Made by a program: the position numbers and the translations under genes
Origin: Candidatus Krumholzibacteriia bacterium
Lineage (GTDB): Bacteria; Krumholzibacteriota; Krumholzibacteriia; JAJRXK01
Reading direction: 5' to 3'
NCBI GenBank assembly: GCA_041484665.1
Contig: JBGPIA010000002.1
Location: 224,001 to 288,000 of the forward strand
Length of the DNA: 64,000 nt
Shown: positions 1 through 64,000 of the stretch, piece after piece
Layout: each line of letters begins with the position of its first letter
Position numbering within the stretch: the stretch's first letter is position 1
The notes under the pieces: generated by a model
The model's input: only the letters and a program-made list of their open reading frames with translations
What the model was told of the DNA's origin: nothing
Databases searched by the model: none

Positions 1-161
<161 letters not shown>

Positions 162-357
162 CTAGCGCCCCCTCGGCCACCGGCGCCAGGCATCCCAGCG
201 ACGCGTTCGGACACCAGCGCACGGTGACACCTACAATCCACGTGCCACACGCGGTCCAGAGATATAACCAATTCTCATTGAATCCGTTACGTCTGTGGAC
301 CGCCCGCGGGCACCCGGCGATTGGACACCGTGAAGATGCCAACATGTCATGACATTG

Positions 358-1305
358 TCAACTTGGCATGTCGCGCTCGCGGATTCCGTCCGCGTACGCC
401 GCCAGTACGAGATAGTCGTACAGTCGGTGGCGTACGCGACGCGGCAGGCGAACGCCGCCGCCGTAGAGCCATGCCCGAACCGGGCGAGGGGCCCCTGCCG
501 CGAAGCTCGCCCGCAGCAGCGCGCGCAGCAGCGCGCGCTGGGGCCCGCCCCCACCGCCCATGCCGGGCAGCAGGTCCAGCTGCATCTCGCACATGCGGGC
601 GGGGTGCCGCTCGCGCAACAACGCAAGCGTGACGCGCCCGCACGACCGCTTCTTCTCCAGGTACTGTGCCAGCGTGTGGTGGTGGATGTGCTCGCCGCGC
701 GCTCCGTCCACGCTGAAGAAACGCAGCCCCACTCTCTCCTCGAGGCGGAAGGCGAGCTCCATGTCCTCGAACCCGTACGCGCCGAACGCCTCGTCGAACC
801 CGCCGACGCGCTCCAGTGCGGCGCGCGGCACCGACGCATTCTGCGTGAGGAAGTAGCGCGCCGGCACCGGCCCGCCGGCCGGCCGCTTGGCGATCCCGCG
901 CGTGTCCAGGTAGCCGAACAGAGGCGAGTCGACCACCTCCGGCGCGGTCACGACCAGCCCCAGATACGCCGCGGGCAGCTGCGCCTGGGCTCGAACGTGG
1001 GCTGCCAGCGCTCCCGGCTCGAGCAGGATATCGTCGTCGAGGAACAGCACGGTCTCACCGCGCGCGGCGCGCCAGCCGCGGTTGCGCGCCTTCGCCCGTC
1101 CCTCGTTGCGCGGCGGCCGTTGCACGCACAGCGGCAGGCGCGACTGCAGCGCCTCGAGCACGGCAGCCGTCTCGTCTGCGGAGCCATCGTCCACGACCAC
1201 GAGCTCGCAGCCCCCCGCCAGCGCCGCGGTCTGGGGCAGCAGGGCTTCCAGCGTTCGCCGCAGCAACGCCGGCTTGCGGTAGGTGGGGATGACGACGCTG
1301 ATCAT
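358..1305 (-). CDS. Glycosyltransferase family 2
   Basis: ISVVIPTY, VVDDGS, ARNRG, FLDDD and GGFDE..YGFED motifs; ATGA overlap with the upstream GT4. Confidence 0.93.
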   Translation of the reverse strand: MISVVIPTYRKPALLRRTLEALLPQTAALAGGCELVVVDDGSADETAAVLEALQSRLPLCVQRPPRNEGRAKARNRGWRAARGETVLFLDDDILLEPGALAAHVRAQAQLPAAYLGLVVTAPEVVDSPLFGYLDTRGIAKRPAGGPVPARYFLTQNASVPRAALERVGGFDEAFGAYGFEDMELAFRLEERVGLRFFSVDGARGEHIHHHTLAQYLEKKRSCGRVTLALLRERHPARMCEMQLDLLPGMGGGGGPQRALLRALLRASFAAGAPRPVRAWLYGGGVRLPRRVRHRLYDYLVLAAYADGIRERDMPS

Positions 1306-2435
1306 CGGCTGCGTTGCTGCGCCAGCGAGCGCAGATCATCGGGCAGCGGCGCGCCCTCGACCAAGTGACGGTAGAGCCCCTCCACGCGCTGCATGTGCAC
1401 GAAGTGATCGGCGCGCAGGGCCGCCTCCTGGGCGCAGCGCTCGCCGTAGCGGCGGCGCAACTCCGGTCGCTCCACCAGCTGCAGCAGCGCCGCCACCAGC
1501 GCGTCCACGTCGCGCGGCGGGACGACCGCCCCGTTGTCGCCGTCGCGGATCCACTCCAGAGCGCTCGGCAGCGCGCTGACGACGATCGAACAGCCGCAGG
1601 CCATCGCCTCCAGCAGCGACACGGCCGTGGCGTCCACTGAAGGCACCGTGATGAACACGTCGGAGGCCGCCAAGTAATCGGCGAAGCGCTCGTGGGGAAT
1701 ACGCCCCACGAAACGCGCCACGCCATCAAGGCCGGCGGCGCGCGCGCGCTCGATGAACGGCTGCTGATCCCCTTCGTACCCAGCGAAGATGATCCGCACG
1801 TCGGGGCGGGCGGCCACGACCCGCGCCGCCGCTGCGATGATGATGTCGAGATTGTAATACGGCTGGGTGAAGCTGCGCGCACTGAGCAGCACGGGGGCCT
1901 CGGGCGGCAGCGCCAGCTCGGCCCGCACGCCGGTGGACCGGTCGCGGCGGAACACACCCAGGTCCACGCCCCACTGCACCTCGAAGGCGCGGGCAGGATC
2001 GGCACCCAGGCGCACGCAGCACTCCAGGATGTCGCGCGAGTCGCCGGTGAGGGCGTCGGCCGAGCGCAACGCGCGGCGGGCCAGCAAGCCCTTGAGCCGC
2101 GTCTCGTGCGGCGTCACGTAGACGTCATCGCCCCACACCGTCAGCAGGTTGGGGTGGAAGCGGCTCCAGTCGCCCAGGTAGCCGTAGCCGGTGAGGAAGT
2201 GGGTGTGCAGCAGATCCGGGCGCACGCGCGCCAGGACGTCACGCACGCGCTGCAGGCTGCGCCAGTAGCGGTGTGGCTTGCCGAGTCCCCCGTTGCGGAT
2301 GTCGTGGACCTGCACATCCGCCATGGGCCCAGGCTGCACGGTCAGCAGGTGGCACTCGTGTCCGCGCTGGGCGAAGTAGCGGATCCAGCGCTCGGTGTGG
2401 AGGTGGCGCCCGATGCTGAGGTAGGCGATGCGCAT
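1302..2435 (-). CDS. Glycosyltransferase family 4 (GT-B)
   Basis: PDLLHTH, N-terminal MRIAYL, and C-terminal D.TAVSLLEAMACG motif. Confidence 0.92.
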   Translation of the reverse strand: MRIAYLSIGRHLHTERWIRYFAQRGHECHLLTVQPGPMADVQVHDIRNGGLGKPHRYWRSLQRVRDVLARVRPDLLHTHFLTGYGYLGDWSRFHPNLLTVWGDDVYVTPHETRLKGLLARRALRSADALTGDSRDILECCVRLGADPARAFEVQWGVDLGVFRRDRSTGVRAELALPPEAPVLLSARSFTQPYYNLDIIIAAAARVVAARPDVRIIFAGYEGDQQPFIERARAAGLDGVARFVGRIPHERFADYLAASDVFITVPSVDATAVSLLEAMACGCSIVVSALPSALEWIRDGDNGAVVPPRDVDALVAALLQLVERPELRRRYGERCAQEAALRADHFVHMQRVEGLYRHLVEGAPLPDDLRSLAQQRSR

Positions 2436-2479
2436 GCGTGCGTACGGGCGGGTCCCCGCGCGACGGCGCGCTTCGGATC

Positions 2480-2565
2480 TGCCCGGGAAGGGACTCGAAC
2501 CCTTACGAGGGGAACCCCTCAGCGGGGTTTAAGCCCGCCGCGTCTACCGATTCCGCCACCCGGGC
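2480..2565 (-). tRNA. tRNA-Leu (TAA)
   Basis: GCCCGGG acceptor stem, TGGCGGAATCGGTAGAC D-arm, GCGGG-CT-TAA-AC-CCCGC anticodon arm, long variable arm, GGTTCGAGTCC T-arm. CCA is not encoded. Confidence 0.95.
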
Positions 2566-2746
2566 CCCCGACCTCAGGACGTCCACGACACAGCGGCGGA
2601 GAGCGGGCCCCTGGAGATCACCGATCGAACTCTCCCTGGACACGAAGACGCGGACGACGTGTCCAGGCCGTCCGCGTCCCGCGTTCCCCGACGGCATGGA
2701 CGCCGTCCCGAACCATCGGTGCGGGCTCGTTTGCGAGCCCACAGGC

Positions 2747-2820
2747 TGGAGGCGGCACCCAGATTCGAACTGGGGATAACGGTTTTGCAAACCGTCGCCT
2801 TGCCACTTGGCTATGCCGCC
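2747..2820 (-). tRNA. tRNA-Cys (GCA)
   Basis: GGCGGCA...TGCCGCC-TCCA acceptor stem, ACGGT-TT-GCA-AA-ACCGT anticodon arm, GTTCGAATC T-loop. Confidence 0.96.
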
Positions 2821-2831
2821 TGCGAGAAGAT

Positions 2832-2907
<76 letters not shown>

Positions 2908-2952
2908 TCCCAGCAAGGCGTTGGGCGATCCGCGCGCCCTACCGGGACCCTA

Positions 2953-2980
2953 ATTCTAGCCGATGCCGGGCGCGCGTCAA
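2953..2980 (-). promoter_or_regulatory. sigma70-type promoter of the tRNA operon
   Basis: TTGACG-16 nt-TAGAAT on the minus strand, about 45 nt upstream of tRNA-Gly. Confidence 0.75.
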
Positions 2981-3009
2981 GGGGTCCATTGCCAACGCGC
3001 TCCCAGCGG

Positions 3010-3711
3010 CTACGGCGCCGTCGCGCTGCGGATCGGGGTGGTGACGACCCACGCTTGCGGGTAGCCGTAGGACCGCGCCCGGTCGCGCAGCAAGAGCGCC
3101 GCCGCGCGGTCGGCGAAATCGCCGGCCCGCGCCTTGTAGTACGGCGCCTCGAATTGGATGTACACGACCACCCCCAGGCGCGTGCGCGCCTCGCGCGCCA
3201 CACGCTCGGCCTGGACGCGGTCCTCGCCGGCGTAGAGCTGCACGCGGAACCCCAGCTCATGGCGCTCCTGCGCCGGAGGCACGGGGACGGGCACGGAGGG
3301 CGGCACCGGCGTCGTCACGGAGGGCTCGACCTTCGACGTGCTCGACATCGCAGGGCCCGTGATCGTAGGGCTCGTCGTCGCGGGCGCCGGGGTCCCGGGG
3401 GCCGGCGGCGCGAACTCCTCCGGCAGGGTCGTCTGCGCCGGCGGCGTCTCCGTGACCGGAGTCGCCACGATGTCCTCGGGCGCCTTGGGGAGGTCGTCCT
3501 CCTTGAACTCGACGTCGCTGCCCGGCGCGGTCGTGCCCTCCTCCCCCACGCGGTAGCCGGTTCCCGGACCTTCGCCGGCCGGCTTTACCGCTGCCGGCGG
3601 TGTCTGCGCCGCGTCGCGACTGACGCCCTGGCCCGGTCGCGCCGCGCAGCCGCCCAGCAGCGCCCAGACCATCACCGTCACCACCACACCGGGAATCCTC
3701 GGGTGCACCAT
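3010..3711 (-). CDS. SPOR-domain lipoprotein
   Basis: Hydrophobic signal peptide ending in the LLGG-C lipobox, a Pro/Thr-rich linker, and a C-terminal GFRVQL...PYYKARAGDF...A...L...GYPQAWVV SPOR pattern. Confidence 0.85.
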   Translation of the reverse strand: MVHPRIPGVVVTVMVWALLGGCAARPGQGVSRDAAQTPPAAVKPAGEGPGTGYRVGEEGTTAPGSDVEFKEDDLPKAPEDIVATPVTETPPAQTTLPEEFAPPAPGTPAPATTSPTITGPAMSSTSKVEPSVTTPVPPSVPVPVPPAQERHELGFRVQLYAGEDRVQAERVAREARTRLGVVVYIQFEAPYYKARAGDFADRAAALLLRDRARSYGYPQAWVVTTPIRSATAP

Positions 3712-3741
3712 CCGTCACCTCCCGCGTTGGCCGCGCGCCGT

Positions 3742-5733
3742 TCAGTCGACGCCAATATACCCGAGGCTGCGTAGCCCCTCCAGATCCTGACGCGCCCTCC
3801 CCACGCGCGGCGTCCAGTCCGGCCGCTGCCCGTAGGTGGCGGGGCGGGGGAGCGCCCAAGCGCCGGTACGCTCGGCCGGTGGCCACGGCGCGTGCATCTC
3901 CCGCGACGGCGGAATCCCCAGGTCGGCCAGCAAGACCGAGACCAGCTCCCACATCGAGTCGGTGGAAGGCTCGAGCACTGCGGGTCCCGTAGCCCACGCC
4001 CACACCTCGCGTCCGGGCTCTCGCTCGGCGGATCCCACCAGCAACAGACGCCCCGCTGGCGCCGCGCGCGCCAGCGGCTGCAGCAGGGCGTCCAGATAGC
4101 GGATGTACAGATCGCGCAGCTGCACCGACCGGCGCCGCCCCTGCGGGTCGACCCCAGCGCTGCGCCCTGCAGAGCGCGCAAGCGCGTTCACACGACGGTC
4201 GAGGATGTCCAGCCCGTTGAGGTGGACCACAACGACGTCGCGCGAAGCGTGGCCGAGCGCCGCCTGCGCCAGTGCCACGTGGAGAGCGTCGGAGGAGGTC
4301 GCGTAGCGCCACGCCCCGGAGAGCGCCGCCGCCCCCGCATCGGCTCCAGGGGCGTCCAACGCCAGCAGCGAGTCGCCCGCCGCCGCGGCGGGCAGCTGGA
4401 GGCGCCGCTGCGCCGCCAACTCCAGCAGCGCAGCCGCGTCACGCATGCCGCCCAGGAGCTGGGCCGCCAGGTCGCGCGGGGCGGACAGCAGCGAGTCAGC
4501 GAGCGCGGCTGGATCGCCGTCCCACAGGCGCAGGAACCAGCGATCCGTCACCACCTCCAGCGGCGGGTGCTGAGCGGCCGGATAGGTCGCCCACCAGTTG
4601 ACGACCAGGACGCGGCGTCCAGCCCAGGTCGCGATCTCCCAGAACGGCGGCCGCAGCAGCTCCCGTTGGTCGGAGGCCTGCAAGCGGCCCAGGCCCACGC
4701 CCGGCAACAAGCGCTGCGAGACCGTCGACAGCACCGGATCCCGGAGCAGGCCCGACACCTCACCGCGGACGCCGACCGGCAGCGTGGCGGCCGCCCCCGA
4801 GAGGCCGTGGATGCGCGCCGGGAGACCGGTGGCGATCTCGTTCCAGAACGCGGTCGGCGCGCGCGCGGCCCGGTCGGCGCGCAGCGAGCGCGCCTGCGCC
4901 CCACACACGCCCAACAGCGATGCCGGCGCGTGCGCAGCGAGCTCCTGGACGTCGGACAGCGCGAGGCCGTCGATGGCCACGACCAGCAACGGCCCTGCGA
5001 TCGCGGCGGTGGGCGGCTTTGGCAGCTCGTCCAGGCGCGGCACGGGGCGCAGCTGCGTGTACGGTCCAAAGCCCAGCAGGACCAGGGCAACGCACAGCCC
5101 GGGCAGCCAGAGCAACCCTGCCGGCGCGCGCGGCTGCGGTGACTGCGCCGGCTCGCGCGCCACGCGCAGGCGCGCGGCGGCCACCATCACGGCCATCAGC
5201 TCCGCCAACCACGAGCCCACGGTCGCCGCCAGCGCCGCGAGCCCCACCAGCACCGCGGGCCACAGCGAGCGGGGGAGGCCTTGCAGCAGATGGCGGCCGA
5301 GCACGTCGGCCACGTACGCCGCGACCAGCAGCGCCGTCAGCAAGAGCGACGCGCGCACCAGGCGCGTGCCGCGTGCGTGGTCGCTCTGCGGCATCCTCAC
5401 GAACAGCGGCCAGGTCACCGCGCACACCAGCAACGCGCCGCCCAGGGCTACCACGGCCACCATCTGCAGCAGCAGCCAGCCCGCCTCGCCCGGCCGGTCG
5501 ATCAGCCCCGGGCTGGCCAACAGCGCGGCGAGCCACAGCAGGAGCCCCACGGCGCCTCCGCCCCCACCCCCGACCCAGGTGCCGACGGCGAGCGTGGAGC
5601 GCAGCGCGCCCCCGCGCCGCGGCATCCGCCGCGCGACGAACACCTCGGCCGGCGATTGCAGGTAGCCCAGCGCGCGCAGTTGGCGCAGGCCCTGCTCGAG
5701 ACGCTTGGGATCGCCGCCGCGCTCATCGCCCAT
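3742..5733 (-). CDS. Multi-TM membrane protein with a degenerate alkaline-phosphatase-superfamily (phosphodiesterase/sulfatase-like) domain
   Basis: About five N-terminal hydrophobic segments, then VVAIDG, W.EIATG...HG, VVNWWATYPA and HLNGLD, with a C-terminal LRSLGYI. Start re-assigned to ATG 5733, 4 nt downstream of the polyprenyl synthase stop. Confidence 0.75.
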   Translation of the reverse strand: MGDERGGDPKRLEQGLRQLRALGYLQSPAEVFVARRMPRRGGALRSTLAVGTWVGGGGGGAVGLLLWLAALLASPGLIDRPGEAGWLLLQMVAVVALGGALLVCAVTWPLFVRMPQSDHARGTRLVRASLLLTALLVAAYVADVLGRHLLQGLPRSLWPAVLVGLAALAATVGSWLAELMAVMVAAARLRVAREPAQSPQPRAPAGLLWLPGLCVALVLLGFGPYTQLRPVPRLDELPKPPTAAIAGPLLVVAIDGLALSDVQELAAHAPASLLGVCGAQARSLRADRAARAPTAFWNEIATGLPARIHGLSGAAATLPVGVRGEVSGLLRDPVLSTVSQRLLPGVGLGRLQASDQRELLRPPFWEIATWAGRRVLVVNWWATYPAAQHPPLEVVTDRWFLRLWDGDPAALADSLLSAPRDLAAQLLGGMRDAAALLELAAQRRLQLPAAAAGDSLLALDAPGADAGAAALSGAWRYATSSDALHVALAQAALGHASRDVVVVHLNGLDILDRRVNALARSAGRSAGVDPQGRRRSVQLRDLYIRYLDALLQPLARAAPAGRLLLVGSAEREPGREVWAWATGPAVLEPSTDSMWELVSVLLADLGIPPSREMHAPWPPAERTGAWALPRPATYGQRPDWTPRVGRARQDLEGLRSLGYIGVD

Positions 5734-5737
5734 CGGC

Positions 5738-6628
5738 TCAACTCCGGCGTGCGGCGAGGTAGTCGCACAGCGACCGCAGGTGCGCGCTGGCCGCCGGCAA
5801 CCGATCGAGCGCAGCACGCGCGGTGTCCAGCAACCGCCGCATGATCTCTTCGCTCTCGGCGTAACCCAGGCAGGCCACGAAGGTCGGCTTGCCGCGGTCC
5901 TGGCGCGCGTCCTTGCCCATCTCGGCGGCGTGCCCCGTGGCGTCGAGCAGGTCGTCCTTGATCTGGAAGGCCAGGCCCAGATTGCGCGCGTAGTGCGCGG
6001 CCAGCTCCTCCTCGCCCGCGCTGGCCTCGCCCAGGCGCGCGCCCAGCCGCGCGCACGCCACGAACAACGCTCCGGTCTTGTGACTGTGGATGTACTCCAG
6101 GCGCACCAGGTCGCGCTGCTGCGCGGGCAATCGCAGGTCCACGTGCTGTCCGCCGATCATGCCCCGCACGCCGACCGCGTCGGCCAGCAGCGCGGTGGCG
6201 CCCAGCCCGCCGTGGCCTGCGTCGAGGCCGCCCAGCAGCTCGAAGGCGAGCATGAGCTGGGCGTTGGCGGCCAGGATCGCCGTGTCGACACCGAACCGCA
6301 CGTGGCAGCACGGGCGTCCGCGGCGCGTGCGCGCGTCGTCCATGCTGGGCAGGTCGTCCAGGACGAGCGAAGAGGTGTGGATCAGCTCCGCGGCCATCGC
6401 CGCCGCCATCACCTCTGCGGGGCGCGGCCGGCCCACACTCTGCGCCCAGAGCTCCACCACCGCCGGACGCACGCGCTTGCCGCCGGCCAGCAGCGTGTAC
6501 TGCACCGCTTCCAGGAGCTCGGGCGTGTAGGCGTGCTCCAGGCGCGCGACTGCGGCCTGCAGCTGCGGCCCCAGGCGTTCGCCCAGACCGTGCAAGTAGG
6601 CCGACAGCGCCCCTGCCAGGTCAGCCAC
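5738..6628 (-). CDS. Trans-prenyltransferase (polyprenyl diphosphate synthase), CrtE/GGPP-synthase-like
   Basis: GGKRVRP, FARM HTSSLVLDDLPSMDD..RRG, GMIGGQ..D, KTGALF, SARM FQIKDDLLD and GKD...K.T. Start re-assigned to GTG 6628. Confidence 0.93.
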   Translation of the reverse strand: MADLAGALSAYLHGLGERLGPQLQAAVARLEHAYTPELLEAVQYTLLAGGKRVRPAVVELWAQSVGRPRPAEVMAAAMAAELIHTSSLVLDDLPSMDDARTRRGRPCCHVRFGVDTAILAANAQLMLAFELLGGLDAGHGGLGATALLADAVGVRGMIGGQHVDLRLPAQQRDLVRLEYIHSHKTGALFVACARLGARLGEASAGEEELAAHYARNLGLAFQIKDDLLDATGHAAEMGKDARQDRGKPTFVACLGYAESEEIMRRLLDTARAALDRLPAASAHLRSLCDYLAARRS

Positions 6629-7784
6629 GCTGGCCCTCCCCCTCGGACGCGAGCGACCGCAACAGCTGCGCGGTCTGCGCGACCATCCTCTCCCGCGTGA
6701 ACGCCGCCAACAAGCGCTCGTGTCCACGCCGGCCCATGGCGCGGGCCGCTTCCGGCGCGCCGAGCAGCCCGGCCAGCGCTTGCGCCATCGCCCCCGGATC
6801 GCCCGGGGGCACCAGCCGTCCGCTGACGCCTTCCTCGAGCATCTCGCGCAGCGAGCCGACGTCGGTCGCGACCACGGGCAGACACGCGGCCATGGCCTCA
6901 AGAACGCACAGCGGGAAGGTCTCCACCACCGGCCGCGACGCGAGCGCCAGCGCATCCAGGCAGGCCAGGATCGCCGGAACATCGCCGCGCTGCCCGAACC
7001 AGCGCACGCGCTCGCCGACCCCCAGCGCGCTGGCGTGCTCGCGCAGCTCGCCAGCCAGCGCCCCGTCCCCCACCACCGCCAGGTGCGGGGGAGTGGGCCC
7101 GCGCAACTGCGCCAGCGCGGCGAGCAACGAGCGGTGGTCCTTCTCCGGGCGCAGCGCCGCCACGATGCCGATCACGGGACGATCGGCGGGCAGACCGAGG
7201 TGTGCGCGGCGCCGGGCGCGCTCCTCGCCATGGAGCGGCGGTGAGAATGCCGCGGGATCGACTCCGTTGTGGATGACGACCAGACGGGCCGGGTCGACCC
7301 GTTCATGCTCGGCGAGGTAGCGCGCGTGCGTGTGGCTGACGGCGATGACGCGATCGCTCAGCGGCATGAGCAGCCGGTCGGCGCGCGATAGGCTGGGGCG
7401 CCCATCGGCGCGGCCGGTGCGGTGCACGGCGCAGACCTGAGCGCGAACGCCGGCCAGGCGCGCGGCCAACCGTCCATACAGCAGCGCATTGGAGTGGTCG
7501 AGCACGTAGACCACGTCGGCCGCGACGCGCCGCAGGTGGGCGCGCAGGGCCCAAAGCGCGCGTGGGTCGGTCCGCGCAGGGGCCAGCTCGCCGCGCAGCG
7601 CGACACCGCGCGCCTGCAGCGCCTCCCCCACCGGCCCGGGGGCGCGCAGGCAGCCCACGCCCACGTCGATGCCGTGGGCGGGCAGATCGCAGCACAGGGC
7701 CTCGACCACCCGCTCGGACCCGCCGATCACCAGGCTGTTGACGAGGAACTCGACTCGCAGCCGCTCCGGGGAGCGGGGAGTCAG
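6621..7784 (-). CDS. Glycosyltransferase family 4
   Basis: IGGSE, VIHNGVD, EKDH and ETFPLCVLEAMA motifs. Start uncertain (CTG 7784 or ATG 7844). Confidence 0.9.
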   Translation of the reverse strand: MTPRSPERLRVEFLVNSLVIGGSERVVEALCCDLPAHGIDVGVGCLRAPGPVGEALQARGVALRGELAPARTDPRALWALRAHLRRVAADVVYVLDHSNALLYGRLAARLAGVRAQVCAVHRTGRADGRPSLSRADRLLMPLSDRVIAVSHTHARYLAEHERVDPARLVVIHNGVDPAAFSPPLHGEERARRRAHLGLPADRPVIGIVAALRPEKDHRSLLAALAQLRGPTPPHLAVVGDGALAGELREHASALGVGERVRWFGQRGDVPAILACLDALALASRPVVETFPLCVLEAMAACLPVVATDVGSLREMLEEGVSGRLVPPGDPGAMAQALAGLLGAPEAARAMGRRGHERLLAAFTRERMVAQTAQLLRSLASEGEGQRG

Positions 7785-8818
7785 CGCGGGGTCCCCACGC
7801 CGTTGAGGCGGTGCGCCGCGCCGCCTTCCCGGATCGATCGACATGCCGCCTCGAGCACCTCCACCACCTCGAGCCCGCTCCGCCCATCGCTGGACGGCGA
7901 CTTCCCGTCGCGGATGCACTGGATGAAGTGCTCGGCCTCGTTCTTCAAGGGCTCGCTGTCGTCGATGCGGGGCAGGACGATGTCGCCGTACCGGTAGCTG
8001 AGCTGGAACTCGCCGAAGGTGTCGTAGTGCGGAAGTACGTTCACGCCCTTGTCGTAGACCCGCAGCTTCTCCACGTTGGAGACGTCGTCGTAGACGAGCA
8101 TCTTCTTGCTGCCCACCACCGTGAGCTTGCGGATCTTGTTGGGGTCCAGCCAACTCACGTGCAGGTGGGCGGTGACCTTCTCAGGATACTCCATGTGGAC
8201 GAAGGCCACATCCTCGATGCCCGGCTGGACGTACGCCGTGCCCAGGGCGTTGACCCGCACGGGCCCGTGTCCCAGCAGCCAGTTGATGATCGCCACGTCG
8301 TGCGGCGCGAGATCCCACACCACATTGACGTCCTCGCGGAACAGTCCGAGGTTCACCCGCGTGACGTGGATGTAGAAGATCTGCCCCAGCTCTCCCCGGT
8401 CGATCAGCTGCTTGATGTGGTGGATCCCGGAGTTGAACAGGAAGGTGTGGCCGACCATCAGGAAGCGCCGGTTGCGGTCGGCAGCGTCGATCATGCGGCG
8501 GCACTCGTCCACCGAGGAGGCCATGGGCTTCTCGACGAAAACGTGCTTGCCGGCATCCAGAGCCTTGCACGTCAGCTCGGAATGGGTGCACACCGGGGTG
8601 GCGATCACCACGGCCGCGATCTCGGGGTCCTCGAGAATGTCGGCGTAGCGCGTGCTCGTGCGCAGGCTCGGGTAGAGGTTGCGCATATGGGCCAGCCGCT
8701 CTTCGTTGAGGTCGACGGCCCATTTGGTCGCCGCTCCCGGAATCTGTGAGAAATTCCGGACGAGATTCGGGCCCCAGTACCCTACCCCAACGACCCCAAC
8801 CCGAATGGGAGCGCTCAC
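7781..8818 (-). CDS. Gfo/Idh/MocA family oxidoreductase (nucleotide-sugar dehydrogenase type)
   Basis: GVGYWG Rossmann motif, KHVFVEKP and WDLAPHD. Start re-assigned to GTG 8818, which has a GGAGAGG RBS. Confidence 0.93.
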   Translation of the reverse strand: MSAPIRVGVVGVGYWGPNLVRNFSQIPGAATKWAVDLNEERLAHMRNLYPSLRTSTRYADILEDPEIAAVVIATPVCTHSELTCKALDAGKHVFVEKPMASSVDECRRMIDAADRNRRFLMVGHTFLFNSGIHHIKQLIDRGELGQIFYIHVTRVNLGLFREDVNVVWDLAPHDVAIINWLLGHGPVRVNALGTAYVQPGIEDVAFVHMEYPEKVTAHLHVSWLDPNKIRKLTVVGSKKMLVYDDVSNVEKLRVYDKGVNVLPHYDTFGEFQLSYRYGDIVLPRIDDSEPLKNEAEHFIQCIRDGKSPSSDGRSGLEVVEVLEAACRSIREGGAAHRLNGVGTPR

Positions 8819-8867
8819 GTCTGCCTCTCCAGTGGCACTCGTGCCGGGCCCGCGCCCGGCACGAAGC

Positions 8868-9590
8868 TCAGTAGGCCCCTTCACCTCGCAGGAGAACGGG
8901 GAAGGTCTTCAGGATGATCTTGAGGTCCAGGGCCAGGCTCCAGTTGGCGATGTAGTGGAGGTCCAGCATCACCATCTCGTCGAAGGGAACCATGCTCCGG
9001 CCGCTGACCTGCCAGAGTCCGGTCAAACCCGGCTTGGCCTTCAAGCGATCCTTGTGCCACTCTTGGTAGTGCGCGAGCTCGTAGGCGATGGGCGGGCGCG
9101 GACCCACCAGGCTCATCTCGCCGCGCAGGACATTCCAGAACTGCGGCAGCTCGTCGAGGCTCGTCTTGCGCAGAAACGCCCCGAACAAGGTAACGCGCGG
9201 ATCGCGCACCATCTTGTAGGGCCGGCTGTGGTCGCCGTCCATGTGGCCGTTGATGAAACGCTGGGCGAAGTTCCGGTGCACGGCATCATCGCTGTTGTGC
9301 TGCATCGTGCGGAACTTGTAGAACACGAACGGCTTTCCGTCCTTCCCCAGGCGGATCTGCCGGAAGAAGACCGGACCGCGGCTCGTGATCTTCACCATCA
9401 GGGCGATCGCGGCGAGCACGGGGGCGCCGACCGTGTAGATCGTCAACGCGGCGGCGACATCGATGGCGCGCTTGAACGCGAGCTCGACCTGACTGTGGGT
9501 GGGGACGCCGATCCGAAGGGCAAACGTGTCGACAGCGTCCAGGGCTCGTTCGGTGGTGGCAAGGTTCAAGGCAGTCGCGTCTTCCTTCAT
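8868..9590 (-). CDS. Priming phosphoglycosyl transferase (Bac_transf / monotopic PGT)
   Basis: [45 protein letters not shown] and [13 protein letters not shown]. Confidence 0.95.
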
Positions 9591-9721
9591 CTCTGGAGCC
9601 GTCCCTCAGCTGTGAACAACCTGGGTGTCTGGATGGGTTTAACGCCCTTCCACCTCGTCAGCTGAACCAGTCGCTATGTCGGACAACCTGCCTTTCTGCA
9701 GGAAAATCGCTCCACGCTCCC

Positions 9722-10834
9722 CTAACGATCCGCTGCCAACAGCACCTCGCAGACGTGGTCGACCATCTCGGGCTCCATCTCCGCGTACATTGGCAGCGAG
9801 ATGATGTTCGCGCAGATGACCTCGGCCACCGGGAACTGCCCCGGCGAGCCAAGGTGCGCGAAGGCCGGATGGAGGTGGATCGCCCGGGGATAGTGCTCTC
9901 CCCAGCCAATCCCGCTCTCGGTGAGCTGGGCCTTCACGCGCGGCGCCTCGGGATGATTCACGACGAACAGATGGTGGACGGGCTCGGCACCCTCCACGGC
10001 CTGGGGCCAGCGATAGCGGGATCCGGCGAGGAGGTCCCGATACCGGGCGGCGTGTTCGCGCCGCCGCGCGTTCCATCCGTCCAGGTGCGCCAGCTTGACC
10101 CCCAGGACGGCCGCCTGGAGGCTGTCCAGCCGCGCCGTGGTCCCGACGAGGCTGTGGACATTCTTCTCCCGCTGCCCGTGATGGCGCAGGGCCGCCACCT
10201 TGGCCGCGATCTCCGGATCGTCGGTCACCAACGCTCCCGCGTCCCCGAACGCTCCCAGGTTCTTGCCCGGGTAGAAGCTGAACGCTGCGGCCTTGCTCCC
10301 GCTGCCGATACGCCGGCCGTGGAGGCGCGCGCCGTGGGCCTGCGCGGCGTCCTCCAACAGCAGGATCCCGTGCCGCCGCGCCAGAGCGCGCAGCGCCACG
10401 AGGTCGGCGGGAAAACCGTACAGGTGTACCGCCATGACGGCCGCCGTCTTGCGCGTGATGCGCGCCTCGACCGCCGCCGCGTCCATCAGCCAGGTGCGGG
10501 GGTCCACGTCCGCTAGCACGGGAGTGGCGCCCGCCAGCGCGATCGCCTCCACCGTGGCCACGAACGTGTTGGGAACCGTGATGACCTCATCCCCGGGGCC
10601 GATCCCGCACGCCCGTAGCGCCAGCTGCAGCGCGTCGATGCCCGAGCTCACGCCCATGCACTGCCGCGCTTCGCAGAATTCGGCGAAGCGGCTCTCGAAG
10701 GCGGTGGTGGCGGGACCCAGGATGAATGCGTTGCGATCGATGACGGCCCGGATGGCTGCATCGATCTGCGCACGGAGAGGCTCGTTCTGGGCGGCGAGAT
10801 CCAGAAACGGGATCAGCGGGGCTTGTGTCTGCAT
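9722..10834 (-). CDS. DegT/DnrJ/EryC1/StrS PLP-dependent sugar aminotransferase
   Basis: IPFLDL, GIGPGDEVI, EDAAQAHGA and FSFYPGKNLGAFGDAG (PLP lysine). Start re-assigned to ATG 10834. Confidence 0.95.
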   Translation of the reverse strand: MQTQAPLIPFLDLAAQNEPLRAQIDAAIRAVIDRNAFILGPATTAFESRFAEFCEARQCMGVSSGIDALQLALRACGIGPGDEVITVPNTFVATVEAIALAGATPVLADVDPRTWLMDAAAVEARITRKTAAVMAVHLYGFPADLVALRALARRHGILLLEDAAQAHGARLHGRRIGSGSKAAAFSFYPGKNLGAFGDAGALVTDDPEIAAKVAALRHHGQREKNVHSLVGTTARLDSLQAAVLGVKLAHLDGWNARRREHAARYRDLLAGSRYRWPQAVEGAEPVHHLFVVNHPEAPRVKAQLTESGIGWGEHYPRAIHLHPAFAHLGSPGQFPVAEVICANIISLPMYAEMEPEMVDHVCEVLLAADR

Positions 10835-11182
10835 GACCGAGCGAGTATAGCACAGCCCAAATCGCCAATGGAAGGCCGCTTCCAGGCGCGAACCTCTAGG
10901 CCGATCAGAGCGCAACTCCATTGTGCACAAACAGTTGCGGGCAACCTGAGGACGGGCCGCGCGGGCGCCTGCGGGAGTCGGCGCAGCGGCGGCCGCCGGG
11001 GCCGCCCCCGGCGATCGGCGGGGCGTTGCGCGTCTGTCCACTCGGCACCTCCCCTGCTATGGTAACCGTCTGACCACCATACGCCGCGCGCCGTCGACTC
11101 TGCACGCGGCCGCGGCCGTCGCGGCGGCACCGTGGCCCGCGCCCGCGGCGCGGCCACCGTCCTGTAGCGTGCGAGGTCTGCG

Positions 11183-12079
11183 ATGCGCCTGCTGATCACC
11201 GGAGCCCAGGGGATGATGGGGCGCGACCTGCGCGCGCTGGCCGAGGCCGCCGGGCACGACGCGTGGCCGACCGACGTCGCGCGACTGGCGCGCGATCCGC
11301 AGGATCGCCTCGACGTCACCGATCACGCGGCGCTGGAGCACGCCTTCGAGGCGTTCCACCCCGACGCCGTGCTCCATCTGGCGGCGATGACCAACGTGGA
11401 TGACTGCGAGCTTAACCCCGAGCAGGCCTGGCGGGTGAACGCCGTGGGGACGCAGAACGTGGCGCTGCACTGCCGGCAGCGCGCTCTGCCCCTGGTCTAC
11501 ATCTCCACCGGCAGTGTGTTCGACGGCGAGAAGCCCACCCCCTATCACGAGTTCGACGTGCCCAATCCCCAAAGCATCTACAGCCGCAGCAAGTGGCAGG
11601 GGGAGCTCATCGTCCGTGAGCTGTGGCCCCAGCACTACATCGTGCGCGCCGGCTGGATGTTCGGCGGCGGGCCAGAGGACAAGAAGTTCGTGGCCAAGAT
11701 GGTCGACCAGGCCCGGGCGAAGCCCGTGTTACGCGCCGTAGACGACAAGAGCGGGTCGCCGACCTATACGCGCGACATCAGCGCCCGCTGCCTGGAGCTG
11801 CTGGCCACCGGGCGCTTCGGTACCTACCACGCGGCCAACGAAGGGTGCTGCACGCGTTACGAGATGGCGCAGGCGATCGTGGAGTACGCGCGCATCGCCG
11901 GCTGCCGCGTGGACCCGTGCGGCTCCGCGGAGTTCCCGCTGCCCGCCCCGCGTCCGCGGCTGGAGGCGTTGGAGGGGCTGCACGCCCGCCTGATCGGGCT
12001 GCCGCCCATGCGGGGATGGCGGGAAGCGCTGGCGGACTACATCCAGACCGAGCTGCTTCGCGAACCGAGGGGCGCGTGA
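11183..12079 (+). CDS. rfbD: dTDP-4-dehydrorhamnose reductase-like SDR
   Basis: ITGAQGMMG, HLAAMTNVD.CE, YIST.SVFDG, Y..SK..GE, GSPTY and PAPRP motifs. Confidence 0.85.
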   Translation: MRLLITGAQGMMGRDLRALAEAAGHDAWPTDVARLARDPQDRLDVTDHAALEHAFEAFHPDAVLHLAAMTNVDDCELNPEQAWRVNAVGTQNVALHCRQRALPLVYISTGSVFDGEKPTPYHEFDVPNPQSIYSRSKWQGELIVRELWPQHYIVRAGWMFGGGPEDKKFVAKMVDQARAKPVLRAVDDKSGSPTYTRDISARCLELLATGRFGTYHAANEGCCTRYEMAQAIVEYARIAGCRVDPCGSAEFPLPAPRPRLEALEGLHARLIGLPPMRGWREALADYIQTELLREPRGA

Positions 12080-12112
12080 ACCGGGACCGCGGGCCACGCC
12101 GTCCAGCGCTCT

Positions 12113-12634
12113 CTACTTCTGCTCTTCGGTCCGGATGGGCTTGAGCGTCTTGTAGAACTCGGCCGGGGTCATGGAGAGGATCGGGCCGCTGCACTTCGCA
12201 ACCGGCTTCGCTGGGTTGCCCTGCACCATGGTCAGCGGCGGAACGGAGCGCGTAACGACACTGCCGGCCATCACTACTGCGCCGTACCCGATCGTCACAT
12301 TCGGCAGGATGATAGCGCCCGGTCCGATGAAGGCCTCGTCCTCGATGCGCACCGAGATGGCGTCCTCCGGGTGGCCCTTGACGTCGGCCTTGATTGCCCC
12401 CTGGAAGTGGGCCAGGATCATCGACCGGATCCCGACGTCCACACCGTTGCCAATGGAGACCAGGAAGGGACGCGACGTCTCGATCAGCGCGTCGGTGCCG
12501 ATGAAGACGCGCTCGCCGATCTTCACCCCGCGCCGGCGGTGCATCCACACACGAACGGTCCTGGCGCCCGGAGAATACCGCACCAGGATCTGCAACACGC
12601 GATTCTTGAGCGCCCATAGCGCGCCACGTCTCAT
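12113..12634 (-). CDS. Left-handed beta-helix (hexapeptide) acyltransferase
   Basis: GVKIGERVFIG, IGNGVDVG and VRIEDEAFIGPGAIILPNVTIG...GNPAK repeats. Confidence 0.88.
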   Translation of the reverse strand: MRRGALWALKNRVLQILVRYSPGARTVRVWMHRRRGVKIGERVFIGTDALIETSRPFLVSIGNGVDVGIRSMILAHFQGAIKADVKGHPEDAISVRIEDEAFIGPGAIILPNVTIGYGAVVMAGSVVTRSVPPLTMVQGNPAKPVAKCSGPILSMTPAEFYKTLKPIRTEEQK

Positions 12635-12682
12635 TGGCCCATCCGGTCCTGGTTCCCGTTTAATGCCACCGATGCGACCACG

Positions 12683-12970
12683 TTACGCGCCGCCGCTGGT
12701 CGCCGCCCGGCTCTTTCCCTCAACGTAACGACAGAGGGGGCCGAGGATCGTCAGCTCCTCGGCGTCCAGATCCTCGAAATCGATCGCGAGTCCAAACCGA
12801 TGCTCGATGGCCGAGATCATCTCAAGGATCCCGAGCGAATCGATGACCCCTTCGGTGAGGAGATCGAAATCGTCGGGCACTTGCGCGGGCTCGAGACCCT
12901 TCGCGGCGAGTGAGCTCGCGAATCTCTCCAGCAAGAGGGCTCGGACCGCTTCCGCCGTGATGACACTCAT
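12683..12970 (-). CDS. Acyl/aminoacyl carrier protein (DltC-like)
   Basis: 95 aa, acidic, with the GVIDSLG phosphopantetheine-attachment motif; ATGA-coupled to the adenylation gene. Confidence 0.9.
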   Translation of the reverse strand: MSVITAEAVRALLLERFASSLAAKGLEPAQVPDDFDLLTEGVIDSLGILEMISAIEHRFGLAIDFEDLDAEELTILGPLCRYVEGKSRAATSGGA

Positions 12971-14592
12971 GCCATCTCCTCCAACAGCTTGAACAGGGCG
13001 AACTGGTCGATCTTCCCGTGGTGCGTCAGCGGCAGCTCGGGAAGGAAGTGGAGCCGACGCGGGACCATGTAGTCCGGGAGGCGCGCGGCGAGCTTCCGAC
13101 GCAGCAGCTCCGGGTCGGCCCCGACGGTGCCCAGGAACGCCTCCACCCCACCCGCGGCCCCGCTGGCGCCGCGCGGCCAGCCGACGGCCAGCACGGAGTC
13201 GACGCCCGACGCCTCGCGGAGGGCGGCTTCCACTTCGCCGAGTTCGACGCGGTGCCCGTGGATCTGCAATTGGCGATCCAACCGCCCGAGATAGAGGATC
13301 GGGCCGTGGTCGTGCGGCCTGCGCACCCGATCACCCGTCCGATAGAAGATGACATCCTCCCCGGGCAAGGTGATGAACGACGCCGCCGTCCGCTCGGGGT
13401 CCCGCCAGTAGCCGAGGGTGACCTGGGGCCCGGACAGGAGCAGCTCGCCGGACTCACCCGCGGCGACCTCGCGCAGACCCTCATCGACAACCCGCGTAGT
13501 CATCCCGGCGTTGGGGTATCCGATCGGAACGACCCCCTGTTCGCATTCCTCCGGCGATCGCTCCGGATCCCAACGATAGCGCAGGCAGGTGCAGAGCACC
13601 TCGGTCGGGCCGTAGAGATTCTCCACGGCGGAATTGCTGGCTGCCTGCGCCCATGACCGCGCCACCTCCAGCGGCAGCGCCTCGCCTCCGAAGAGGCTGT
13701 GCCGCAGCGTTGGATAGCGATTCGGCTTGAGAATGCCCAGGCGCCGCATGAACACGCCGGTGGAGGGCACCGAGAACCAGATGGTGATGCGCGAGTCCCG
13801 GATGAACTTTCCGGGCTTGATCAGCTCCTTCTGGGTCGGGACGCACAAGCAAGCTCCGCGCTCCCACCCCACCCACAGGTCGAAGATCGAGCCGTCGAAC
13901 GTCAATTCGAACGTCTGCGAGAATCGGTCCTGCTCCGTGACGGCGTAGTGGTCGACGACCGCGTCGATGTAGGCGAGGGCGTTGCGGTGCGCCGCCATCA
14001 CCGCTTTGGGGATGCCGGTGCTCCCCGAGGTGAAGATGAGATAGGCCACCGCGTTCGCTTCGACCGGCACCGGGGCCCAATCGCGCGGGACGTCGAGGTC
14101 CGCGCGACCCAGGATCCGGTGCGTGGGCCACTCACCCGCGAGCTCGGCCACGTCCTCCTGCTCCGGCAGCAGCAGGACCATCGGCTCCTTGAGTCGAGGG
14201 ATCAGCGAGCGCAGATGGGGCACCGATTCCGGATCGACCACCATGCAGCGCGCCCCGGAGCGCTCGAGCATCATCAGCGTGCGCTCCGGCGGCAGCAGGC
14301 GGCTGAGCGACACGTAGCCGTGCCCACGTAGGAGAGCGCCGAGGATACCCGTGTAGGCCGTGGGCGTGCGATAGGCGAGGACCGCGGTCAGCGGGGCACT
14401 ACCCGGCGACGGGTGGACCCGGTCGAGCGTCGCCGCGAGCGAGAACGCACGCTCGTACATTTGGCGGTAACTAAGCGTCACACCGGCCACCTGAAGGGCC
14501 GGACGATCAGGAAAGCGAGCGGCGGAGCGAAGGAAGCCGGAGCGAAGGGTTCGCGTGCTCTCAACCATCGCGCTCGACGTCTCCGACGTCAT
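12967..14592 (-). CDS. Stand-alone amino-acid adenylation enzyme (DltA-like)
   Basis: A3 YLIFTSGSTGIPK, A4 FD.S, A5 NLYGPTE, A7 YRTGD, A8 GR.D.Q..I.G.RVELGEVE and A10 LP...GKID. No condensation domain. Start ATG 14592 or 14568. Confidence 0.92.
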   Translation of the reverse strand: MTSETSSAMVESTRTLRSGFLRSAARFPDRPALQVAGVTLSYRQMYERAFSLAATLDRVHPSPGSAPLTAVLAYRTPTAYTGILGALLRGHGYVSLSRLLPPERTLMMLERSGARCMVVDPESVPHLRSLIPRLKEPMVLLLPEQEDVAELAGEWPTHRILGRADLDVPRDWAPVPVEANAVAYLIFTSGSTGIPKAVMAAHRNALAYIDAVVDHYAVTEQDRFSQTFELTFDGSIFDLWVGWERGACLCVPTQKELIKPGKFIRDSRITIWFSVPSTGVFMRRLGILKPNRYPTLRHSLFGGEALPLEVARSWAQAASNSAVENLYGPTEVLCTCLRYRWDPERSPEECEQGVVPIGYPNAGMTTRVVDEGLREVAAGESGELLLSGPQVTLGYWRDPERTAASFITLPGEDVIFYRTGDRVRRPHDHGPILYLGRLDRQLQIHGHRVELGEVEAALREASGVDSVLAVGWPRGASGAAGGVEAFLGTVGADPELLRRKLAARLPDYMVPRRLHFLPELPLTHHGKIDQFALFKLLEEMA

Positions 14593-14892
14593 CGAGTGGA
14601 GACCGTTGCTGGATTTGGACTTGCGGCCTCGCCGCGGCGCGCGCCCCCGCAGAACGCGCGCCCGCGCGCCATTGCGCGGAATAAGAAACCTACCACAGCT
14701 TGGGAAGCCTGGCCATCCCGCGGGTCGCACACGGGCCGCGCGCACCACGCTGGTCGCCAACGCGGGCGATCTCCCGCTGCGCGACCGGCTCCGGATCACC
14801 GGTTCGCATACACCTGATGCTTGCCCGTGGTTGAGCGGCGGCGAGTCGTGCGCCCAAGGTCCGCGAGCGCGACTGGTGCCGGGTCACCTCCG

Positions 14893-16179
14893 TCATCGGT
14901 TGGAGTAGAGCTGGTCGCGCCGCATGCGCGCCACGGTGGCCAGAAAACGCGGCACGAACGCCGCCAGCCGCAGGCCATTGCGCGGATGCCGCAGGTAGGC
15001 CGCCACGTCGAAGTACAGCGGGTGCATCACGGGCACAAACACCCCCGCGACCTCTTCGGCGCGGTGCAGCTGCTCGATGAACGCCGCAGCCAGCTCCTCC
15101 GCGAAGTCCGGGCCCAACGCCACGCTGATGTCGGCGAAGTGCTGCCCGATGCTCAGCGTCCGGCGCAGCGCGCCGTCGCCGGGCAAGTGCAATGGATGGT
15201 AGTACCGGTTGCGGTACATGGTGTCGTAGCGGAAGCCCGCCTGCTCCACCGCGCGCCACGTATTGGGTGTGGTGTTGGTGCGCAGCTCGCCGCCGTGCAT
15301 GCAGATGCCGGATGCCTCGGCGCCGACCAGCTCTTCCAAGAGCGCCTTCTCCCCGGCCGCAGCGCGCAGCTCGCTGCCGAACCGCCGCTCTGCCGAAGTC
15401 ACGAACTCACCGTGCAGCGCCAGCTCGTGGCCGCCTACCACTCGGGCATACGCCCGGAGCTCCGCCGCGCCGTAGAAGTACCCCAGCGGGCGCAGGTAGG
15501 CCGTGCTGCGGACGCCGTAGCGGTCCTCCAGCGCGTGGATCCCCGCCATGTTCTGGATCGCCGCGTCCACGTCGTAGCGCACCGAAAGCGCCACCGCGTA
15601 GGGTCTGCCACCGCGCTGCGGCAACGGCCACAGGCGCAGGTCCGGCAGCCCGCAGCGGCGGTGCCCCTCGGCGAGGAGCCCGCGCATGCGCGACAGCGGC
15701 TCCTCGTCGAAGCGCTGGTGCCGCGTGGCGCTTTCGCGCAGGGCGGTCAGCAGCGGGTCCAGACGCGCGGCGGGCAGCACTGGCGTGGCGCCCGGCGCCG
15801 CGCACCGCACGTGGCCGTAGCCGAGGTGGCCGAGGATTTCGCGCAGCAGCGGCTCGTCGGCCACGCGCGGATCGTAGGAGGGCGCGGCCGCCGACGGCCG
15901 TGCCACCGGGAGCTCGAAGGGCGGGACGAGCACGCGGGCCGAGTCGACCTCCACGGCGGCCTCCGCCAGCGCGCATTCGACGGCCAGACGCCCGCCATCG
16001 ATCCGCCGCAGTTGCACGCTCGCCTGCTGGCGTTGCTCCCACCAGCGGGCGACCTCGCGCTGGGATACGGCCCAGACATTCCCGTGGACGCGCACGTGCT
16101 CCAGCAGCGCTGTGTAGGCCGGCCGGTCCTTCATGAGGGTATGGCGCCGGATCGCGCGCTGGATCAAGCCGAGGTTCAT
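14893..16179 (-). CDS. Polysaccharide deacetylase-like (CE4/NodB-related) protein
   Basis: RYDVD, GVRSTAY, HELALHG, G..MHG, GF.YDT and MHP motifs. Start re-assigned to ATG 16179. Confidence 0.65.
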   Translation of the reverse strand: MNLGLIQRAIRRHTLMKDRPAYTALLEHVRVHGNVWAVSQREVARWWEQRQQASVQLRRIDGGRLAVECALAEAAVEVDSARVLVPPFELPVARPSAAAPSYDPRVADEPLLREILGHLGYGHVRCAAPGATPVLPAARLDPLLTALRESATRHQRFDEEPLSRMRGLLAEGHRRCGLPDLRLWPLPQRGGRPYAVALSVRYDVDAAIQNMAGIHALEDRYGVRSTAYLRPLGYFYGAAELRAYARVVGGHELALHGEFVTSAERRFGSELRAAAGEKALLEELVGAEASGICMHGGELRTNTTPNTWRAVEQAGFRYDTMYRNRYYHPLHLPGDGALRRTLSIGQHFADISVALGPDFAEELAAAFIEQLHRAEEVAGVFVPVMHPLYFDVAAYLRHPRNGLRLAAFVPRFLATVARMRRDQLYSNR

Positions 16180-16222
16180 GACCGCGGGGCCTCCCCCCCG
16201 CGACACCGGTCCCGGGACGCGC

Positions 16223-17449
16223 TCATGGCTCCAGTGCTCCCGAGGATGTCAGGAAATCCGCGATGGCCGTCGCCGCAAGCGCGTGACCGTCGCGACTCCA
16301 GTGGCCGTCCTCATCGTTCTGCGCGCAGCCGTGCAGCGCGATGTCACCCCGGGCGGCTCGCGCGCGGAAGATCGGCACCAGATCCAGGTCGAGCGCCCCC
16401 TCACCCAACGCCACCGATCCCAGGTACCCGTGTACACGATCCAGGTCGAGGCTGGGGTGCTGCCGCCGCGCGCGCTCCATGGCGCGCGGCTGGACCTGCA
16501 TGCGGGTGGTCCCCTCGACGAGTACGAAGCGGGCCCCATCGGAGCGGACCGCGGCATCGAGCCGCCGCAGCACCGCCTGGGTGAGGGTGAGGGCGTCCCG
16601 CCAGGGGCGCGGAGGGTCGGGCAGCCACAAGTTGGCCTCGTCGGCGGGGGCGAGTGCGCATGCAGCCGCGCCGGCGTCATCGCCCGCGGCCACGCCGCCG
16701 TCGCCCGCGCTCGATGACGCGCGCTGCGCGCGCGGTGCAGCGAGCTCGTTGCCCGCGCGCAGCGTCAGCGAGACCAGGACCGACGCACGCTTGGCCGGCG
16801 TCAGCAGCGTGCGCACGTGGTACCCGCGGCTTTCGCGGAAGCTCTCGTCCAGCGCGAGCGCGCTGCCCTCCAGACGGAAGTAGGGTCCGTAGGCCATGGG
16901 CAGTGCCAGGGCCCGTGAGTTGTCCGCGACGTCGTTGGGGATGAACAACAGCAGCACCAGGTCGGGATGGTAGCGGCGCCCCTCGTGCTCGTAGAAGAGG
17001 CATTCGGCCGTGGTCCCCATCCCGGACCGCCCGGCGTTGACGACCTCGTAGCTGCGCCCGTCGCGGCGGGCGTTGAGCAGCGCCTCCAGCCGCTTGGTCC
17101 ACGTCTGCTCGAGCGGGAGCTGGAAACCCTCGGTGTACGAGTCGCCCAGCGCCAGGATGCGGAAGGTGCCCGGAGCGCGGGCATAGTCGATGTCGCGGTC
17201 GCGCAGCCCATGGGCGTTGATGCGGCCGCTGGACCCCCATCCCGGACAGGGTTCGGCGGCGGCGAAGCGATAGACGGCACCGGGCACGTACGACCAGCCC
17301 AGCACCGGATCCGGTCGCGTCCAGCTGGGCACGCTGACTCCGGCCACACGCAGCCCGATCTCCAGCAGCAAGCACAGCACGAGCAGCGTGGACAACGAAA
17401 GCGCGAGTCGGGTTCCCATCCCGCGCCCGCGTGCAGGCGCCGGCGTCAT
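16223..17449 (-). CDS. Membrane-anchored SGNH/GDSL protein (AlgJ/AlgX-like O-acylation accessory)
   Basis: N-terminal TM (LLEIGLR), IN.HGLRD, RILALGDSYTEG, EVVNAG, PND and DGHW..GH. Real start is ATG 17449, overlapping the upstream stop. Confidence 0.85.
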   Translation of the reverse strand: MTPAPARGRGMGTRLALSLSTLLVLCLLLEIGLRVAGVSVPSWTRPDPVLGWSYVPGAVYRFAAAEPCPGWGSSGRINAHGLRDRDIDYARAPGTFRILALGDSYTEGFQLPLEQTWTKRLEALLNARRDGRSYEVVNAGRSGMGTTAECLFYEHEGRRYHPDLVLLLFIPNDVADNSRALALPMAYGPYFRLEGSALALDESFRESRGYHVRTLLTPAKRASVLVSLTLRAGNELAAPRAQRASSSAGDGGVAAGDDAGAAACALAPADEANLWLPDPPRPWRDALTLTQAVLRRLDAAVRSDGARFVLVEGTTRMQVQPRAMERARRQHPSLDLDRVHGYLGSVALGEGALDLDLVPIFRARAARGDIALHGCAQNDEDGHWSRDGHALAATAIADFLTSSGALEP

Positions 17450-18645
17450 GCCGACGCGCCGGGCGCCACGGGCTGCGGGTGCAGCGGCCGCGACGCGCAC
17501 AGCGAGCGGTAGATGAGCTCGTAACGCTCCTGGATCGTCCGCCAGCTCAGGCGTCCCATCACGTCGCGATACATGGACCCGGTGAGCGCAGCGGCCTGCG
17601 GCTCGGCCAGCGCCTCCACCAGCTTCGCGCTCAGGTCGCCCGGCCGTTGCAGTGAGAAGGCGTAGCGGTAGCCGGCACCCACCACCTCGAGATTCTCGGG
17701 GATGTCGGAGCAGACGACCAACGCCCGGCACGAGACCGCCTCCAGCAGCATCATCGACATGGCCTCGACCTCGGAGGGGAACGCGAAGACCCGGCAGCCG
17801 CGCACCACCGGCAGCAGCAGCTCCCGCGGCAAGAGCTGCTTGTGCAGGATCACGCCTGGGAGGCCGGCACAGAGCGCCTCGATGCGCCGGGAGTACTCCA
17901 GGTCGTGGGAGAAGTCCCCGAGCACCAGCAGCTTCTGCCGCAACTGCGCGTCGCGGTAGGCCGCGAGCAGGTGGTGCAGTCCCTTGGTCGCGTCCAGCCG
18001 CCCGCATGCGAACAGCAGGTACTGCCCGGGCTGCACGCCCAGCGCCGTCCAGTCGGGGCCCGGCGCCGGTGCGCCGCCGCCCGCGCTGTTGCCGGGATCC
18101 ATGCCGTCGCCGCCCGCGCCCTCGCCGCCATCGGCGCCGTTGGGAACGTACTCGATGGCGCACCGGCTCCAGAGCCCCTGGGCCGACGCCTTGAAGCGCG
18201 ACACGGAGGTCAGCCGGTCGCAGAAGTGGACGAAGCAGTGCTCCGAGAGGCGCAGGTAGGCCCGCGCCGCCCAGCTCCATTTCGCGCGCAGGTATGGGTC
18301 GCCGTGGAAGGTCCCCACGATGTGCAGACCGCGCTTGAGCCGCAGCAGCGGGCAGAAGAACCCGAAGTCGGAGTTGTGGACGTGGGCGACGTCGTAGCGC
18401 CCCTTCACCAGCACGTGAGCGGTGCAGAGCAGGAAGTACAGGAACGGGCGCAGGTGCTTGCCGCCCCACGCCGGCACGTAGACGTAGTGCAGGTTCAGGG
18501 CGCAGTGGCGCGCAATCTGCGGCGTGCGCAGCAGGTAGACGTGGTAGTGGGTTTCGCTCGCCGCGTGCTCGAGCAATCGCTCGACCACGCGATCGGCGCC
18601 GCCGGTGGCAGGCAGCGCCTTGATGCCCAACACGGCCACGTGCAT
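17446..18645 (-). CDS. Glycosyltransferase family 4
   Basis: MHVAVLG.K.LPA.GG, YVPNG, GRL..KG and EAMSMMLLEA. Start re-assigned to ATG 18645. Confidence 0.9.
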   Translation of the reverse strand: MHVAVLGIKALPATGGADRVVERLLEHAASETHYHVYLLRTPQIARHCALNLHYVYVPAWGGKHLRPFLYFLLCTAHVLVKGRYDVAHVHNSDFGFFCPLLRLKRGLHIVGTFHGDPYLRAKWSWAARAYLRLSEHCFVHFCDRLTSVSRFKASAQGLWSRCAIEYVPNGADGGEGAGGDGMDPGNSAGGGAPAPGPDWTALGVQPGQYLLFACGRLDATKGLHHLLAAYRDAQLRQKLLVLGDFSHDLEYSRRIEALCAGLPGVILHKQLLPRELLLPVVRGCRVFAFPSEVEAMSMMLLEAVSCRALVVCSDIPENLEVVGAGYRYAFSLQRPGDLSAKLVEALAEPQAAALTGSMYRDVMGRLSWRTIQERYELIYRSLCASRPLHPQPVAPGASA

Positions 18646-18673
18646 GGCTGAAGCCTCGCCGGTGGGCCGCGCC

Positions 18674-19804
18674 CTAGCGGTTGTAGAACTCCGGGAACTG
18701 ACCGTAGTGGCGGCTCTCCGCGGGCTGGGCGACACCCTTCTCGCGGTGCTCCAAGTACGACCGGCGTTCCACGACCTTGTTGTCGTGGTGGACGTGTCCA
18801 TAGTCGACGTAGCGCTGGAACGGGATGGGTCGCTTGAAGATGACGCGCAGCTTGTTGGAGACCACCCAAGCCAGCGGCTTGGCGCGCGGCAACGAAGCGA
18901 AGCGCTCATTGCGCATGGCCGTCTTGGCGGAGGCGACCATCCAGCAGTTTTGCGTGCAGGCGGCGACCTCCGCGCGGGCCGCCACCGCCTTCTCGCCGCG
19001 CATGATCTCCTCCCAGCTCTGCTTGGACAGGTTGCCCATGAGCAGGTCGGGGCGGACGTTGCAGGCGTACACGTCGCTCCACGGATCGACGAACGCGAAC
19101 ATCGTGCCGGCGGTGCACGGGATCAGGCGGTCGTGGCCGAGGATCTTGGCGATCAGGCCCAGGTTCAGGTAGCCACGGAACCAGTTCTTGATGGACCAGG
19201 ATTGCATCATCTCCGTGACCAGGTCCTCAACACGCCGCGCAACGCGTACGCGGTCGTACATGTAGTTGTCGTCCTTGTGGAACTGGAAGCCGTTGTGCAA
19301 CGCCGAGGTCGCCAGCTCCACGCCCACGCGGCGGCTGAGGCGGTACATCTCCACGATCTGGTCGACGTTCTCGTCCTGGAAGGTCGTGGCGAACCCCAGG
19401 TCGGTACCCCGCAGCGCCACCAGACGCTCCATCGCCGCCATCTTCGTCTTGAACCCGTCCTTCTCACCGCGGATGCGGTCGTTGGTCTCCTCGAGCCCCT
19501 CGATGCTGATGCGGATCTTCACGTTGGGGTACTTGAGCAGGACCGGCTCGAGCTTGTCGACGTGCAGCCCGTTGGTGGAGATCTCGAGTGTGTGCGTCTT
19601 GGGATACAGCAGATCCACGATCTCCATCAGGTCGCGGCGCAGGGTAGGCTCACCCCCGGTGATGTTCAGGTGATCGAATCCGCCGGGCAGCTTGCTCAGC
19701 GTCTCCAGGCTCACCTCGAACCGCGGATTGGTCGGGTTCTTCCAGATGTAGCACATGGAGCAGGCGGAGTCGCACCGGTAGGTCAGGATCACCGACAAGT
19801 CCAC
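18674..19804 (-). CDS. Radical SAM protein with a SPASM/Twitch C-terminal domain
   Basis: CDSACSMC (CxxxCxxC), ITGGEP, ISTNG, ISIEG....D.IRG, and CTAG...VDP...VYAC...C..NCW. Start GTG 19804 (GGAG RBS). Confidence 0.93.
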   Translation of the reverse strand: MDLSVILTYRCDSACSMCYIWKNPTNPRFEVSLETLSKLPGGFDHLNITGGEPTLRRDLMEIVDLLYPKTHTLEISTNGLHVDKLEPVLLKYPNVKIRISIEGLEETNDRIRGEKDGFKTKMAAMERLVALRGTDLGFATTFQDENVDQIVEMYRLSRRVGVELATSALHNGFQFHKDDNYMYDRVRVARRVEDLVTEMMQSWSIKNWFRGYLNLGLIAKILGHDRLIPCTAGTMFAFVDPWSDVYACNVRPDLLMGNLSKQSWEEIMRGEKAVAARAEVAACTQNCWMVASAKTAMRNERFASLPRAKPLAWVVSNKLRVIFKRPIPFQRYVDYGHVHHDNKVVERRSYLEHREKGVAQPAESRHYGQFPEFYNR

Positions 19805-19959
19805 GGCATCTCCGTCTCTAGCTCCAAGGGGCACGGGTCCCCGGGGGCGTCGGGTGTCTCGCTCATGTCGGCTGGAGTCGCGGACTCGGCGTGCTCCGGG
19901 CGCCTCCGAGGGTGGAGTGCCGTGGGACCGGAGCGCCGCTCACCGCTCGTACGCACTTC

Positions 19960-19988
19960 AGGTTACCACGCTGCCCGAGAGGGGGCAA
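19960..19988 (-). promoter_or_regulatory. Putative sigma70 promoter of the radical SAM-GT4-SGNH-deacetylase operon
   Basis: TTGCCC-17 nt-TAACCT with an extended TG. Confidence 0.45.
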
Positions 19989-20092
19989 GGACGGTGCGTG
20001 GCCACGTGTGGGTGGCCACGGCCGGCAAGCTGAGCGCCTTCCCGCACCCCAACAGCGCTGCGGCCATCGCCGCCCAGCGCTGGCGATGGCGC

Positions 20093-21205
20093 TCAACGGC
20101 TGGAGAGCGAGCGGAACAGCACCTCGAACTGGTCGGCGATCCCCTCCCAATCGTAGTGGGCGCGCACGCGCTCCAGCGCCGCCTCACCCAGGGCGCACAG
20201 GCGCGGCTCGTCCTCGAGAACCTCGGCCAGTAGGCTGCGCAGGGCCGCCACGTCGCCCGGCGGGAACGCCAGCCCGGCCTGGGCGATCGTGGCCCGGTTC
20301 TCAGGGATGCCGTTCACGATCACCGGCCGACCCAACGCCATAGCCGTGAGCAGCACCGGGCTGGTGCCCTCCACGTCGCTGGGCTGCACGTAGACCCGGC
20401 AGTGCTGCATCAGCTGCTTGAAGCCCTCTCCGAACACGTAGCCCGTGAACACCGTGCGGGGGTCGGCGGCGCGCTTGAGCCCGTCGACGTACGCGCGGTC
20501 GTACGGATCGTCGCCGACGATCACGAGCTTGCGCCGCGTCGGCAGCCCGCGGAACGCCTCCATGAGGAACGGCACGCCCTTTTCCGGCACCAGTCGCCCG
20601 ACGAACAGGATGTAGTCGCGGGGCAGGAGCCCGAAGCGCTCCAACGCGTCGCGTGCCTCGACGCGCTCGATGTTGGCGCCGTACGGGATGCAGGCCGTGT
20701 CGCGCCCCATCTCCCGCACGTAGAACTCGTGCGCGACCTCGGTGTCGGTGACGATGGCGTCGCTGACGCGTACCCCGAAGCGCGCCGAGCGCTGCAGGTA
20801 CCAGCGGGCGAAGCGTCCCCACTTGCGCCGCTCCCAGGCCTTGCCGTCGACCCACAGCACCGTGCGCCGCCCGAACAGATGCAGCCAGGGGATCACCAGC
20901 GAGGTCCCCGAGCCCGACAGCAGCACCACCGGCGCGGGCTCGCGCAGCACGACATGCATCGCCGAGAGCACGATGTGCACGAGCGTGTCGAGGTTCTTGC
21001 GGCGCAGCGATGGCAGGTGATGCAGGCGCAGACCGTGGTAGTGCGCCGGGCGCGGCGGCGGCGTGTTGTAGGTACGGCAGTAGACCACGACGTCGTGCCC
21101 GCGCGCGGCCAGCCGGCGTCCGATCTCGTCGGTCGCCGTCTCCCGGCCGCCGTAGAGCGGCGGCAGCCCTCGGGTCCCCAGGATGGCGATCCTCAGTCGT
21201 TCCAC
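20093..21205 (-). CDS. Glycosyltransferase family 4 (DUF1972-type N-terminus)
   Basis: RIAILGTRG.P..YGG.ET, DG..WER.KW, IPYGA, VGRLVPEKG and VEGTSPVLL.AM. Start GTG 21205. Confidence 0.92.
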   Translation of the reverse strand: MERLRIAILGTRGLPPLYGGRETATDEIGRRLAARGHDVVVYCRTYNTPPPRPAHYHGLRLHHLPSLRRKNLDTLVHIVLSAMHVVLREPAPVVLLSGSGTSLVIPWLHLFGRRTVLWVDGKAWERRKWGRFARWYLQRSARFGVRVSDAIVTDTEVAHEFYVREMGRDTACIPYGANIERVEARDALERFGLLPRDYILFVGRLVPEKGVPFLMEAFRGLPTRRKLVIVGDDPYDRAYVDGLKRAADPRTVFTGYVFGEGFKQLMQHCRVYVQPSDVEGTSPVLLTAMALGRPVIVNGIPENRATIAQAGLAFPPGDVAALRSLLAEVLEDEPRLCALGEAALERVRAHYDWEGIADQFEVLFRSLSSR

Positions 21206-21325
21206 GGCCCGCGGAGGGTAGCCGACACGCTGGACACGCGCCAGCGGGCAGTTCCCGCGGCGCTGCCGCATGCGCGGCCGCGGCGGCTGTGGTACGCTCG
21301 CTGCTTCGGACAGGAGGTCAGGACC

Positions 21326-23200
21326 GTGTGCGGCATCGCCGGCATCGCCATGGCCGCAGGTGCGCCCGTGGACGAGGCGCTCCTGCGGCGCATGACCGCT
21401 TCCCTGGTCCACCGCGGGCCCGACGGCGACGGGCTGTGGATCGCCCCGGGTATCGGGCTGGGCCATCGCCGGCTGCGCATCATCGACCTCTCCGACGCCG
21501 GTCGTCAGCCCATGGGCAACGAGACCGGCGAGGTGCAGGTCACCTTCAACGGCGAGATCTACAACTTCCAGCAGCTGCGTCCTCCGCTCGAGTCGTCGGG
21601 ACATCGGTTCCGCTCCGCCACGGACACCGAGGTGATGGTCCATCTGTACGAAGAGCTGGGCCCGGCCATGGTCGGCCGGCTGCGGGGGATGTTCGCGTTC
21701 GGCCTGTGGGACGCGCGCGCGCGCCGGCTGTTGCTCGTACGCGATCGCGTGGGCATCAAGCCTTTGTACTACGCCGTGATTCCCGGTGGCCTGGCGTTCG
21801 CCAGCGAGCTCAAGGCGCTGCTGCTGATGCCGCAGGTCGACCGCGCGCTGCACGAGGAGTCACTGGCGTACTATCTGGCGTTTGGCTACCTGCCCGAGGA
21901 GCTCACCCCCTACCGGGGGATCCACAAGCTCAGGGCTGGCCACACGCTCAGCTTCGAGCCCGATCTCGGGCGTCCGCCGCGCATCGAGCGCTACTGGACG
22001 CTGGACGACTTCGTGGCCTCGCCGGCTGCGTGGCCGTCGCTCTCCCACTGTGTGGAGGCCGTGCGCGAGAAGCTGGGCGAGGCCGTGCGCCTGCGCATGA
22101 TCAGCGACGCTCCGCTGGGCGCGTTCCTCAGCGGCGGCGTCGACTCGAGCATCGTGGTGTCGGCCATGGCCGCCGCCTCGCGCGATCCGATTCGCACCTT
22201 CACCATCGGCTTCCACGAGCAGGAGGCCGACGAACGCCGCTACGCCCGCGCGGTGGTGGAGCGCTACCACACGCTGCACCAGGAGCAAGTTGTCACGCTC
22301 GACGGGCTGTCGGCGCTGCAGCTGCTCGCGCCCCAGCTCGACGAGCCGCTGGCCGATAACTCCGTCGTGCCGACCTACTACGTGTGCAAGATGGCGCGCG
22401 AGCAGGTCGTGGTCGCACTCAGCGGCGACGGCGGCGATGAGGGCTTCGCCGGCTACACGCGCTACAGCCGTATGGCGGCCAGCTCCGGGCTGGATCGGGT
22501 GCCCCGCGCGCTGCGCGCGGTGGCGCTGGGCCCCCTGGAGCGGGCCTGGCCGCAGAGCGCGCGTGGCAAGGGCTGGCTGCAACGCGCGCGGCAGGACTAC
22601 GTGGGCCGCTACCTCGACATGTGCGCCGTGTTCCCCGCTGGGGAATGGCGAGCGCTGCTGGCCCCGCCGCTGCAACGTGCGCTCGCGGGCGTCGACCCCT
22701 ACGATCGCTACCGCGCCATCGTGCGCGACGTCCCCGGCGAGCCGCTGGAGCGGCTCATGCGCCTGGACATCCGGACCTACCTGCCCGAAGACATCCTCCA
22801 GAAGGTCGACAAGGCCAGCATGCTCGTGTCGCTGGAGGCGCGCGTGCCTCTGCTGGACCACGAGCTGTTACAGCTCTCCTTCACCATGCCGCTGTCGCTG
22901 AAGATGCACGACGGGGCGCGCAAAGCCGTGCTGCGCGGCGCCGGGCGCGGCCTGGCGCCCGACGAGGTGCTGACTTCGCGCAAGCAGGGGTTCGTGATGC
23001 CGCTGCGGCGCTGGTTTCGCGGCGAGCTGGTCGGGCAGTTCGAGCAGACCGTGCTCGCGCCCGAATCGCCATGCGCCGGGCTCGTCGACCAGGCGGCCGC
23101 GCGCCGGCTGCTGGAAGACCACCGCAACGGCGGCCGCGACTTCGGCCGCCGCCTCTGGTCGCTATTGATGCTGGGCGAGTGGGCGCGGCGGTATCTCTAG
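21326..23200 (+). CDS. asnB: Asparagine synthase (glutamine-hydrolysing) family amidotransferase, copy 1
   Basis: MCGIAG (Ntn Cys1), HRGPD, FNGEIYN, RDR.GIKPLYY, LSGGVDSS, SGDGGDE.FAGY and KVDKASM..SLEARVP. GTG 21326 with AGGAGG RBS. Confidence 0.95.
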   Translation: MCGIAGIAMAAGAPVDEALLRRMTASLVHRGPDGDGLWIAPGIGLGHRRLRIIDLSDAGRQPMGNETGEVQVTFNGEIYNFQQLRPPLESSGHRFRSATDTEVMVHLYEELGPAMVGRLRGMFAFGLWDARARRLLLVRDRVGIKPLYYAVIPGGLAFASELKALLLMPQVDRALHEESLAYYLAFGYLPEELTPYRGIHKLRAGHTLSFEPDLGRPPRIERYWTLDDFVASPAAWPSLSHCVEAVREKLGEAVRLRMISDAPLGAFLSGGVDSSIVVSAMAAASRDPIRTFTIGFHEQEADERRYARAVVERYHTLHQEQVVTLDGLSALQLLAPQLDEPLADNSVVPTYYVCKMAREQVVVALSGDGGDEGFAGYTRYSRMAASSGLDRVPRALRAVALGPLERAWPQSARGKGWLQRARQDYVGRYLDMCAVFPAGEWRALLAPPLQRALAGVDPYDRYRAIVRDVPGEPLERLMRLDIRTYLPEDILQKVDKASMLVSLEARVPLLDHELLQLSFTMPLSLKMHDGARKAVLRGAGRGLAPDEVLTSRKQGFVMPLRRWFRGELVGQFEQTVLAPESPCAGLVDQAAARRLLEDHRNGGRDFGRRLWSLLMLGEWARRYL

Positions 23201-23255
23201 TCGATCGCCGTTGGGGCGCAGCCCGGGCATTGCGCGCCGCCGCTGCCGCTGCCGA

Positions 23256-24425
23256 TCATGGCCGCGGATCGAGGGGCCCGCGCAGGCCCTCCTGGTAGAC
23301 GGCCGTGTGCCCGGCGATCTCAGCTGCCAGACCGAATTGATCCCGGGCGAGCGCCGGTGCCTCGCGTGCGGTCTGCTCCCGCCACGCCGTGTCGGCCCAG
23401 GCAGCGGACAGCAAAGCCGCCAGGGCCTCGGCGTCGCCCACGGGGAAATCGCGCACGAACTCGCGCAGCGGTCCGAGGTCGTCCAGGTAGGGCAGCGCCG
23501 AGGAGAGCACGGGCGTGCCCGCGGCCATTGCCTCCACCACCACGTTGGGGAAGCCCTCCATGGTGCTGGCGATGACCAGCAGGTCACAGGCGGCCAGCAC
23601 CGCCGGGACGTCCGATCGGCGCCCGAGCCAATGCGCGCGCTCGGCGACGGCGCTCTGGCGGGCGAACGCCTCGAGCTCCTGCCGGTCGTCACCGTCGCCG
23701 GCCAGGACCAGCGCCGCGTGCGGCAGGGCGTCTTGGGCGCGCTGCAGCGCGCAGAGCAGCGTACGGTGGCCCTTGAGCGGCTGCAGCGAGGCGACCATGG
23801 CGATCCAGGGCCCGCGGGCGGGATCGCGCCCCAGCTCCGCCGCCAGGCGAGCGCGGCATTCGCGCCGCCAGGCCGGCACGCCGGCTGCGTCCCGGCAGAA
23901 GCCGTCAAGCTCCAGCCCGTTGGGGACGACGGTGATCCTCGTGCGCGGCAGCCCTTCGCGGCGTGCGAGCCGATCGCCTACGGCCGCGCTGTTGACGATG
24001 ATGCGGTGGACCAGCCGGCGGTTCACCCAGCGCGCCAGCGCCGCGCGCGGACCGGTGAGCTTCCAGTCGAATTGGTTGCGCTCGCTGGTCACCACGCGGG
24101 GCACGCCGGCCAGATGTGCCGCGATGGGGCCCACGATCAGCGTGAAGCTGATGAGCGAGTGGACCACGTCGTAGCGGCGGCGGTGCATCAGGCGCGCGAG
24201 CTTCGGGACGACCCACAGGAAGCTCCAGCGGTTACGCCCGCGCAGCACGTGGATGGGTAGACCGGTGGCGCGGAAGCCCTCGGCCAGCTCTCCGTCGGGC
24301 CTCCAGCAGATCAGCTCCAGGTCGAAGGCACCGCGGTCGAGATGGCGCGCCAGCCGCAGGGCGTGACGTTCGGTGCCGCCGACCTGGAACCACCAGAGGA
24401 ACAGCGCGACGCGCAGGCGTCTCAT
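23256..24425 (-). CDS. Glycosyltransferase family 4
   Basis: GGTER, VPNG, KGH and EGFPNVVVEAMAAG. Confidence 0.92.
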   Translation of the reverse strand: MRRLRVALFLWWFQVGGTERHALRLARHLDRGAFDLELICWRPDGELAEGFRATGLPIHVLRGRNRWSFLWVVPKLARLMHRRRYDVVHSLISFTLIVGPIAAHLAGVPRVVTSERNQFDWKLTGPRAALARWVNRRLVHRIIVNSAAVGDRLARREGLPRTRITVVPNGLELDGFCRDAAGVPAWRRECRARLAAELGRDPARGPWIAMVASLQPLKGHRTLLCALQRAQDALPHAALVLAGDGDDRQELEAFARQSAVAERAHWLGRRSDVPAVLAACDLLVIASTMEGFPNVVVEAMAAGTPVLSSALPYLDDLGPLREFVRDFPVGDAEALAALLSAAWADTAWREQTAREAPALARDQFGLAAEIAGHTAVYQEGLRGPLDPRP

Positions 24426-25558
24426 GCGCGCCCACCGCCTGTCGCCGCTTGCCGGCGAGCGATCGCCCGCTCGAACCAGGCTTCGGCCAGCGGCCCCACT
24501 GCCTCCACGTCATGGCGCCGGGCCACGTGAGCGCGGCCCCGCTCCCCCGCCTGCGCGCGGCGAGCGGGATCGGACAGCAGCTCGTCCACGGCCGCCGCAA
24601 GGCGCTCCGGGCTGCCAGCCACCGCACCCAACCCTTCGCGTGCGATCACGCCGTCAGGGTCAACGCCCAGGGTCACGGCCGGCACGCCGTGGGCCCAGGC
24701 CTGCAGGAAGGCATTGGGCAAGCCTTCCAGTCGTGACGTGTTCACGTAGAGCAGCGCGTCGCGGTAGAGCTCGTCCATGCGCGCAGGCGGCACGAAGCCG
24801 GAGAGCTGGAGATTGGAGACGCCACGCGCCAGCTCGCGGATGTGATCGTCGTAGCCCCGGTCCTCGCCCGGGCCGCCCACGAGCCGGAAGCGCGCGTACG
24901 GCAGGCGACGGGCCAGCTCCACGAACAGCTCGGGCTGCTTGCGCCGCGCGAGGCTGCCGACCCACAGCACGTAGGCGCCGGGCTCACCGGGCGAGCGTGG
25001 CGGTGGCAACGCGAGCATGTTGGGCAGGACCTCCGTCTCGCGGCCGAAGTTGCGGCGCATGAGCGCCTGCTGCTCCTGCGTCTGGGCCAGCACCAGATCG
25101 GCGTGAGCGATCCCCCAGGCGTACAGGCGCTGGATCGGCCAGGGAGAGCGGCCCATGAGGTCGCGGTGGCAGTTGTAGTCGATGCCCAGCGAGAAGCTGA
25201 AGGCCGCCCCGGACTCGTGGCTGAAGCGGCAGCATTGCCCGGTGTAGAAGGCGGTCGAGCGTTGATTGACGAGCTGTGGGCGGGAGCGGTGGATCGCCGC
25301 GCGCAGCTTCATCATATCGGGCAGGAAGCGCAGCTTGCGGTTGCCCGTATGGAGCCGGAAGGAGCGGTGCACCTTCATGCCGTCGACGTCCATCACCGGA
25401 GGCTGGCCGAAGTCCCCGACGACGAATGCGACCTCGTGGCCCCGCCCGGCGAGCCAGCGGGCGAGAGTCACCTGCTGGAGTTCGGCGCCGCCCGCGAACT
25501 CGATTCCCGAGGGCACGAGCATGGAGTAGGCCGGGGGTGAGACGAACGTGACGCGCAT
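24422..25558 (-). CDS. Glycosyltransferase family 4
   Basis: GGAELQ, VLWVG...RKQP and NTS..EGLPNAFLQAW. Confidence 0.92.
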   Translation of the reverse strand: MRVTFVSPPAYSMLVPSGIEFAGGAELQQVTLARWLAGRGHEVAFVVGDFGQPPVMDVDGMKVHRSFRLHTGNRKLRFLPDMMKLRAAIHRSRPQLVNQRSTAFYTGQCCRFSHESGAAFSFSLGIDYNCHRDLMGRSPWPIQRLYAWGIAHADLVLAQTQEQQALMRRNFGRETEVLPNMLALPPPRSPGEPGAYVLWVGSLARRKQPELFVELARRLPYARFRLVGGPGEDRGYDDHIRELARGVSNLQLSGFVPPARMDELYRDALLYVNTSRLEGLPNAFLQAWAHGVPAVTLGVDPDGVIAREGLGAVAGSPERLAAAVDELLSDPARRAQAGERGRAHVARRHDVEAVGPLAEAWFERAIARRQAATGGGRA

Positions 25559-25580
25559 GGAAGCGCCGTTGGATCGTAGT

Positions 25581-26813
25581 TCAGGAGGTCCCAGCGCGGG
25601 CCTCCTGGTACAGCTGCATGATGCGCTCCAGATGCTCCTGGGGCGCGTGACGCCGCTCGACGAAGCGGCGCGCCTCCTTCCCCATCGCCGCGCACCGCTG
25701 GGGGCTCTCCATCATCGCCGCCAGTCCGCCGGCCCAGGCGTCCACATCGCCCGCTGGCAGCAGGCGCCCGGTGCGCTCCTCCTGCACCAGCTCGGGCAAT
25801 CCTCCCAGCCGCGAGGCCAGCACGGGCTTGCCCGAGGCGAACGCCTCGAGCACCACCAGAGGACAGTTCTCGTAGCACGCGCTGGGCATGACCAGCAGGC
25901 GCGCCCCGCGGTACAGCGCGCGCAGCCGCTCGCCGCCGCAATGTCCCAGGAACTGCACGTTCGACCAGCCTTCACGCGCCGCGAGCTGTTGCAAGGGAGT
26001 CTCCAGCTCGCCGCTGCCGGCGATCTTCAGCGGCACGCGCGCCCGCGCTGCCGCCCGCAACAACGTTTCCACGCCCTTCTCGGGATCGAGCCGCCCGACG
26101 AACAAAGCAAAGCCATCGTCGCCCTGCGCCGGCGAGTGCGCGTCCAGATCGACCGGGTTGGGCACGACTTCGATGCGCGCCGGGCGCAGGCCGTGCTCCA
26201 GGATCTTGTCGCGCAGGAACTGACTGGGGGCGATCAGCAGCCGCGCACGCTCGTAGACCCGCCAGATCCGGTGCAGGTAGAGCTCGACGGTGACGATGGC
26301 ACTGGCCCCCAGGCTCCCCCGCTTGCAACGCGTGCGCAGCGCATGGTGGAACCGGCCGTGGCGGCACAGCTCGCAGATCGCCCCCTCGCGCAGCATGCGC
26401 GTGGTGGGGCAGACCGACTTGAGGTCGTGCAGCGTCCACACCACCGGCACATTGCGCCGGTAGAGCTCCAAGACGACCGAGGCCGTCAGGTGGTGCATCA
26501 CGGAGTGCAAGTGGGCCAGCTCGACGGGCTGCTCGGCCAATAGCGCCGCCAGCCGCCGCCGCGCCTGGCGGTTGTAGATCGAGGTGGTCAGGACCTTGAG
26601 CGCCCCGCGCACCCCGCGCTGCGCCATCAGGCTGGGGTAATCCACCTCGTCGGCGAACCAGCGCTCGTGCTGCGAGGGAAGATTGCGCGCCTCGCGCATG
26701 GCGAAGGGAACTACGCGGTGGCCCGCTGCGGTCAGGCGCTCCGAAAGATCCAGGGCGTGGCGGCTATCGCCGCCGCGCGCGTAATGATAGGTGTTGACCA
26801 TCAGGATGTTCAT
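25581..26813 (-). CDS. Glycosyltransferase family 4
   Basis: MNILMVN..Y.RGG, WTLHD...CP, FVGRL..EKG and YENCPLVVLEA. Start ATG 26813, overlapping the upstream stop. Confidence 0.92.
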   Translation of the reverse strand: MNILMVNTYHYARGGDSRHALDLSERLTAAGHRVVPFAMREARNLPSQHERWFADEVDYPSLMAQRGVRGALKVLTTSIYNRQARRRLAALLAEQPVELAHLHSVMHHLTASVVLELYRRNVPVVWTLHDLKSVCPTTRMLREGAICELCRHGRFHHALRTRCKRGSLGASAIVTVELYLHRIWRVYERARLLIAPSQFLRDKILEHGLRPARIEVVPNPVDLDAHSPAQGDDGFALFVGRLDPEKGVETLLRAAARARVPLKIAGSGELETPLQQLAAREGWSNVQFLGHCGGERLRALYRGARLLVMPSACYENCPLVVLEAFASGKPVLASRLGGLPELVQEERTGRLLPAGDVDAWAGGLAAMMESPQRCAAMGKEARRFVERRHAPQEHLERIMQLYQEARAGTS

Positions 26814-28321
26814 CGAGCGGAGGTCCGCAGGGTGGCAGCCGAGCGCATCCACGGCGACCGCGGCAGGCCCAGCCCGCGCAGGACCAAGGGCGCGATGTCG
26901 GCCAGGCCGGGCGGGTCGGCGAGCTCCTCGCCGGAGTCGCCGGCCAGGTCCAGCGACGTGTAGAGCACGCCGTCCAGCTTGTGGCCGCCGGAGATCTTGC
27001 GATGCGTGGTGTTGGTGGCCACGACGTCGCCGAACAGGTCCCACCCGGTGCCATATTCGCTCTCCAGCAGGAACAGCAGGTCTGGGTAGCGCTCCAGGCA
27101 GGCCCCCGGGCCCATGGCCTCCTCGCGCCGGCGGATCCAGCGGAAGACCGGAGCTCCCGTGCGCGGGTCGCGCACGTCGCGCAGCGCCGCGATCACTGCG
27201 TCGCATACGGCATCGTAGACTTGGCCCTGCGCCTCGACGCGCGCGCGGTCGACCGCCACGCCACCGCAGGCGCTTGTCCCTGCGAAATGCGGCGTGTAGA
27301 CCGCGGTGGCGCCATCCTCCACCAGGAACGAGGACTTCTTGAGCTCGCGCGCCCGCGGCACGAGCTTGGCGATGCGGTACGTCACGTCGGCCATGTCGAG
27401 GCGGTCGAGCGCGCTCATCGCGGCGCGCTTGGCCTTCTGCAGCAGGCGGCGCGGGTGCAGTGGGTTGCGTCCTCGGGCCCGTGTCTTCAGCCAGCCCGCG
27501 CGGCGCAGCACCTCGTTGACGTTGACCACTTTCGTGCAACGGCGGCCGTGGCCGTGGTCGCTGAGCACCATCACGTCGGCGCCCGGTCCGGCAGCTTCGA
27601 TCGTCTCACCCACGATGCGGTCGAACAGGCGGTAGAATTCCAGGATTACCGGCTGGTGCACGGTGCGCCCGGGGTACGTTGGATCCTGCTCGTCGTGATA
27701 CCGCCAGAAGAAATGCTCGATGCGATCCAGCGTCAGGTATGTGGTGAAGAACAGGTCCCACGGACCGTGGTCTCGAAGCAGCGTGAGCGAAAACCGGTGC
27801 TGCGCCAGCGTGTAGTCCAGGGTCGTGCGTCCGAACAGGCCGAGGTTCGCCTTGGTGGGGAAGTCAACGATCCCACCCATGCTCGGCAGCGGGAGCTGCG
27901 CTGCGAGCTCTGGCGGCTCCACGCGCTCGCTCTGATCCTTCACAAAGACAGGTCCGCTCGCCATCACGCCATTGACCGGCCACGGCGGGAAGGCCATGAA
28001 GGGATTCACGATCCCCACGCGCCGCCCTGCGGCGGACGCTACGTCCCAGAAGGTCCTTCCGCGAAACACCGAGGTGTCGATGGCGAAGTCCTTGTGGTCC
28101 TTCTTGTAGTAGTCGATCGCGTCGAGGATCCCATGCTCCACGGGTGGGATCCCCGTGAAGATGGTGATCCACGAGGGGATCGAGTCGGTCGGGAAAACCG
28201 AGCGCAGCGGCCCGCCGTAGCCGCGCGGGCGCAATGCCCGCAAAACCGGCAGCTCGCCCAGGTGCGCGTCGACGAAGTCGGCGTCCATGCCGTCGATGCC
28301 GATGATCACAAGCCTGCGCAT
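26810..28321 (-). CDS. Alkaline-phosphatase-superfamily protein (type I phosphodiesterase/nucleotide pyrophosphatase-like), cytoplasmic
   Basis: IIGIDG, S.FP..S.PSW..I.TG..P..HG, DRIEHFFW, LSDHG and GGH..DG; no signal peptide. ATG 28321 with AAGGAG RBS. Confidence 0.85.
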   Translation of the reverse strand: MRRLVIIGIDGMDADFVDAHLGELPVLRALRPRGYGGPLRSVFPTDSIPSWITIFTGIPPVEHGILDAIDYYKKDHKDFAIDTSVFRGRTFWDVASAAGRRVGIVNPFMAFPPWPVNGVMASGPVFVKDQSERVEPPELAAQLPLPSMGGIVDFPTKANLGLFGRTTLDYTLAQHRFSLTLLRDHGPWDLFFTTYLTLDRIEHFFWRYHDEQDPTYPGRTVHQPVILEFYRLFDRIVGETIEAAGPGADVMVLSDHGHGRRCTKVVNVNEVLRRAGWLKTRARGRNPLHPRRLLQKAKRAAMSALDRLDMADVTYRIAKLVPRARELKKSSFLVEDGATAVYTPHFAGTSACGGVAVDRARVEAQGQVYDAVCDAVIAALRDVRDPRTGAPVFRWIRRREEAMGPGACLERYPDLLFLLESEYGTGWDLFGDVVATNTTHRKISGGHKLDGVLYTSLDLAGDSGEELADPPGLADIAPLVLRGLGLPRSPWMRSAATLRTSAR

Positions 28322-28382
28322 GTCGCTCCTTGCGGCGCCAAGCTCGTCGCCGTTCATCACGAAGCGGCGGGGCCGCAGTCTA

Positions 28383-29090
28383 TCACACCGTCGCCGGGCC
28401 GCCTCCCGGGCCCGCAGCGGCAATCAGGACCCGGGCCACGTCGCGGGCCACCTCCTCGCGGGGCCGGCCGGCGTCGACCACGCCCAGCCCGAGACGGCGC
28501 GCCAGCTCCAGATACAACGACCGGCGGTCCTGTAGGTACGCCAGCGGGGTCCCATCGTTCTTTCGCTGATACCCGGCCTCGGCGTCCAGATCGAGCACGA
28601 CGCCGCCCCGCGGCCGCGGAAAGAGCCGGTTCAAGGGATGGCCCCTCAAGCGCTCTACCCCGCCCTCACCCTCGCCGAAGTTCATCGCCAGATCGATCCA
28701 GACGTCGGGCAGGTAGCGGTCGCACACGACGAAACGCCCGCGCAGCAACGCCGGTCCCAACCGCCACCAGACCTGGGGCAGGTACTCCAGGAGCACGGCC
28801 GCCGTCCACAGCGCACGTGCCCACTGGCGGCGGAAGATGCGCTGCTTCCCCCCGCGAAAGTCCCGGTAGCCAGCATCGTCGCTGGGTCGCGCGGAGCCCG
28901 GGGCGCCGCCCCGGGCGAGCCCCCGCCGCGCCAGCGCCATCAGCGGCGCGGTGAGCTTGGGCTCCCAGCGCGCCCAACGGTAGATCCAGCGCGCGTCCTG
29001 GCCGCGCGCGCTGCGCACGAATGCCTCGGCCTGCGTGGTCTTCCCCGACCCGTCAATCCCGCCGACGTAGAGCAGCCGCCCGCGCGCCAT
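28383..29090 (-). CDS. Thymidylate-kinase-like P-loop kinase
   Basis: GIDGSGKTT Walker A, VVCDRY..D, P.P.....LD and RK lid. Start ATG 29090, coupled to the upstream GT4 stop. Confidence 0.82.
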   Translation of the reverse strand: MARGRLLYVGGIDGSGKTTQAEAFVRSARGQDARWIYRWARWEPKLTAPLMALARRGLARGGAPGSARPSDDAGYRDFRGGKQRIFRRQWARALWTAAVLLEYLPQVWWRLGPALLRGRFVVCDRYLPDVWIDLAMNFGEGEGGVERLRGHPLNRLFPRPRGGVVLDLDAEAGYQRKNDGTPLAYLQDRRSLYLELARRLGLGVVDAGRPREEVARDVARVLIAAAGPGGGPATV

Positions 29091-30130
29091 CAGTCTGCTG
29101 CCCCCTGGACGCCAGCCAGGAGCCTCGCCACCGTGGCATCCCACCCGAAGCGCTGCACGAGCGCGCGCGTGGCGCAGCGCTGAGCCTCGACGGCCGCCAC
29201 CGCGCCGGCCAAGGGCGCCGTGTCCTGCAGAAATACCAGCCCGTCGCCCTCCAGGAAATGGTCGCCCAGTGCCCCGAAGCGGGTTGTCACCACGCGCAGC
29301 CCGCACGCCATCGCCTCCAGGACCGAGAGCGGGAACGCGATGCTGCCCTCGTCGTCGCGCACCGGGAAGAGGTAGACGTCGGCCGCTTGGTAGAGCTGCT
29401 CGACCTGTGGGAAGAACTCCCGGCGCAGGTCCACGCCCGCGCTGCGCAGCTGTTCCACCAGCGCCGGGTCGACGGAGGTGGCCGTGCTGGCCGCCATCAC
29501 CACGTGCGTGGACGGCAGGCGCGCCGCCTCGCACAGGCGCTCCAGGCCGCGGTGCGCGGACAGATGCCCGACGTGGAGCACCACCCGCCGGTCCTGTGGC
29601 CAGCCGAGCATCTGGCGCAGCCGATGTCGGGCGTCGGATCCGACGGGCGCGAAGCGCTGCAGGTCCACACCAGCATCCACGAGAGAGACCGCGAACCCCA
29701 GCCGCCGATACTGCTCCAGGCTGGCCCGCGACAGCACGACCAGGCGGGCCGGACGCACCCAGGGCAGTAGCCACCGCGCAAGGCGGCCGTAGCCGCGGTG
29801 CTGCAGGCTGATCAGCGCCACCTTGGCCCGCGGCAGCGCGCGCTCCAGGCGCTTGCAGCGCAGCAGGGCATTGAACGTGGCGCACGCCGACGGGACGTAC
29901 AGTGCGAGCTCGGGCGCCAGCGTCGCAAGCTCGTGGCGCAGTGCTGGGGTCACGAGCCCCTTGCCCATGGCCACGCGCACCGCGGGCAGTCCGCTGGGCG
30001 CCTGCCCTCTCTCGTACAGGGCGATGAGCTGGTGGTCGCGGGCCAAGCGCTCCACCAGGTGGGTCACGAACTTGAGCAGCCCCTCATCGGCACGCTCCGA
30101 CCATCGTTCCGAGATGACGGCGATCCTCAC
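29090..30130 (-). CDS. Glycosyltransferase family 4
   Basis: GVDL.RF.P, LHVGH...RG and ADVYLFP...PLSVLEAMACG. Start GTG 30130 (GTGA overlap with asnB copy 2). Confidence 0.88.
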   Translation of the reverse strand: MRIAVISERWSERADEGLLKFVTHLVERLARDHQLIALYERGQAPSGLPAVRVAMGKGLVTPALRHELATLAPELALYVPSACATFNALLRCKRLERALPRAKVALISLQHRGYGRLARWLLPWVRPARLVVLSRASLEQYRRLGFAVSLVDAGVDLQRFAPVGSDARHRLRQMLGWPQDRRVVLHVGHLSAHRGLERLCEAARLPSTHVVMAASTATSVDPALVEQLRSAGVDLRREFFPQVEQLYQAADVYLFPVRDDEGSIAFPLSVLEAMACGLRVVTTRFGALGDHFLEGDGLVFLQDTAPLAGAVAAVEAQRCATRALVQRFGWDATVARLLAGVQGAAD

Positions 30131-32022
30131 GCGCGGCGCGCTCCGGACGTGGCCGCCCGCACCTGGGCGCTGCGGTGCCACAGCTCGAACATCATCAGCG
30201 ACCACAGCAATGGCGAGTAGTCCCGCCCCCCCATGTGCAGCTTGAGCAGTCGGCGGGTGTACGCGCCATCGAGCCAGCCAGCCTCGGCCGCGGTGCTGGC
30301 CTCCAGCGTGTCGCGCAACAGCTCGCGCAGCGGCCCGCGCAACCATTGCTCCGTGGGGATCCCGAAGCCTGTCTTGGGGCGGTCCAGGTGTCCGGGCGGC
30401 AGCAGCTGCCGGCCGAGCTCCCGCAACAGCAGCTTGCCATGGACGCCGTCGTTCTTGAGCGCGGCGGGGAGATTGAGCCCCAGCTCGACGATGCGATAGT
30501 CCAGCAGCGGCCCGCGCACCTCCAGGGAGTGCTGCATGCTCATCTTATCCACCTTCTCCAGCACGTCGTTGGGAAGGTAGAGCGTCAGGTCCTGGTGCTG
30601 GAAACGCAGCACTCCACCTTCCGCCTCGAACTCGCCCCCGGCCCCCATCCCCAGGCGCACGCTGTCGAACGCCTCGGCGTCGCGCCGCACCCGCTCGCCG
30701 GCCAGGCGGCGCTTGAGCCGGTCCTCGGCCAGCACCAGGCAGTCGACCTGGAACTCGGCGTCACTGAGCCCCAGACGGCGCAGCCGCTGCGCTCCCGGCA
30801 ACGTCGGCGCGATCGCCCGCGAGACCCCGCGCGCCAACGCCCCGGCCACGCTGGCGCCGTCGGCTTGCAACGCGCGCCGCTGAAAGAGCGTGTGGCGCTG
30901 GTAGCCGGCGAAGACCTCGTCGCCCCCGTCGCCGGCCAGTGCCACGGTGACGTAGCGGCGGGCAGTCTCGCACACCGACCAGGTGGGAACGGCGGAGGAG
31001 TCGCCGAAGGGCTGGTCGAACGCCGCAGCGATGCGCGGCACCAGATCGGCGATCTGGGGACGGCAAACGATCTCGGTGTGCCGCGTGCCATATTTCTCCG
31101 CGACTCGCCGCGCCCAAGGGAGCTCGTCGTGGCTCTCCTCCTCGAATCCCACCGAGAACGTGCGCACCGCCTCGGCGCAGTGCCGCGCCATGAACGCTGT
31201 GACCAGCCCCGAGTCGATCCCGCCACTGAGCAACACCCCCAGGGGGACTTCGGACTCCAGACGAATGCGCGTGGCGTCGTCGAGCAGCTCCCCCAGAGCT
31301 GCGACCGCTTCGGGCAGCGTGCGGGGCGCGTCGGGGCGACGGCGCACGCTCCAGTAGCGTTCCATGCGCGCGCGGCCGTCGCGCAGCGTCAGGCAGTGGG
31401 CCGGTGGCAACGCGCGAACGGCCCGGTAGATCGTGCGCGGCGCGGGGACGAAGCCGTAGGTCAGATAATCGCCCACCGCCGCGGGATCGACCTCGTCGTC
31501 GACCTCGGGATCGCAAAGGATGGCCTTGATTTCGCTGCCGAAGACCGCGCGGCGATCGTCCAGGGCATAGTAGAGGGGCTTCACGCCCAGCCGGTCGCGC
31601 GCCAGCAGGAGGCTGCCCTCCTGGCGATCGTGGATCGCGAAGGCGAACATCCCGTTGATGTGGGCAAGCAGCCCGCTGCCGTGGCGCTCGTAGAGGGCCA
31701 GCACCACCTCGGTGTCGCTTCGCGTGGTGAACGTCGCACCTTCGGCCTCGAGCTGGTGGCGGAGCGCGCGGAAGTTGTAGATCTCGCCGTTGAAGACGAT
31801 GGCGTAGCGGTCGCCCGCGTAGGTCATGGGCTGGTGGCCACCGGCCACGTCGATGATGGACAACCGTGCGAATGCCAGGGCGGCCTGGCCGCGCTGGGCG
31901 ATGCCCGTGTCGTCGGGACCGCGGTGATGCAGGACCGCCGCCATGCGCCCCAGCAGATCCAGTGGGGCCGCCTGGGTTCCACCGCCGCCGTGGAGCTCGA
32001 AGACACCGGCGATGCCGCACAT
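30127..32022 (-). CDS. asnB: Asparagine synthase (glutamine-hydrolysing) family amidotransferase, copy 2
   Basis: MCGIAG, HRGPD, FNGEIYN, RDRLGVKPLYY, LSGGIDS, GDGGDEVFAGY and KVDKMSM.HSLEVR. Start ATG 32022. Confidence 0.95.
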   Translation of the reverse strand: MCGIAGVFELHGGGGTQAAPLDLLGRMAAVLHHRGPDDTGIAQRGQAALAFARLSIIDVAGGHQPMTYAGDRYAIVFNGEIYNFRALRHQLEAEGATFTTRSDTEVVLALYERHGSGLLAHINGMFAFAIHDRQEGSLLLARDRLGVKPLYYALDDRRAVFGSEIKAILCDPEVDDEVDPAAVGDYLTYGFVPAPRTIYRAVRALPPAHCLTLRDGRARMERYWSVRRRPDAPRTLPEAVAALGELLDDATRIRLESEVPLGVLLSGGIDSGLVTAFMARHCAEAVRTFSVGFEEESHDELPWARRVAEKYGTRHTEIVCRPQIADLVPRIAAAFDQPFGDSSAVPTWSVCETARRYVTVALAGDGGDEVFAGYQRHTLFQRRALQADGASVAGALARGVSRAIAPTLPGAQRLRRLGLSDAEFQVDCLVLAEDRLKRRLAGERVRRDAEAFDSVRLGMGAGGEFEAEGGVLRFQHQDLTLYLPNDVLEKVDKMSMQHSLEVRGPLLDYRIVELGLNLPAALKNDGVHGKLLLRELGRQLLPPGHLDRPKTGFGIPTEQWLRGPLRELLRDTLEASTAAEAGWLDGAYTRRLLKLHMGGRDYSPLLWSLMMFELWHRSAQVRAATSGARRA

Positions 32023-32142
32023 GGGCTTTCTCCCTGCACCGCGGCGCGGGCTGGCGACCCCGTAAGGGTCCGATGCGACCGAACCCATAGGATATCACAT
32101 CCCCCGCGCCCGACTGCACGGCCACCTGACGCGCGACCGCGA

Positions 32143-32172
32143 TTGAGCGGCACGCCGCGCGCGGTGTAGAAT
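32143..32172 (+). promoter_or_regulatory. Putative sigma70 promoter for the plus-strand membrane protein-flippase-SGNH unit
   Basis: TTGAGC-18 nt-TAGAAT in the divergent intergenic region. Confidence 0.5.
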
Positions 32173-32229
32173 CCTGCTCGCCGTACCCACACCTCCCTCC
32201 TATCCGCGCGGGTCCTCCGCTTCCTCCTG

Positions 32230-34707
32230 GTGCCTTCCCGCTCCTTTCTCGCCTCGCGCGCTGCCCGGGTGGCCGTCGCCGTCGGGGCCTGCGCGGCATG
32301 CCTCTGGACGCCTGGCGCCAGCGCGTGGCTGCGCGTGCTGGGCGCGGTGGGTCTGCTGGCGGCCCTACCCGGCTGGGGTCTGCAACGCTGGCTGCTGGGC
32401 GCGGGACCGGCCGGGCTGTTGCAACGGTGCGCGGTCGGGGCGACCGCGCCGTGGGCGGTCCATGGGATCCTCGCCACGCTGCTCGGCGCAGCGGGGGTGG
32501 GGCCACACGTGGCGGCGGCGACGGCGACCGCGTTGGGAATTGGGGCCGGACTGTTCGGGCGGTCCGCGCGGCACCACGAGCGCGCGGCGTCTGCCGCGGG
32601 CCGGCGCGAGCTGCTGGCGGTCGCGCTGCTGGTGCTGCTAACGGTCTGCATCGCGTCCTGCCCGCCCGAGCTCTCCTTGCGCTCCGACGTGTACGCCCAC
32701 GTGGCAGCCGTGCGCGCCTGCCTCGAGGAGAACCGCGTCTTCCCCCGCCACGAGTTCTACGCGCTCCAGCAGACCGAGGGGCCCGACCCCAGGTTCGGGA
32801 CGGCCCACGCCTTCGATGCGAGCCTGTCGGCGCTGGCGCGGGTGACGCCGCTTGAGCTGTGGACCCGTCTGTGTGGCCTGCTGCCGCTGGTCTGGGGCCT
32901 GAGCACCGCATCGCTTGCGGTGATCGCTTGCCGCACCCGCCGCGGGCGCGTGCTGGCGGCCGTGCTGTTCCTGGGCTGCTACGGCGGCACGATCTACAAC
33001 CCGCTGCGCGTGGCGGCATACCCACAGTGGGTGGGGTTGGCGCTGGTCTGGACGGGGCTGGGGCTGCTGCTGGAAGCGCACCGCCGCGACCGTCGCCGAG
33101 CGACCTGGGCTGCGGCGGCGCTGTTGGCTGGCTGCGGAGCCCTGCACGCCCTCTCGTTCCTGTTGGGCGCAACCCTGCTTGCGGCGGCGGCCATCACCGC
33201 TCCGCGCGCGCGACGCGCGGAATGGGCGCGCGCGCTGGCCGTTTTCGCAGCGATCGCGAGTCCGGTGATGGCCCTGCGCCTCGCCTTGAGTCACGGCAAC
33301 GAGAATCCCATCCACCAGTTGCCCTGGTATCCGTTGCAATGGCGACCGGGCTTGTTCTCGGTACGCCCGGACTATCTGCTGCAGTGGCTGTTCCCCATGG
33401 GGCTGGCTGCGCTGCTGCTGATGCCGGCTCTGTGGCGGCGCGGTGCGCAGGCGCACGCCGAGCGCTGGGCGGTGCTGGCGGGCGCGGCGACCCTGGCCTG
33501 GCTGGCGATCCCGTGGTTGCTGACGCCGTCGTTGTCGGTCCTGGGATTCCTGCCCTTGCGCTTCATCCTGGCCGTCCTCTTCCCCCTGTTGTGGGGCCTG
33601 TGGGCCGACGGTGGCGCTGTGCACGGTGGCGCGCCTGCGCGCGGCGCGCGCAGATTCGCCGCCACGCTGGCGCTTTTGGTGGCCGCGGGCAGTCTTGCCT
33701 TGCGCCTGGCGGCGGCCCGCACGCCGGCGGCGGACGCCTTCGTGGACGAGCCGCAGTGGATAGAGATCACGCGCGCGCTGGATACCCTGCCGCACGGCAC
33801 GGCCGTCGTACTGTCCGACCCCTACACGATGCTCGCGGTGCGGGCGTGCACGTCGCAGCGGATCGTGGCGGTGCCCGATGGACGCTCGTCACCTCGGGAC
33901 GCGCAGGCGCTGCAGCGGCTGCGCGACACGTGGAGCGCCATGAGCCCCTCTACGGACGCTGCCGGCACCGACGCGTTGCTCGTGCGCTACGGCGTCACGC
34001 ACGTCTTGCTGAATCGCGGATTCCGCCAGGACCTGCTCGGCTTCGAGTACGCCGTCGCGCTGGCCGACCTCCCTGCGCAGCGCGCGAAGCTCGCCGGCAA
34101 CCCGCAACGCTATCGGCTTGTGCGCGAGGTGGGTGGGTTCGCGCTGTACGAGGTGGTGCGCGGGGCCGTGACGTCCGAAGGGCCATGGCGGCAAGCCTGT
34201 ACCCGGGAGCGGCCGCCCAGAACAACTCTTGCGGCGCCCCTGCACGACGGGTTCGAGCTGCTGGAGGGCGCAGTCGAGCCGGGCGATCCCGCCAGCGGTC
34301 GGCCCGCGGTGGCTCGGCTGCAGCTTGGCTACCGCGGCGCGCTCCCAGCCCCCTACCGGGAGATCGTGCTGCGCGCCGACGCGACCCCGTCGCCCGTGCC
34401 CGCATGGCTGCGACCGGTGGGCAAGCCGGTGCGCAAGCTGCTCGAGCTGGCGCAGCGCAGGCGCACCCGGGCGCGCTGGACCGCGCTGCCCGGCGATGCC
34501 CGCTGCCCGACCTTCTTATTGCAGAACGGCAACGTGCAGGACGTAGACGTCCCGTTGCCGATCCCACCGTCACTCTCGGCCGGTGTCTACGACGTCACGG
34601 TGCAGGTGGCCGGCAGCAGCGAGTTCACCGCGCTGGCGCCGCGTGACTTCCTGCGCGACGACGACATCTACAGCGGCCCGGTGGTCGGGCGCCTTACGGT
34701 CCGCTGA
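32230..34707 (+). CDS. Large polytopic membrane protein, GT-C-like, with a C-terminal soluble domain (paralog of 42890-45439)
   Basis: More than 10 hydrophobic segments, an early acidic loop SD...H...DPRFG.AH, VLSDP.T after the TM region, and the YGVTHVLLN pattern seen in periplasmic domains of GT-C proteins. Confidence 0.6.
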   Translation: MPSRSFLASRAARVAVAVGACAACLWTPGASAWLRVLGAVGLLAALPGWGLQRWLLGAGPAGLLQRCAVGATAPWAVHGILATLLGAAGVGPHVAAATATALGIGAGLFGRSARHHERAASAAGRRELLAVALLVLLTVCIASCPPELSLRSDVYAHVAAVRACLEENRVFPRHEFYALQQTEGPDPRFGTAHAFDASLSALARVTPLELWTRLCGLLPLVWGLSTASLAVIACRTRRGRVLAAVLFLGCYGGTIYNPLRVAAYPQWVGLALVWTGLGLLLEAHRRDRRRATWAAAALLAGCGALHALSFLLGATLLAAAAITAPRARRAEWARALAVFAAIASPVMALRLALSHGNENPIHQLPWYPLQWRPGLFSVRPDYLLQWLFPMGLAALLLMPALWRRGAQAHAERWAVLAGAATLAWLAIPWLLTPSLSVLGFLPLRFILAVLFPLLWGLWADGGAVHGGAPARGARRFAATLALLVAAGSLALRLAAARTPAADAFVDEPQWIEITRALDTLPHGTAVVLSDPYTMLAVRACTSQRIVAVPDGRSSPRDAQALQRLRDTWSAMSPSTDAAGTDALLVRYGVTHVLLNRGFRQDLLGFEYAVALADLPAQRAKLAGNPQRYRLVREVGGFALYEVVRGAVTSEGPWRQACTRERPPRTTLAAPLHDGFELLEGAVEPGDPASGRPAVARLQLGYRGALPAPYREIVLRADATPSPVPAWLRPVGKPVRKLLELAQRRRTRARWTALPGDARCPTFLLQNGNVQDVDVPLPIPPSLSAGVYDVTVQVAGSSEFTALAPRDFLRDDDIYSGPVVGRLTVR

Positions 34708-34754
34708 CCAGACCTGCGGCGCGGCGCCGGACCGGCCGGGAGCACCTGCGATCC

Positions 34755-36260
34755 ATGAGCACCTCGATCCACCGCAGCGTGATCCTCAACTGGGTGGGGC
34801 TGGCCTTCCGCATGGGGGCCTCATTCGTCCTGCTGCCCTATATCGTGGCGCGCATCGGCGAGAATGGATATGGCAGCTACCTGGTGCTGGTGGCGGCGTT
34901 CGGCTACAGCGAGATCCTCGACTTCGGCCTCAGCGCTGCCATCGTGCGCTACGTGGCGCGCATGGCGGCCACGGGGGAGCACGAGCGACTCAACCGCATC
35001 CTGGGCGCCATCTTCCGATTCTACTTCCTGCTCGCCGCGCTGATCGTGGCAGCCGCCACGCTGGCCTGGCTCTTCCCGCAGCCCTGGATGCGCCCGCAGG
35101 GCGCCGAGCCCCGCTTCCCGTTCTACATCTTCCTGTTCGGGTTGCTCTCCGCGTCGACCTTCTTCCAGGTGGGCTGGAAGTGGATCCTACGGGGCCGCGA
35201 GCGCTACGACCTCAGCAACGTCATCGACCTGGCCGGGCTGGTCGTGCGCGTTGCGACGATCCTGGGCCTGCTGCACGCCGGTGCGGGCGTGCTCGCGGTG
35301 GTGATGGCCGACCTGTTGGAGAGCCTCGTCTGCTGGGTGGGTCACTGGCTGGTGACGCGACGACTCTTCCCCGAGATCCGCCCGCAGTGGCGCCACACAC
35401 AGGACGAAGGGCTGGGCGAGGTCCGCCGGTACAGCGTCTGGGTCTTCTTCAACCAGATCTCCGATCAGGTGCGCTTCCGCACCGACAGCCTGGTGATCGC
35501 CTGGGCGCGCAACACCTCCGACATCGCGCTGTTCGGCGTAGCGGCTCGCCTGCAGTCATACCTGCTGCAAGCCACGAACCTCATGAGCGTGCCCTTCCGC
35601 TCGCGGCTGTCGTACCTGGACGGGGCGGGAGACTGGGACGGTGTGCGTGCCCTCTACCTGCGGGGTGTGCGTCTGGTGTCGTTCACCGGCTTCGCGCTGG
35701 CGGGAGCGCTGTTCCTTCATGCCGATCCGTTCATGCGGGCTTGGATGGGGCCATCGTTCGCATCCAGCGCGCGCATCCTGCGCATCCTGTTGCCTGCGCT
35801 GGCCGTGGAGATGTCGCAAATCGTCTCGGTGGTTGCCCTCTACGCCACCGGCCGCCACGCGATGCTGGCCTGGCTCACGCTGGGCGAGGCGCTGACCAAG
35901 CTGGGCTTGAGCCTCGTGCTGGTGCGCCCGCTGGGCATCGAGGGGGTCGCGCTGGCCACGGCTATCCCTATGCTGTTGAACAAGGGGCTGCTGCTGTCCT
36001 CGTATGCCTGCCGGTCGCTCGGCGTTGGTGTCGGGCGCTGGCTGCGTGAGGGGCTGTCGGGGCCGCTGCTCACGCTGGCCATCTCGATGCTGCTGGACCT
36101 TGGCATCGACCGGGTGTGGCGGCCGGTCGCTCTGCCGGCGGTGATGCTGCAGCTGGTGGTCGATCTGATCCCCTTTGCGCTGCTGGGCTGGTGGCTGGTG
36201 CTGCGTGAGGAGGACCGCATCCGCGCGCGGGCCATGTTGGGGAGGCTGCGGAGGCGATAG
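34755..36260 (+). CDS. Wzx-type oligosaccharide flippase (MOP superfamily), copy 1
   Basis: About 14 TM segments, G...YG.Y, LDFGL..A..RYVA, D.LVI and LGIEGVALAT. Confidence 0.9.
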   Translation: MSTSIHRSVILNWVGLAFRMGASFVLLPYIVARIGENGYGSYLVLVAAFGYSEILDFGLSAAIVRYVARMAATGEHERLNRILGAIFRFYFLLAALIVAAATLAWLFPQPWMRPQGAEPRFPFYIFLFGLLSASTFFQVGWKWILRGRERYDLSNVIDLAGLVVRVATILGLLHAGAGVLAVVMADLLESLVCWVGHWLVTRRLFPEIRPQWRHTQDEGLGEVRRYSVWVFFNQISDQVRFRTDSLVIAWARNTSDIALFGVAARLQSYLLQATNLMSVPFRSRLSYLDGAGDWDGVRALYLRGVRLVSFTGFALAGALFLHADPFMRAWMGPSFASSARILRILLPALAVEMSQIVSVVALYATGRHAMLAWLTLGEALTKLGLSLVLVRPLGIEGVALATAIPMLLNKGLLLSSYACRSLGVGVGRWLREGLSGPLLTLAISMLLDLGIDRVWRPVALPAVMLQLVVDLIPFALLGWWLVLREEDRIRARAMLGRLRRR

Positions 36261-36318
36261 CGGGCTTCCACAGTATTACGCTCGTCGGCGATGACCATTC
36301 TCGGAGGTCCGGATACTC

Positions 36319-37506
36319 ATGCAAGCACACGATGATGGGGCCATGGCGCCTCCGCGGCTGCGTCAGCTCTCCACCTGGTACGCGCGCCTGGCGATCATCG
36401 CCCTCAACACGCTCGTCCTGCTGGCGCTGGGGCTTGCTGTGATCGACGCCGGCCTCGACTTGCAGGGTCGCCTGCATCCGCCTGTGGTCTATTCAAGGCT
36501 GCTGCACCTGGACTCCTATCGATTGGTCAGTCGCGAGGTGGCGCGGGCCACAGGGGAGGAGTACGACCGGATGGGCAGCTACCAGAGCTTCGAGTACAAC
36601 CCGTGGACCGGGTTCATGCACCGCGCGTTCTCCGGGCGCTACCTGAACGTTGACGCTGGCGGCCTCTACAACATCCGCCGGTCCACTCCAGCGGAGCCGC
36701 TGCGCGAAGGGCAGCGCGACCTGCTCGTATGGGCGTTCGGCGGGTCCACGATGTTCGGTTGGGGAATGCCGGACTCGTTCACGATTCCGTCACTGCTCCA
36801 ACGCGAGCTGAGCGACCGGCTGCCCCTCCGCCGTGTTCGAGTCCTCAACTGCGGGCAAGCCTACTACTTCAGCTCGCAAGAGCTGGCCCAGTACGTGGCC
36901 ATGCTGCGGGTCGGCGAGCGCCCGCAGATCGTCATCTTCCTGGATGGCCTCAACGAAACGGTGCGGGTCCCCGAAGGCTGCGAGGTGCCGTACTTCTCGG
37001 ATACGGCCTACCGCGGCTGGGAGGAGCAGCGGCAGGAACGATATCTGCACACTGGAAGCTGGCTGAGATTGACCGGCAACTTCCCGCTGAACCGTCTCCG
37101 TCAGCATTTTGCAGGCACGAAGGATACGCCACGCGATTCCCGCTACATCGTCCCGCCCGGCGAACCCGTCAATCGAACCGTGGAGAACTACCGATGCAAT
37201 CGGGATTTGATCGTCGCCATCAGCGCCCGGCTCGGCATCGATGTCTATTGCTTCCTGCAGCCGCTCACCGCCTACGGTGATTACGCGCACTCACCCGCGC
37301 AGCTCTTGAACGGGGCCGACATCGCGCGCGCGGTCTATGACACCCTGGTCGGCGAGGCGCGCTCCGGTCGGACTCCACACTTCTATACGCTCCACGACGT
37401 GCTGTTCGAGCTGGAGGCCCCCTACGTCGATTCCTCCCACTACTCCGACACCGGCTCTACACGGGTCGCCGCCGCGATGGCCACCATCATCGCAGGGCAA
37501 CAATAG
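36319..37506 (+). CDS. Membrane-anchored SGNH/GDSL family protein
   Basis: N-terminal TM, FGGSTMFG, VLNCG, FLDGLNE, FLQP and DSSHY. Confidence 0.8.
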   Translation: MQAHDDGAMAPPRLRQLSTWYARLAIIALNTLVLLALGLAVIDAGLDLQGRLHPPVVYSRLLHLDSYRLVSREVARATGEEYDRMGSYQSFEYNPWTGFMHRAFSGRYLNVDAGGLYNIRRSTPAEPLREGQRDLLVWAFGGSTMFGWGMPDSFTIPSLLQRELSDRLPLRRVRVLNCGQAYYFSSQELAQYVAMLRVGERPQIVIFLDGLNETVRVPEGCEVPYFSDTAYRGWEEQRQERYLHTGSWLRLTGNFPLNRLRQHFAGTKDTPRDSRYIVPPGEPVNRTVENYRCNRDLIVAISARLGIDVYCFLQPLTAYGDYAHSPAQLLNGADIARAVYDTLVGEARSGRTPHFYTLHDVLFELEAPYVDSSHYSDTGSTRVAAAMATIIAGQQ

Positions 37507-37602
37507 CGAGTCCCCGTTGAAGCGGTCAGTGAGGGGCGCGGGTGCTGCCGGGCAACTGCGCCTAAGACGCGGGCAGATTGCAGCCGCGCAGTGCCACTGC
37601 TT

Positions 37603-38646
37603 CTACGGTCCAGATGGGGTTGCGGATCCGTCACCCAGCCGCTCTCGCACGAACGCAGCCACGTCCCGCGTGACCCGGACGGCCTCCGACTCGCCAAAGT
37701 GGGCCGTCGACTGCATGACGTCGGGCTCCGTCGAGAGCGGAACCGTCTCTACAATGATGCTGCCCGGCATCGACGCGGCGACCGAACGCCGCATCTGGCG
37801 CTGGTAGTCATCATCGCAGGACCCGCCGCGTACGTAGGGCATGACCACGACGAACACCGGGGTTCTGGACTTCGCGCACAGCGCGCCGATCCTTCGCAGT
37901 CCAGCCCGGGCATCGTCGTGGATCCACGCGCGACGGCCCGCTTCCACCAGGGGCTGCGCCGGCGTGGGAAACCACCCGGAGTTGCCGGCCAGGATGCCCT
38001 GGGCCAGCTCTGGGGTCACCATTCGCCCCATCTGTGGCTGCGTCCAGTGCCCCTGGTCGAGCCAGATCGCCCGCACGAAGCCCCCAAACGAATCGTTCAC
38101 GCGCTTGAGAACTGGCTGCGTGCGAGCCGTTCCCGCTGCGAGCCTCCCTGCCAACCACGCCCTGTACCCGTAGCGCTCGTTGCGCTCATCGCTCTCGCTC
38201 AGGGTCTGGGGGTGGACCCACACCACCACCGCCGACGGGAGCGCGTGGTGCGTGAGCCGCGCCTCAAGGAGCAGCGCATGGCCCGACGTGCTCACGTATC
38301 CGAAGGTGCCAAGATTGAGCGCGCTCAGCCCACTCACCGCCGTGAACTGCGGAGCGGCGAAGCCAAACAAGCAGCTGGAGTCCCCGATCGCCCAAACTGA
38401 CGCATCGCTTTCGCCCAAGGCAAGCTCCGCTTTCGTTTCGAGCACGACGTAGTCGAAGTACTGGTCATCCAGCGGCAGCCCGCCGAGGAACCCCGACTGC
38501 TCGGCAGTGGAACGCGCGCGCCGGGCGGTGCGCGCGAGGATCGCCGCCAGCGCTCCACCGACCAGCACCGCCAGCAGCACTACGATCACCGCCGCGCGAC
38601 GCGTCATGGGACGAACCGATGCGGTCTGGCTCTTGTCCTGGCTCAT
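37603..38646 (-). CDS. DltD/AlgJ-like SGNH protein partnered with the MBOAT
   Basis: N-terminal TM, AIGDSS, LNLG, V.MP and a C-terminal AHF...A; directly downstream of the MBOAT. Start ATG 38646. Confidence 0.65.
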   Translation of the reverse strand: MSQDKSQTASVRPMTRRAAVIVVLLAVLVGGALAAILARTARRARSTAEQSGFLGGLPLDDQYFDYVVLETKAELALGESDASVWAIGDSSCLFGFAAPQFTAVSGLSALNLGTFGYVSTSGHALLLEARLTHHALPSAVVVWVHPQTLSESDERNERYGYRAWLAGRLAAGTARTQPVLKRVNDSFGGFVRAIWLDQGHWTQPQMGRMVTPELAQGILAGNSGWFPTPAQPLVEAGRRAWIHDDARAGLRRIGALCAKSRTPVFVVVMPYVRGGSCDDDYQRQMRRSVAASMPGSIIVETVPLSTEPDVMQSTAHFGESEAVRVTRDVAAFVRERLGDGSATPSGP

Positions 38647-38669
38647 AGGCGCCCCTCCACGGTCTGCCG

Positions 38670-40097
38670 CTAGAACTGGAAGTACAGGAATGGGGTCTGA
38701 CGGAACGCGCCGAACGCCAGGATCAACGCCGCGAGCACCCCCGCGAAGCAGCCGCGAGAAACGACGCCCAGGCGCACCGGACCCGGGTTCTGGTAGTTCC
38801 TCGACTCGAACGCATCGAGCGCGCACATCACCGCGAAGAAGCCCGCGACCGCAGTCACCTGCGCGCCCGTGAAGACGCACGGAGTCTGCCAGTTGAACCA
38901 CTGCTTGCTCAACACCACGACATTGCGCAGGCCATGCACCCGGAAGAACACCCAACTCTGTAGCACGAAAGCAAAGGTCAGCAGCCATGACGTCGCCATC
39001 ACGGCGGGCCCCAGCCGGGCGGAGACCCGCTCGGCCAGACTCCTGCTCCGGAAGAAAAAGCGGTGGAAGACCAGTCCGATGCCCTGCCACCCGCCCCAGA
39101 AGACGAAGTTCCAGGCGGCCCCGTGCCAGAGTCCACCGAGCAGCATGGTCGTCATCAGATTGACATACGTGCGTCTGCTGCCACGGGCGTTGCCGCCCAG
39201 CGGAATGTACAGGTAGTCGCGAAGCCAGGAGGACAGGCTGATGTGCCACCGCCGCCAGAAATCCTGGATGTTGAGCGACGCATAGGGGGCCCGGAAATTG
39301 ACCATCAGGTCGATGCCGAACCACTTCGCGACCCCACGGGCGATGTCCGAGTAGCCCGAGAAATCGCAGTAAATCTGGATCGCAAAGGCCACCGTGCCGA
39401 CCAGCAGACTGGCAATCCCGACGTGAGCGGGATGCTGGTAAATGCGCTCGACGACCAGCGCCATGTTGTCGGCGAGCACGCTCTTGCGAAAGAACCCCAG
39501 CAAGACCAGCCAGAGGCCATGCTCGATATCCTCGGCGCGCAGTCTGCGCGGCGCGAGCATCTGCGGGAGCAGCCGCGCTCCTCGCTCGATGGGCCCCGCG
39601 ACCAGCTGCGGAAAGAACGACACAAAGGCGCCGAAGGCGATGAAGTCCTTCGTTGGCGCCACCTTTCCACGGTAGACGTCGATCGTGTAGCTCATGGTCT
39701 GGAACGTGTAGAAGCTGATTCCAACCGGCAAGATGATGTTCAACGTGGTCAGGTTGACATGCAGGCCGGCCGATTCCGTCAGACGGATGAGACTCTTGAC
39801 GAAGAAGTCGAAGTACTTGAAGAACCCGAGCAGGCTGAGCTGGCCGGTCACGCTGATGGAGAGCAAGAGACGCTTGGCACGTTGGGTGCCTGCCCGCGCA
39901 ATTCCCCGCGCCACGAAGTAATCGAGCACCATCGAAGCGCCGAGGAGGAACAGGAATCGCCAATCCCAAAACCCATAGAAGATGCAGCTCAGGACCAGGA
40001 TGACGAAGTTCTGCACCCTGAGTCGCTGATGGGCGGCCCAGTACACGACGAGGGCAATGGGGAGGAAGAGCGCGAAGGCGAGGGAGTTGAAGAGCAT
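38670..40097 (-). CDS. MBOAT family O-acyltransferase (AlgI/DltB-like)
   Basis: MLFNS, LPVGISFYTFQ.MSY.IDVY, FFPQLVAGPIER, DFSGYSDIA.G, FWRRWHISLSSWLRDYLYIPLGG and GLWHGA.W. Start ATG 40097. Confidence 0.95.
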   Translation of the reverse strand: MLFNSLAFALFLPIALVVYWAAHQRLRVQNFVILVLSCIFYGFWDWRFLFLLGASMVLDYFVARGIARAGTQRAKRLLLSISVTGQLSLLGFFKYFDFFVKSLIRLTESAGLHVNLTTLNIILPVGISFYTFQTMSYTIDVYRGKVAPTKDFIAFGAFVSFFPQLVAGPIERGARLLPQMLAPRRLRAEDIEHGLWLVLLGFFRKSVLADNMALVVERIYQHPAHVGIASLLVGTVAFAIQIYCDFSGYSDIARGVAKWFGIDLMVNFRAPYASLNIQDFWRRWHISLSSWLRDYLYIPLGGNARGSRRTYVNLMTTMLLGGLWHGAAWNFVFWGGWQGIGLVFHRFFFRSRSLAERVSARLGPAVMATSWLLTFAFVLQSWVFFRVHGLRNVVVLSKQWFNWQTPCVFTGAQVTAVAGFFAVMCALDAFESRNYQNPGPVRLGVVSRGCFAGVLAALILAFGAFRQTPFLYFQF

Positions 40098-40393
40098 GGG
40101 TCGAAGCGCACCGCGCGCGATGGCTGTCGGCCCCGGCCGGCCGGTTCGCGGCGCCGCCGGGCACACGCCTTCTGGCGACGGGCTAAACGCTCAGGGGCGC
40201 TGGCGTCGGTCTCGTTTCGGCTGGTGTCTCGGCTGCAGCTGGCGTCTCGGCTTCGGTCAGAATTGCTTCTGGCGTGGGTGACGCCGCTTCGGGTTGGACG
40301 TGCGAGCGCAACCCGCAAGGATAACCATCGAAGTCTCGCACACCCTGCCCCCCTGGTCAAGCGCCCGCAGGACCCTCGGAGTCCAACCCGTTG

Positions 40394-41143
40394 TCATTGC
40401 GTCTGGCACGCCGGCGCGGTCCCCAGCGTCGATTTGACCCAAGCCTCGATCGCAGTTGCCCAGATGCGATATCCGTCTTCACTGAGGTGCAGGAAATCCG
40501 GCATCAGCTCCCGGCGGATGCCCCCACCTCCATCCATGAACGCGGATCCGAAGTCGGCGTAGGAGATTCCCTCCTCGGTCGACCAAGTCTGCAGGATCTG
40601 GTTCACCTGCAGCGCCAGGTCTCGCTGCTCGTTCGGCTGCTCCCCGCGCGGAAACAGCCCGACCACCAGAATGCGGATTTGCGGAAACTCGGCGCGCAAG
40701 GCGTCCACGATCTTGCCGATTCCATCTGCGACGCGGCGAGGATCGTCGGCCGGACCGACCAGGTTGTTCGTCCCAATGAGCACCACTGCGGTCCGCGGGC
40801 AGATCCCGTCCAGGTTTCCGTTGAGCAGCCGCCAGAGACAGTGCTCGACGCGATCACTGCTGCACCCGAGGTTCCCAGCGGCCCTCGAGCCGTAGAACTC
40901 CTCCCAGACCCGCCGTCCCTCCCTCTGCCAGCACTCCGTGATGGAGTCCCCCACGAAGATCAGGTCGGGCCGAAGCCGCCGATTCTCGGCACTGATCGCG
41001 CGGAAGCGCTGCAGCGATCGGCCGGCGGGGCGCCTGGGTTGTACCGTGGAATCGCTCGGAGCGCCGCAGCCAGCCGCGACGACCGCCCAGCAGAGGAGCG
41101 CCAGTGCGCAGCCACGTCCCGCTACGGTCCAGCGTCCAGTCAC
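40394..41143 (-). CDS. GDSL/SGNH acetylhydrolase (PAF-AH IB-like), probable lipoprotein
   Basis: FVGDSIT, IGTNN and PDFLHLS..GY; VAAG-C lipobox. Start uncertain (GTG 41143 or 41233). Confidence 0.85.
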   Translation of the reverse strand: MTGRWTVAGRGCALALLCWAVVAAGCGAPSDSTVQPRRPAGRSLQRFRAISAENRRLRPDLIFVGDSITECWQREGRRVWEEFYGSRAAGNLGCSSDRVEHCLWRLLNGNLDGICPRTAVVLIGTNNLVGPADDPRRVADGIGKIVDALRAEFPQIRILVVGLFPRGEQPNEQRDLALQVNQILQTWSTEEGISYADFGSAFMDGGGGIRRELMPDFLHLSEDGYRIWATAIEAWVKSTLGTAPACQTQ

Positions 41144-41234
41144 CGCCCGTAATCGTCCGGCGCATCGGGCGAGCGCCTTTGACACAGGGCCGCACGCTGC
41201 CGGACGCCGCTCGTTGTTGGCCGATCGGTGCACG

Positions 41235-42710
41235 TCACCGGGCGACGCTCGTGCGCCCGCGCTGGATCCTACCTGCGATGCGTACGAGCGCCATCAGGAG
41301 CCCAAAGCGGAGCCAAACGAAATGCGTGCTCATGGGGTCCGTGATGTAGTCGGAGGTCAGCTCGTAGACGGCAAACATGACCAGGGTAGTATTCATCGCC
41401 AGCAGGAACTCGCGCAGGTCGACAGGAAGACTTCGATCGTTCATCGCGCGAGCGCTCAAGCGGAACAGGATCACCATGTACCAGATGAACGCGATCAGGC
41501 CGGGAATCCCGATCGTATACGGAAGGTGGAGATACAGGCAGTGGATCACGCGGGTGACGGGTCCACGGAAGGTTCCCAGTGGGACGACGATCCCGTGACC
41601 GACCAGCGGGCTATCGGGAATGGCGTGGAACGCCTCCTCCATCACGCCCCGGCGGCTCTGCGTGCTGCTGTCCTGGGGACCCAGCATCTCCAGGCGAGCG
41701 GTCATCTGCTCCGTCACCGGGGCGACGAACGGGAGCGCCAGCAGGAACACGGAGAATAGAATGAACAACACGGTGAGAAGCTGAGCCCGAGGAATGACGC
41801 GCGCCCCCAGGAATGTCATGTAGAGCACGCCCACCCCCAGCACGAGCACCGACATGCGCGTCGCGCTTCCGAGCATGCCGATCGCCAGGAGGAGGGCGCT
41901 GACGATCCAGTACATGCGTTCTGCCAGCGACTTCGCGCGCCGGAACAGGACGTAGTGGAAGATGAGCGACGCTGCGACGAACTCCCCGAACGGCGAGATG
42001 CCGGCGAACGATGCATACACGCGTGCCCGCTGCCCGATGTCGCCGGCGTACTCGGCGAGCTGCGCCGAGAACTGGAAGAACGACGGCAACCACGGCCGGC
42101 CGGGGAAGAGCGTCTGCAGCGTTGAGACCAGGCCCACGGAAGTCGCCGTGACCATGAACACACGGAGGATGACGTGGAACGTGCGGACGTTGTCCACGAC
42201 CTGGATCACGCCGTAGTACAAGCAGACCGCCGCGGCGAACGCACAAAGGCTCTTGCCGGCCAGCGCGTACTCCGTGGGAGCGAGTTGGTTGAGGCTCAGG
42301 ACCATCATCAGCGCGAGGCCCATGATGGCCAGGTCGGTGGGTTTGTAGAAGAACGGTGAGGCCAGCGAATATTGACGGCGCTTGGTCATGATCAGCGCGC
42401 TGATGGCGAGGATCATCAACGTCGACGACGACCCAACGCTGGTCTCCATCGGGTAGGGCAACAGCGTGATGGCGAACGCCAGCACACGGAGAGGGGACGC
42501 GATGATGGCCAGGCCCAGAAAGCCCACTCCGCAGAGGATCTCGACGCTCCGCTTCGAGGGGCGGATGACGAGGTCCGTCACGAGGACGCTGGTGGCGACC
42601 ACCAGCGCGGCCCCGCCGATCAAGCGCCAGATGCGGCTCGCTTGGCCCTGGCGGACGGGGCCGGCCAGCTCCCGGGGAATCCGGGTCGGAGGGCGGAGGA
42701 TCGGCGTCAT
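41235..42710 (-). CDS. O-antigen ligase / Wzy_C-family polymerase
   Basis: About 12 TM segments, R.YASF....FG, S.TR, R.......I...PL.GHG and H..YL.....GIPGL. Start uncertain (42710-42782). Confidence 0.82.
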   Translation of the reverse strand: MTPILRPPTRIPRELAGPVRQGQASRIWRLIGGAALVVATSVLVTDLVIRPSKRSVEILCGVGFLGLAIIASPLRVLAFAITLLPYPMETSVGSSSTLMILAISALIMTKRRQYSLASPFFYKPTDLAIMGLALMMVLSLNQLAPTEYALAGKSLCAFAAAVCLYYGVIQVVDNVRTFHVILRVFMVTATSVGLVSTLQTLFPGRPWLPSFFQFSAQLAEYAGDIGQRARVYASFAGISPFGEFVAASLIFHYVLFRRAKSLAERMYWIVSALLLAIGMLGSATRMSVLVLGVGVLYMTFLGARVIPRAQLLTVLFILFSVFLLALPFVAPVTEQMTARLEMLGPQDSSTQSRRGVMEEAFHAIPDSPLVGHGIVVPLGTFRGPVTRVIHCLYLHLPYTIGIPGLIAFIWYMVILFRLSARAMNDRSLPVDLREFLLAMNTTLVMFAVYELTSDYITDPMSTHFVWLRFGLLMALVRIAGRIQRGRTSVAR

Positions 42711-42889
42711 GGGCGTGTGCGAGCGGTTCGGGTGAGCTGGCATCGGAGCCAGCCGCGGCCGCGCCCGTGCATACCCGGCCACGGCGTCACCCGGCGTAAC
42801 TGTGAGTCGTCACTCTGCAGCACGTTTGAATCCTGGCTCCGCGGGCGTGGACGGGCACAACCCACGACCAACCCTCTGCGGCCCGACGA

Positions 42890-45439
42890 TCACGGCCGGT
42901 CGGGCACTGGCTCACCTGCAGTGGCCGGGTGGGGACTTTGGATCTCCACGACCCCGACGCTGGGCCCCGACCAGCGATCGCGGTCACTCAGATAATCACG
43001 CAGGTCGCGCCGCTGGCGCCAGACCGCCTCCTGCACGGTGAGCTCCAGCACGTAGCGGCCGGGCCGGACGTAGGGGGGAACCCGGATTTCCCGCACCTCG
43101 GACGCGCCCTCGGCCGGCCATTCCGTCGGCGGCCACACGCCGTCGAAGGGCACCCACGACCCGTTGAAACGCGCCAGGCTGCGCCCGCTGTCCTCGATCA
43201 GGAATTTGCGCACCAGCTTGCTCACCGGCGCCAGCACCCTGGGGACCGCTGGCATCGGCCCCTCGAAGCGCAGGTTGAACCGCTCCCAGCCCGGATGGAT
43301 CGTCCGTGCCGGGCCATGGGCGGGCGCGTACCAGATCTGCACCGCCAGCCTCCCCCCCGCCGCGACCTGCTCCTGCAACGGCCGGATGCCGACCACCGCA
43401 ATGCGGCTGCCGTCCACCGGTCGCGCCAGCAGTCCGGCCGGATCGAGGCCTGCAGGCCCCTGGAGTTGCAAGGATCGTGCGCCGGGTGGGGCCTGCCACG
43501 CCTGGGTCGGGGAGTGCAGGTCCCCTGCGTCGAACAGCTCCCAGCCTTCGCCCTGGCGGCGCGGTGGCACGCCCAGCCCGTGCAGCCACTGCACCAGCTC
43601 GCGCTGGGCGCCGTCGCTGGCCACGAACCCGAAGTCACCGACTCCGCTGATCGCCTCCACGCGCTCATTGATCAAGAGGTAGCGGGCGCCCAAGGAATCC
43701 AGCGCAGCGGTGATCCGCACCGGCGTACGCACCGGGCTGAACAGGGAACGATAGACCGTCAAGCGCCCCACGAGCCCCGTATCAACGGGGCTGGCGTGCG
43801 CCACGGGGTAGACCGGCATGGCTCCGCCGCGCAACCCGCGCACGGCGTAGCTGGTGCGTGGATCGGAGGCCACCCGCCCGTGCGGCAGCTCGTCGAGGGC
43901 CGCTGCCATGGCGGCGAAACGCCGCCATTCCACCGGGTTCGCCGCGTCCGGGCCCACCCGCAGTGCCTGCGCGGTCAGCCGCACTTCCGAGAGCAACAGC
44001 ACGAGCGCGAGGCCAGCGGCCAGCAGGCCGCGCGCGCGCGGGCGCGGCCGACCCGAGCTGCGCAGCGCCTGCGCGCCGAAGGCCAGCAGCAGGATCCACA
44101 ACGCCGGGGTCCAGGCCATCCGGCCCAGGCGCACCGAGAGGTAGCTGATCGCCGACCACGCCAACGGCTGCACCAGCGGATCCAGGCAAACGGTCCACAT
44201 CATCGCCGCGCCTGCGAGCGCTGCCAGCCGCCGCGGGCGCCTCCAGAATGATCCCGCCTGCAGCAGCACCAGCGGGAATGCCACCATCGAGCCCCATCCG
44301 CTCCAGTACGCAAGCACCAACGGGTCCACGACGAAGAGACCCCCACCCACGAACAAAGCGTCGGTCACGACCGCGTGAAGGCCGGCATTGCTGGCGCCGC
44401 GCTGCGTCAGCTGCGGCAGCATCAGCAGCGCGCCCAGCCCGGCCGCCCCCAGCAACGAGGCGAGCAGAGGCCGCGCGCGGCCGCGCGTCGCTGGGCGCAA
44501 CGCGCACAAGCCTGCCGCGTGCGCCACCAGCGCGCAGGTGGCCACCCAACCCAGCGGGTGCACGGGCGCTGTGAACGCGACGAGCGCGGGTCCCCGCCAC
44601 CGCGCGATCCGCGCTCCGGGCGCGCCCGGGTGCTCACCGCTGGCGTCGTCGGGGAGCCAGTCCTCGATCCAGGCCGCCAGCCCCAGCGCTGCCAGCGACA
44701 CGGCGATCTGTGCCGGATAGCCGGCTGACCAGACGCCATACGCCCGCCCGCCGGCACCGCCGATGGCCAGCAGCAACGCGGCCAAGAGTGCCCACGGCCC
44801 CGGCAGTCCGATCGCGACGAACAGCCACGCATGGGCCAACAGAAACAGCGGGCCCAGCGCCACCGGCGCGCGCGCCCACACGTCGGCCGGGTCGGCGCCC
44901 AGGCCGCGCGCCAAGAGCGCGTACACCCCGTGGGCGAGACCGAAGCGCGGATCGCTGCGTCGCTGCGTCTCGTCGAAGGAGTGGTCGGGCGGGCGCAGCT
45001 GCGCGGTGGAGAGAGCGTCGCGGATGGCCCCCAGATGGGCCGGCGCATCGGTGGCGATGTTGAGCGGAGGCGGCGTCGCGGCGATCCACGCGGACAGCAT
45101 CAACGTGACGAGCAGGGTGACCAGGGTCAGCCCGGGATCGGCCAGGCGCAGGCGTGACCGGCGCTCGCCGCGGCGCAGCGTGCGGCCCAGCGCCAGTCCC
45201 AGCGGCAGCACGAGGCTCACCGCCCACGCGGCGGCGCACGCTTGCAGGTGCACACCCAGCGCGTCCAGGACCACCGCCAGCCCCAGGTCGTGGAGCGCTC
45301 CGGCGAGGAGGATGCGCCCGGCGATGATGATTCCGCGCGCCGGCGCTGTCGCCCCACCGCCACGGCCCCCGGTGGCCCAGGACCAGAGGCCTCCGGGCGC
45401 GGCCGCCAGCAGCAGCCAGACCAGAGGCGTCGCCAGCAC
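42890..45439 (-). CDS. Large polytopic membrane protein, GT-C-like (paralog of 32230-34707)
   Basis: TD..AH...DPRFG.AH, GYP, SDP.TSY, SP.D, GARYLLIN and a C-terminal DYL.D.D.WSGP.VG. Start GTG 45439 with GGGAGG RBS. Confidence 0.6.
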   Translation of the reverse strand: MLATPLVWLLLAAAPGGLWSWATGGRGGGATAPARGIIIAGRILLAGALHDLGLAVVLDALGVHLQACAAAWAVSLVLPLGLALGRTLRRGERRSRLRLADPGLTLVTLLVTLMLSAWIAATPPPLNIATDAPAHLGAIRDALSTAQLRPPDHSFDETQRRSDPRFGLAHGVYALLARGLGADPADVWARAPVALGPLFLLAHAWLFVAIGLPGPWALLAALLLAIGGAGGRAYGVWSAGYPAQIAVSLAALGLAAWIEDWLPDDASGEHPGAPGARIARWRGPALVAFTAPVHPLGWVATCALVAHAAGLCALRPATRGRARPLLASLLGAAGLGALLMLPQLTQRGASNAGLHAVVTDALFVGGGLFVVDPLVLAYWSGWGSMVAFPLVLLQAGSFWRRPRRLAALAGAAMMWTVCLDPLVQPLAWSAISYLSVRLGRMAWTPALWILLLAFGAQALRSSGRPRPRARGLLAAGLALVLLLSEVRLTAQALRVGPDAANPVEWRRFAAMAAALDELPHGRVASDPRTSYAVRGLRGGAMPVYPVAHASPVDTGLVGRLTVYRSLFSPVRTPVRITAALDSLGARYLLINERVEAISGVGDFGFVASDGAQRELVQWLHGLGVPPRRQGEGWELFDAGDLHSPTQAWQAPPGARSLQLQGPAGLDPAGLLARPVDGSRIAVVGIRPLQEQVAAGGRLAVQIWYAPAHGPARTIHPGWERFNLRFEGPMPAVPRVLAPVSKLVRKFLIEDSGRSLARFNGSWVPFDGVWPPTEWPAEGASEVREIRVPPYVRPGRYVLELTVQEAVWRQRRDLRDYLSDRDRWSGPSVGVVEIQSPHPATAGEPVPDRP

Positions 45440-45440
45440 G

Positions 45441-45812
45441 CTACCTCCCAGTGCGGGCCACGAGAACGATCCCGGCACCGATCACCAGGATTCCCAGCAG
45501 CCGCGCCGGGTTCGGCGACTCGCCCAGCCAGGCCCATCCGGCGAAGAACGAGAGCACGTAGGACATGCTCATCATTGGATATAAGAGCGAGAGCTGCATG
45601 CGGCTGAGCAGGTCGAGCCACAAGAGCGTTGTAACGCCGAAGATGGCCAGGCCCAGCAGGATCCGCCAGCTCGTGGCCAGCTGCCCGATCTGGCGCGGCA
45701 GCTGCGGCGATCCCACGTCGATCGTTCCGATCCGGGTCAGACCGGTCTTCCACAGGATCTGCGCCGTGACCATGAGGCACAGGCAAGACGCCAGGAGGAT
45801 CCAGTTGCGCAC
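45441..45812 (-). CDS. Small EamA/SMR-type membrane protein (ArnE/ArnF-like lipid-linked sugar flippase subunit)
   Basis: 123 aa, four TM segments, AQ.L.K.G, W...LSR..LS..YP..S.SYV and GE. Confidence 0.82.
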   Translation of the reverse strand: MRNWILLASCLCLMVTAQILWKTGLTRIGTIDVGSPQLPRQIGQLATSWRILLGLAIFGVTTLLWLDLLSRMQLSLLYPMMSMSYVLSFFAGWAWLGESPNPARLLGILVIGAGIVLVARTGR

Positions 45813-45813
45813 G

Positions 45814-47100
45814 TCAGCTCCCAGGGTTGGGGGACGGGGGCACGGTCAGCAGCGGTCCGAGGGCGTCCAGCAACCGCGCGCGCAGCCCCCGGTTGGCGTA
45901 ACTCTCCGCGGCCAGGCGGTGGGCGTCAACGGCCAGCGCGCGGGCGCGCGGCGCGTCGGCCACGGCCAGCAGCGCCGACTGCCACTGCGGCGGACTGTCC
46001 GCCTGGAGGAAGTGGACGCCCGGGGTGGCGCCGCAGCCGCGCGCGGCGACCGGCGTGCAGATCGCCGGCCGGCCCCCGGCCATCGCTTCGAGCAGGCGGT
46101 AGCGCAGCCCTCCGGCGTAGCGAAGCGGAATCACCACGGCGTCGCATGCCGCGAGCTCGGCGCTCAGATCGTCCACCCAGCCCACCGCATCGGCGCTGCT
46201 CTGCGACACGAGCCGCGCCAGTGCGGCGCCCAGCCCCGCTCCCACGACGCGCAGTCGCGGTGCGGTCGCGTGCGTGCGCAAGGCCGGCCAGGTTTCGCGC
46301 AGGAACCAGTCGAGCCCGTCGCGGTTGAACGCCGCCTCCCAATGGCCGTACGTGAGCAGGCGCAGCGGCTCGCCGGCGGCCCGCGCGCGCGGAGGCGAGG
46401 GCTGCTCGGGCACGGGGATCGTCGCCGGCCATAGGCCGACCGTGGGCGCGCGGCCGCCCATGATCGCGGTGGCGGCCGTTGCGGGCATCGCACTCGAGCC
46501 CTCCACCACGCGACGCACCGCAGCGACGTCGTCCTGCGTTAGACACAGCAGGCGATCGCAGCTCTGGAACGCCTCACGCTCGGCGGTCTGCAGGCGGCGC
46601 AGGTCGCGGATGCCTGCGGGACCGGCCAGGCGGCGGCCGTCGGCCAACACCTGCTGCTCCACGTCGGAGAGGATCAGCGCGCGGCTGCCGGGTGCGCCCT
46701 CGGCGATCGCGGGCCATACGGTCCAGTAGACGCCCACCGAGACGGCGCCGGGCCACTGCTGCCGGCGCGTGCGGGCCAGCGCCCGCACGCGCGGCGTGGC
46801 GGTGAAGGCCAGCGCGCGCGGCCGCCCGCTGCGCAGCGCCCGCAGGTCGATGCGCAGGCGGCGCGCCAGGCGCGCCGGCGCGTCCTGGCGCACGAAGTCC
46901 AGGTCGAGATCGAGGGTGAACCCCTCGGACACCAGGCGCTCGCGCGCCTCGCGCTGCGGGCCGATGCAACGGGTGACCCAGGCGACCTCGCCGAGTGTGC
47001 GCAGCGCGCGCGCCACCTCCAGCTGCAGCCGGCGGCTGCCTTGATCCGGCGGCCACGCGAGCACCGGGGTCACCAGCACGAAGCGTGGATCAGGCGACAC
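45814..47100 (-). CDS. Glycosyltransferase family 4
   Basis: WPP..G.R, N.DGL.WF....WP and V.PLR..GG.R.R.LEAMA.G. Confidence 0.85.
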   Translation of the reverse strand: MSPDPRFVLVTPVLAWPPDQGSRRLQLEVARALRTLGEVAWVTRCIGPQREARERLVSEGFTLDLDLDFVRQDAPARLARRLRIDLRALRSGRPRALAFTATPRVRALARTRRQQWPGAVSVGVYWTVWPAIAEGAPGSRALILSDVEQQVLADGRRLAGPAGIRDLRRLQTAEREAFQSCDRLLCLTQDDVAAVRRVVEGSSAMPATAATAIMGGRAPTVGLWPATIPVPEQPSPPRARAAGEPLRLLTYGHWEAAFNRDGLDWFLRETWPALRTHATAPRLRVVGAGLGAALARLVSQSSADAVGWVDDLSAELAACDAVVIPLRYAGGLRYRLLEAMAGGRPAICTPVAARGCGATPGVHFLQADSPPQWQSALLAVADAPRARALAVDAHRLAAESYANRGLRARLLDALGPLLTVPPSPNPGS

Positions 47101-48265
47101 CGCGCGCGGCCTCCCCAGCGCCCTCCACGGCGCCCACTTCGCCGAACCAGGCTCCGTACTCCGAGAATGTGGCGGAAGTCATCCGCGCGAGCGTGTGGCG
47201 CGCCAAGAACATCGCCCGCGCGGCCCGTCCGTACTGCTCCCGGCGAAGCGGGCTGCGGGCCAGCTCGGCCAGCGCCCACGACAGCGCGCGGGGATCGTCG
47301 GGCTCGACCAACAAGCCGCTGCGTCCCGATGCGACGATCTCGGGGATTCCATCCACGGCCGTGGCCACCACCGGGAGCCCGTGCGCCATCGCCTCCAAGA
47401 GCGAGAGCGGCATGCCCTCGCGGCGGCTCGCGAGCACCACGACGTCGCAGGCCGACAGGATCGCGTGCACGTCGTCGCGCCGTCCGGCCAGTTGCACGCG
47501 GTCGCCCACGCCGCGGCCCGCGATGCGCGCCTCCCAGCGCTCCCGCTCCTCGCCTTCCCCCACCAGCCAGCAGGTGAAGGGCACGCCGTCCCGTTGCAGG
47601 ATTTCCGCCGCGTCGATGAGCAGGTCGCCGCCCTTGCGCGCATCGAGGGCTCCCACCTGCACGATGCGGCAGCCGCCGTGGCGCTCGCGCGCCGCCAGGT
47701 CGCCCGGCAGGAGGCGGCGCTGCTGCGCCGCGATCACGCCGTGCGGGTTGGGATCGGGCACGCCGTTGGGAATGGCCGACACTTGCGTCTCGCGGTAGCC
47801 GAAGACGCGCCGCAGCACCGCGGCGTGGATCTCACAGACGGCGATGGCGCGGTGGATCGCCGGCACCGCCGCGCGCTTGAGCCAGTAGCGCTTGCCCACG
47901 CGCCCCACGCTGGGGAGGTGCTCGGTCACCACCACCCGCGGCACGCCCGCCAGGCGCGCGACCAAGGGCGCGGCGGCCATCATGCCATCGTAGGGCCCGG
48001 GCAGGTTCACGTGGAGCAGCCGCGGGCGCAGGGTCAGCAGTACCGCCCGCAATTGCTGCCAACGCTGGTGCAGGGAGCCGGGCGCGATGCGCCGCACGGC
48101 GAACCCGTCGGCCTCCTGCTCGGCGATCCAGCCGCGTAGACCCGGGCCGTCCACGGCGATCAGGCCGAGGCGGTCGCGGCCTGCCGCCTGCAGGTGCCAG
48201 TGCAGGTAGCGCTCGGCGCCACCGGCGTACGGCGCGTCGCTGAGCAGCCAGGCCGGTGGCATCAC
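47090..48265 (-). CDS. Glycosyltransferase family 4
   Basis: GGAE, VTEH, IPNGV, RKG and REGMPLSLLEAMAHG. Start GTG 48265 or ATG 48262, overlapping the flippase stop. Confidence 0.92.
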   Translation of the reverse strand: MMPPAWLLSDAPYAGGAERYLHWHLQAAGRDRLGLIAVDGPGLRGWIAEQEADGFAVRRIAPGSLHQRWQQLRAVLLTLRPRLLHVNLPGPYDGMMAAAPLVARLAGVPRVVVTEHLPSVGRVGKRYWLKRAAVPAIHRAIAVCEIHAAVLRRVFGYRETQVSAIPNGVPDPNPHGVIAAQQRRLLPGDLAARERHGGCRIVQVGALDARKGGDLLIDAAEILQRDGVPFTCWLVGEGEERERWEARIAGRGVGDRVQLAGRRDDVHAILSACDVVVLASRREGMPLSLLEAMAHGLPVVATAVDGIPEIVASGRSGLLVEPDDPRALSWALAELARSPLRREQYGRAARAMFLARHTLARMTSATFSEYGAWFGEVGAVEGAGEAARGVA

Positions 48266-49794
48266 GGCGCGACTTTCCGTGGGCGCGGGCGCGCCACCAA
48301 CAGCAGTGCGACGTTCTGCAGCGGGAGCCGCGTGCGGGCGATCAACTCGCACTCCTGCTCCCCCACCACGTCCAGCACGCGGTATCCCAGCACCACCAGC
48401 AACGCGGCCGCGGCCATCCCCAACGCGACTTGCCAGGCAGCCGTGAAGCGCTGCTGGACGGCGAGCCACAGCAGCACCGGGCTGCTGGCCGCGAACGCCT
48501 TGCCCAGCAGCCGCCAGGGGACCGACAGGCCCGGGATCTCCTTCCACGCGATGCGCGACAGCAAGAGCACCGAGAGCAGCTTGGCGGAGCCCAGCCCGAG
48601 GATTCCGCCCCACAGCCCCAGGCGAGGGATCAACGTCAGGTCGAGGGCGACGTTGACCGTCGCGAACACCACGTAGGCGCGCAGCGCCGCCCCCACGCGC
48701 TCGCGGGCGTAGACGATCATGCCGATGGGCGCCCCCAAGGCCGCGTAGCCGGCCATGACGAAGTAGGCCTGGCTCACCAGAGCTGCCGGCGCCATTGCCT
48801 GGCCGTAGAGCAGACGGATCACCGACGGGCTGAAGGCGACGCCCAGGCAGACCAGCGGCGCGATCGCCAGGTAGAGCAGGCTGAGATAGGCGCGCATCGC
48901 CCGCGGCAGCCTTGTTGCGTCTTGCACCGCGATGCGGGAGAAGCCGGCCATTGAGACCTCCCACAGCGCCAGAGGAAGGAAGTCGATCAGGCGCTGCGCG
49001 AAGGTGAAGCCGAGCTTGAAGAAGCCCGCCGGATCGGGGCCGCGGAAGTGACCCAGGAACAGCACCTCGGTCTCGCTGTGCACGAGGAAGTTCAGGACCG
49101 CGATGCCGAAGAAAGGCGCGGTGAAGTCGACGATCCGGCGGCGCGAGACCGCAGTCACCGCGGTGCCCGCCTTGACCTGCGGATCGCGGGCGATCGCGGG
49201 CGGGACCTGCAGCAAGCACGCGACGAACATTCCCCCGCCGGCGGCAGCCAGCACCCCGGCCACGCCCTTGCCGGCCGCCAGCAGCCACCAGGTCGTGGCG
49301 AGGGTCACCACGTTCCCCAGCGCCACCGCTATGGCCACCGTGCGCGTGGCGAAGCGTGCGGTGGCGCAGGCGCGTACGTAGTTGTGCAGCGAGAACGCCA
49401 GTGCCGTTGCCACGCCGATGCGCGCCAGCCCGGCCAGGGGCACGTTGAACACACGCTCCAGCGACGGCCCCAGGAGCCACGCAGCGCCCATCACGGGCAC
49501 CCAGGCCAGCACGCGCAGGCCCAGCGTCCTCCAGAAGAAGCGCGCGGCGGCGCTGCCGCCGCCACGCTCGATGAACTCGGGCACGAAGCGCAGCGCCGTG
49601 CGCTCCAGCGCCAGGCCAGCCAGCACGGTTGCCAACGCGGTGATCTGGCGCACCTCGCTGAGCACGCCGAACTCGCGCGTGGTGAGCGACCGTACGATCA
49701 CCACGCTGAGGACGATCGAGCTGACCAGGTTCGTCGCCTCGGCGACGACGCTCCAGGCCCCCGAGCGCGCATAGCCGGCCAGGTCGCGGCTCAA
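48262..49794 (-). CDS. Wzx-type oligosaccharide flippase (MOP superfamily), copy 2
   Basis: About 14 TM segments, R.L...EFG, RF.PE, LG.F.....G.F, LLYG and LIP..GLWG. Confidence 0.88.
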   Translation of the reverse strand: MSRDLAGYARSGAWSVVAEATNLVSSIVLSVVIVRSLTTREFGVLSEVRQITALATVLAGLALERTALRFVPEFIERGGGSAAARFFWRTLGLRVLAWVPVMGAAWLLGPSLERVFNVPLAGLARIGVATALAFSLHNYVRACATARFATRTVAIAVALGNVVTLATTWWLLAAGKGVAGVLAAAGGGMFVACLLQVPPAIARDPQVKAGTAVTAVSRRRIVDFTAPFFGIAVLNFLVHSETEVLFLGHFRGPDPAGFFKLGFTFAQRLIDFLPLALWEVSMAGFSRIAVQDATRLPRAMRAYLSLLYLAIAPLVCLGVAFSPSVIRLLYGQAMAPAALVSQAYFVMAGYAALGAPIGMIVYARERVGAALRAYVVFATVNVALDLTLIPRLGLWGGILGLGSAKLLSVLLLSRIAWKEIPGLSVPWRLLGKAFAASSPVLLWLAVQQRFTAAWQVALGMAAAALLVVLGYRVLDVVGEQECELIARTRLPLQNVALLLVARPRPRKVAP

Positions 49795-50945
49795 GCCAGC
49801 TCCTGGTGCACTCGCAGCGCGGAGCGCTCCATGAGCGCGTACAGGTCGCGGATGTGGCGCAGGGTCTCGTCGGGATCGCGCAGCCCGATCAGGCAGGCGT
49901 CGGCGCCCTTGGCATCGGGATGGTACCCGTGCATGGCCGCCAGCCTGGAGCTCCCCATGTAGCTAGGCAAGATCAGCAGGCCCTCTCCGAGAACGTAGAT
50001 GAGGTCCCCCTGGCTGCGATCGGGGAAGCGGCCGCCCAGTTGCTCCAACTCGTCGTCGGGGATGATGCGCCCCTGGCCGTGTCGCGCGAGCACGTCGCCA
50101 ATTGCAGCGAGCACCGCCGGATCCTCCGCCCAGAAGCGCGCCATCGTGGAGTCGTAGAAGGCCAGGTAGCGCCGGCCGTTCTCGCCGAGCTTGCGCTCGA
50201 CTTCTGCCTTGAGGTCGACGGCGCCGTGGACGTCGCTCATGCCATGGTCGCTGAAGATGAACGCCTCGACGGCCTCGGCCGAATCGTGGGCCACGGTGAA
50301 CAGCCGCCGCAGCCGCTCCTCGTACCAGCGCAAGTGGCGGCCGACGTCGTCGCCCAGGCTGCCCTGCGCGTGGAGCAGCCCGTCCAGGGCGTACAGGTAG
50401 AGGAACACGAAGTCGACCTGCCCCGAGATCAGGTCCCCCTCGACCGCGCGCAGGCTGGCCTCCTCCGGCGATCGCCAGTCGTAGCACGTCCAGCGCAGGC
50501 CCAGCTCGACCAGGCGGTCGAAGATGCTGCGGGCGCGGCGCAGGCCGCCCGGCGCGAAGATCGACCGGTGCTCCACCAGGTCGAAGCGCGGCAGCAGGCG
50601 CGTGGGCACCTCGTAGAGGCTGAAATAGCCGCGCACCGTTCGCGCCACGCTGGCCTCGATCCGCCGCCGCACGCGGTGGTTCTGCGCCACCCATGACGGC
50701 AGCCACGCCCACGGACGCGCCGCGTCCAGGCCCGAGGGTCCGTCGCGCAGCATGTACATCGCGCCGTGGCCGTGCTGCGCCGGGAGTTTCCCGGAGAGCA
50801 GCGTTGGCTGGCACGAGCAGCTGAAGCCGAGCACGGTGCGCAGGGCGGCCCGGTACGGCAGCTCCGGCAGGAACTCGCGGGTGCGCAGGTGCTCCGCCCC
50901 CAGCGCATCGATCATCACGAACAGCGCCACGCGTTTGCGCTTCAC
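49791..50945 (-). CDS. Alkaline-phosphatase-superfamily protein (nucleotide pyrophosphatase-like), cytoplasmic
   Basis: MIDALG, LSG..P..HG, LDGLLH..G, FSDHGM and MHGY.P. Start GTG 50945 (GTGA overlap). Confidence 0.85.
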   Translation of the reverse strand: MKRKRVALFVMIDALGAEHLRTREFLPELPYRAALRTVLGFSCSCQPTLLSGKLPAQHGHGAMYMLRDGPSGLDAARPWAWLPSWVAQNHRVRRRIEASVARTVRGYFSLYEVPTRLLPRFDLVEHRSIFAPGGLRRARSIFDRLVELGLRWTCYDWRSPEEASLRAVEGDLISGQVDFVFLYLYALDGLLHAQGSLGDDVGRHLRWYEERLRRLFTVAHDSAEAVEAFIFSDHGMSDVHGAVDLKAEVERKLGENGRRYLAFYDSTMARFWAEDPAVLAAIGDVLARHGQGRIIPDDELEQLGGRFPDRSQGDLIYVLGEGLLILPSYMGSSRLAAMHGYHPDAKGADACLIGLRDPDETLRHIRDLYALMERSALRVHQELA

Positions 50946-52240
50946 TGCCGCGCACCTCCCATGACCCAGCCCGACCACAGGCCGCCCAGCCAAGCGTCCG
51001 TCTCGTCCGCGGAGGCGCCGCCACCGCCCCGCGGGCCGCCGCGAATCAGCCCCTGCAGCGGAGCCGTCCACTGCTCCACGCGCGCGAAGCGCAGCGCAGC
51101 CGCCACGTACATCCGGTCGGGGCCAGCGCCTCCAAACCCGTGCCGCCACCAGAGCGACAACGGTTGAGGCGCCAGCGGGGCCCAGCGGCGGGCTTGCCGC
51201 AACCGTCGCCAGAGCGGGGCGCGCCGCAGCCAGCGCGCCGTTCGCAGCGCGTCCGCGCTGCACGGGGCGCCCAGTGCGACCGCCGCGGCCAGCCGCGGGG
51301 CCGCCGCGCCCGGCCGCTCGCTTGAATCGCCGCGCGCGCCGTCCGCCAGACAACGCTCCATGGTGGCTCGATAGAAGGGCCAAGTCCATCGGATCAACTC
51401 TGCGCGGGCCTGATGGGAGCCGGGAGCGTCACCGCCCTGCGGGTCACGGCCCGGCCCTGCCATCGCCGGCGGCAACGTAAGCAGCAACGGCAGCGTAAGC
51501 GGGCCTTCTCGCATGGCCGCCAGCATCTGGAGCGCGACCCGCGAGCCGTCGCGTAACCACGCCGCGGCCTCGCCCGTCAGCCCCGCGGCCGCCTCCTCCA
51601 GCGCGCGCAACTGCGCGTTGCGGTCCGCGACGTAGCGGCCGTGGGCGGCGAGCCAGGCCAGGGGGGCGTCCATCCACATCTTCCATGCATGGAACAGCCC
51701 CCAGGGATCGGGCGGCTGCAGCCGCGCCCGGGCGCCCGCCAACAAGTGCTCGGCGAATCGATTGTGCAGCAGGCACAACGCGTCGTCAGGATCGAGCGCG
51801 GCCGTTCCGCCGGCAGGCGGCGCGGGCCGCGACCAGCGGGTGTGCGCCTCCCACAGAACGGCGTGCGCGCTGGCAAGCTGGAAGGCGGGCAGGGTCCGCC
51901 CCAGCCGCAAGAAGCCGTCGGGCGCGACGGCGCCCAGGTCGAGCGGGGCGAGCAGGAAGGGATCGCCGGCGACCGCCCGGCGGGCCGCGGCCAGGATCTC
52001 GCCCCGGCGCGCCAGCGCGCCGGGCTCCAGCACAGCATAGAGGTCGATGTCGCTGAGCAGCCGCGGGCCAGCAGGGGTGCCCAGAACCGTACCCTCGCCG
52101 CGGGCGAGGCTCCCGCCGAGTACGACCGCCACCAGGGCGTTGCCGCCCGCAGCGCGCAGCGCGCCCACGAGCGCATCCAGCCGAGCCGACACCGCGGTAT
52201 CCGCGTCCGCCGCGGCGTGCACCCAACGACCTCCGCTCAC
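50942..52240 (-). CDS. Pol-beta-superfamily nucleotidyltransferase-domain protein
   Basis: VVLGGSLARGEG...SDIDL (hG[GS]...DhDh) plus a later LDL, followed by a helical C-terminal region. Confidence 0.72.
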   Translation of the reverse strand: MSGGRWVHAAADADTAVSARLDALVGALRAAGGNALVAVVLGGSLARGEGTVLGTPAGPRLLSDIDLYAVLEPGALARRGEILAAARRAVAGDPFLLAPLDLGAVAPDGFLRLGRTLPAFQLASAHAVLWEAHTRWSRPAPPAGGTAALDPDDALCLLHNRFAEHLLAGARARLQPPDPWGLFHAWKMWMDAPLAWLAAHGRYVADRNAQLRALEEAAAGLTGEAAAWLRDGSRVALQMLAAMREGPLTLPLLLTLPPAMAGPGRDPQGGDAPGSHQARAELIRWTWPFYRATMERCLADGARGDSSERPGAAAPRLAAAVALGAPCSADALRTARWLRRAPLWRRLRQARRWAPLAPQPLSLWWRHGFGGAGPDRMYVAAALRFARVEQWTAPLQGLIRGGPRGGGGASADETDAWLGGLWSGWVMGGARQ

Positions 52241-52297
52241 CGCTTCCCCCGTCGTGCGCCCGGCCTGCTGCCGCGCCGTCGTGTCCGGATTTCCGCG

Positions 52298-53125
52298 CTA
52301 GAGCCGCTTGTAGATCGACTCGGGGATGGGGAACTTGCGGCGGTTGAGCACCGTCCCGATCACCGTGCCTCCACTGAAGCGGATCAGCTTCTCGGCCTTG
52401 CCCAGGACCTCGCGCTTGGTCTTGTGGGCGCGGACGACCAAGACCACGCCGTCGGTCGTGGCGGCGAGCATGGATGTCTCGGCGTTGCCGAGCACAGCGC
52501 CCGCGTCGAAGAGGACGTAATCGAAGCGCTGCGTGAGCTCCGCGGCCAGGTTGCGCGCCCGGTCGTGGCTGAGCACCAGCGACGGATTGTAGATGTCCGT
52601 CCCCAATCCCATCACGTAGAGGTTGGGCGAGTCGGTGCGGCAAAGCACCTCGGCGAGCTCCGCGCGCGACGTGCAGTAGTCGGAGAGCCCCGGACGACCC
52701 AGCAGCCCGAACACGCGGGTGGTCTTGGGCGACCGGAAGTTCGCGTCGATCAGGACGGTCTTCTTGCTGTCACGCACGGCCAGGCTGGTGGCCAGGTAGA
52801 TGCACAAGGTCGTCACGCCCTCCCCCGAAGTCGCGCTGGTCAGGACCAGCGCGCGGCGCGGCTTGGGCACGGCCGACTCCACCCCCTGGCGGAACAACGC
52901 CAGCTCCTGCGTGAAGTCGACGGGGACCTCGATGGTAGGCGCTTGGGGCGACTCCACGAGCTTCAGCTCGCGCGCGGGCGGCGGCGCGGCGGCGGCGCCG
53001 GGCTCGGGCGGGCGCGGCGGCGGCTCGGCCCCAGGCGCGGGCGCCGCAACGGGCCGATGCCCCTCCTGCTCGCGGGCGATGCGCTCGCGCTCGGCTCGTC
53101 GCAGTGCATCGCGAATGCTGCTCAT
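52298..53125 (-). CDS. CpsD/CapB-family BY-kinase-like protein (soluble half of a split Wzc)
   Basis: MS.I.DAL.RA N-terminus, S...GEG(V)TT, LIDAN.R.P, FDYVLFD, DGVVLVV and G.VLN. Start ATG 53125. Confidence 0.88.
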   Translation of the reverse strand: MSSIRDALRRAERERIAREQEGHRPVAAPAPGAEPPPRPPEPGAAAAPPPARELKLVESPQAPTIEVPVDFTQELALFRQGVESAVPKPRRALVLTSATSGEGVTTLCIYLATSLAVRDSKKTVLIDANFRSPKTTRVFGLLGRPGLSDYCTSRAELAEVLCRTDSPNLYVMGLGTDIYNPSLVLSHDRARNLAAELTQRFDYVLFDAGAVLGNAETSMLAATTDGVVLVVRAHKTKREVLGKAEKLIRFSGGTVIGTVLNRRKFPIPESIYKRL

Positions 53126-54753
53126 CCCTGCACTCCTGAGCTCGCGCTCTGCCCCGCTCCCCCCATCGAGCCAGCCCCCGGGATCAGGTCGCGGGCTTCC
53201 GGTGACAGCGGCGATAGCTGCGTCCAGCCGAACCCGCGCTGCTTGAGGACCTGGATCCAGCCGCGCGCCTGGTCCGGCTCCTGGAATCCGCCCGCCAGCA
53301 CCCGGTACCACTGCGGGTGCGCGCCGGTCAGCTCCACGTATAGAGGCTCCGACCAGGGCCCGCCCGCCGCCAGATGGTCGGCGAAAGCCTGCGCCTCCGC
53401 CAGGCTCTGGAAGCTCCCCACATGCACGGAATAGACCAGCTGCCCCTGCTGCCGCCACTGATCGACGAGCGTTCGACGCTGGGCGGCCTCCTGAGGCTCG
53501 GCCGAAGCGACGGAACCGGGCGGGTCCGCCAAGGCAAGCGTCCCTGGCAAGGGCGACGGATTCGATCCGGACGGGATCGGCGCCGGTTGCGCCGCTGGCT
53601 CAGGTTCCGGCCGCGCCTGGGGCACCAGGAGCGCGCTGACCTGCGCCACGCGGGCGTGTTCGCGGGCGGCGGTCGAGTCCGTGGGGGCCGCCGAGTCCGC
53701 GGAGCTGGGCGTGCCGGCCCACGGCCAGCGCAGTTCCCCGAGCAGGCTGCGCACCCGCGGCTGCGAGAGCGCATAGACCGCTCCCGCCGTGAGCAGCACG
53801 ACCCCCGCCAGCGCCAGGGCCCAGCGGCGGCGGCCGTGCGGCGCGCGCTCTCCCGGCGGGAAGCGCTCGTCCCACAACGCGGGCGGCGCAGGCAGCGAGG
53901 TGTCCTGGGGCTTGGGGCGGCGCGCTGAAGCATGGCGTTGCCGGGGAGCCAGGTGCAGCTCACGCGCGGCCTCGGCCACGTGCTCCTCGCGCACGGTGCG
54001 GCTGTCGCGGCCGTAGGCGATCAGCAGCGCCGTATCGCAGATCTGGTTGATCACCCGCGGCACGCCGCGCGACCAGGCGTGCACGCGGGCGCAGACATCG
54101 GCGGCGATGATCTCCTTGGGACGCATGGCTCCCGCCAGGCGCAGGCGGTGCAGGATGTAGTCCTCGGCCTCGTCCTCGCGCAACGGACGGATCTCGTGCC
54201 AGATGCCCACGCGCTGGCGCAGCTGCACCAGGCGCGGATCCATCAGGCGCTGGTACAGCTCCGGCTGCCCCACCAGCACGATCTGCATCAGGAAGGCGTG
54301 ATCGGTCTGGAGATTGCTGAGCGTGCGCACGCGCTCCAAAACCTCCACCGAGAGGTTCTGGGCTTCGTCGATCAAGAGGACACAGGTCTCGCCCTTGGCC
54401 AGCCGCTCGATGAGAAAGCTCTGCAGATCCTGCAGCAGCTCGACCTCGTCTTTGGCCGCGGTCGGCAGACCGAACTCGTGGCAGATCATGCGCAGGAGCT
54501 GGTGGTAGGTGTCGACCGGATTGAAGATGAGCGCCGTGCGGACCTTGGCGTCGAGCTCCTCCAGCACGCTCAAGAGCACCGTGGTCTTGCCCAGGCCCAC
54601 GCCCCCGCTGACCACCACGAACCCACGCCCTTCGCGGATTCCGTAGAGGATGCGCGCCCGGCTCTCGTCGTGGGTCTCCGAAGCGTAGAGGAACTTCGGA
54701 TTCGGGACGATCCGGAATGGCTGGGTGTGCAGACCAAAGTGGTGTCGGTACAT
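53122..54753 (-). CDS. ExeA/GspA-family AAA ATPase fused to a TM segment and a C-terminal SPOR domain
   Basis: MY..HFGL...PF...P.P.FLY, G.VG.GKTT, IDEAQNL, LVGQPEL, QL.QR and GVPR.IN..CD; then a TM segment and YSVHVGSF...WYRVL.G.F. Confidence 0.9.
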   Translation of the reverse strand: MYRHHFGLHTQPFRIVPNPKFLYASETHDESRARILYGIREGRGFVVVSGGVGLGKTTVLLSVLEELDAKVRTALIFNPVDTYHQLLRMICHEFGLPTAAKDEVELLQDLQSFLIERLAKGETCVLLIDEAQNLSVEVLERVRTLSNLQTDHAFLMQIVLVGQPELYQRLMDPRLVQLRQRVGIWHEIRPLREDEAEDYILHRLRLAGAMRPKEIIAADVCARVHAWSRGVPRVINQICDTALLIAYGRDSRTVREEHVAEAARELHLAPRQRHASARRPKPQDTSLPAPPALWDERFPPGERAPHGRRRWALALAGVVLLTAGAVYALSQPRVRSLLGELRWPWAGTPSSADSAAPTDSTAAREHARVAQVSALLVPQARPEPEPAAQPAPIPSGSNPSPLPGTLALADPPGSVASAEPQEAAQRRTLVDQWRQQGQLVYSVHVGSFQSLAEAQAFADHLAAGGPWSEPLYVELTGAHPQWYRVLAGGFQEPDQARGWIQVLKQRGFGWTQLSPLSPEARDLIPGAGSMGGAGQSASSGVQG

Positions 54754-54805
54754 GGGCGGACTCCCGGTGCCCAGGCCGCGCGGGCCAGGGCGCCCCTGCG
54801 TCCGG

Positions 54806-56242
54806 TCAGCCGGCCTTGCCTCTGCTGAAGGGCAGTCGCTTGGCCTTCTGGTCGAGGTTCGAGTCGGTCACGTCCACGTCGGGGAAGCTGGCCAGGACGG
54901 GGATCTCCAGATGACGCTCCACGTCCTCGCGCGTCTCGAGCGAGTGATCGAGGTTTTCCAGGTAGAAGGCCAGACCGATGCCCGCCATCAGGGCCAGCAG
55001 CGGTCCCAGCGCGATGCGCACCAGATCGCCTTTCTTGTTCTTCTGCGCGTCGACGGCGGGCGAGAGCAGCTTGACACCGTAGTCCTCGTAGCTGACGGAC
55101 TTGATCTTCGAGTCGGAGGCCTGCTCGTTGAGGCTGCCGTACTGCTTCGAGGCCGAGCCGATCTGGGTGTCGAGCATCTCCAGGTCGCGCACCAACCCCG
55201 GCAGCCGGGCCAGACGCTCCTCGAGGCCGCTCTGCTGTTTCTGCAGCGCGGCTTCCTCGCCGTGCGCGACGTCGAGCTCGTGCTCCTTGACCGCGATTAC
55301 GTCCCGCACCGACGACGCCAGCTGCGCGCGTAGCTGGGCGGCCTCCAGCTCCACCTCCTGGACCTGCGGGTGATGCTCGGTGTACTTGCTTCGCAGCTCC
55401 TCCAGCTGCATCGACTTCAGGCGCAACGCCTGCACAGCGTTGGCGACCGACTGTCCCTGCGCCGAGCCCATGGCCTCGTAGAACGGCAGGACCGTTTCGT
55501 CGCTGCCGAGCCTGCGCGCGGCCGCCAGCTCGGTCTCCAGGCGTGACCGGCGAACCACGATGCCGGCTAAGGACGACTGCACCTCCGACTTCACTCGGAT
55601 GAGGTTGTTCTGCTCCTGATTGATGTCGGTGAGGCCGATGCCGCTCAAGAGGGTCTTGCGCTGATTCTGCAGATTCTGCAGTGCGGCCAGCGTCGAATCG
55701 GCCTGGTGCTTGATGAAGGCGCTGGGGTCGGGGAGCTTGAACAGCTCCAGGTGGTACTCGATGTAGGCGTCGGCAACGGCATTGGCCATGCGCAAGGCGT
55801 TCTCAGGCTTGCGCGCCTTGGCTGTGACGAAGATGATGTTGCTTTCGCCGATCATCCCGGCCTTGACGTTGGTGGACAAGACGCCCAGCCCGTAGCCCAG
55901 CCCCTTGGGGTGGTCGGGTGTGGGCGCGTTCAGCTTCGCCAGCGCCCGCGCCAGGACCGGGACGCTGCGCACCACCTCCACCTCGGACTCGATGACTTCC
56001 TTCCACGGCAGCGCGCTGCCGCCGTTCTGCAGGACGCTCTCGCGGCCCTTGCGGTTGAGCATCACGGTCGCATCGGCGCTGAAGGTGACCGGCGTGTTGA
56101 AGATCTTGAACGCCGTGATAGCCGAAGCGACCAGGAAGATCCCCACGATCAGCCACTTGCGCTTGAACACCACCGCCAGCAGGTCGCGGATGGTCGTGTC
56201 GCGCTCGACAGGTGTGGGGCCTTGGGTGTACAGACCGGACAT
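54806..56242 (-). CDS. Polysaccharide co-polymerase / chain-length determinant (Wzz/GumC type)
   Basis: Two TM segments flanking a coiled coil, Y...HP.V, and a C-terminal E.LD.S....DVE..L..PVL. Confidence 0.9.
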   Translation of the reverse strand: MSGLYTQGPTPVERDTTIRDLLAVVFKRKWLIVGIFLVASAITAFKIFNTPVTFSADATVMLNRKGRESVLQNGGSALPWKEVIESEVEVVRSVPVLARALAKLNAPTPDHPKGLGYGLGVLSTNVKAGMIGESNIIFVTAKARKPENALRMANAVADAYIEYHLELFKLPDPSAFIKHQADSTLAALQNLQNQRKTLLSGIGLTDINQEQNNLIRVKSEVQSSLAGIVVRRSRLETELAAARRLGSDETVLPFYEAMGSAQGQSVANAVQALRLKSMQLEELRSKYTEHHPQVQEVELEAAQLRAQLASSVRDVIAVKEHELDVAHGEEAALQKQQSGLEERLARLPGLVRDLEMLDTQIGSASKQYGSLNEQASDSKIKSVSYEDYGVKLLSPAVDAQKNKKGDLVRIALGPLLALMAGIGLAFYLENLDHSLETREDVERHLEIPVLASFPDVDVTDSNLDQKAKRLPFSRGKAG

Positions 56243-56272
56243 GAACGATCTCCTTGCCGGGAGTGCGCGGGG

Positions 56273-57094
56273 CTAGGGGGCCTGGTAGCGGTTCTTGTAG
56301 ACGTTGTTGAAGTCGATCAAGCCGTATCCCCTGATCAGGACGTCCTGTGCCTCGAGCATATGGATAAACGTCTTGCGCGCGACGTTGTCCCACCGGCTCA
56401 GTTTGTCCTTGGGCACCCACACGATGTCGTAGGGCAACACCTCGACGTCACCCCGCTTCTTGGGGTCGGCGATGTACTGCCGGAAGTCGAGGATCGCGGC
56501 TACGCCTCCCCCATCGGGGCGGCGGCGGATGAGCACGAAATTGGTGAGCTGCGCGGTATCGGTGAAACCGCCGGCGCGCGCCACGGCCTGCAGCAAGCTC
56601 AGCCGCCGCTCGTAGGCGTACTCGCCGGGGTTGCGCACCTCACCCAGCAGATAGAAGCGCCCGCCGAGCTGATTGACGATCACGTCCACGCGGGGCTGGA
56701 TGAGCACTTCGGTGTAGCCCTTCTGGATCTCCTGCGCCAGGTCGGTGGTCGTCTTGCCCTGGGCGACCAACTCGCCCAGATAGGGCAGCGTGATGCGTCC
56801 GTCAGGGCGGACCTTCACGAAGCGGTTCTGCTCCGGGTGCGAGAAGAGCACGATCTCCAGCTCGTCACCGTCGGTGATGCGGTAGGACTGTGTGCTGTCC
56901 GACGGCAGGCTCGCGGTCGTCCCTGCGGCGATGGTGCTGGCGAGCGGATCGTCGCCCGGCGTCGCGTTCCCGGTGACCTGGCCTCGATTGAGGTCCACGT
57001 CCTTGTAGGGAGCGCCGCAGCCGGCGGCCAGGGCGAGGGCCGTCAGGGCGACGAGCGATATGGCGCACCGGTGCGCGCGTCGGACGTTCGACAT
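56273..57094 (-). CDS. wza: Polysaccharide export lipoprotein (Wza/OPX family)
   Basis: LAAG-C lipobox, YRI..GD.L, VRPDGRITLP..G...A.GKT, GEV..PG, AGGF and L.P.DIV.VP. Confidence 0.92.
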   Translation of the reverse strand: MSNVRRAHRCAISLVALTALALAAGCGAPYKDVDLNRGQVTGNATPGDDPLASTIAAGTTASLPSDSTQSYRITDGDELEIVLFSHPEQNRFVKVRPDGRITLPYLGELVAQGKTTTDLAQEIQKGYTEVLIQPRVDVIVNQLGGRFYLLGEVRNPGEYAYERRLSLLQAVARAGGFTDTAQLTNFVLIRRRPDGGGVAAILDFRQYIADPKKRGDVEVLPYDIVWVPKDKLSRWDNVARKTFIHMLEAQDVLIRGYGLIDFNNVYKNRYQAP

Positions 57095-57177
57095 GGTTCC
57101 ACTCCGTTCCCTCCACGGCCTCTATCGGGGCCGTGGCGAGACCTCGGGTACTGCAACCCATGAGCTTCTTGCCAAAC

Positions 57178-57193
57178 AGCAAGCGACGCGCCA
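57178..57193 (-). promoter_or_regulatory. sigma54 (-24/-12) promoter of the wza operon
   Basis: Minus strand TGGCGCGTCGCTTGCT versus the consensus TGGCACG-N4-TTGCW; exact GG-N10-GC spacing; about 85 nt upstream of the wza ATG. Confidence 0.72.
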
Positions 57194-57622
57194 CCGGCCT
57201 GCAGCCCGGAGGTCCCTCTCGGAAGCACGTGCCCGCGCGCGCTTCACAGCGCCGTAGGTTGTGAAGGTCCCCCCAGAATCACTCGCCCCACCACACCGGG
57301 TAGGGCGGATCGTTAGCCAGCGTTGCTGTCGATCCTCCGCTGCGAGGCACGGTTCTGGAGCGCACAAGCGCGCCGGGAAGGGGCCGGCAAGATGCGGGAG
57401 CCGGCTTCCCGAAGGTTCGGCCCAGCTTCTTCAGTCCCAAGAGTCTAGCATCGTTGTGGCGCTGTGGACAAGTGCCGGCCGGGGAGGCCGGCCGGGGAGG
57501 CCGGGGAGGTGGGGTCTGGCCCTCGTCGCCGCAGAACAGCCGCTGCGTACGGTACTCCCGGCCGCGCTCCGCAGGTGCATCACAGCGCGCGAGGCGATCA
57601 CCGCCTGCGCCAGCGAGCTGGG

Positions 57623-58372
57623 TCAGCGAGCGGAGGACCCCGCCAGCAGCGCCAGGGCGATGCCCAGGCCGGCTCCCACTACCGTATTGAGGAAGTTCAT
57701 CGCCTCGTTTCCGATTCGCTGCCGCCTCCCCCAGACCGCTCCGACGTAGCTCTCAGCCAGCGCGCCGCCGAAGGCCGCGACCACCGGCACCCACAAGAGC
57801 GCCGCGGGCACCAAGCCCAGCACGCAGCCGAAGAACGCGAGCACCAACGATCCCAGCACCCCAGCCAGCGTCCCCTCCACCGAGACAGCACCCTCCGTCC
57901 CCGGAGGCACCGCACGCAGCGTCGTGGGCAGGATGGGATGCTTGCCGTAGAGCTGCCCGATCTCGCTGCCAAGCGTGTCGCTGGTGGCCGTGGCGAACGC
58001 GCTCACCAGCCCCACCGCCCACACCGGCGCGCTCGTGAATGGCAACAACGTCGCCAGCGCCATCCCGGTGGCGCAGTTGGCCGCGGCGTGGCGGCTCCCG
58101 CGACGGCCGCCCTCCTCCTGCGCGATCCCGGCGGCGGCTTTGCGGGAGTAGCCCAGCCGCGTCGCCCCCGTGCCGAGCAGGAAGAACGCGAGCAGCAGCG
58201 CCCACGACGCCAGACCACCGAACCACAGGATCCACGTGCCGACCACGACGCCCCCCGCGAAGCCGCTGCGGCTCACCGCGCCGCGGGCCAGGGCCACGCC
58301 CCCCAGCGCGAGGTTCGCCGCCACCGCCAGCAGCAGAACGGGAGCCGACAGATGCGGCCGGAGCCACTCCAC
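57623..58372 (-). CDS. DUF92 (TMEM19/VTE6-like) membrane protein
   Basis: FF..G...T..G...K, GG.RG....AN, A.A.SDT..SEIG, TTL..VPPGTEGAVS.EGT, ES..GA and NE..NF.NT. Confidence 0.92.
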   Translation of the reverse strand: MEWLRPHLSAPVLLLAVAANLALGGVALARGAVSRSGFAGGVVVGTWILWFGGLASWALLLAFFLLGTGATRLGYSRKAAAGIAQEEGGRRGSRHAAANCATGMALATLLPFTSAPVWAVGLVSAFATATSDTLGSEIGQLYGKHPILPTTLRAVPPGTEGAVSVEGTLAGVLGSLVLAFFGCVLGLVPAALLWVPVVAAFGGALAESYVGAVWGRRQRIGNEAMNFLNTVVGAGLGIALALLAGSSAR

Positions 58373-58375
58373 GCT

Positions 58376-59482
58376 TCAGCCTCCCACCGCACCGCGTGCC
58401 GCGTCGCCCGCCTCGCCCGCCGTCGCGGAACCCCGGCCGCCGGCGCCCTCCCGCGCCAGCCAGTCCAGGGTGAGTCGCAGCCCTTCGCGCAGGCCACGCC
58501 CCTGGTAACCCAGCTCGGCGCGCGCCCGCGCGTCGTCGCACGCCCAGTGGTGGGCATAGGTGCGCACCATGCCAGGCGTGAGCTGCGGCGGGACGTGCAG
58601 CAGCTCGGCGCGCAGTTGTTGCGCTGCGGCCAGGGCTGACAGCACCCACAACGGGATGCGCCGGCGCAGCCGCGGCCGGCCGGCCAGATCGCACGCCAGG
58701 TCGAGGAATCCGCGCAGCGTGGCGTTCTCGCCGCCCAGCAGGTAGGATGCGCCCCGCGCCCCGTGCGCCAGCGCCAGGCAGTGGCCGCGCGCGACGTCCT
58801 CTACGTATGCGTAGTTCCACACCTGCTCGCCGTTGCCGATCAACCCGGGCAGCCGCCCGCGTAACAGATCCTCGAGGATGCGGGCGACGTGGTTGCCCTC
58901 CGTGCGCTCCCCGGGACCGTAGATCACCGTCGGTAAACAGCTCACCACATCGAGCCCCTCTTCCGCGTGACGCCGCACCACGTCCGCCGCCCGGAGCTTC
59001 GTGCGGTCGTAGTCGTTGAACCACAGGCCGGGCGAGCGCGCCCCTTCGTCGTGGGGCAAGGGCCCCTGCGAGGGCCCCAGCACGAAGAAGCTCGACGTGT
59101 AGACCACGCGCGACACACCCGCCAGGCGGCATTCCCGCAGCAACACATCGAGGGCCTCGACGTTGACACGATCGAAGCGCGTGCGATCGCGCTCCCAGTT
59201 CTTCACGATGCCCGCGGTGTGCACGACGGCGCGCACCTGCGCCAGCACCGGGCGCCAGGTCGCCGGGTCGAGCAGGTCCCCCTCCTGCCAGCGCAGCGCG
59301 AGCGTGGGCAAGCCCTGGCGTCGGGCGCCACGGCGTGCCAGCAGCGTGACGCGGTAGCCCGCCTCTACCAGCTCGTGCGCCAGCGCCTTGCCCAGGTATC
59401 CCGTCCCGCCGGTGAGCAGCACCGGATCGCCCGGCGAGAGCATCGCCACGTCGCCGGAGGCCGGCTGCGCCGGGGTGCTCAT
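58376..59482 (-). CDS. Extended SDR (NAD-dependent epimerase/dehydratase), farnesol-dehydrogenase/HpnA-like
   Basis: TGGTGYLG, GDL.D, YTSSFF..G, Y..TK, IYGPG, GRLPG.IG.G, V.DVA.GH and YLLGGEN. Start ATG 59482 (ATGA overlap). Confidence 0.88.
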   Translation of the reverse strand: MSTPAQPASGDVAMLSPGDPVLLTGGTGYLGKALAHELVEAGYRVTLLARRGARRQGLPTLALRWQEGDLLDPATWRPVLAQVRAVVHTAGIVKNWERDRTRFDRVNVEALDVLLRECRLAGVSRVVYTSSFFVLGPSQGPLPHDEGARSPGLWFNDYDRTKLRAADVVRRHAEEGLDVVSCLPTVIYGPGERTEGNHVARILEDLLRGRLPGLIGNGEQVWNYAYVEDVARGHCLALAHGARGASYLLGGENATLRGFLDLACDLAGRPRLRRRIPLWVLSALAAAQQLRAELLHVPPQLTPGMVRTYAHHWACDDARARAELGYQGRGLREGLRLTLDWLAREGAGGRGSATAGEAGDAARGAVGG

Positions 59483-60177
59483 GCCCACAGGCGGCCGCGC
59501 AGTGCCGCCAGCGTCAGCGCAGTTGCGACGGGGACGAGCAGGTTGTCGACGCCGTAGAGCGAGACCGCTTCGGCGAGCGTCGCAACCAGCGCCGCCGCCG
59601 CGGCGGCCAGCAGCAGCCCGCCGCTCAGAGCGGATGACGCGAGCCCTCCCTCGGGGACGCGCCCCAAGAGCGCGAACGCCAGCAGGATCGACAGCCACCC
59701 CACTGCCGCCATGGCCACGCTGCCCTCCAGCGTCCGCGGGTGGCCGGCGACGCGGTACGTGCGCCGCCCGAATCGCCGCCCCACGAGCGACGCCGCCGCG
59801 TCACCGTAGGCCATCACCAGCACCCCGGCCGCGCCGACGGCGCGCCAGCCAGGCTCCCAGCAGGTGGCCAGCAGCAGCGCCACGCTCAACGGATAGAGCA
59901 CCGTACCGACGCTGTGCTCCTCCCCCTCCATGCTGGCGATCCAGCCGAAGCGGTGGCTGAGCGCGTTGACCGCTGTGAACCCCAGCGCCAACGCCGCGGG
60001 CCATCGCCACGTGCTGAAGAGCAGGTAGCTCGGCACGATCCAGCTGCCGATGCCCACGTGCACGATCTTGCGCGTCACCTGCCGCGCCAGGCCGCGGCGA
60101 CGGGCCAGCTCGGCCACCAGGATCACCGCTGCGACCCACGCGGCCGACAGCAACACGCCGCACAGGTCACGGCTCAC
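59479..60177 (-). CDS. CTP-dependent isoprenoid-alcohol kinase family protein (phytol/farnesol/dolichol kinase-like)
   Basis: RKIVH.G.G, MA.GD.AA..VG..FG, [KR]TLEGS.A and E......DNL.VP; multi-TM. Start GTG 60177. Confidence 0.88.
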   Translation of the reverse strand: MSRDLCGVLLSAAWVAAVILVAELARRRGLARQVTRKIVHVGIGSWIVPSYLLFSTWRWPAALALGFTAVNALSHRFGWIASMEGEEHSVGTVLYPLSVALLLATCWEPGWRAVGAAGVLVMAYGDAAASLVGRRFGRRTYRVAGHPRTLEGSVAMAAVGWLSILLAFALLGRVPEGGLASSALSGGLLLAAAAAALVATLAEAVSLYGVDNLLVPVATALTLAALRGRLWA

Positions 60178-60556
60178 GGAGTGCTCCCTCCAGCACGACC
60201 ACCGCGATCGCCTGGTCCCGCTCGTGGCTGATGGAGACGTGGACCGCGCCACCGCCCAGCGCCCCATGGACGCGTGCCGCGGCGCGGTGGAAGCGGATGG
60301 TCGGGCGCTGGGACTCGCCGCCCACCAACTCGACGTCGCGCCAGGCAATGCCCAGCGCGAGCCCGGTGCCCAGCGCCTTGAGCGCAGCTTCCTTGGCGGC
60401 GAATCGCCCGGCCAGGCACTCGTACATCCGCCGGCTGCGGCAGCGTTGGCGCTCCGCGTCGGTGAAGACGCGGGCGAGGAACCGCTCGCCGTAACGCGTG
60501 GCCAGCTCCTCGATGCGCCGCACGTCGCACAGGTCGACGCCGATCCCGACGATCAC
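60167..60556 (-). CDS. acpS: Holo-[acyl-carrier-protein] synthase
   Basis: IVGIGVD, RVFT..E, LAGRFAAKEA..KALGTG and HVSISH. Confidence 0.96.
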   Translation of the reverse strand: MIVGIGVDLCDVRRIEELATRYGERFLARVFTDAERQRCRSRRMYECLAGRFAAKEAALKALGTGLALGIAWRDVELVGGESQRPTIRFHRAAARVHGALGGGAVHVSISHERDQAIAVVVLEGALREP

Positions 60557-60638
60557 GGCGCGCCGCTCCGCCCGCTGGAAGCTTGGCCGCCGGCGATCCG
60601 GCCACGGTCCACCGGGATGCCCGCACTTGGCTCGCGCG

Positions 60639-61568
60639 CTAGAAGATGTAGGAGACGGCGAACCCGATCTGCAGCGCCATCATCATGAGGTACATGTGGG
60701 TCCACGACGGGTGGTTCTCCGTGGTCGCGAGCTCGTCGGGGCGCCTCACCAGCAGCCAGACGGTGTAGATCCCCCACGCCGCCAACAGCAGCCCGAGCAG
60801 GTCCAGCAGCCGGCCGTTGCCGGTCAGGATACCTGCGCGCACGCCGACGGGCAAAAGGACAAATGGAAGCACGAAGAACGGAGCGATCATCCACGCCGCG
60901 CGCTTCACGCCGAAACGCACCGGCAGCGTATAGCAGCCGTTGGCCTCGTCGCCCTTCATGTCGGCGAAGTCCTTGGTCGAGGCTGCCCCCAGCAGGAACA
61001 GGAAGAAAATCGAGCCGATGTACCACGGCTCGACCGCCAGGAAGCTCTTGACCGTGGTCCAGCCCGCCACCTTGAGCATGAGCCCGCGCGGAAGTGCGAT
61101 CGTGAGGTTGGCGCCCAGCGCGTCGCGCTTGGTCCGCAAGGGCGGCGCCGAGTAGGCCCAGGTCAGCACCGCGGCGGTCGCGGCCAGCGCGAAGCACTGC
61201 CAGTTCACCAGCGCGGCCAGCGCGAGCGCGATCGCGTAGAGAGCCGCCGTGACCGCCCGGGCCTGCGCGATGGACATGCGCCCCGAGGGGAGCGCGCGCT
61301 TGGGTTTGTTGATGGCGTCCACCGGCAGGTCGTAGATCTGATTGATGCCGTTGCTGGCCGCATTCAGGACGGCGGCCATCAGCGCCCCCACCAGCACGCG
61401 CAGCGCCATCTCCCAGCCGAACGTGCTGCGGGGGTGGGCGCCGAACGCGGTGATCCCGCCGCTGACCATCCCCAGTGCGGGCGGCCACAGCGTGAACGGC
61501 CGGGAGAACTCCACGTAGAGCCGCAGGCGCTGGAGCGCCCCGAGTACGGGCACGGCGGTGGTGGTCAT
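60639..61568 (-). CDS. UbiA-superfamily prenyltransferase (NQxxD type)
   Basis: SRP.T, NGINQIYD..VD.INKP.R.LPSG, YSAPPLR.K and KDFADMKGD...G..TLPV..G; about eight TM segments. Confidence 0.92.
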   Translation of the reverse strand: MTTTAVPVLGALQRLRLYVEFSRPFTLWPPALGMVSGGITAFGAHPRSTFGWEMALRVLVGALMAAVLNAASNGINQIYDLPVDAINKPKRALPSGRMSIAQARAVTAALYAIALALAALVNWQCFALAATAAVLTWAYSAPPLRTKRDALGANLTIALPRGLMLKVAGWTTVKSFLAVEPWYIGSIFFLFLLGAASTKDFADMKGDEANGCYTLPVRFGVKRAAWMIAPFFVLPFVLLPVGVRAGILTGNGRLLDLLGLLLAAWGIYTVWLLVRRPDELATTENHPSWTHMYLMMMALQIGFAVSYIF

Positions 61569-61634
61569 GTGGCGTCCTGGTGCGCTGGCGAGCGCGGCGG
61601 GCGGGGCCCTACCCCGCCAGCGGCGCTCCGCGCG

Positions 61635-62321
61635 TCAGTAGGCTCCCTTGCGCGCGATCACCGCAGGCACGGTACGCATGAGGATCCAGAAGTCCAGCTT
61701 CAAGCTGCGCCGGCGCACGTACTCGCCGTCCAGGCGCATCCACTCCCCGAAGTCCACGTCGTTGCGGCCGCTGATCTGCCACAGGCAGGTGATCCCGGGC
61801 TTCACCAGCAGCCGCACGCGGTCTTGTGCCGAGTAGCGCGCGACCTCGTCGGGCACCTGGGGACGGGGGCCAACCAGGGACATCTCGCCGCGCAGCACGT
61901 TGATGAGCTGAGGGAACTCGTCCAGCGAGCTGCGACGGACGAAGCGGCCCACGCGCGTGACGCGCGGGTCCTCGCGGATCTTGAAGGCGGCCCCATCGGC
62001 CTCGTTGAGGTGACTGAGGCTCGCGCGCAGCTGCTCGGCGTTGCGGATCATGGAGCGGATCTTGTAGCAGCGGAAGACGCGGCCGTAACGTCCTGCGCGC
62101 TCCTGGCCGAACAGGAAGGGCCCATCGCTCTCGAGCCTCACCAGCAGGAACAAGAACGGCACCAGCGGCAGGAACAGCAGCAGCGCAAAGGAGGCCGCGG
62201 CGGCGTCCACGACCCGCTTCACCGGCTCGTACAGAAAGTGGTTGCCGACGGGAACGGCGGGCTCCTCCACTGCGCTCCCCAGGTTCGTGGCCTGAGCGTG
62301 CCGCTGCGTCAAGATGGACAT
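61635..62321 (-). CDS. Priming phosphoglycosyl transferase (Bac_transf), copy 2
   Basis: [41 protein letters not shown] and KPGITCLWQISGR. Start ATG 62321 (GGAG RBS), or 62366. Confidence 0.95.
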   Translation of the reverse strand: MSILTQRHAQATNLGSAVEEPAVPVGNHFLYEPVKRVVDAAAASFALLLFLPLVPFLFLLVRLESDGPFLFGQERAGRYGRVFRCYKIRSMIRNAEQLRASLSHLNEADGAAFKIREDPRVTRVGRFVRRSSLDEFPQLINVLRGEMSLVGPRPQVPDEVARYSAQDRVRLLVKPGITCLWQISGRNDVDFGEWMRLDGEYVRRRSLKLDFWILMRTVPAVIARKGAY

Positions 62322-62368
62322 CGATGTGGGCTCCGCAGGTGCGCGCGCGGACGGGAGGGCTTGCATTC

Positions 62369-62397
62369 AGCGTACCATTGCGCCTGGCGGCGGTCAA
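62369..62397 (-). promoter_or_regulatory. Putative sigma70 promoter of the PGT-UbiA-acpS-kinase-SDR-DUF92 operon
   Basis: TTGACC-17 nt-TACGCT with an extended TG. Confidence 0.55.
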
Positions 62398-62467
62398 CGC
62401 GGCCCGGCCGGGCGGACCGGTGAGATTGTGCAGCTGGCGCAACCGGGTGGGCGGCCCCGCGCCTCCC

Positions 62468-64000
62468 TCACCCCTGCGGCCGGCGGTCGTAGAGCAGGAC
62501 CTCCACGCCGGGCAGTCGAAACACGCCTACCCGTGGGAAGCGGCGGTCCAGCGTGGCGCGCAGCTCCCCGTGCGGGTCGTCCACCCACGCGCGCGCCCGC
62601 ACGTACCACAGGTACCGTTTCTCAGCGGTGCGGTCCTCCACGACGTCGGCCACGCTGGGAGGGCTGGGCCAGCCGGCGGGCAGATAGACGCGTACCGGGC
62701 TGCTGCCGCGGTAGTAATAGAGAAAGACGTGCCCGATCGTGGGGGCGAGCACCAGGTCCTCCCGACCTTCGCGCGCCTCCACCAGCCGCGCGGCAGCGCG
62801 CACGTCCTCGCGCTGGTAGTCGGGGACGAAGTAGTAGCGCGCCAGCGCTACGCCGCTCACCGCCAGCCATCCCACCATCAGCAGCAGCGCGCTGCGGCGT
62901 GGCAGCCGCTGGAACCCCGCCCCCATCACCAACAGCAGCGTGGGCAACGCTGCGATGGTGTAGCGCGGGTTGAACGGCTTGATGTTGCGCAGCGCCAGCA
63001 GCAACGCGATCGCCACGGGCACGGCCGCCCACAAGAGCGGCTCGACGGCGCGCCGTCGCAGCGCGCTCAGCCCCGCGACCGCCAGCGTGGCGGCCAGAGC
63101 AGACACGGCAAGCACGAGCGGCAGGTGGCGGCGTGGTAGTGACAGGCCCGCGGCCGGATCGCGGCCGGCGGCCTCCTGCAGCTCGCGGGGCGACGGCCCC
63201 AGCGTCGTGCCCACAGCCAGCACGTACCCCGCGTAGGGGATCGCCCACGCCGTCATGGTCGTCTTGCCGCGCAGCGGCTCCCCCGTCTCCTGCCCCGGCA
63301 GCAGGCGCTTGCTCTCGTGGATGCGCAGGCTGGCGCTCCACCACGGCAGCGTGATGGCCAGGAGCAGCGTGAACGCCAGGGTCCAGCGGACCGCATCGCG
63401 CCGACGGATGCGCCCGGCCGCGAGCAGCCCCAGGGCGAATCCGCCCATCCAGAACAGCCCCTGCAGGTTGCAGAGCGCCGCCGCGCTGCCCAGGAGCGCG
63501 AAGGCCACGGCGCGGCCGCGCGCCAGGCGCTCGCCCGCCGACAGAGCCACCACGATGGCGGCAAGCCCGAAGAACAGCAGGTAGGCGTAGCCGCGAACCT
63601 CCTGCGCGTGCCAGATGTGGAAGGGGTGGATGGCTAGCAGCAGCGCCGCGAACAGGCCGGTGCGCGCGCCGTGCAGCCGGCGGCCGACCTCGTACAGCAG
63701 GGGCACTGAGAAGGCCCCCAGCACCGCGCCGGGCAGGCGCAGCCAGGCCTCCGCCGGCGAGCTGCGCCGCAGCCACGCCACCAGCACCATGGGCAGCGGA
63801 CTCTGTACGTCATCGAGGAACTGCTCCCACAGCGAGTGCCCCGGCTGATTGCCCTGGTTGATCGTGAGCAGCTCGTCGACCCACAGGCTCTGCGCACCGA
63901 TCCGGTACAGGCGCAGGATCAGCGCCAGCAGCGTCAGCAACATGACCGCCAGCGCCACGGACTCGCGGGGCAGCGCGCGGCGGGCTGATTCGAACCGGTC
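62468..64000 (-). CDS. GT-C glycosyltransferase (GT39/GT83, PMT/ArnT-like); the frame is open to the window edge, so the start may lie outside
   Basis: LRL......SLW.DE, PL, RLP....G, P.H...AQE.R.YA and PRY; multi-TM. Confidence 0.88.
   Translation of the reverse strand, partial: DRFESARRALPRESVALAVMLLTLLALILRLYRIGAQSLWVDELLTINQGNQPGHSLWEQFLDDVQSPLPMVLVAWLRRSSPAEAWLRLPGAVLGAFSVPLLYEVGRRLHGARTGLFAALLLAIHPFHIWHAQEVRGYAYLLFFGLAAIVVALSAGERLARGRAVAFALLGSAAALCNLQGLFWMGGFALGLLAAGRIRRRDAVRWTLAFTLLLAITLPWWSASLRIHESKRLLPGQETGEPLRGKTTMTAWAIPYAGYVLAVGTTLGPSPRELQEAAGRDPAAGLSLPRRHLPLVLAVSALAATLAVAGLSALRRRAVEPLLWAAVPVAIALLLALRNIKPFNPRYTIAALPTLLLVMGAGFQRLPRRSALLLMVGWLAVSGVALARYYFVPDYQREDVRAAARLVEAREGREDLVLAPTIGHVFLYYYRGSSPVRVYLPAGWPSPPSVADVVEDRTAEKRYLWYVRARAWVDDPHGELRATLDRRFPRVGVFRLPGVEVLLYDRRPQG

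Follow-up and report, generated by a model that had tools for sequence, protein, structure and literature searches.

A conserved cassette of a stand-alone A-domain with an opened pocket, an ACP and an LbH protein that may aminoacylate glycan precursors in a Wzy-type polysaccharide locus

The window, a stretch of 64,000 nucleotides from a Candidatus Krumholzibacteriia bacterium, contains a Wzy-type surface polysaccharide locus in which a stand-alone A-domain, an ACP and an LbH acyltransferase are encoded as a conserved unit, and in which the pocket of the A-domain is opened at both positions that serve as steric gates in its relatives. We see about an even chance that in this unit the LbH protein aminoacylates a glycan precursor in the cytoplasm from an ACP-bound donor, for the Wzy-type polysaccharide. 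The three minus-strand frames were found where the preliminary description of this DNA had placed them, at 12113..14592, and a fourth conserved partner that it had missed, a CE4-fold gene, lies just upstream of the A-domain. The features are as follows.

12967..14592, minus strand: A-domain, 541 aa from ATG; AMP-binding (E 8.5e-65) and AMP-binding_C (Pfam)
12683..12970, minus strand: ACP, 95 aa; PP-binding (Pfam)
12113..12634, minus strand: LbH acyltransferase, 173 aa; Hexapep (Pfam)
14893..16179, minus strand: predicted CE4/NodB-fold protein, from a structure model; without Pfam match
7781..11041, minus strand: Gfo/Idh/MocA oxidoreductase, priming sugar transferase and DegT aminotransferase (Pfam, solved relatives)
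37603..40097, minus strand: MBOAT (itself at 38670-40097) and SGNH-like neighbour; context
60167..60556, minus strand: AcpS, by family search; context

The genes are read in the order A-domain, ACP, LbH. The ACP start overlaps the A-domain stop as ATGA and is preceded by a GGAGG ribosome site, and the LbH start (12634) lies just past the ACP stop (12683); the A-domain may begin at an ATG at 14592 or 14568. A search found no promoter-like site. All four proteins, including the CE4-fold partner, are small and look soluble. The pocket codons of the A-domain are not an assembly error, because they read identically, with 0 other letters, in contigs from X5 (piece 13020-15602) and X6 (piece 13263-14211), neither of which is a run labelled as the source.

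The A-domain has the features of an ANL enzyme: the fold, the P-loop TSGSTG, and Asp233 and Lys527, the equivalents of Asp235 and Lys517, are all intact, and these residues are invariant in the alignment. The general model TIGR01733 scores 308 bits, just below its cut-off of 317. Its description as DltA-like proved loose, as the DltA equivalogs TIGR01734 and NF003417 reach only 210 and 220 bits (cut-offs 560 and 476). By sequence the enzyme is closer to VinM, IdnL7 and AlmE: the best solved relatives in a PDB sequence search are VinM (E 1e-86) and IdnL7 (E 2e-77), and the top Foldseek matches of its AlphaFold model (pLDDT 93.2) are VinM-VinL 8K4R and AlmE 4OXI, with a TM of 0.86 each. Trees built from 85 and 30 of ~205 A-domains place it among enzymes with the code DLFFLCLIAK. 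Searching the genome collection with this A-domain protein alone gave one distant locus.

The residues that line the pocket were numbered as in GrsA, following the review PMC11253843, and were checked through alignments to AlmE and IdnL7. The code D-G-F-F-L-G-L-C-T-K given earlier was reproduced. Three sites set it apart.

13891..13893, minus strand: codon GGC of Gly234 (GrsA 236; Leu248 in AlmE, Cys217 in IdnL7)
13687..13689, minus strand: codon of Gly302 (GrsA 301; Cys316 in AlmE, Cys269 in DltA, Ala285 in IdnL7)
13588..13596, minus strand: Leu333-Cys334-Thr335 (GrsA 329-331; Thr-Ile-Ala in the family)

Leu248 and Cys316 of AlmE are selectivity gates by mutagenesis, according to PMC11253843, and both are Gly here. 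Among the 185 nearest homologs, GrsA position 236 is Leu in 159 and Gly in 0, and position 301 is Cys in 160 and Gly in 0; Cys334 and Leu333 occur in none and Thr335 in one. The modal homolog code, DLFFLCLIAK (105/185), keeps the Leu and Cys gates of AlmE. Rare residues fall in 4 of the 8 pocket columns and in 12 of the 295 others (Fisher p=3e-4, in a test picked after the data had been seen). Moreover, 7 of 8 relatives from the phylum likewise carry Gly301, with varied codes. The floor of the pocket (Phe237, Phe273, Leu300, Leu326) is bulky, as in the family. The pocket is thus unlike that of DltA, as had been proposed, with Gly at both gates, so it is not of the D-Ala/Gly type; and since the gates are Gly while the floor is bulky, an L-amino acid with more bulk than Gly is the probable substrate. 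On a tree built without the pocket columns the opened pocket requires three state changes. Independent origins were considered, but a single clade was compatible with the AU tests (p 0.39-0.51), and we claim no convergence.

The identity of that amino acid is less secure. As the preliminary description stated, the code opens with the same six letters as the Ile code, DGFFLG; the bacitracin code tabulated in PMC2866473 is DGFFLGVVYK. However, the whole code agrees with the Ile code at 7/10 positions and equally at 7/10 with IdnL7, including Thr318, so neither Ile nor any hydrophobic residue is settled. In PMC11253843, IdnL7 is said to accept Gly, L-Ala and L-Ser, and aliphatic selectivity is said to be hard to read from the code. 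By our own estimate, a short aliphatic or beta-branched substrate (Val, Ile or 2-aminobutyrate) is the most likely, at just under even chances; Ala, Ser, Thr or Cys has a considerably smaller chance, and an alpha,alpha-disubstituted amino acid would be a surprise.

Two readings would take the pocket to mean less than this. The A-domain might be less selective yet go on loading one of the small residues Gly, D-Ala and L-Ala, its pocket changes being tolerated drift; its nesting among the DLFFLCLIAK enzymes, its family-type floor and the agreement with IdnL7 are in keeping with this. We find it decidedly unlikely, as each of the three positions that differ from IdnL7 has a smaller side chain here (Gly for Cys, Gly for Ala, Cys for Ile), the changes cluster in the pocket, and relatives with other codes carry Gly301 as well. 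Alternatively, the enzyme could be decaying and inactive, with a pocket that reflects lost constraint. It departs from the family at 19 of 185 conserved columns (homologs, mean 4.5, max 17), among them Lys443Gln and the A10 loop, and a related cassette in another genome, G054, is frameshifted in two genes. Yet the frame here is intact, GC3 is 0.86 like that of neighbour genes, the catalytic Asp, P-loop and Lys are kept, the model is confident, the same sequence occurs in other runs, and Gln443 and a His before GK are shared with the A-domains of G006 and G008. We regard decay as highly improbable.

A survey of co-occurrence, which the preliminary description had proposed, supported the triad: A-domain, ACP and LbH occur together in all 8 other phylum genomes that have the A-domain (208 searched). 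Of the 33 metagenome loci with complete flanks, 29 have an ACP or loader gene no farther than 1.45 kb from the LbH gene (the other four have neither within that distance); over all 80 loci the count is 52, against 0/21 control LbH loci, a comparison that favours the in-clade loci because the detecting profiles were built from them. The 80 include a split LbH (L097) and contig-edge loci, most of which are absent from the 33; an own-genome control (C11) had no LbH match and was left out of the count. This linkage favours the cytoplasmic LbH branch of the two routes first suggested. The loader itself varies. FkbH and an ACP take the place of A-domain and ACP in 6 of 19 LbH loci of the phylum (FkbH in 6/6, ACP in 5/6). 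Five loci encode A, T and LbH in one chain; the one fusion tested is oxalate-CoA-ligase-like (E 4e-125; next family 9e-62). Judged from sequence, the loaders are interchangeable: an A-domain, FkbH, or oxalate-ligase-like A-T-LbH fusions. Since an oxalyl group has no amine or hydroxyl to acetylate, the fusions fit a transferase role for the LbH protein. In two genomes, G012 (99% complete) and G032 (95%), the LbH and CE4 genes stand without an ACP or loader close to them, and searches there found neither an A-family gene nor FkbH, the FkbH search having matched in no control genome. The literature searched, mostly non-subscription, gave no description of this cassette, of the opened pocket or of A-T-LbH fusions; passages of PMC4875605 and PMC11980577 contain nothing specific to the cassette.

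The LbH protein belongs to an ACP-linked clade. In the alignment with maltose acetyltransferases, His76, invariant in 55/55 sequences, falls in the region of their His; Arg12, Arg28 and Arg35 are basic N-terminal residues, and the C-terminal GNPA motif is retained. These features and its length are those of short MAT/GAT-like proteins, and the nearest LbH proteins of solved structure (DapH-type, maltose and galactoside acetyltransferases) use acetyl-CoA. LpxA and LpxD are LbH enzymes that use acyl-ACP donors, and their C-terminal helical domain docks the ACP. The analogy drawn with them earlier stands for function only and fails by family: the LpxA model scores 31 bits (cut-off 226), and 173 aa leave no room for the helical domain. 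TIGR02353, a point of likeness to the Pls/PosA synthetases, matches residues 16-142 with E 2e-13, far below its cut-off. In predicted complexes, the ACP sits on the LbH trimer with an ipSAE of 0.47 (best control 0.01), the runs agreeing in at least 85% of contacts and the partner pLDDT being at least 74. The mark used was reached by 116/157 solved and 2/215 mismatched pairs, although at 0.60 or below it was reached by only 18 solved pairs and by both mismatches. A solved LpxD-ACP complex may bias such a prediction, which lends weak support to docking. Finally, this LbH was considered as a stand-in for WbpD beside the Gfo and DegT genes, an idea weakened by a WbpD-like LbH gene elsewhere in the same genome (C1); because of that gene, our LbH need not serve the DegT product. 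Three loci (L029, L031, L095) hold both kinds.

The carrier is acidic (17 D/E vs 7 K/R), its gene is coupled to the ligase gene, and Ser45, in the motif GVIDSLG, is invariant in 21 cassette ACPs. DltC models score 21-24 bits on it, against cut-offs of 52-68. AcpS is present, as noted before, and probably activates this ACP; its position in the locus says little, because it is the sole phosphopantetheinyl transferase found in the genome with the queries used.

Modelling indicates that the gene upstream of the A-domain encodes a polysaccharide deacetylase-like protein of CE4/NodB fold. The model (pLDDT 93.2; Foldseek E 2e-08) has a NodB-type barrel, and the top 10 structure matches are all CE4-type; VIA-align gives Z 14.9 to WbmS 3HFT (rmsd 4.1, 202 aligned), 14.9 to PplD 6DQ3 (rmsd 3.5, 201) and 14.0 to ArnD. 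Conserved residues include a DVD motif (Asp203/Asp205), His256, Glu258, His295 and His386, and the usual HxxxH spacing is absent. The partner occurs in 16/19 LbH genomes, and 38/80 metagenome loci have a CE4-like gene no more than 1.45 kb away from the LbH gene. G095 and G097 have the CE4 gene without LbH; no CE4 gene was found on the G008 contig or in several A-linked metagenome loci, some cut by contig ends. Open frames of 674 aa hinted at an LbH-CE4 fusion, but the genes proved separate. A second, 590-aa partner family, with no PDB, Pfam or NCBIfam match and Atlas scores below 0.9, may be CE4-like on its motifs only; comparing the profiles of the two families gave no significant match (probability 4.3%). 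Among solved structures, the DegT aminotransferase is closest to sugar 3-aminotransferases (for example QdtB and WbpE), and the Gfo and DegT genes may be a source of an amino-sugar acceptor. The Gfo, priming transferase and DegT genes are each present in only 4-5 of 89 related loci and are not a conserved part of the cassette.

Two rival readings concern the transfer step. In one, the aminoacyl-ACP feeds the MBOAT/SGNH pair in the periplasm, as DltC feeds DltB/DltD, which was the second branch of the original proposal. An MBOAT is indeed present in the same locus, 23 kb from the cassette, and the DltB model matches it with E 4.6e-46, though at 158 bits against a cut-off of 375; its neighbour, described as DltD-like, is SGNH-like without a DltD or other informative family match. 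The MBOAT ends in FLYFQF, a fused FXYXXF motif of the PatA/AlgI type, and PatA uses acetyl-CoA according to PMC12148441. Moreover, an MBOAT occurs in 0 of the 80 metagenome LbH loci (590 kb) and in none of the in-clade loci of the phylum; it was not found in three of five triad genomes (G054, 96% complete, G087 and G093), and in the other two it is on a different contig from the cassette. No DltB, DltD or DltX was found linked to the cassette. The periplasmic branch is thus not supported, and we consider it the least probable of the readings weighed here.

The other rival makes the LbH an ordinary acetyl-CoA acetyltransferase that caps the ACP cargo, giving N-acetyl-aminoacyl-ACP, or acetylates a sugar, while another protein, such as the CE4-fold partner in the role of a transacylase, moves the group to the glycan. 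The retained GNPA, the solved relatives, the LbH and CE4 genes without loader in G012 and G032, and the CE4-like genes near so many LbH genes speak for it. The fusions of LbH behind an oxalate-ligase-like A and T, with nothing there to acetylate, and the loci that lack a CE4 gene speak against it, and we know of no CE4 transacylase; we judge it rather unlikely. What stands of the original interpretation is the pocket that is not of the D-Ala/Gly type, the conserved triad and the tie of the LbH to its loaders, without the MBOAT branch.

In the preferred, cytoplasmic route, AcpS would make holo-ACP, by established chemistry and a pairing that we infer. The A-domain would adenylate an alpha-amino acid and load it onto Ser45, as its fold, motifs and gene coupling suggest, the opened gates and bulky floor probably selecting an L-amino acid larger than Gly. 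The LbH trimer, His76 serving as base, would then transfer the ACP-bound aminoacyl group to a sugar linked to a nucleotide or a lipid, at an amine or a hydroxyl, a role to which the linkage and the fusions point; substrate, acceptor and use of the ACP by the LbH are all inferred. The CE4 partner might free the acceptor amine by removing N-acetyl, like LpxC before LpxD. This deacetylation before aminoacylation is drawn by analogy and is the weakest step, somewhat likelier to be wrong than right; we found no description of such a route in the mostly non-subscription literature searched. A wider reading, possible but on balance doubtful, is that the LbH clade acylates sugars from ACP donors in general and forms the core of a plug-in system, where loaders are swapped (FkbH for glyceryl, A-domains with diversifying pockets, oxalate-ligase A-T fusions), CE4 strips N-acetyl, and here a branched-chain or alpha,alpha-disubstituted amino acid is added.

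Each known system shares a part of this arrangement. AlmEFG of Vibrio cholerae, which places glycine on lipid A, likewise modifies a diderm envelope with a stand-alone A-domain and a dedicated carrier. AlmG, a lipid A-type acyltransferase, serves in that operon, whereas the cassette has an adjacent LbH, a CE4-fold partner and a Wzy-type polysaccharide locus, and no AlmG-type family was found among 60 ORFs scanned. VinM and IdnL7 (8K4R, 6AKD), macrolactam adenylation enzymes, are the best solved relatives by sequence and structure, and only Thr of the IdnL7 triad Cys217/Ala285/Thr318 is kept here. Their pathways are polyketide pathways in which an amide is formed on the aminoacyl-ACP; here there is no polyketide context and no second loader in the locus. 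DltABCD(X) shares an A-domain gene directly followed by a gene for a small acidic carrier, but the cassette scores below the DltA and DltC cut-offs, is without Leu198 and Cys269, and has none of the linked partners. In LpxA/LpxD and the WfpG/WfpD pair, too, an LbH is proposed to acylate a sugar amine or hydroxyl from an ACP, but with fatty acyl donors, and the protein here is short; WfpG/WfpD, of the Flavobacterium psychrophilum O-polysaccharide, is only predicted (PMC6519341). The C-terminal domain of Pls/PosA has been modelled as three packed LbH units that take an aminoacyl group from a carrier (PMC10522769); these are membrane-bound, peptide-making polymerases, unlike our soluble-looking LbH, and the LbH assignment there is itself a model.

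That bacterial polysaccharides carry amino-acid and small-acyl groups is well known from their chemistry. To our knowledge, the enzymes that attach them are mostly undescribed, and the characterised Dlt and AlmEFG systems handle only D-Ala or Gly, with transferases of the MBOAT or lipid A type. Pairs of natural enzymes with Leu/Cys and with Gly/Gly at ~60% identity (one Leu/Cys-gated homolog is 61% identical to this A-domain) would offer a ready contrast for the two-gate model of AlmE/DltA selectivity. If our reading is true, a small soluble LbH would accept aminoacyl, glyceryl or oxalyl cargo delivered by a carrier, and the pocket of the A-domain would be the variable part that sets the side group of the glycan, as NRPS pockets set the sequence of a peptide.

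The three cassette genes, encoding a stand-alone adenylation enzyme (A-domain), a carrier protein (ACP) and a left-handed beta-helix acyltransferase (LbH), were confirmed at the coordinates of the preliminary description, all on the minus strand. They are surrounded by a large Wzy-type polysaccharide locus (Wza, Wzz, Wzc-like, Wzx, Wzy and many glycosyltransferases), which also encodes two AsnB-type amidotransferases, an ExeA-type ATPase and several unusual residents:

14592-12967, minus strand, A-domain gene (ORF)
12970-12683, minus strand, ACP gene, ATGA overlap with the A-domain stop, GGAGG upstream
12634-12113, minus strand, LbH gene (ORF)
11183-12079, plus strand, RmlD-like gene, convergent with the LbH gene, between cassette and DegT gene
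5738-6982, polyprenyl synthetase, unusual resident
18674-19834, radical SAM/SPASM protein, unusual resident
26810-28423 and 28383-29885, two phosphodiesterase-family proteins, unusual residents
49791-51389, thymidylate-kinase-like protein, unusual resident

Among the 89 related loci examined, the RmlD-like gene is absent and the neighboring Gfo and DegT genes are each present in only five. Elsewhere in the genome (completeness 93.65%) we found a WbpD-like LbH gene on contig C1, so that the cassette LbH need not act on the DegT product, and an LpxA-like gene on C2 (read by eye). AcpS, encoded within the window, is the only PPTase found. A diderm cell envelope fits, given Wza in the locus and the LpxA-like gene.

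The adenylation enzyme had been called DltA-like, but its family score says that it is not a DltA; its closest solved relatives, from a sequence search and an AlphaFold model (pLDDT 93.2), are VinM (8K4R), IdnL7 (6AKD) and AlmE (4OXI). We reproduced the earlier pocket code, D-G-F-F-L-G-L-C-T-K, and compared it with 185 close homologs (the top 119 at 53-61% identity), whose modal code is DLFFLCLIAK (105/185). Leu occupies GrsA position 236 in 159 of them and Cys position 301 in 160. Because these are the gate residues reported for AlmE (Leu248, Cys316) and DltA (Leu198, Cys269) (PMC11253843), the default substrate of the family looks, from sequence, like Gly or D-Ala. The window enzyme instead carries Gly at both gates, together with Cys at 330 (no homolog) and Thr at 331 (one homolog), and the pocket letters are identical in contigs from X5 and X6, sequencing runs not marked as the source. 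Residues occurring in at most one homolog occupy 4 of 8 pocket columns vs 12 of the remaining 295 conserved columns (p = 3e-4 in a post hoc test). Counting against a re-tuned pocket, the enzyme deviates at 19/185 family-conserved columns. Its Gln443 and the His preceding the catalytic GK are also present in the A-domains of two relatives (G006 and G008).

The opened pocket is not a one-off. Gly301 occurs in the A-domains of seven of eight phylum relatives, with codes DGFFTGGCMK (three genomes), DGLCMGVCVK, DGIFLGLVEK, DAVHLGLVMK and DPLNIGLIV (frameshifted); the remaining one is canonical, as are 8/9 full-length A-domains from metagenome LbH loci. In trees, the window enzyme is nested among canonical enzymes, and tree tests gave no rejection of a single origin for the Gly301 forms. 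At locus L020 (G054:C5:197500-201200) both the A-domain and the neighboring CE4 gene are frameshifted, by decay or assembly error. Locus L166 (G088:C124:4086-8251) has the order CE4 gene, inverted and more distant A-domain (pocket about D-F-H-S-L-S-H-V-M-K, by eye), ACP, LbH; upstream lies a remnant of the A gene usually found there, and the arrangement looks like a loader replacement.

As to the amino acid, the proposed Ile code is correct: the bacitracin Ile code tabulated in PMC2866473, DGFFLGVVYK, has 7/10 letters in common with ours. The code of IdnL7, D-C-F-F-L-A-L-I-T then K (from the alignment), matches equally, 7/10, and comes from a closer relative; at each of the three positions that differ, the window copy has the smaller side chain. 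The safest statement is that the pocket is predicted to be opened, shallow and non-polar and to accept an L-amino acid bigger than Gly; Val, Ile or 2-aminobutyrate is a first guess. By analogy, the substrate could also be an alpha-methyl residue, since a small residue at one pocket position of FmoA3 is reported to admit one (PMC11253843). That the predicted substrate is not restricted to Gly or D-Ala we regard as quite probable.

The A-domain is found at E ≤ 1e-100 in 9/208 phylum genomes, ours included, and the triad survey recovered the A-ACP-LbH arrangement in all eight others (in G092 a contig end truncates LbH). LbH belongs to a tight clade in which Arg12, Arg28, His32, Arg35 and His76 never vary, with members in 19/208 phylum genomes: 10 adjoin a cassette-type ACP, six an FkbH (ACP in view at five) and three no loader that we could see. 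In the best 80 of 472 confirmed metagenome LbH loci, an ACP or loader lies within 1.45 kb of LbH in 52/80, and in 29/33 with full flanks, vs 0/21 control loci of other LbH genes of the same phylum, counts in which related loci are not independent and the profiles derive from in-clade loci. Among the loaders in these 80 are FkbH (23), the window-type A family, TIGR03098-like ligases and five single-chain A-T-LbH proteins in polysaccharide loci:

L031:7616-10048
L038:2369-4774
L039:5571-7976
L040:7110-9506
L048:8120-10588

A methyltransferase-family gene follows three of the five. The L031 A-domain is oxalate-CoA-ligase-like (E 4e-125), a similarity that points to a glycan decorated with oxalyl groups. 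At L027:5693-10507, a single ACP fused to DUF192 lies between two A-domains (DLAFLCIIAK, DPYQLGLINK), and LbH comes next, possibly a VinM-like dipeptidyl-ACP route. A second stand-alone A-domain with ACP occurs in our genome at L021 (G000:C1:173213-175093), and also at L007. Given its HAPFHFDLS motif, like that of prolyl-carrier ligases such as PltF, and an acyl-CoA dehydrogenase gene following the pair in the relative G046, the L021 enzyme may yield a pyrrolyl- or other oxidised aminoacyl-ACP.

A transferase role for LbH fits every type of loader cargo, whereas a role in acetylating the cargo, in keeping with solved relatives that use acetyl-CoA, does not fit oxalyl cargo. The predicted ACP-LbH trimer complex (ipSAE 0.47 vs 0.01 for the best control) lends weak support to a carrier donor. 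Counting against ACP dependence, the CE4 gene of G012 and G032 and their more divergent LbH sit amid housekeeping genes, and no loader was found for either genome. On balance, it is rather likely that LbH takes its donor group from the ACP. The suggested periplasmic route fared poorly: no MBOAT was found in the same 80 metagenome loci or in in-clade phylum loci, and among five triad genomes an MBOAT had no Pfam match in three and lay on a separate contig in two. At its C-terminus the window MBOAT reads FLYFQF, which is the fused shuttle motif known from PatA-type enzymes; PatA is reported to use acetyl-CoA (PMC12148441), and the window protein is best read, by analogy, as a separate O-acetylation module.

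The ORF at 14893-16179, with no Pfam match, is predicted to fold as a CE4/NodB barrel. This CE4 gene occurs in 20/208 phylum genomes, 16 belonging to the 19 with LbH, and mostly adjoins the cassette; counting against the pairing, in G095 and G097 it stands without LbH inside polysaccharide loci. The encoded protein appears to be a circular permutation: a stretch of 90 residues at its N-terminus matches C-terminal segments of other proteins, and it aligns to PplD, IcaB and PgaB from residue 5-12 onward. In its place, 45 of the clustered metagenome loci (e.g. L043:10519-12294) carry a different family of about 590 aa with CE4-like motifs (DD, HGxDH, HH) and no match in Pfam, NCBIfam or PDB, usually right behind LbH and within 1.45 kb of it in 38 of the best 80 of 472. 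Neither family has a signal peptide, by eye. In the simplest link, a putative CE4 deacetylase would free an amine ahead of re-acylation.

The loading half of the cassette would work like AlmEF or DltAC and the transfer half like LpxD or WfpG, the latter a predicted LbH-type transferase (PMC6519341); on family traits the cassette belongs with none of them. The nearest hint that an LbH fold could take aminoacyl-carrier donors is, by analogy, the polymerising domain of Pls/PosA, modelled as LbH (PMC10522769). The literature searched held no publication on the cassette. For the full proposed mechanism, loading followed by ACP-dependent LbH transfer onto a glycan, the case is evenly balanced. The cassette itself is real and conserved, a variant of carrier-dependent glycan acylation that the literature searched does not describe, its pocket re-tuned in the window copy.

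Follow-up and report, generated by a model that had tools for sequence, protein, structure and literature searches.

A gene set that probably recharges an isoprenoid alcohol for an orphan UbiA-family prenyltransferase in Candidatus Krumholzibacteriota and other phyla

A UbiA-family gene followed by plant-like genes of prenol recycling, in the middle of a bacterial glycan locus, raises the question of which isoprenoid is handled there and for what product. We analysed this locus within a 64-kb stretch of DNA (64,000 nt, referred to as the window) from Candidatus Krumholzibacteriota (genome G000, 93.65% complete); no photosynthesis gene was found in the window. Five genes lie in succession on the minus strand: a UbiA-family membrane prenyltransferase (60639..61568; PF01040, 140 bits), the holo-ACP synthase AcpS (60167..60556; PF01648, with TIGR00516 above cut-off), a putative CTP-type prenol kinase (59479..60177), an extended SDR of the FLDH/HpnA type (58376..59482; ATG start, 368 aa) and a DUF92 protein of the VTE6/COG1836 type (57623..58372). 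The 289-aa open reading frame given for the kinase is over-extended, and a 232-aa model with a GTG start was adopted. Upstream, on the same strand, are a priming sugar transferase, PGT (61635..62366; PF02397), and a GT-C protein (62468..63958; PF13231). UbiA starts 66 nt after PGT and is separated from AcpS by 82 nt; AcpS overlaps the kinase by 11 nt and the kinase overlaps the SDR by 4 nt; the SDR and DUF92 are 3 nt apart, and wza follows DUF92 after 528 nt. These coordinates and junctions confirm the original prediction of five closely spaced or overlapping minus-strand genes behind a priming sugar transferase, and every UbiA and SDR motif that it quoted is present in the gene concerned.

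The same prediction treated the five genes as one operon. UbiA, the kinase, DUF92 and the SDR do recur in other genomes, whereas AcpS is part of the operon in only 3 of 80 loci, all from the host family. The core module thus comprises four genes, with the SDR as an optional member, that travel together across phyla; many soil, groundwater and anammox bacteria have it. The kinase and DUF92 adjoin UbiA in 50 of the 80 loci and are fused to each other in 46; the SDR is present in 32, plus two split loci. Among 30 genomes lacking an intact kinase–DUF92 pair at the UbiA locus, 25 encode DUF92 elsewhere; 20 of these distant loci were retrieved, and the kinase was fused or adjacent to DUF92 in 13 and the SDR present in 12. 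DUF92 and UbiA are paired in 8 among the first 31 archaeal-type loci listed, and DUF92 is fused directly to a member of the UbiA clade in P0154 and P0239. In the host class, DUF92 was found in 8/9 UbiA-positive and 0/32 UbiA-negative genomes, and in Acidobacteriota in 52/53 and 18/98, respectively, counts that come from related genomes and overstate independence. Such a grouping, found in several phyla with its gene order changed or its genes fused, is not a product of chance.

The remaining neighbours are specific to the host family and lie outside the conserved module. AcpS is a single housekeeping copy, with one weaker second match in the G000 genome. PGT and GT-C are found ahead of the module in 8/8 host-family loci and in none of the 46 loci with a fused kinase, so that the specific link to these enzymes in the original prediction was not supported. 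In four lineages the module has glycan genes on its flanks, but a different set in each, and none were found beside it in the loci examined from Brocadia, Nitrospinota or archaea. Nucleotide-sugar genes stand beside it in Acidobacteriota, Eisenbacteria and Fischerbacteria, and lptD lies upstream in 41/46 fused loci.

The kinase, a polytopic membrane protein, matched no Pfam or NCBIfam model. Its assignment as a putative VTE5/FOLK/dolichol-kinase-like enzyme rests on motifs and on the names of its homologues. It possesses the RKxxH, GD, EGS and DN motifs of this family. Across 29 sequences, R36, G125-D126, E203 and D211-N212 were invariant and H40 nearly so. The named homologues comprised three phytol kinases and four dolichol kinases; PF01148 matched 2 of 42 homologues and, weakly, L151. 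The fold match to CarS (5guf; Z 7.1, rmsd 3.1, 103 aligned) is within noise. The DUF92 protein, which scored 165 bits against PF01940 (cut-off 27.5) and 179 bits against TIGR00297 (cut-off 206), is a putative prenyl-phosphate kinase. The SDR is probably a prenal/prenol oxidoreductase: it contains YTSSFF at 128, GRLPGLIGNG at 209 and YLLGGENA at 247, has intact YDRTK and TGGTGYLG motifs, and 46 of its 55 named homologues bear the automatic label farnesol dehydrogenase (manual count). It did not reach the cut-off for HpnA (TIGR03466, 196 vs 368 bits), and a search for a hopanoid cluster in G000 returned just short partial squalene–hopene-cyclase matches. No orthologue of the SDR was found in G005 or G007, and genus g4 lacks this SDR, which is thus dispensable in one genus.

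UbiA carries NQIYDLPVD at 76 and KDFADMKGD at 199, with the Mg/diphosphate residues N76, D80, D84, D200, D203 and D207 conserved. Both Asp-rich motifs and the nine-helix fold are common to the whole superfamily and hence not diagnostic. More distinctive is R161, located in the membrane helix spanning residues 150–170 and conserved in 104 of the 109 members of the clade. According to its predicted model (pLDDT 92.6), the closest fold is that of DGGGP synthase (6m31; Z 28.1, rmsd 3.7, 279 aligned). By sequence, UbiA belongs to an orphan clade whose neighbours are ChlG and DGGGP synthase, and it scores under every curated cut-off: 119 vs 313 and 102 vs 212 bits for ChlG/BchG (NCBIfam), 95 vs 296, 79 vs 353 and, for PRK12884, 111 vs 269 bits for DGGGP synthase, 97 vs 226 bits for HPT/HST (NCBIfam), and 52 vs 250 bits for EboC. 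In a tree built without HPT sequences, the clade was sister to, and outside, two plasmid ChlG proteins on a long branch. A housekeeping quinone or heme enzyme (UbiA, MenA, MqnP or CyoE) was rejected, as the protein scored at most 69 bits against these models and the genome encodes CyoE and an MqnP-like protein separately.

A donor for UbiA is probably made de novo by a second, GGPP-type short-chain prenyl diphosphate synthase (5738..6628, minus strand). Its HTSSLVL-DD motif has no aromatic residue five places ahead of the first Asp-rich motif, in contrast to HTYSLIH-DD in the housekeeping IspA, whose gene adjoins dxs. The extra paralogue occurs in 10/10 host-family genomes and 0/31 other genomes of the class, and the same clade (SH-aLRT 99) in 14 of 30 UbiA-positive genomes from other phyla. 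This distribution supports the synthase as a module partner, as originally proposed. The clade was not seen in the other 16, among them the genomes tested from Eisenbacteria and Brocadia, and donor length may therefore vary. In 11/19 loci the synthase is followed by a membrane-anchored, degenerate alkaline-phosphatase-family protein (3742..5733, minus strand, in the window), whose orthologues match PF01663 and whose Atlas neighbours are also PF01663 (score 0.98).

A further partner is AlkX, an exported alkaline-phosphatase-family enzyme encoded ∼240 kb from the operon (G000 C2:39633-42131) and hence out of sight of the original prediction, with a signal-peptide-like start and a complete set of metal and nucleophile motifs. 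Fusions of AlkX to UbiA occur in three distinct clusters at 50% identity; elsewhere AlkX adjoins UbiA, in three Brocadia-type loci and in L090, or is the first gene of the operon, in four Acidobacteriota. It was present in 52/53 UbiA-positive Acidobacteriota, 10/10 host-family genomes and 5/5 genomes of further phyla. The family extends beyond the module, to 42/98 UbiA-negative Acidobacteriota and 13/31 other genomes of the class. In a phylogenetic tree, however, AlkX of UbiA-positive genomes separated from the tandem pair of UbiA-negative genomes whatever the phylum of the host (SH-aLRT 99; 15 vs 16 rows). The AlkX subfamily thus tracks the module and not host taxonomy.

By analogy with the plant treatment of phytol, the gene set probably recharges a free isoprenoid alcohol for the uncharacterised UbiA, and we are fairly confident of this core claim, that the kinases recharge prenol for the orphan enzyme. 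Fusion, synteny and co-occurrence give the originally proposed route, from prenal through prenol, prenyl phosphate and prenyl diphosphate to a prenylated acceptor, good support from genomic context. From the gene set, fusions and co-distribution, which were observed directly, we propose the following chemistry: a cycle in the envelope that attaches, releases and recharges a short prenyl chain, probably geranylgeranyl. The extra synthase would provide GGPP. UbiA, with its catalytic residues intact, would move the chain to an anionic acceptor at the cytoplasmic face, yielding a prenyl lipid; no UbiA is known to attach prenyl groups to a phosphate oxygen in that direction. In the weakest step, AlkX, of the serine-nucleophile type, may release prenol, either by cutting the prenyl lipid or by passing its head group on to a target in the envelope. 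The CTP kinase and DUF92 would regenerate the prenyl diphosphate, as their homology to VTE5/FOLK and VTE6 suggests, and the optional SDR, a homologue of FLDH, would convert oxidised prenal back to prenol. The full cycle, AlkX included, is tentative, its chances a little short of even. The UbiA product would be a cell-envelope lipid.

Other readings of the module were weighed against this cycle. A possible but doubtful one, raised in the original prediction as an isoprenoid anchor for the surface glycan, is that UbiA resembles DGGGP synthase in forming ethers and that its product is a stable hybrid membrane lipid or a glycan anchor. A lysophospholipid, glycolipid or polyol would carry the prenyl ether; the kinases would just salvage prenol from turnover, and AlkX would trim phosphate or be a loose partner. 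Consistent with this reading, 6m31 is the top match in sequence as well as fold, archaeal members of the clade are annotated as GGGP geranylgeranyltransferase, lptD and nucleotide-sugar genes (the latter in the three groups named above) flank the module, and DGGGPS is reported, in the portion of PMC9385802 drawn on here, to accept G3P-based GGGP. Against it, GGGP synthase (PcrB family) was not found in G000, nor above cut-off in five other module genomes; UbiA lies far under the DGGGPS cut-offs, the DGGGPS-like proteins of class sisters, which score much higher, branch apart from it, and the glycan flanks are not constant between lineages. C-prenylation of an aromatic acid to give a quinone or chromanol, as by homogentisate prenyltransferase, agrees with the NQxxDxxxD motif, with an Arg-Gly in helix 5, a feature of HPT/HST, with the 97 bits against the HPT model and with one UbiA fused to a desaturase-family domain. 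This reading is unlikely: HPPD was not above cut-off in G000, which leaves an HPT-like homogentisate acceptor in this host unsupported, nor in G046 or G079, although G076 and G063 have it. Neither a methyltransferase nor a cyclase is a recurrent neighbour of UbiA, and the MqnP-like and CyoE genes are already in the genome.

We gave similarly little weight to scavenging of environmental phytol or geranylgeraniol, another original suggestion, with UbiA storing or using the catch. Module hosts do include soil, sediment and sludge bacteria, according to sequence-record titles, and VTE5 and VTE6 both accept phytol and geranylgeraniol (PMC13415981, in part). The dedicated synthase and dxs, however, point to de novo supply, genes for transport or catabolism do not recur in the vicinity of the module, and it is embedded, in anammox bacteria and archaea too, among conserved genes of housekeeping or envelope function. 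Very improbable is the third original suggestion, that PGT and GT-C have their sugars carried by a short prenyl phosphate from the kinase in place of undecaprenyl phosphate. The host-family synteny and the dolichol-kinase-like character of the kinase fit this idea; it is contradicted by the presence of UppS in the genome, by the fused loci without PGT and GT-C, and by the DUF92 fusion, which suggests a diphosphate rather than a monophosphate product. Still less credence attaches to protein prenylation, in which UbiA would modify the tyrosine of an LRxLGY motif found at the end of several exported alkaline-phosphatase-family proteins; the salvage genes would recycle the chain, much as FLDH and FOLK do in plants when prenylated proteins are broken down. 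This motif occurs at both ends of the protein coupled to the GGPP-type synthase, all four terminal LxxLGY matches of G000 read LRxLGY while no control variant was terminal, and genomes of the host family contain 2–11 matches vs 0–6 in others. Clear copies nevertheless occur in the UbiA-negative families f2, f5 and f8, and one lies on a cytoplasmic APS kinase of a UbiA-negative genome.

A literature search on the four-gene module found no paper; the kinase–DUF92 pair is already known from plants and photosynthetic prokaryotes. In phytol salvage (VTE5 and VTE6, leading to ChlG and HPT), the same two kinase families likewise serve a UbiA that, by sequence and with HPT outside the tree, appears to come from the same part of the superfamily. 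It was COG1836 genes in photosynthetic prokaryotes that led to the prediction of VTE6 itself (PMC9782597, in part). The module differs in its host, in a UbiA that is neither ChlG nor HPT by cut-off, and in the arrangement of its genes, which form a single operon or are fused and which have an exported partner of the phosphodiesterase family. Plant FLDH, FOLK, VTE5 and VTE6 set the precedent for prenyl recycling (parts of PMC13415981 and PMC9782597). As in prenylcysteine recycling (FCLY, FLDH and FOLK; PMC13415981, in part), the module has an FLDH-like SDR and a FOLK-like kinase, as judged by sequence, although its SDR can be lost. Relative to archaeal DGGGP synthase (MjDGGGPS, 6M31) and its FCB-group homologues, which provide the closest solved structure and keep both Asp-rich motifs (PMC9385802, in part), the module UbiA has 24% identity to MjDGGGPS, Q in place of D63, and the clade-typical R161. 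The ebo cluster, proposed in parts of PMC5133447 and PMC6282210 to produce a prenylated carrier that serves export to the periplasm, also pairs a UbiA (EboC) with a PF01663 phosphodiesterase (EboF). Its UbiA belongs to a different subfamily, G000 has a separate EboC-like gene, the module has no sugar-phosphate cyclase, and the six ebo genes in the cited portion of PMC5133447 include no prenol kinase. Around the module loci, none of eboA, eboB, eboD, eboE or eboF was recurrent.

In the LtaS, MdoB and EptA cycles, an AlkP-fold enzyme outside the cytoplasm draws on a lipid donor, and diacylglycerol kinase recycles the freed lipid alcohol; these cycles employ glycerophospholipids, ATP kinases and CDP chemistry. 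The logic proposed here is the same, but with a prenol, two CTP-type kinases and UbiA. More speculatively, and with substantial doubt, the module may constitute a second bacterial lipid-carrier cycle, on a short prenyl chain instead of undecaprenol: UbiA would load a phosphorylated head group onto geranylgeranyl, the exported AlkP-fold enzyme would move it to an envelope polymer, and the two plant-type CTP kinases would recharge the prenol. If so, a second carrier cycle would operate in anammox bacteria, several candidate phyla and about one third of the Acidobacteriota sampled, and module-free sister lineages would instead have the same exported enzyme in a paired form linked to sulfation.

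The original prediction described five consecutive minus-strand genes in the window, and all five were found: UbiA (60639-61568), AcpS (60167-60556), a kinase (59479-60177), an SDR (58376-59482) and DUF92 (57623-58372). Every motif quoted for them was present in the window proteins. Pfam and NCBIfam models supported the assignment of UbiA, AcpS, the extended SDR and DUF92; the kinase matched no model in either collection. With the kinase probably starting at 60177 and the SDR at 59482, AcpS overlaps the kinase gene by 11 nt, the kinase gene overlaps the SDR gene by 4 nt, and 3 nt separate the SDR gene from DUF92. A promoter and terminator scan of the region yielded nothing above chance.

To delimit the module, we compared related loci. 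UbiA occurs in eight of nine relatives in the host family. AcpS, the kinase and DUF92 adjoin it in seven relatives, one further contig ending too early, and the SDR is kept in five, one copy being broken across two frames. The wider survey covered the 80 best matches out of at least 597 in GTDB, a non-random sample in which four loci belong to the host family. In 50 of these 80 loci the kinase and DUF92 are adjacent, and 46 loci carry them fused; the SDR has an intact orthologue in 32 loci and a split one in 2. AcpS, predicted to be part of the system, was found in only 3/80 loci and was therefore rejected as a module member in favor of a local passenger. The Acidobacteriota gene order is accD-folC-lptD-nucleotide-sugar genes-SDR-kinase::DUF92-UbiA, with lptD in 41 of the 46 loci carrying the fusion. 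An epimerase-gene neighbor count (39/46 fused loci) was discarded because the same cluster also contains SDR orthologues.

Thirty genomes had no intact kinase-DUF92 pair at the UbiA locus, and 25 of them encode DUF92 elsewhere. In 20 such distant loci, the kinase is fused in nine and adjacent in four, and 12 have an adjacent SDR; the kinase is present elsewhere in all five genomes without an adjacent kinase. DUF92 scored over the cut-off in 8/9 UbiA-positive versus 0/32 UbiA-negative class genomes, and was present in 52/53 versus 18/98 Acidobacteriota, counts that include the unpublished genome G110 and in which kin genomes are not independent. The UbiA clade occurs in 53 of 151 sampled Acidobacteriota, as well as in anammox bacteria and Thermoplasmata. 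DUF92-UbiA fusions (protein clusters P0154 and P0239) were found among 18 long proteins in the 150 scanned. In the archaeal UbiA branch, in which one cluster is named Thermoplasmata, the flanking genes encode L44e, aIF2-alpha and a GPN GTPase; 8 of the first 31 loci have DUF92 directly downstream of UbiA, with neither kinase nor SDR adjacent. From the fusion, adjacency and co-occurrence counts, the conserved unit is UbiA, DUF92 and the kinase. The original prediction depended on its genes co-occurring elsewhere, and these three do travel together across phyla. The SDR is optional, since searches of G005 (99% complete) and G007 gave no orthologue.

The kinase retains R36, H40, GD125, E203 and DN211, and the seven functionally named homologues among its 42 matches are phytol or dolichol kinases. 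A fold search with its model gave nothing above noise, the match to CarS included, and a PDB sequence search returned no meaningful match. In domain score and in genomic linkage to the kinase, the DUF92 protein agrees with its family. Among the 120 SDR matches listed, 46 of the 55 named homologues are auto-annotated as farnesol dehydrogenase; the best PDB match was 3WJ7 (E 6.6e-36), which we take to be a medium-chain aldehyde reductase from Gluconobacter.

According to profile scores, UbiA reached 119 bits against a cut-off of 313 for ChlG, 111 against 269 for PRK12884, 97 against 226 for HPT and 95 against 296 for DGGGPS. A housekeeping quinone or heme prenyltransferase had been the competing identity for this protein. 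The source genome, G000, encodes four other UbiAs, namely CyoE and MqnP-like, DPPR-synthase-like and EboC-like proteins; with CyoE and MqnP-like genes separate, the module UbiA is neither the heme nor the quinone enzyme. Its predicted model (pLDDT 92.6) has DGGGP synthase as nearest structure, and N76, D80, D84, D200, D203 and D207 are counterparts of the catalytic set in an alignment read against the residues in the accessible text of PMC9385802. A quick tree comprised 27 clade members and 9 outgroups, HPT and archaeal DGGGPS being absent because the plasmid reference search yielded only ChlG, EboC and one GGGP-transferase label. The clade fell on one side (SH-aLRT 83), beside two ChlG on a long branch. 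By the tests run, for HPT the profile score and a search for HPPD, UbiA lies outside ChlG, HPT, DGGGPS and EboC. A predicted complex of UbiA with DUF92 scored 0.00, which speaks neither way. Two module-free class sisters (L010 in G026 and L011 in G011) carry a DGGGPS-like UbiA scoring 173-191 bits to DGGGPS models.

Several neighbors and fusions of the UbiA clade were also observed. A fatty-acid-desaturase-family domain is fused to it in P0138 (649 aa; four cluster members). In L261, L263, L266 and L267, two tandem UbiA genes precede a TauE-like transporter amid small genes without HMM match. A variant radical SAM protein adjoins UbiA in several lineages (L058, L065, L070, L313, L315); in L070 and L313 it exceeds the NF045502 cut-off.

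R161, within helix 150-170, is kept in 104/109 clade members; the DGGGPS-like and ChlG rows lack it, but the EboC-like row has it. The conservation of this residue suggests that the UbiA acceptor would be anionic. Known acceptors look unavailable in G000, because GGGP synthase was not found there or in five other module genomes, HPPD was not found there and in 2 of 4 other genomes searched, and a full squalene-hopene cyclase was not found there. A hopanoid link was rejected on the last of these grounds; as far as the accessible text of PMC5462960 goes, hopanoids are reported absent in two cultured subdivision 6 strains. UppS and LpxC are both present in G000, and replacement of lipid A by the module product was rejected given LpxC. 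A geranylgeranyl-reductase-family gene (C2:555313) was rejected as a partner because its genomic context is unrelated.

The GGPP-synthase-like gene at window 5738 had been put forward as a partner, and its distribution agrees. It is an extra paralogue in 10/10 family genomes, one of them without a UbiA match, and in 0/31 other class genomes. In a quick tree with 20 of the 31 class controls, its clade (SH-aLRT 99) includes the top match of 14/30 UbiA-positive genomes from other phyla, 11 of these 14 being among the 17 Acidobacteriota tested; the clade was not seen in the remaining 16. This clade has no aromatic residue at the chain-length position, which, by the chain-length rule for prenyl synthases, favors geranylgeranyl as the donor. 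A membrane-anchored PF01663-like protein follows the synthase in 11/19 loci.

UbiA is fused to a PF01663 domain in three separate clusters, and the fused C-terminal domain would sit outside the cytoplasm after nine UbiA helices. AlkX, an exported alkaline-phosphatase-family protein, belongs to the same family as this domain. In three Brocadia-type loci its gene comes after UbiA, and in L090 before it; four Acidobacteriota have it as the first gene of the operon, and in three of them UbiA is on the same stretch. The single AlkX of G000 (C2:39633-42131) has an N-terminus resembling a signal peptide, and its metal and serine motifs are intact; a PDB sequence search with it gave no meaningful match. 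AlkX occurs in 52/53 UbiA-positive Acidobacteriota (49 single-copy) and in 42/98 UbiA-negative ones (at least two copies in 40). It is single in 10/10 family genomes, present in 13/31 other class genomes (paired in 12) and found in 5/5 genomes from further phyla. In a quick tree of 31 rows, UbiA-positive copies of any phylum stood apart from both pair members (SH-aLRT 99). This AlkX subfamily follows the module, not taxonomy. In the accessible text of PMC5133447 and PMC6282210, the ebo cluster provides a precedent for pairing UbiA with PF01663.

By analogy with chlorophyll, VTE5 and VTE6, so tight a bond between a kinase pair and a single transferase suggests that the product of this transferase steadily yields free prenol. 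We therefore read the module as one that may attach, release or transfer, and recharge: UbiA would join the prenyl chain to an acceptor, AlkX would release or transfer it outside the cytoplasm, and the kinase, DUF92 and SDR would recharge the prenol, much as in plant phytol and farnesol salvage. The core, in which the kinases recharge prenol for UbiA, is probable; the full cycle with AlkX is tentative, at somewhat under even chances. The main rival, that UbiA makes a stable ether lipid or anchor, is unlikely. A weak, very unlikely candidate is that the module prenylates LRxLGY. The motif LRxLGY[IV], noted at window 3742-5733 and on C2, C8 and C10 of G000, ends four exported alkaline-phosphatase-like proteins in this genome, stands at both ends of the window 3742-5733 protein and terminates the L337 APS kinase; a role in docking or as a carrier motif is possible.

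The module is a real, widespread pathway of known enzyme families around an orphan transferase, and no account of it was found in the literature searched, outside which lie most subscription journals and supplements. It marks an abundant UbiA clade of Acidobacteriota, anammox bacteria and Thermoplasmata, and would bear on UbiA diversification between archaeal ether lipids and chlorophyll esters. The UbiA product would be an unrecognized isoprenoid lipid of the cell envelope in bacteria that dominate soil and wastewater, with a bearing on lipid biomarkers. According to the accessible text of a 2022 review (PMC9782597), few prenol or prenyl-phosphate kinases are known, and these only from plants and cyanobacteria. 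The module offers bacterial candidates with soluble substrates and expressible in E. coli, including a natural two-kinase fusion.

The predicted link to glycans is real but loose. In the window, the block is flanked by a GT-C/PGT pair on one side and, on the other, by wza-wzz-ATPase genes of an XrtA-type exopolysaccharide locus, and LPS-type heptosyltransferases lie just past the window end. Sugar genes stand beside the module in four lineages, but they differ each time; the tie to PGT and GT-C did not hold, both being absent from all 46 fused loci, and among the loci read from Brocadia, Nitrospinota and archaea none showed glycan genes next to the module. An MBOAT and GDSL esterase (37603-41233) and a stand-alone adenylation domain (12967-14799) suggest acylation of the polysaccharide, which might be why AcpS is in the operon.

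Eight loci of UbiA-negative genomes from two phyla (L331-L338; e.g., L334:6425-12400, L337:6454-14900 and L338:6308-12423) carry a tandem pair of AlkX-family genes. The first copy starts with a YIGPGAG motif, and the pair is followed in 8/8 loci by a ∼277-aa membrane protein without Pfam match. Several pairs adjoin a sulfotransferase, APS kinase or ATP sulfurylase, and the pair may represent a so far undescribed system for envelope sulfation, alternating with the prenyl module. Elsewhere in the window, two large, related-looking polytopic membrane proteins of GT-C-like layout (32230-34707, plus strand; 42890-45478, minus strand) had no match in Pfam or NCBIfam, and tRNA-Gly, tRNA-Cys and tRNA-Leu genes lie at 2480-2907 on the minus strand, near the far end of the glycan locus.
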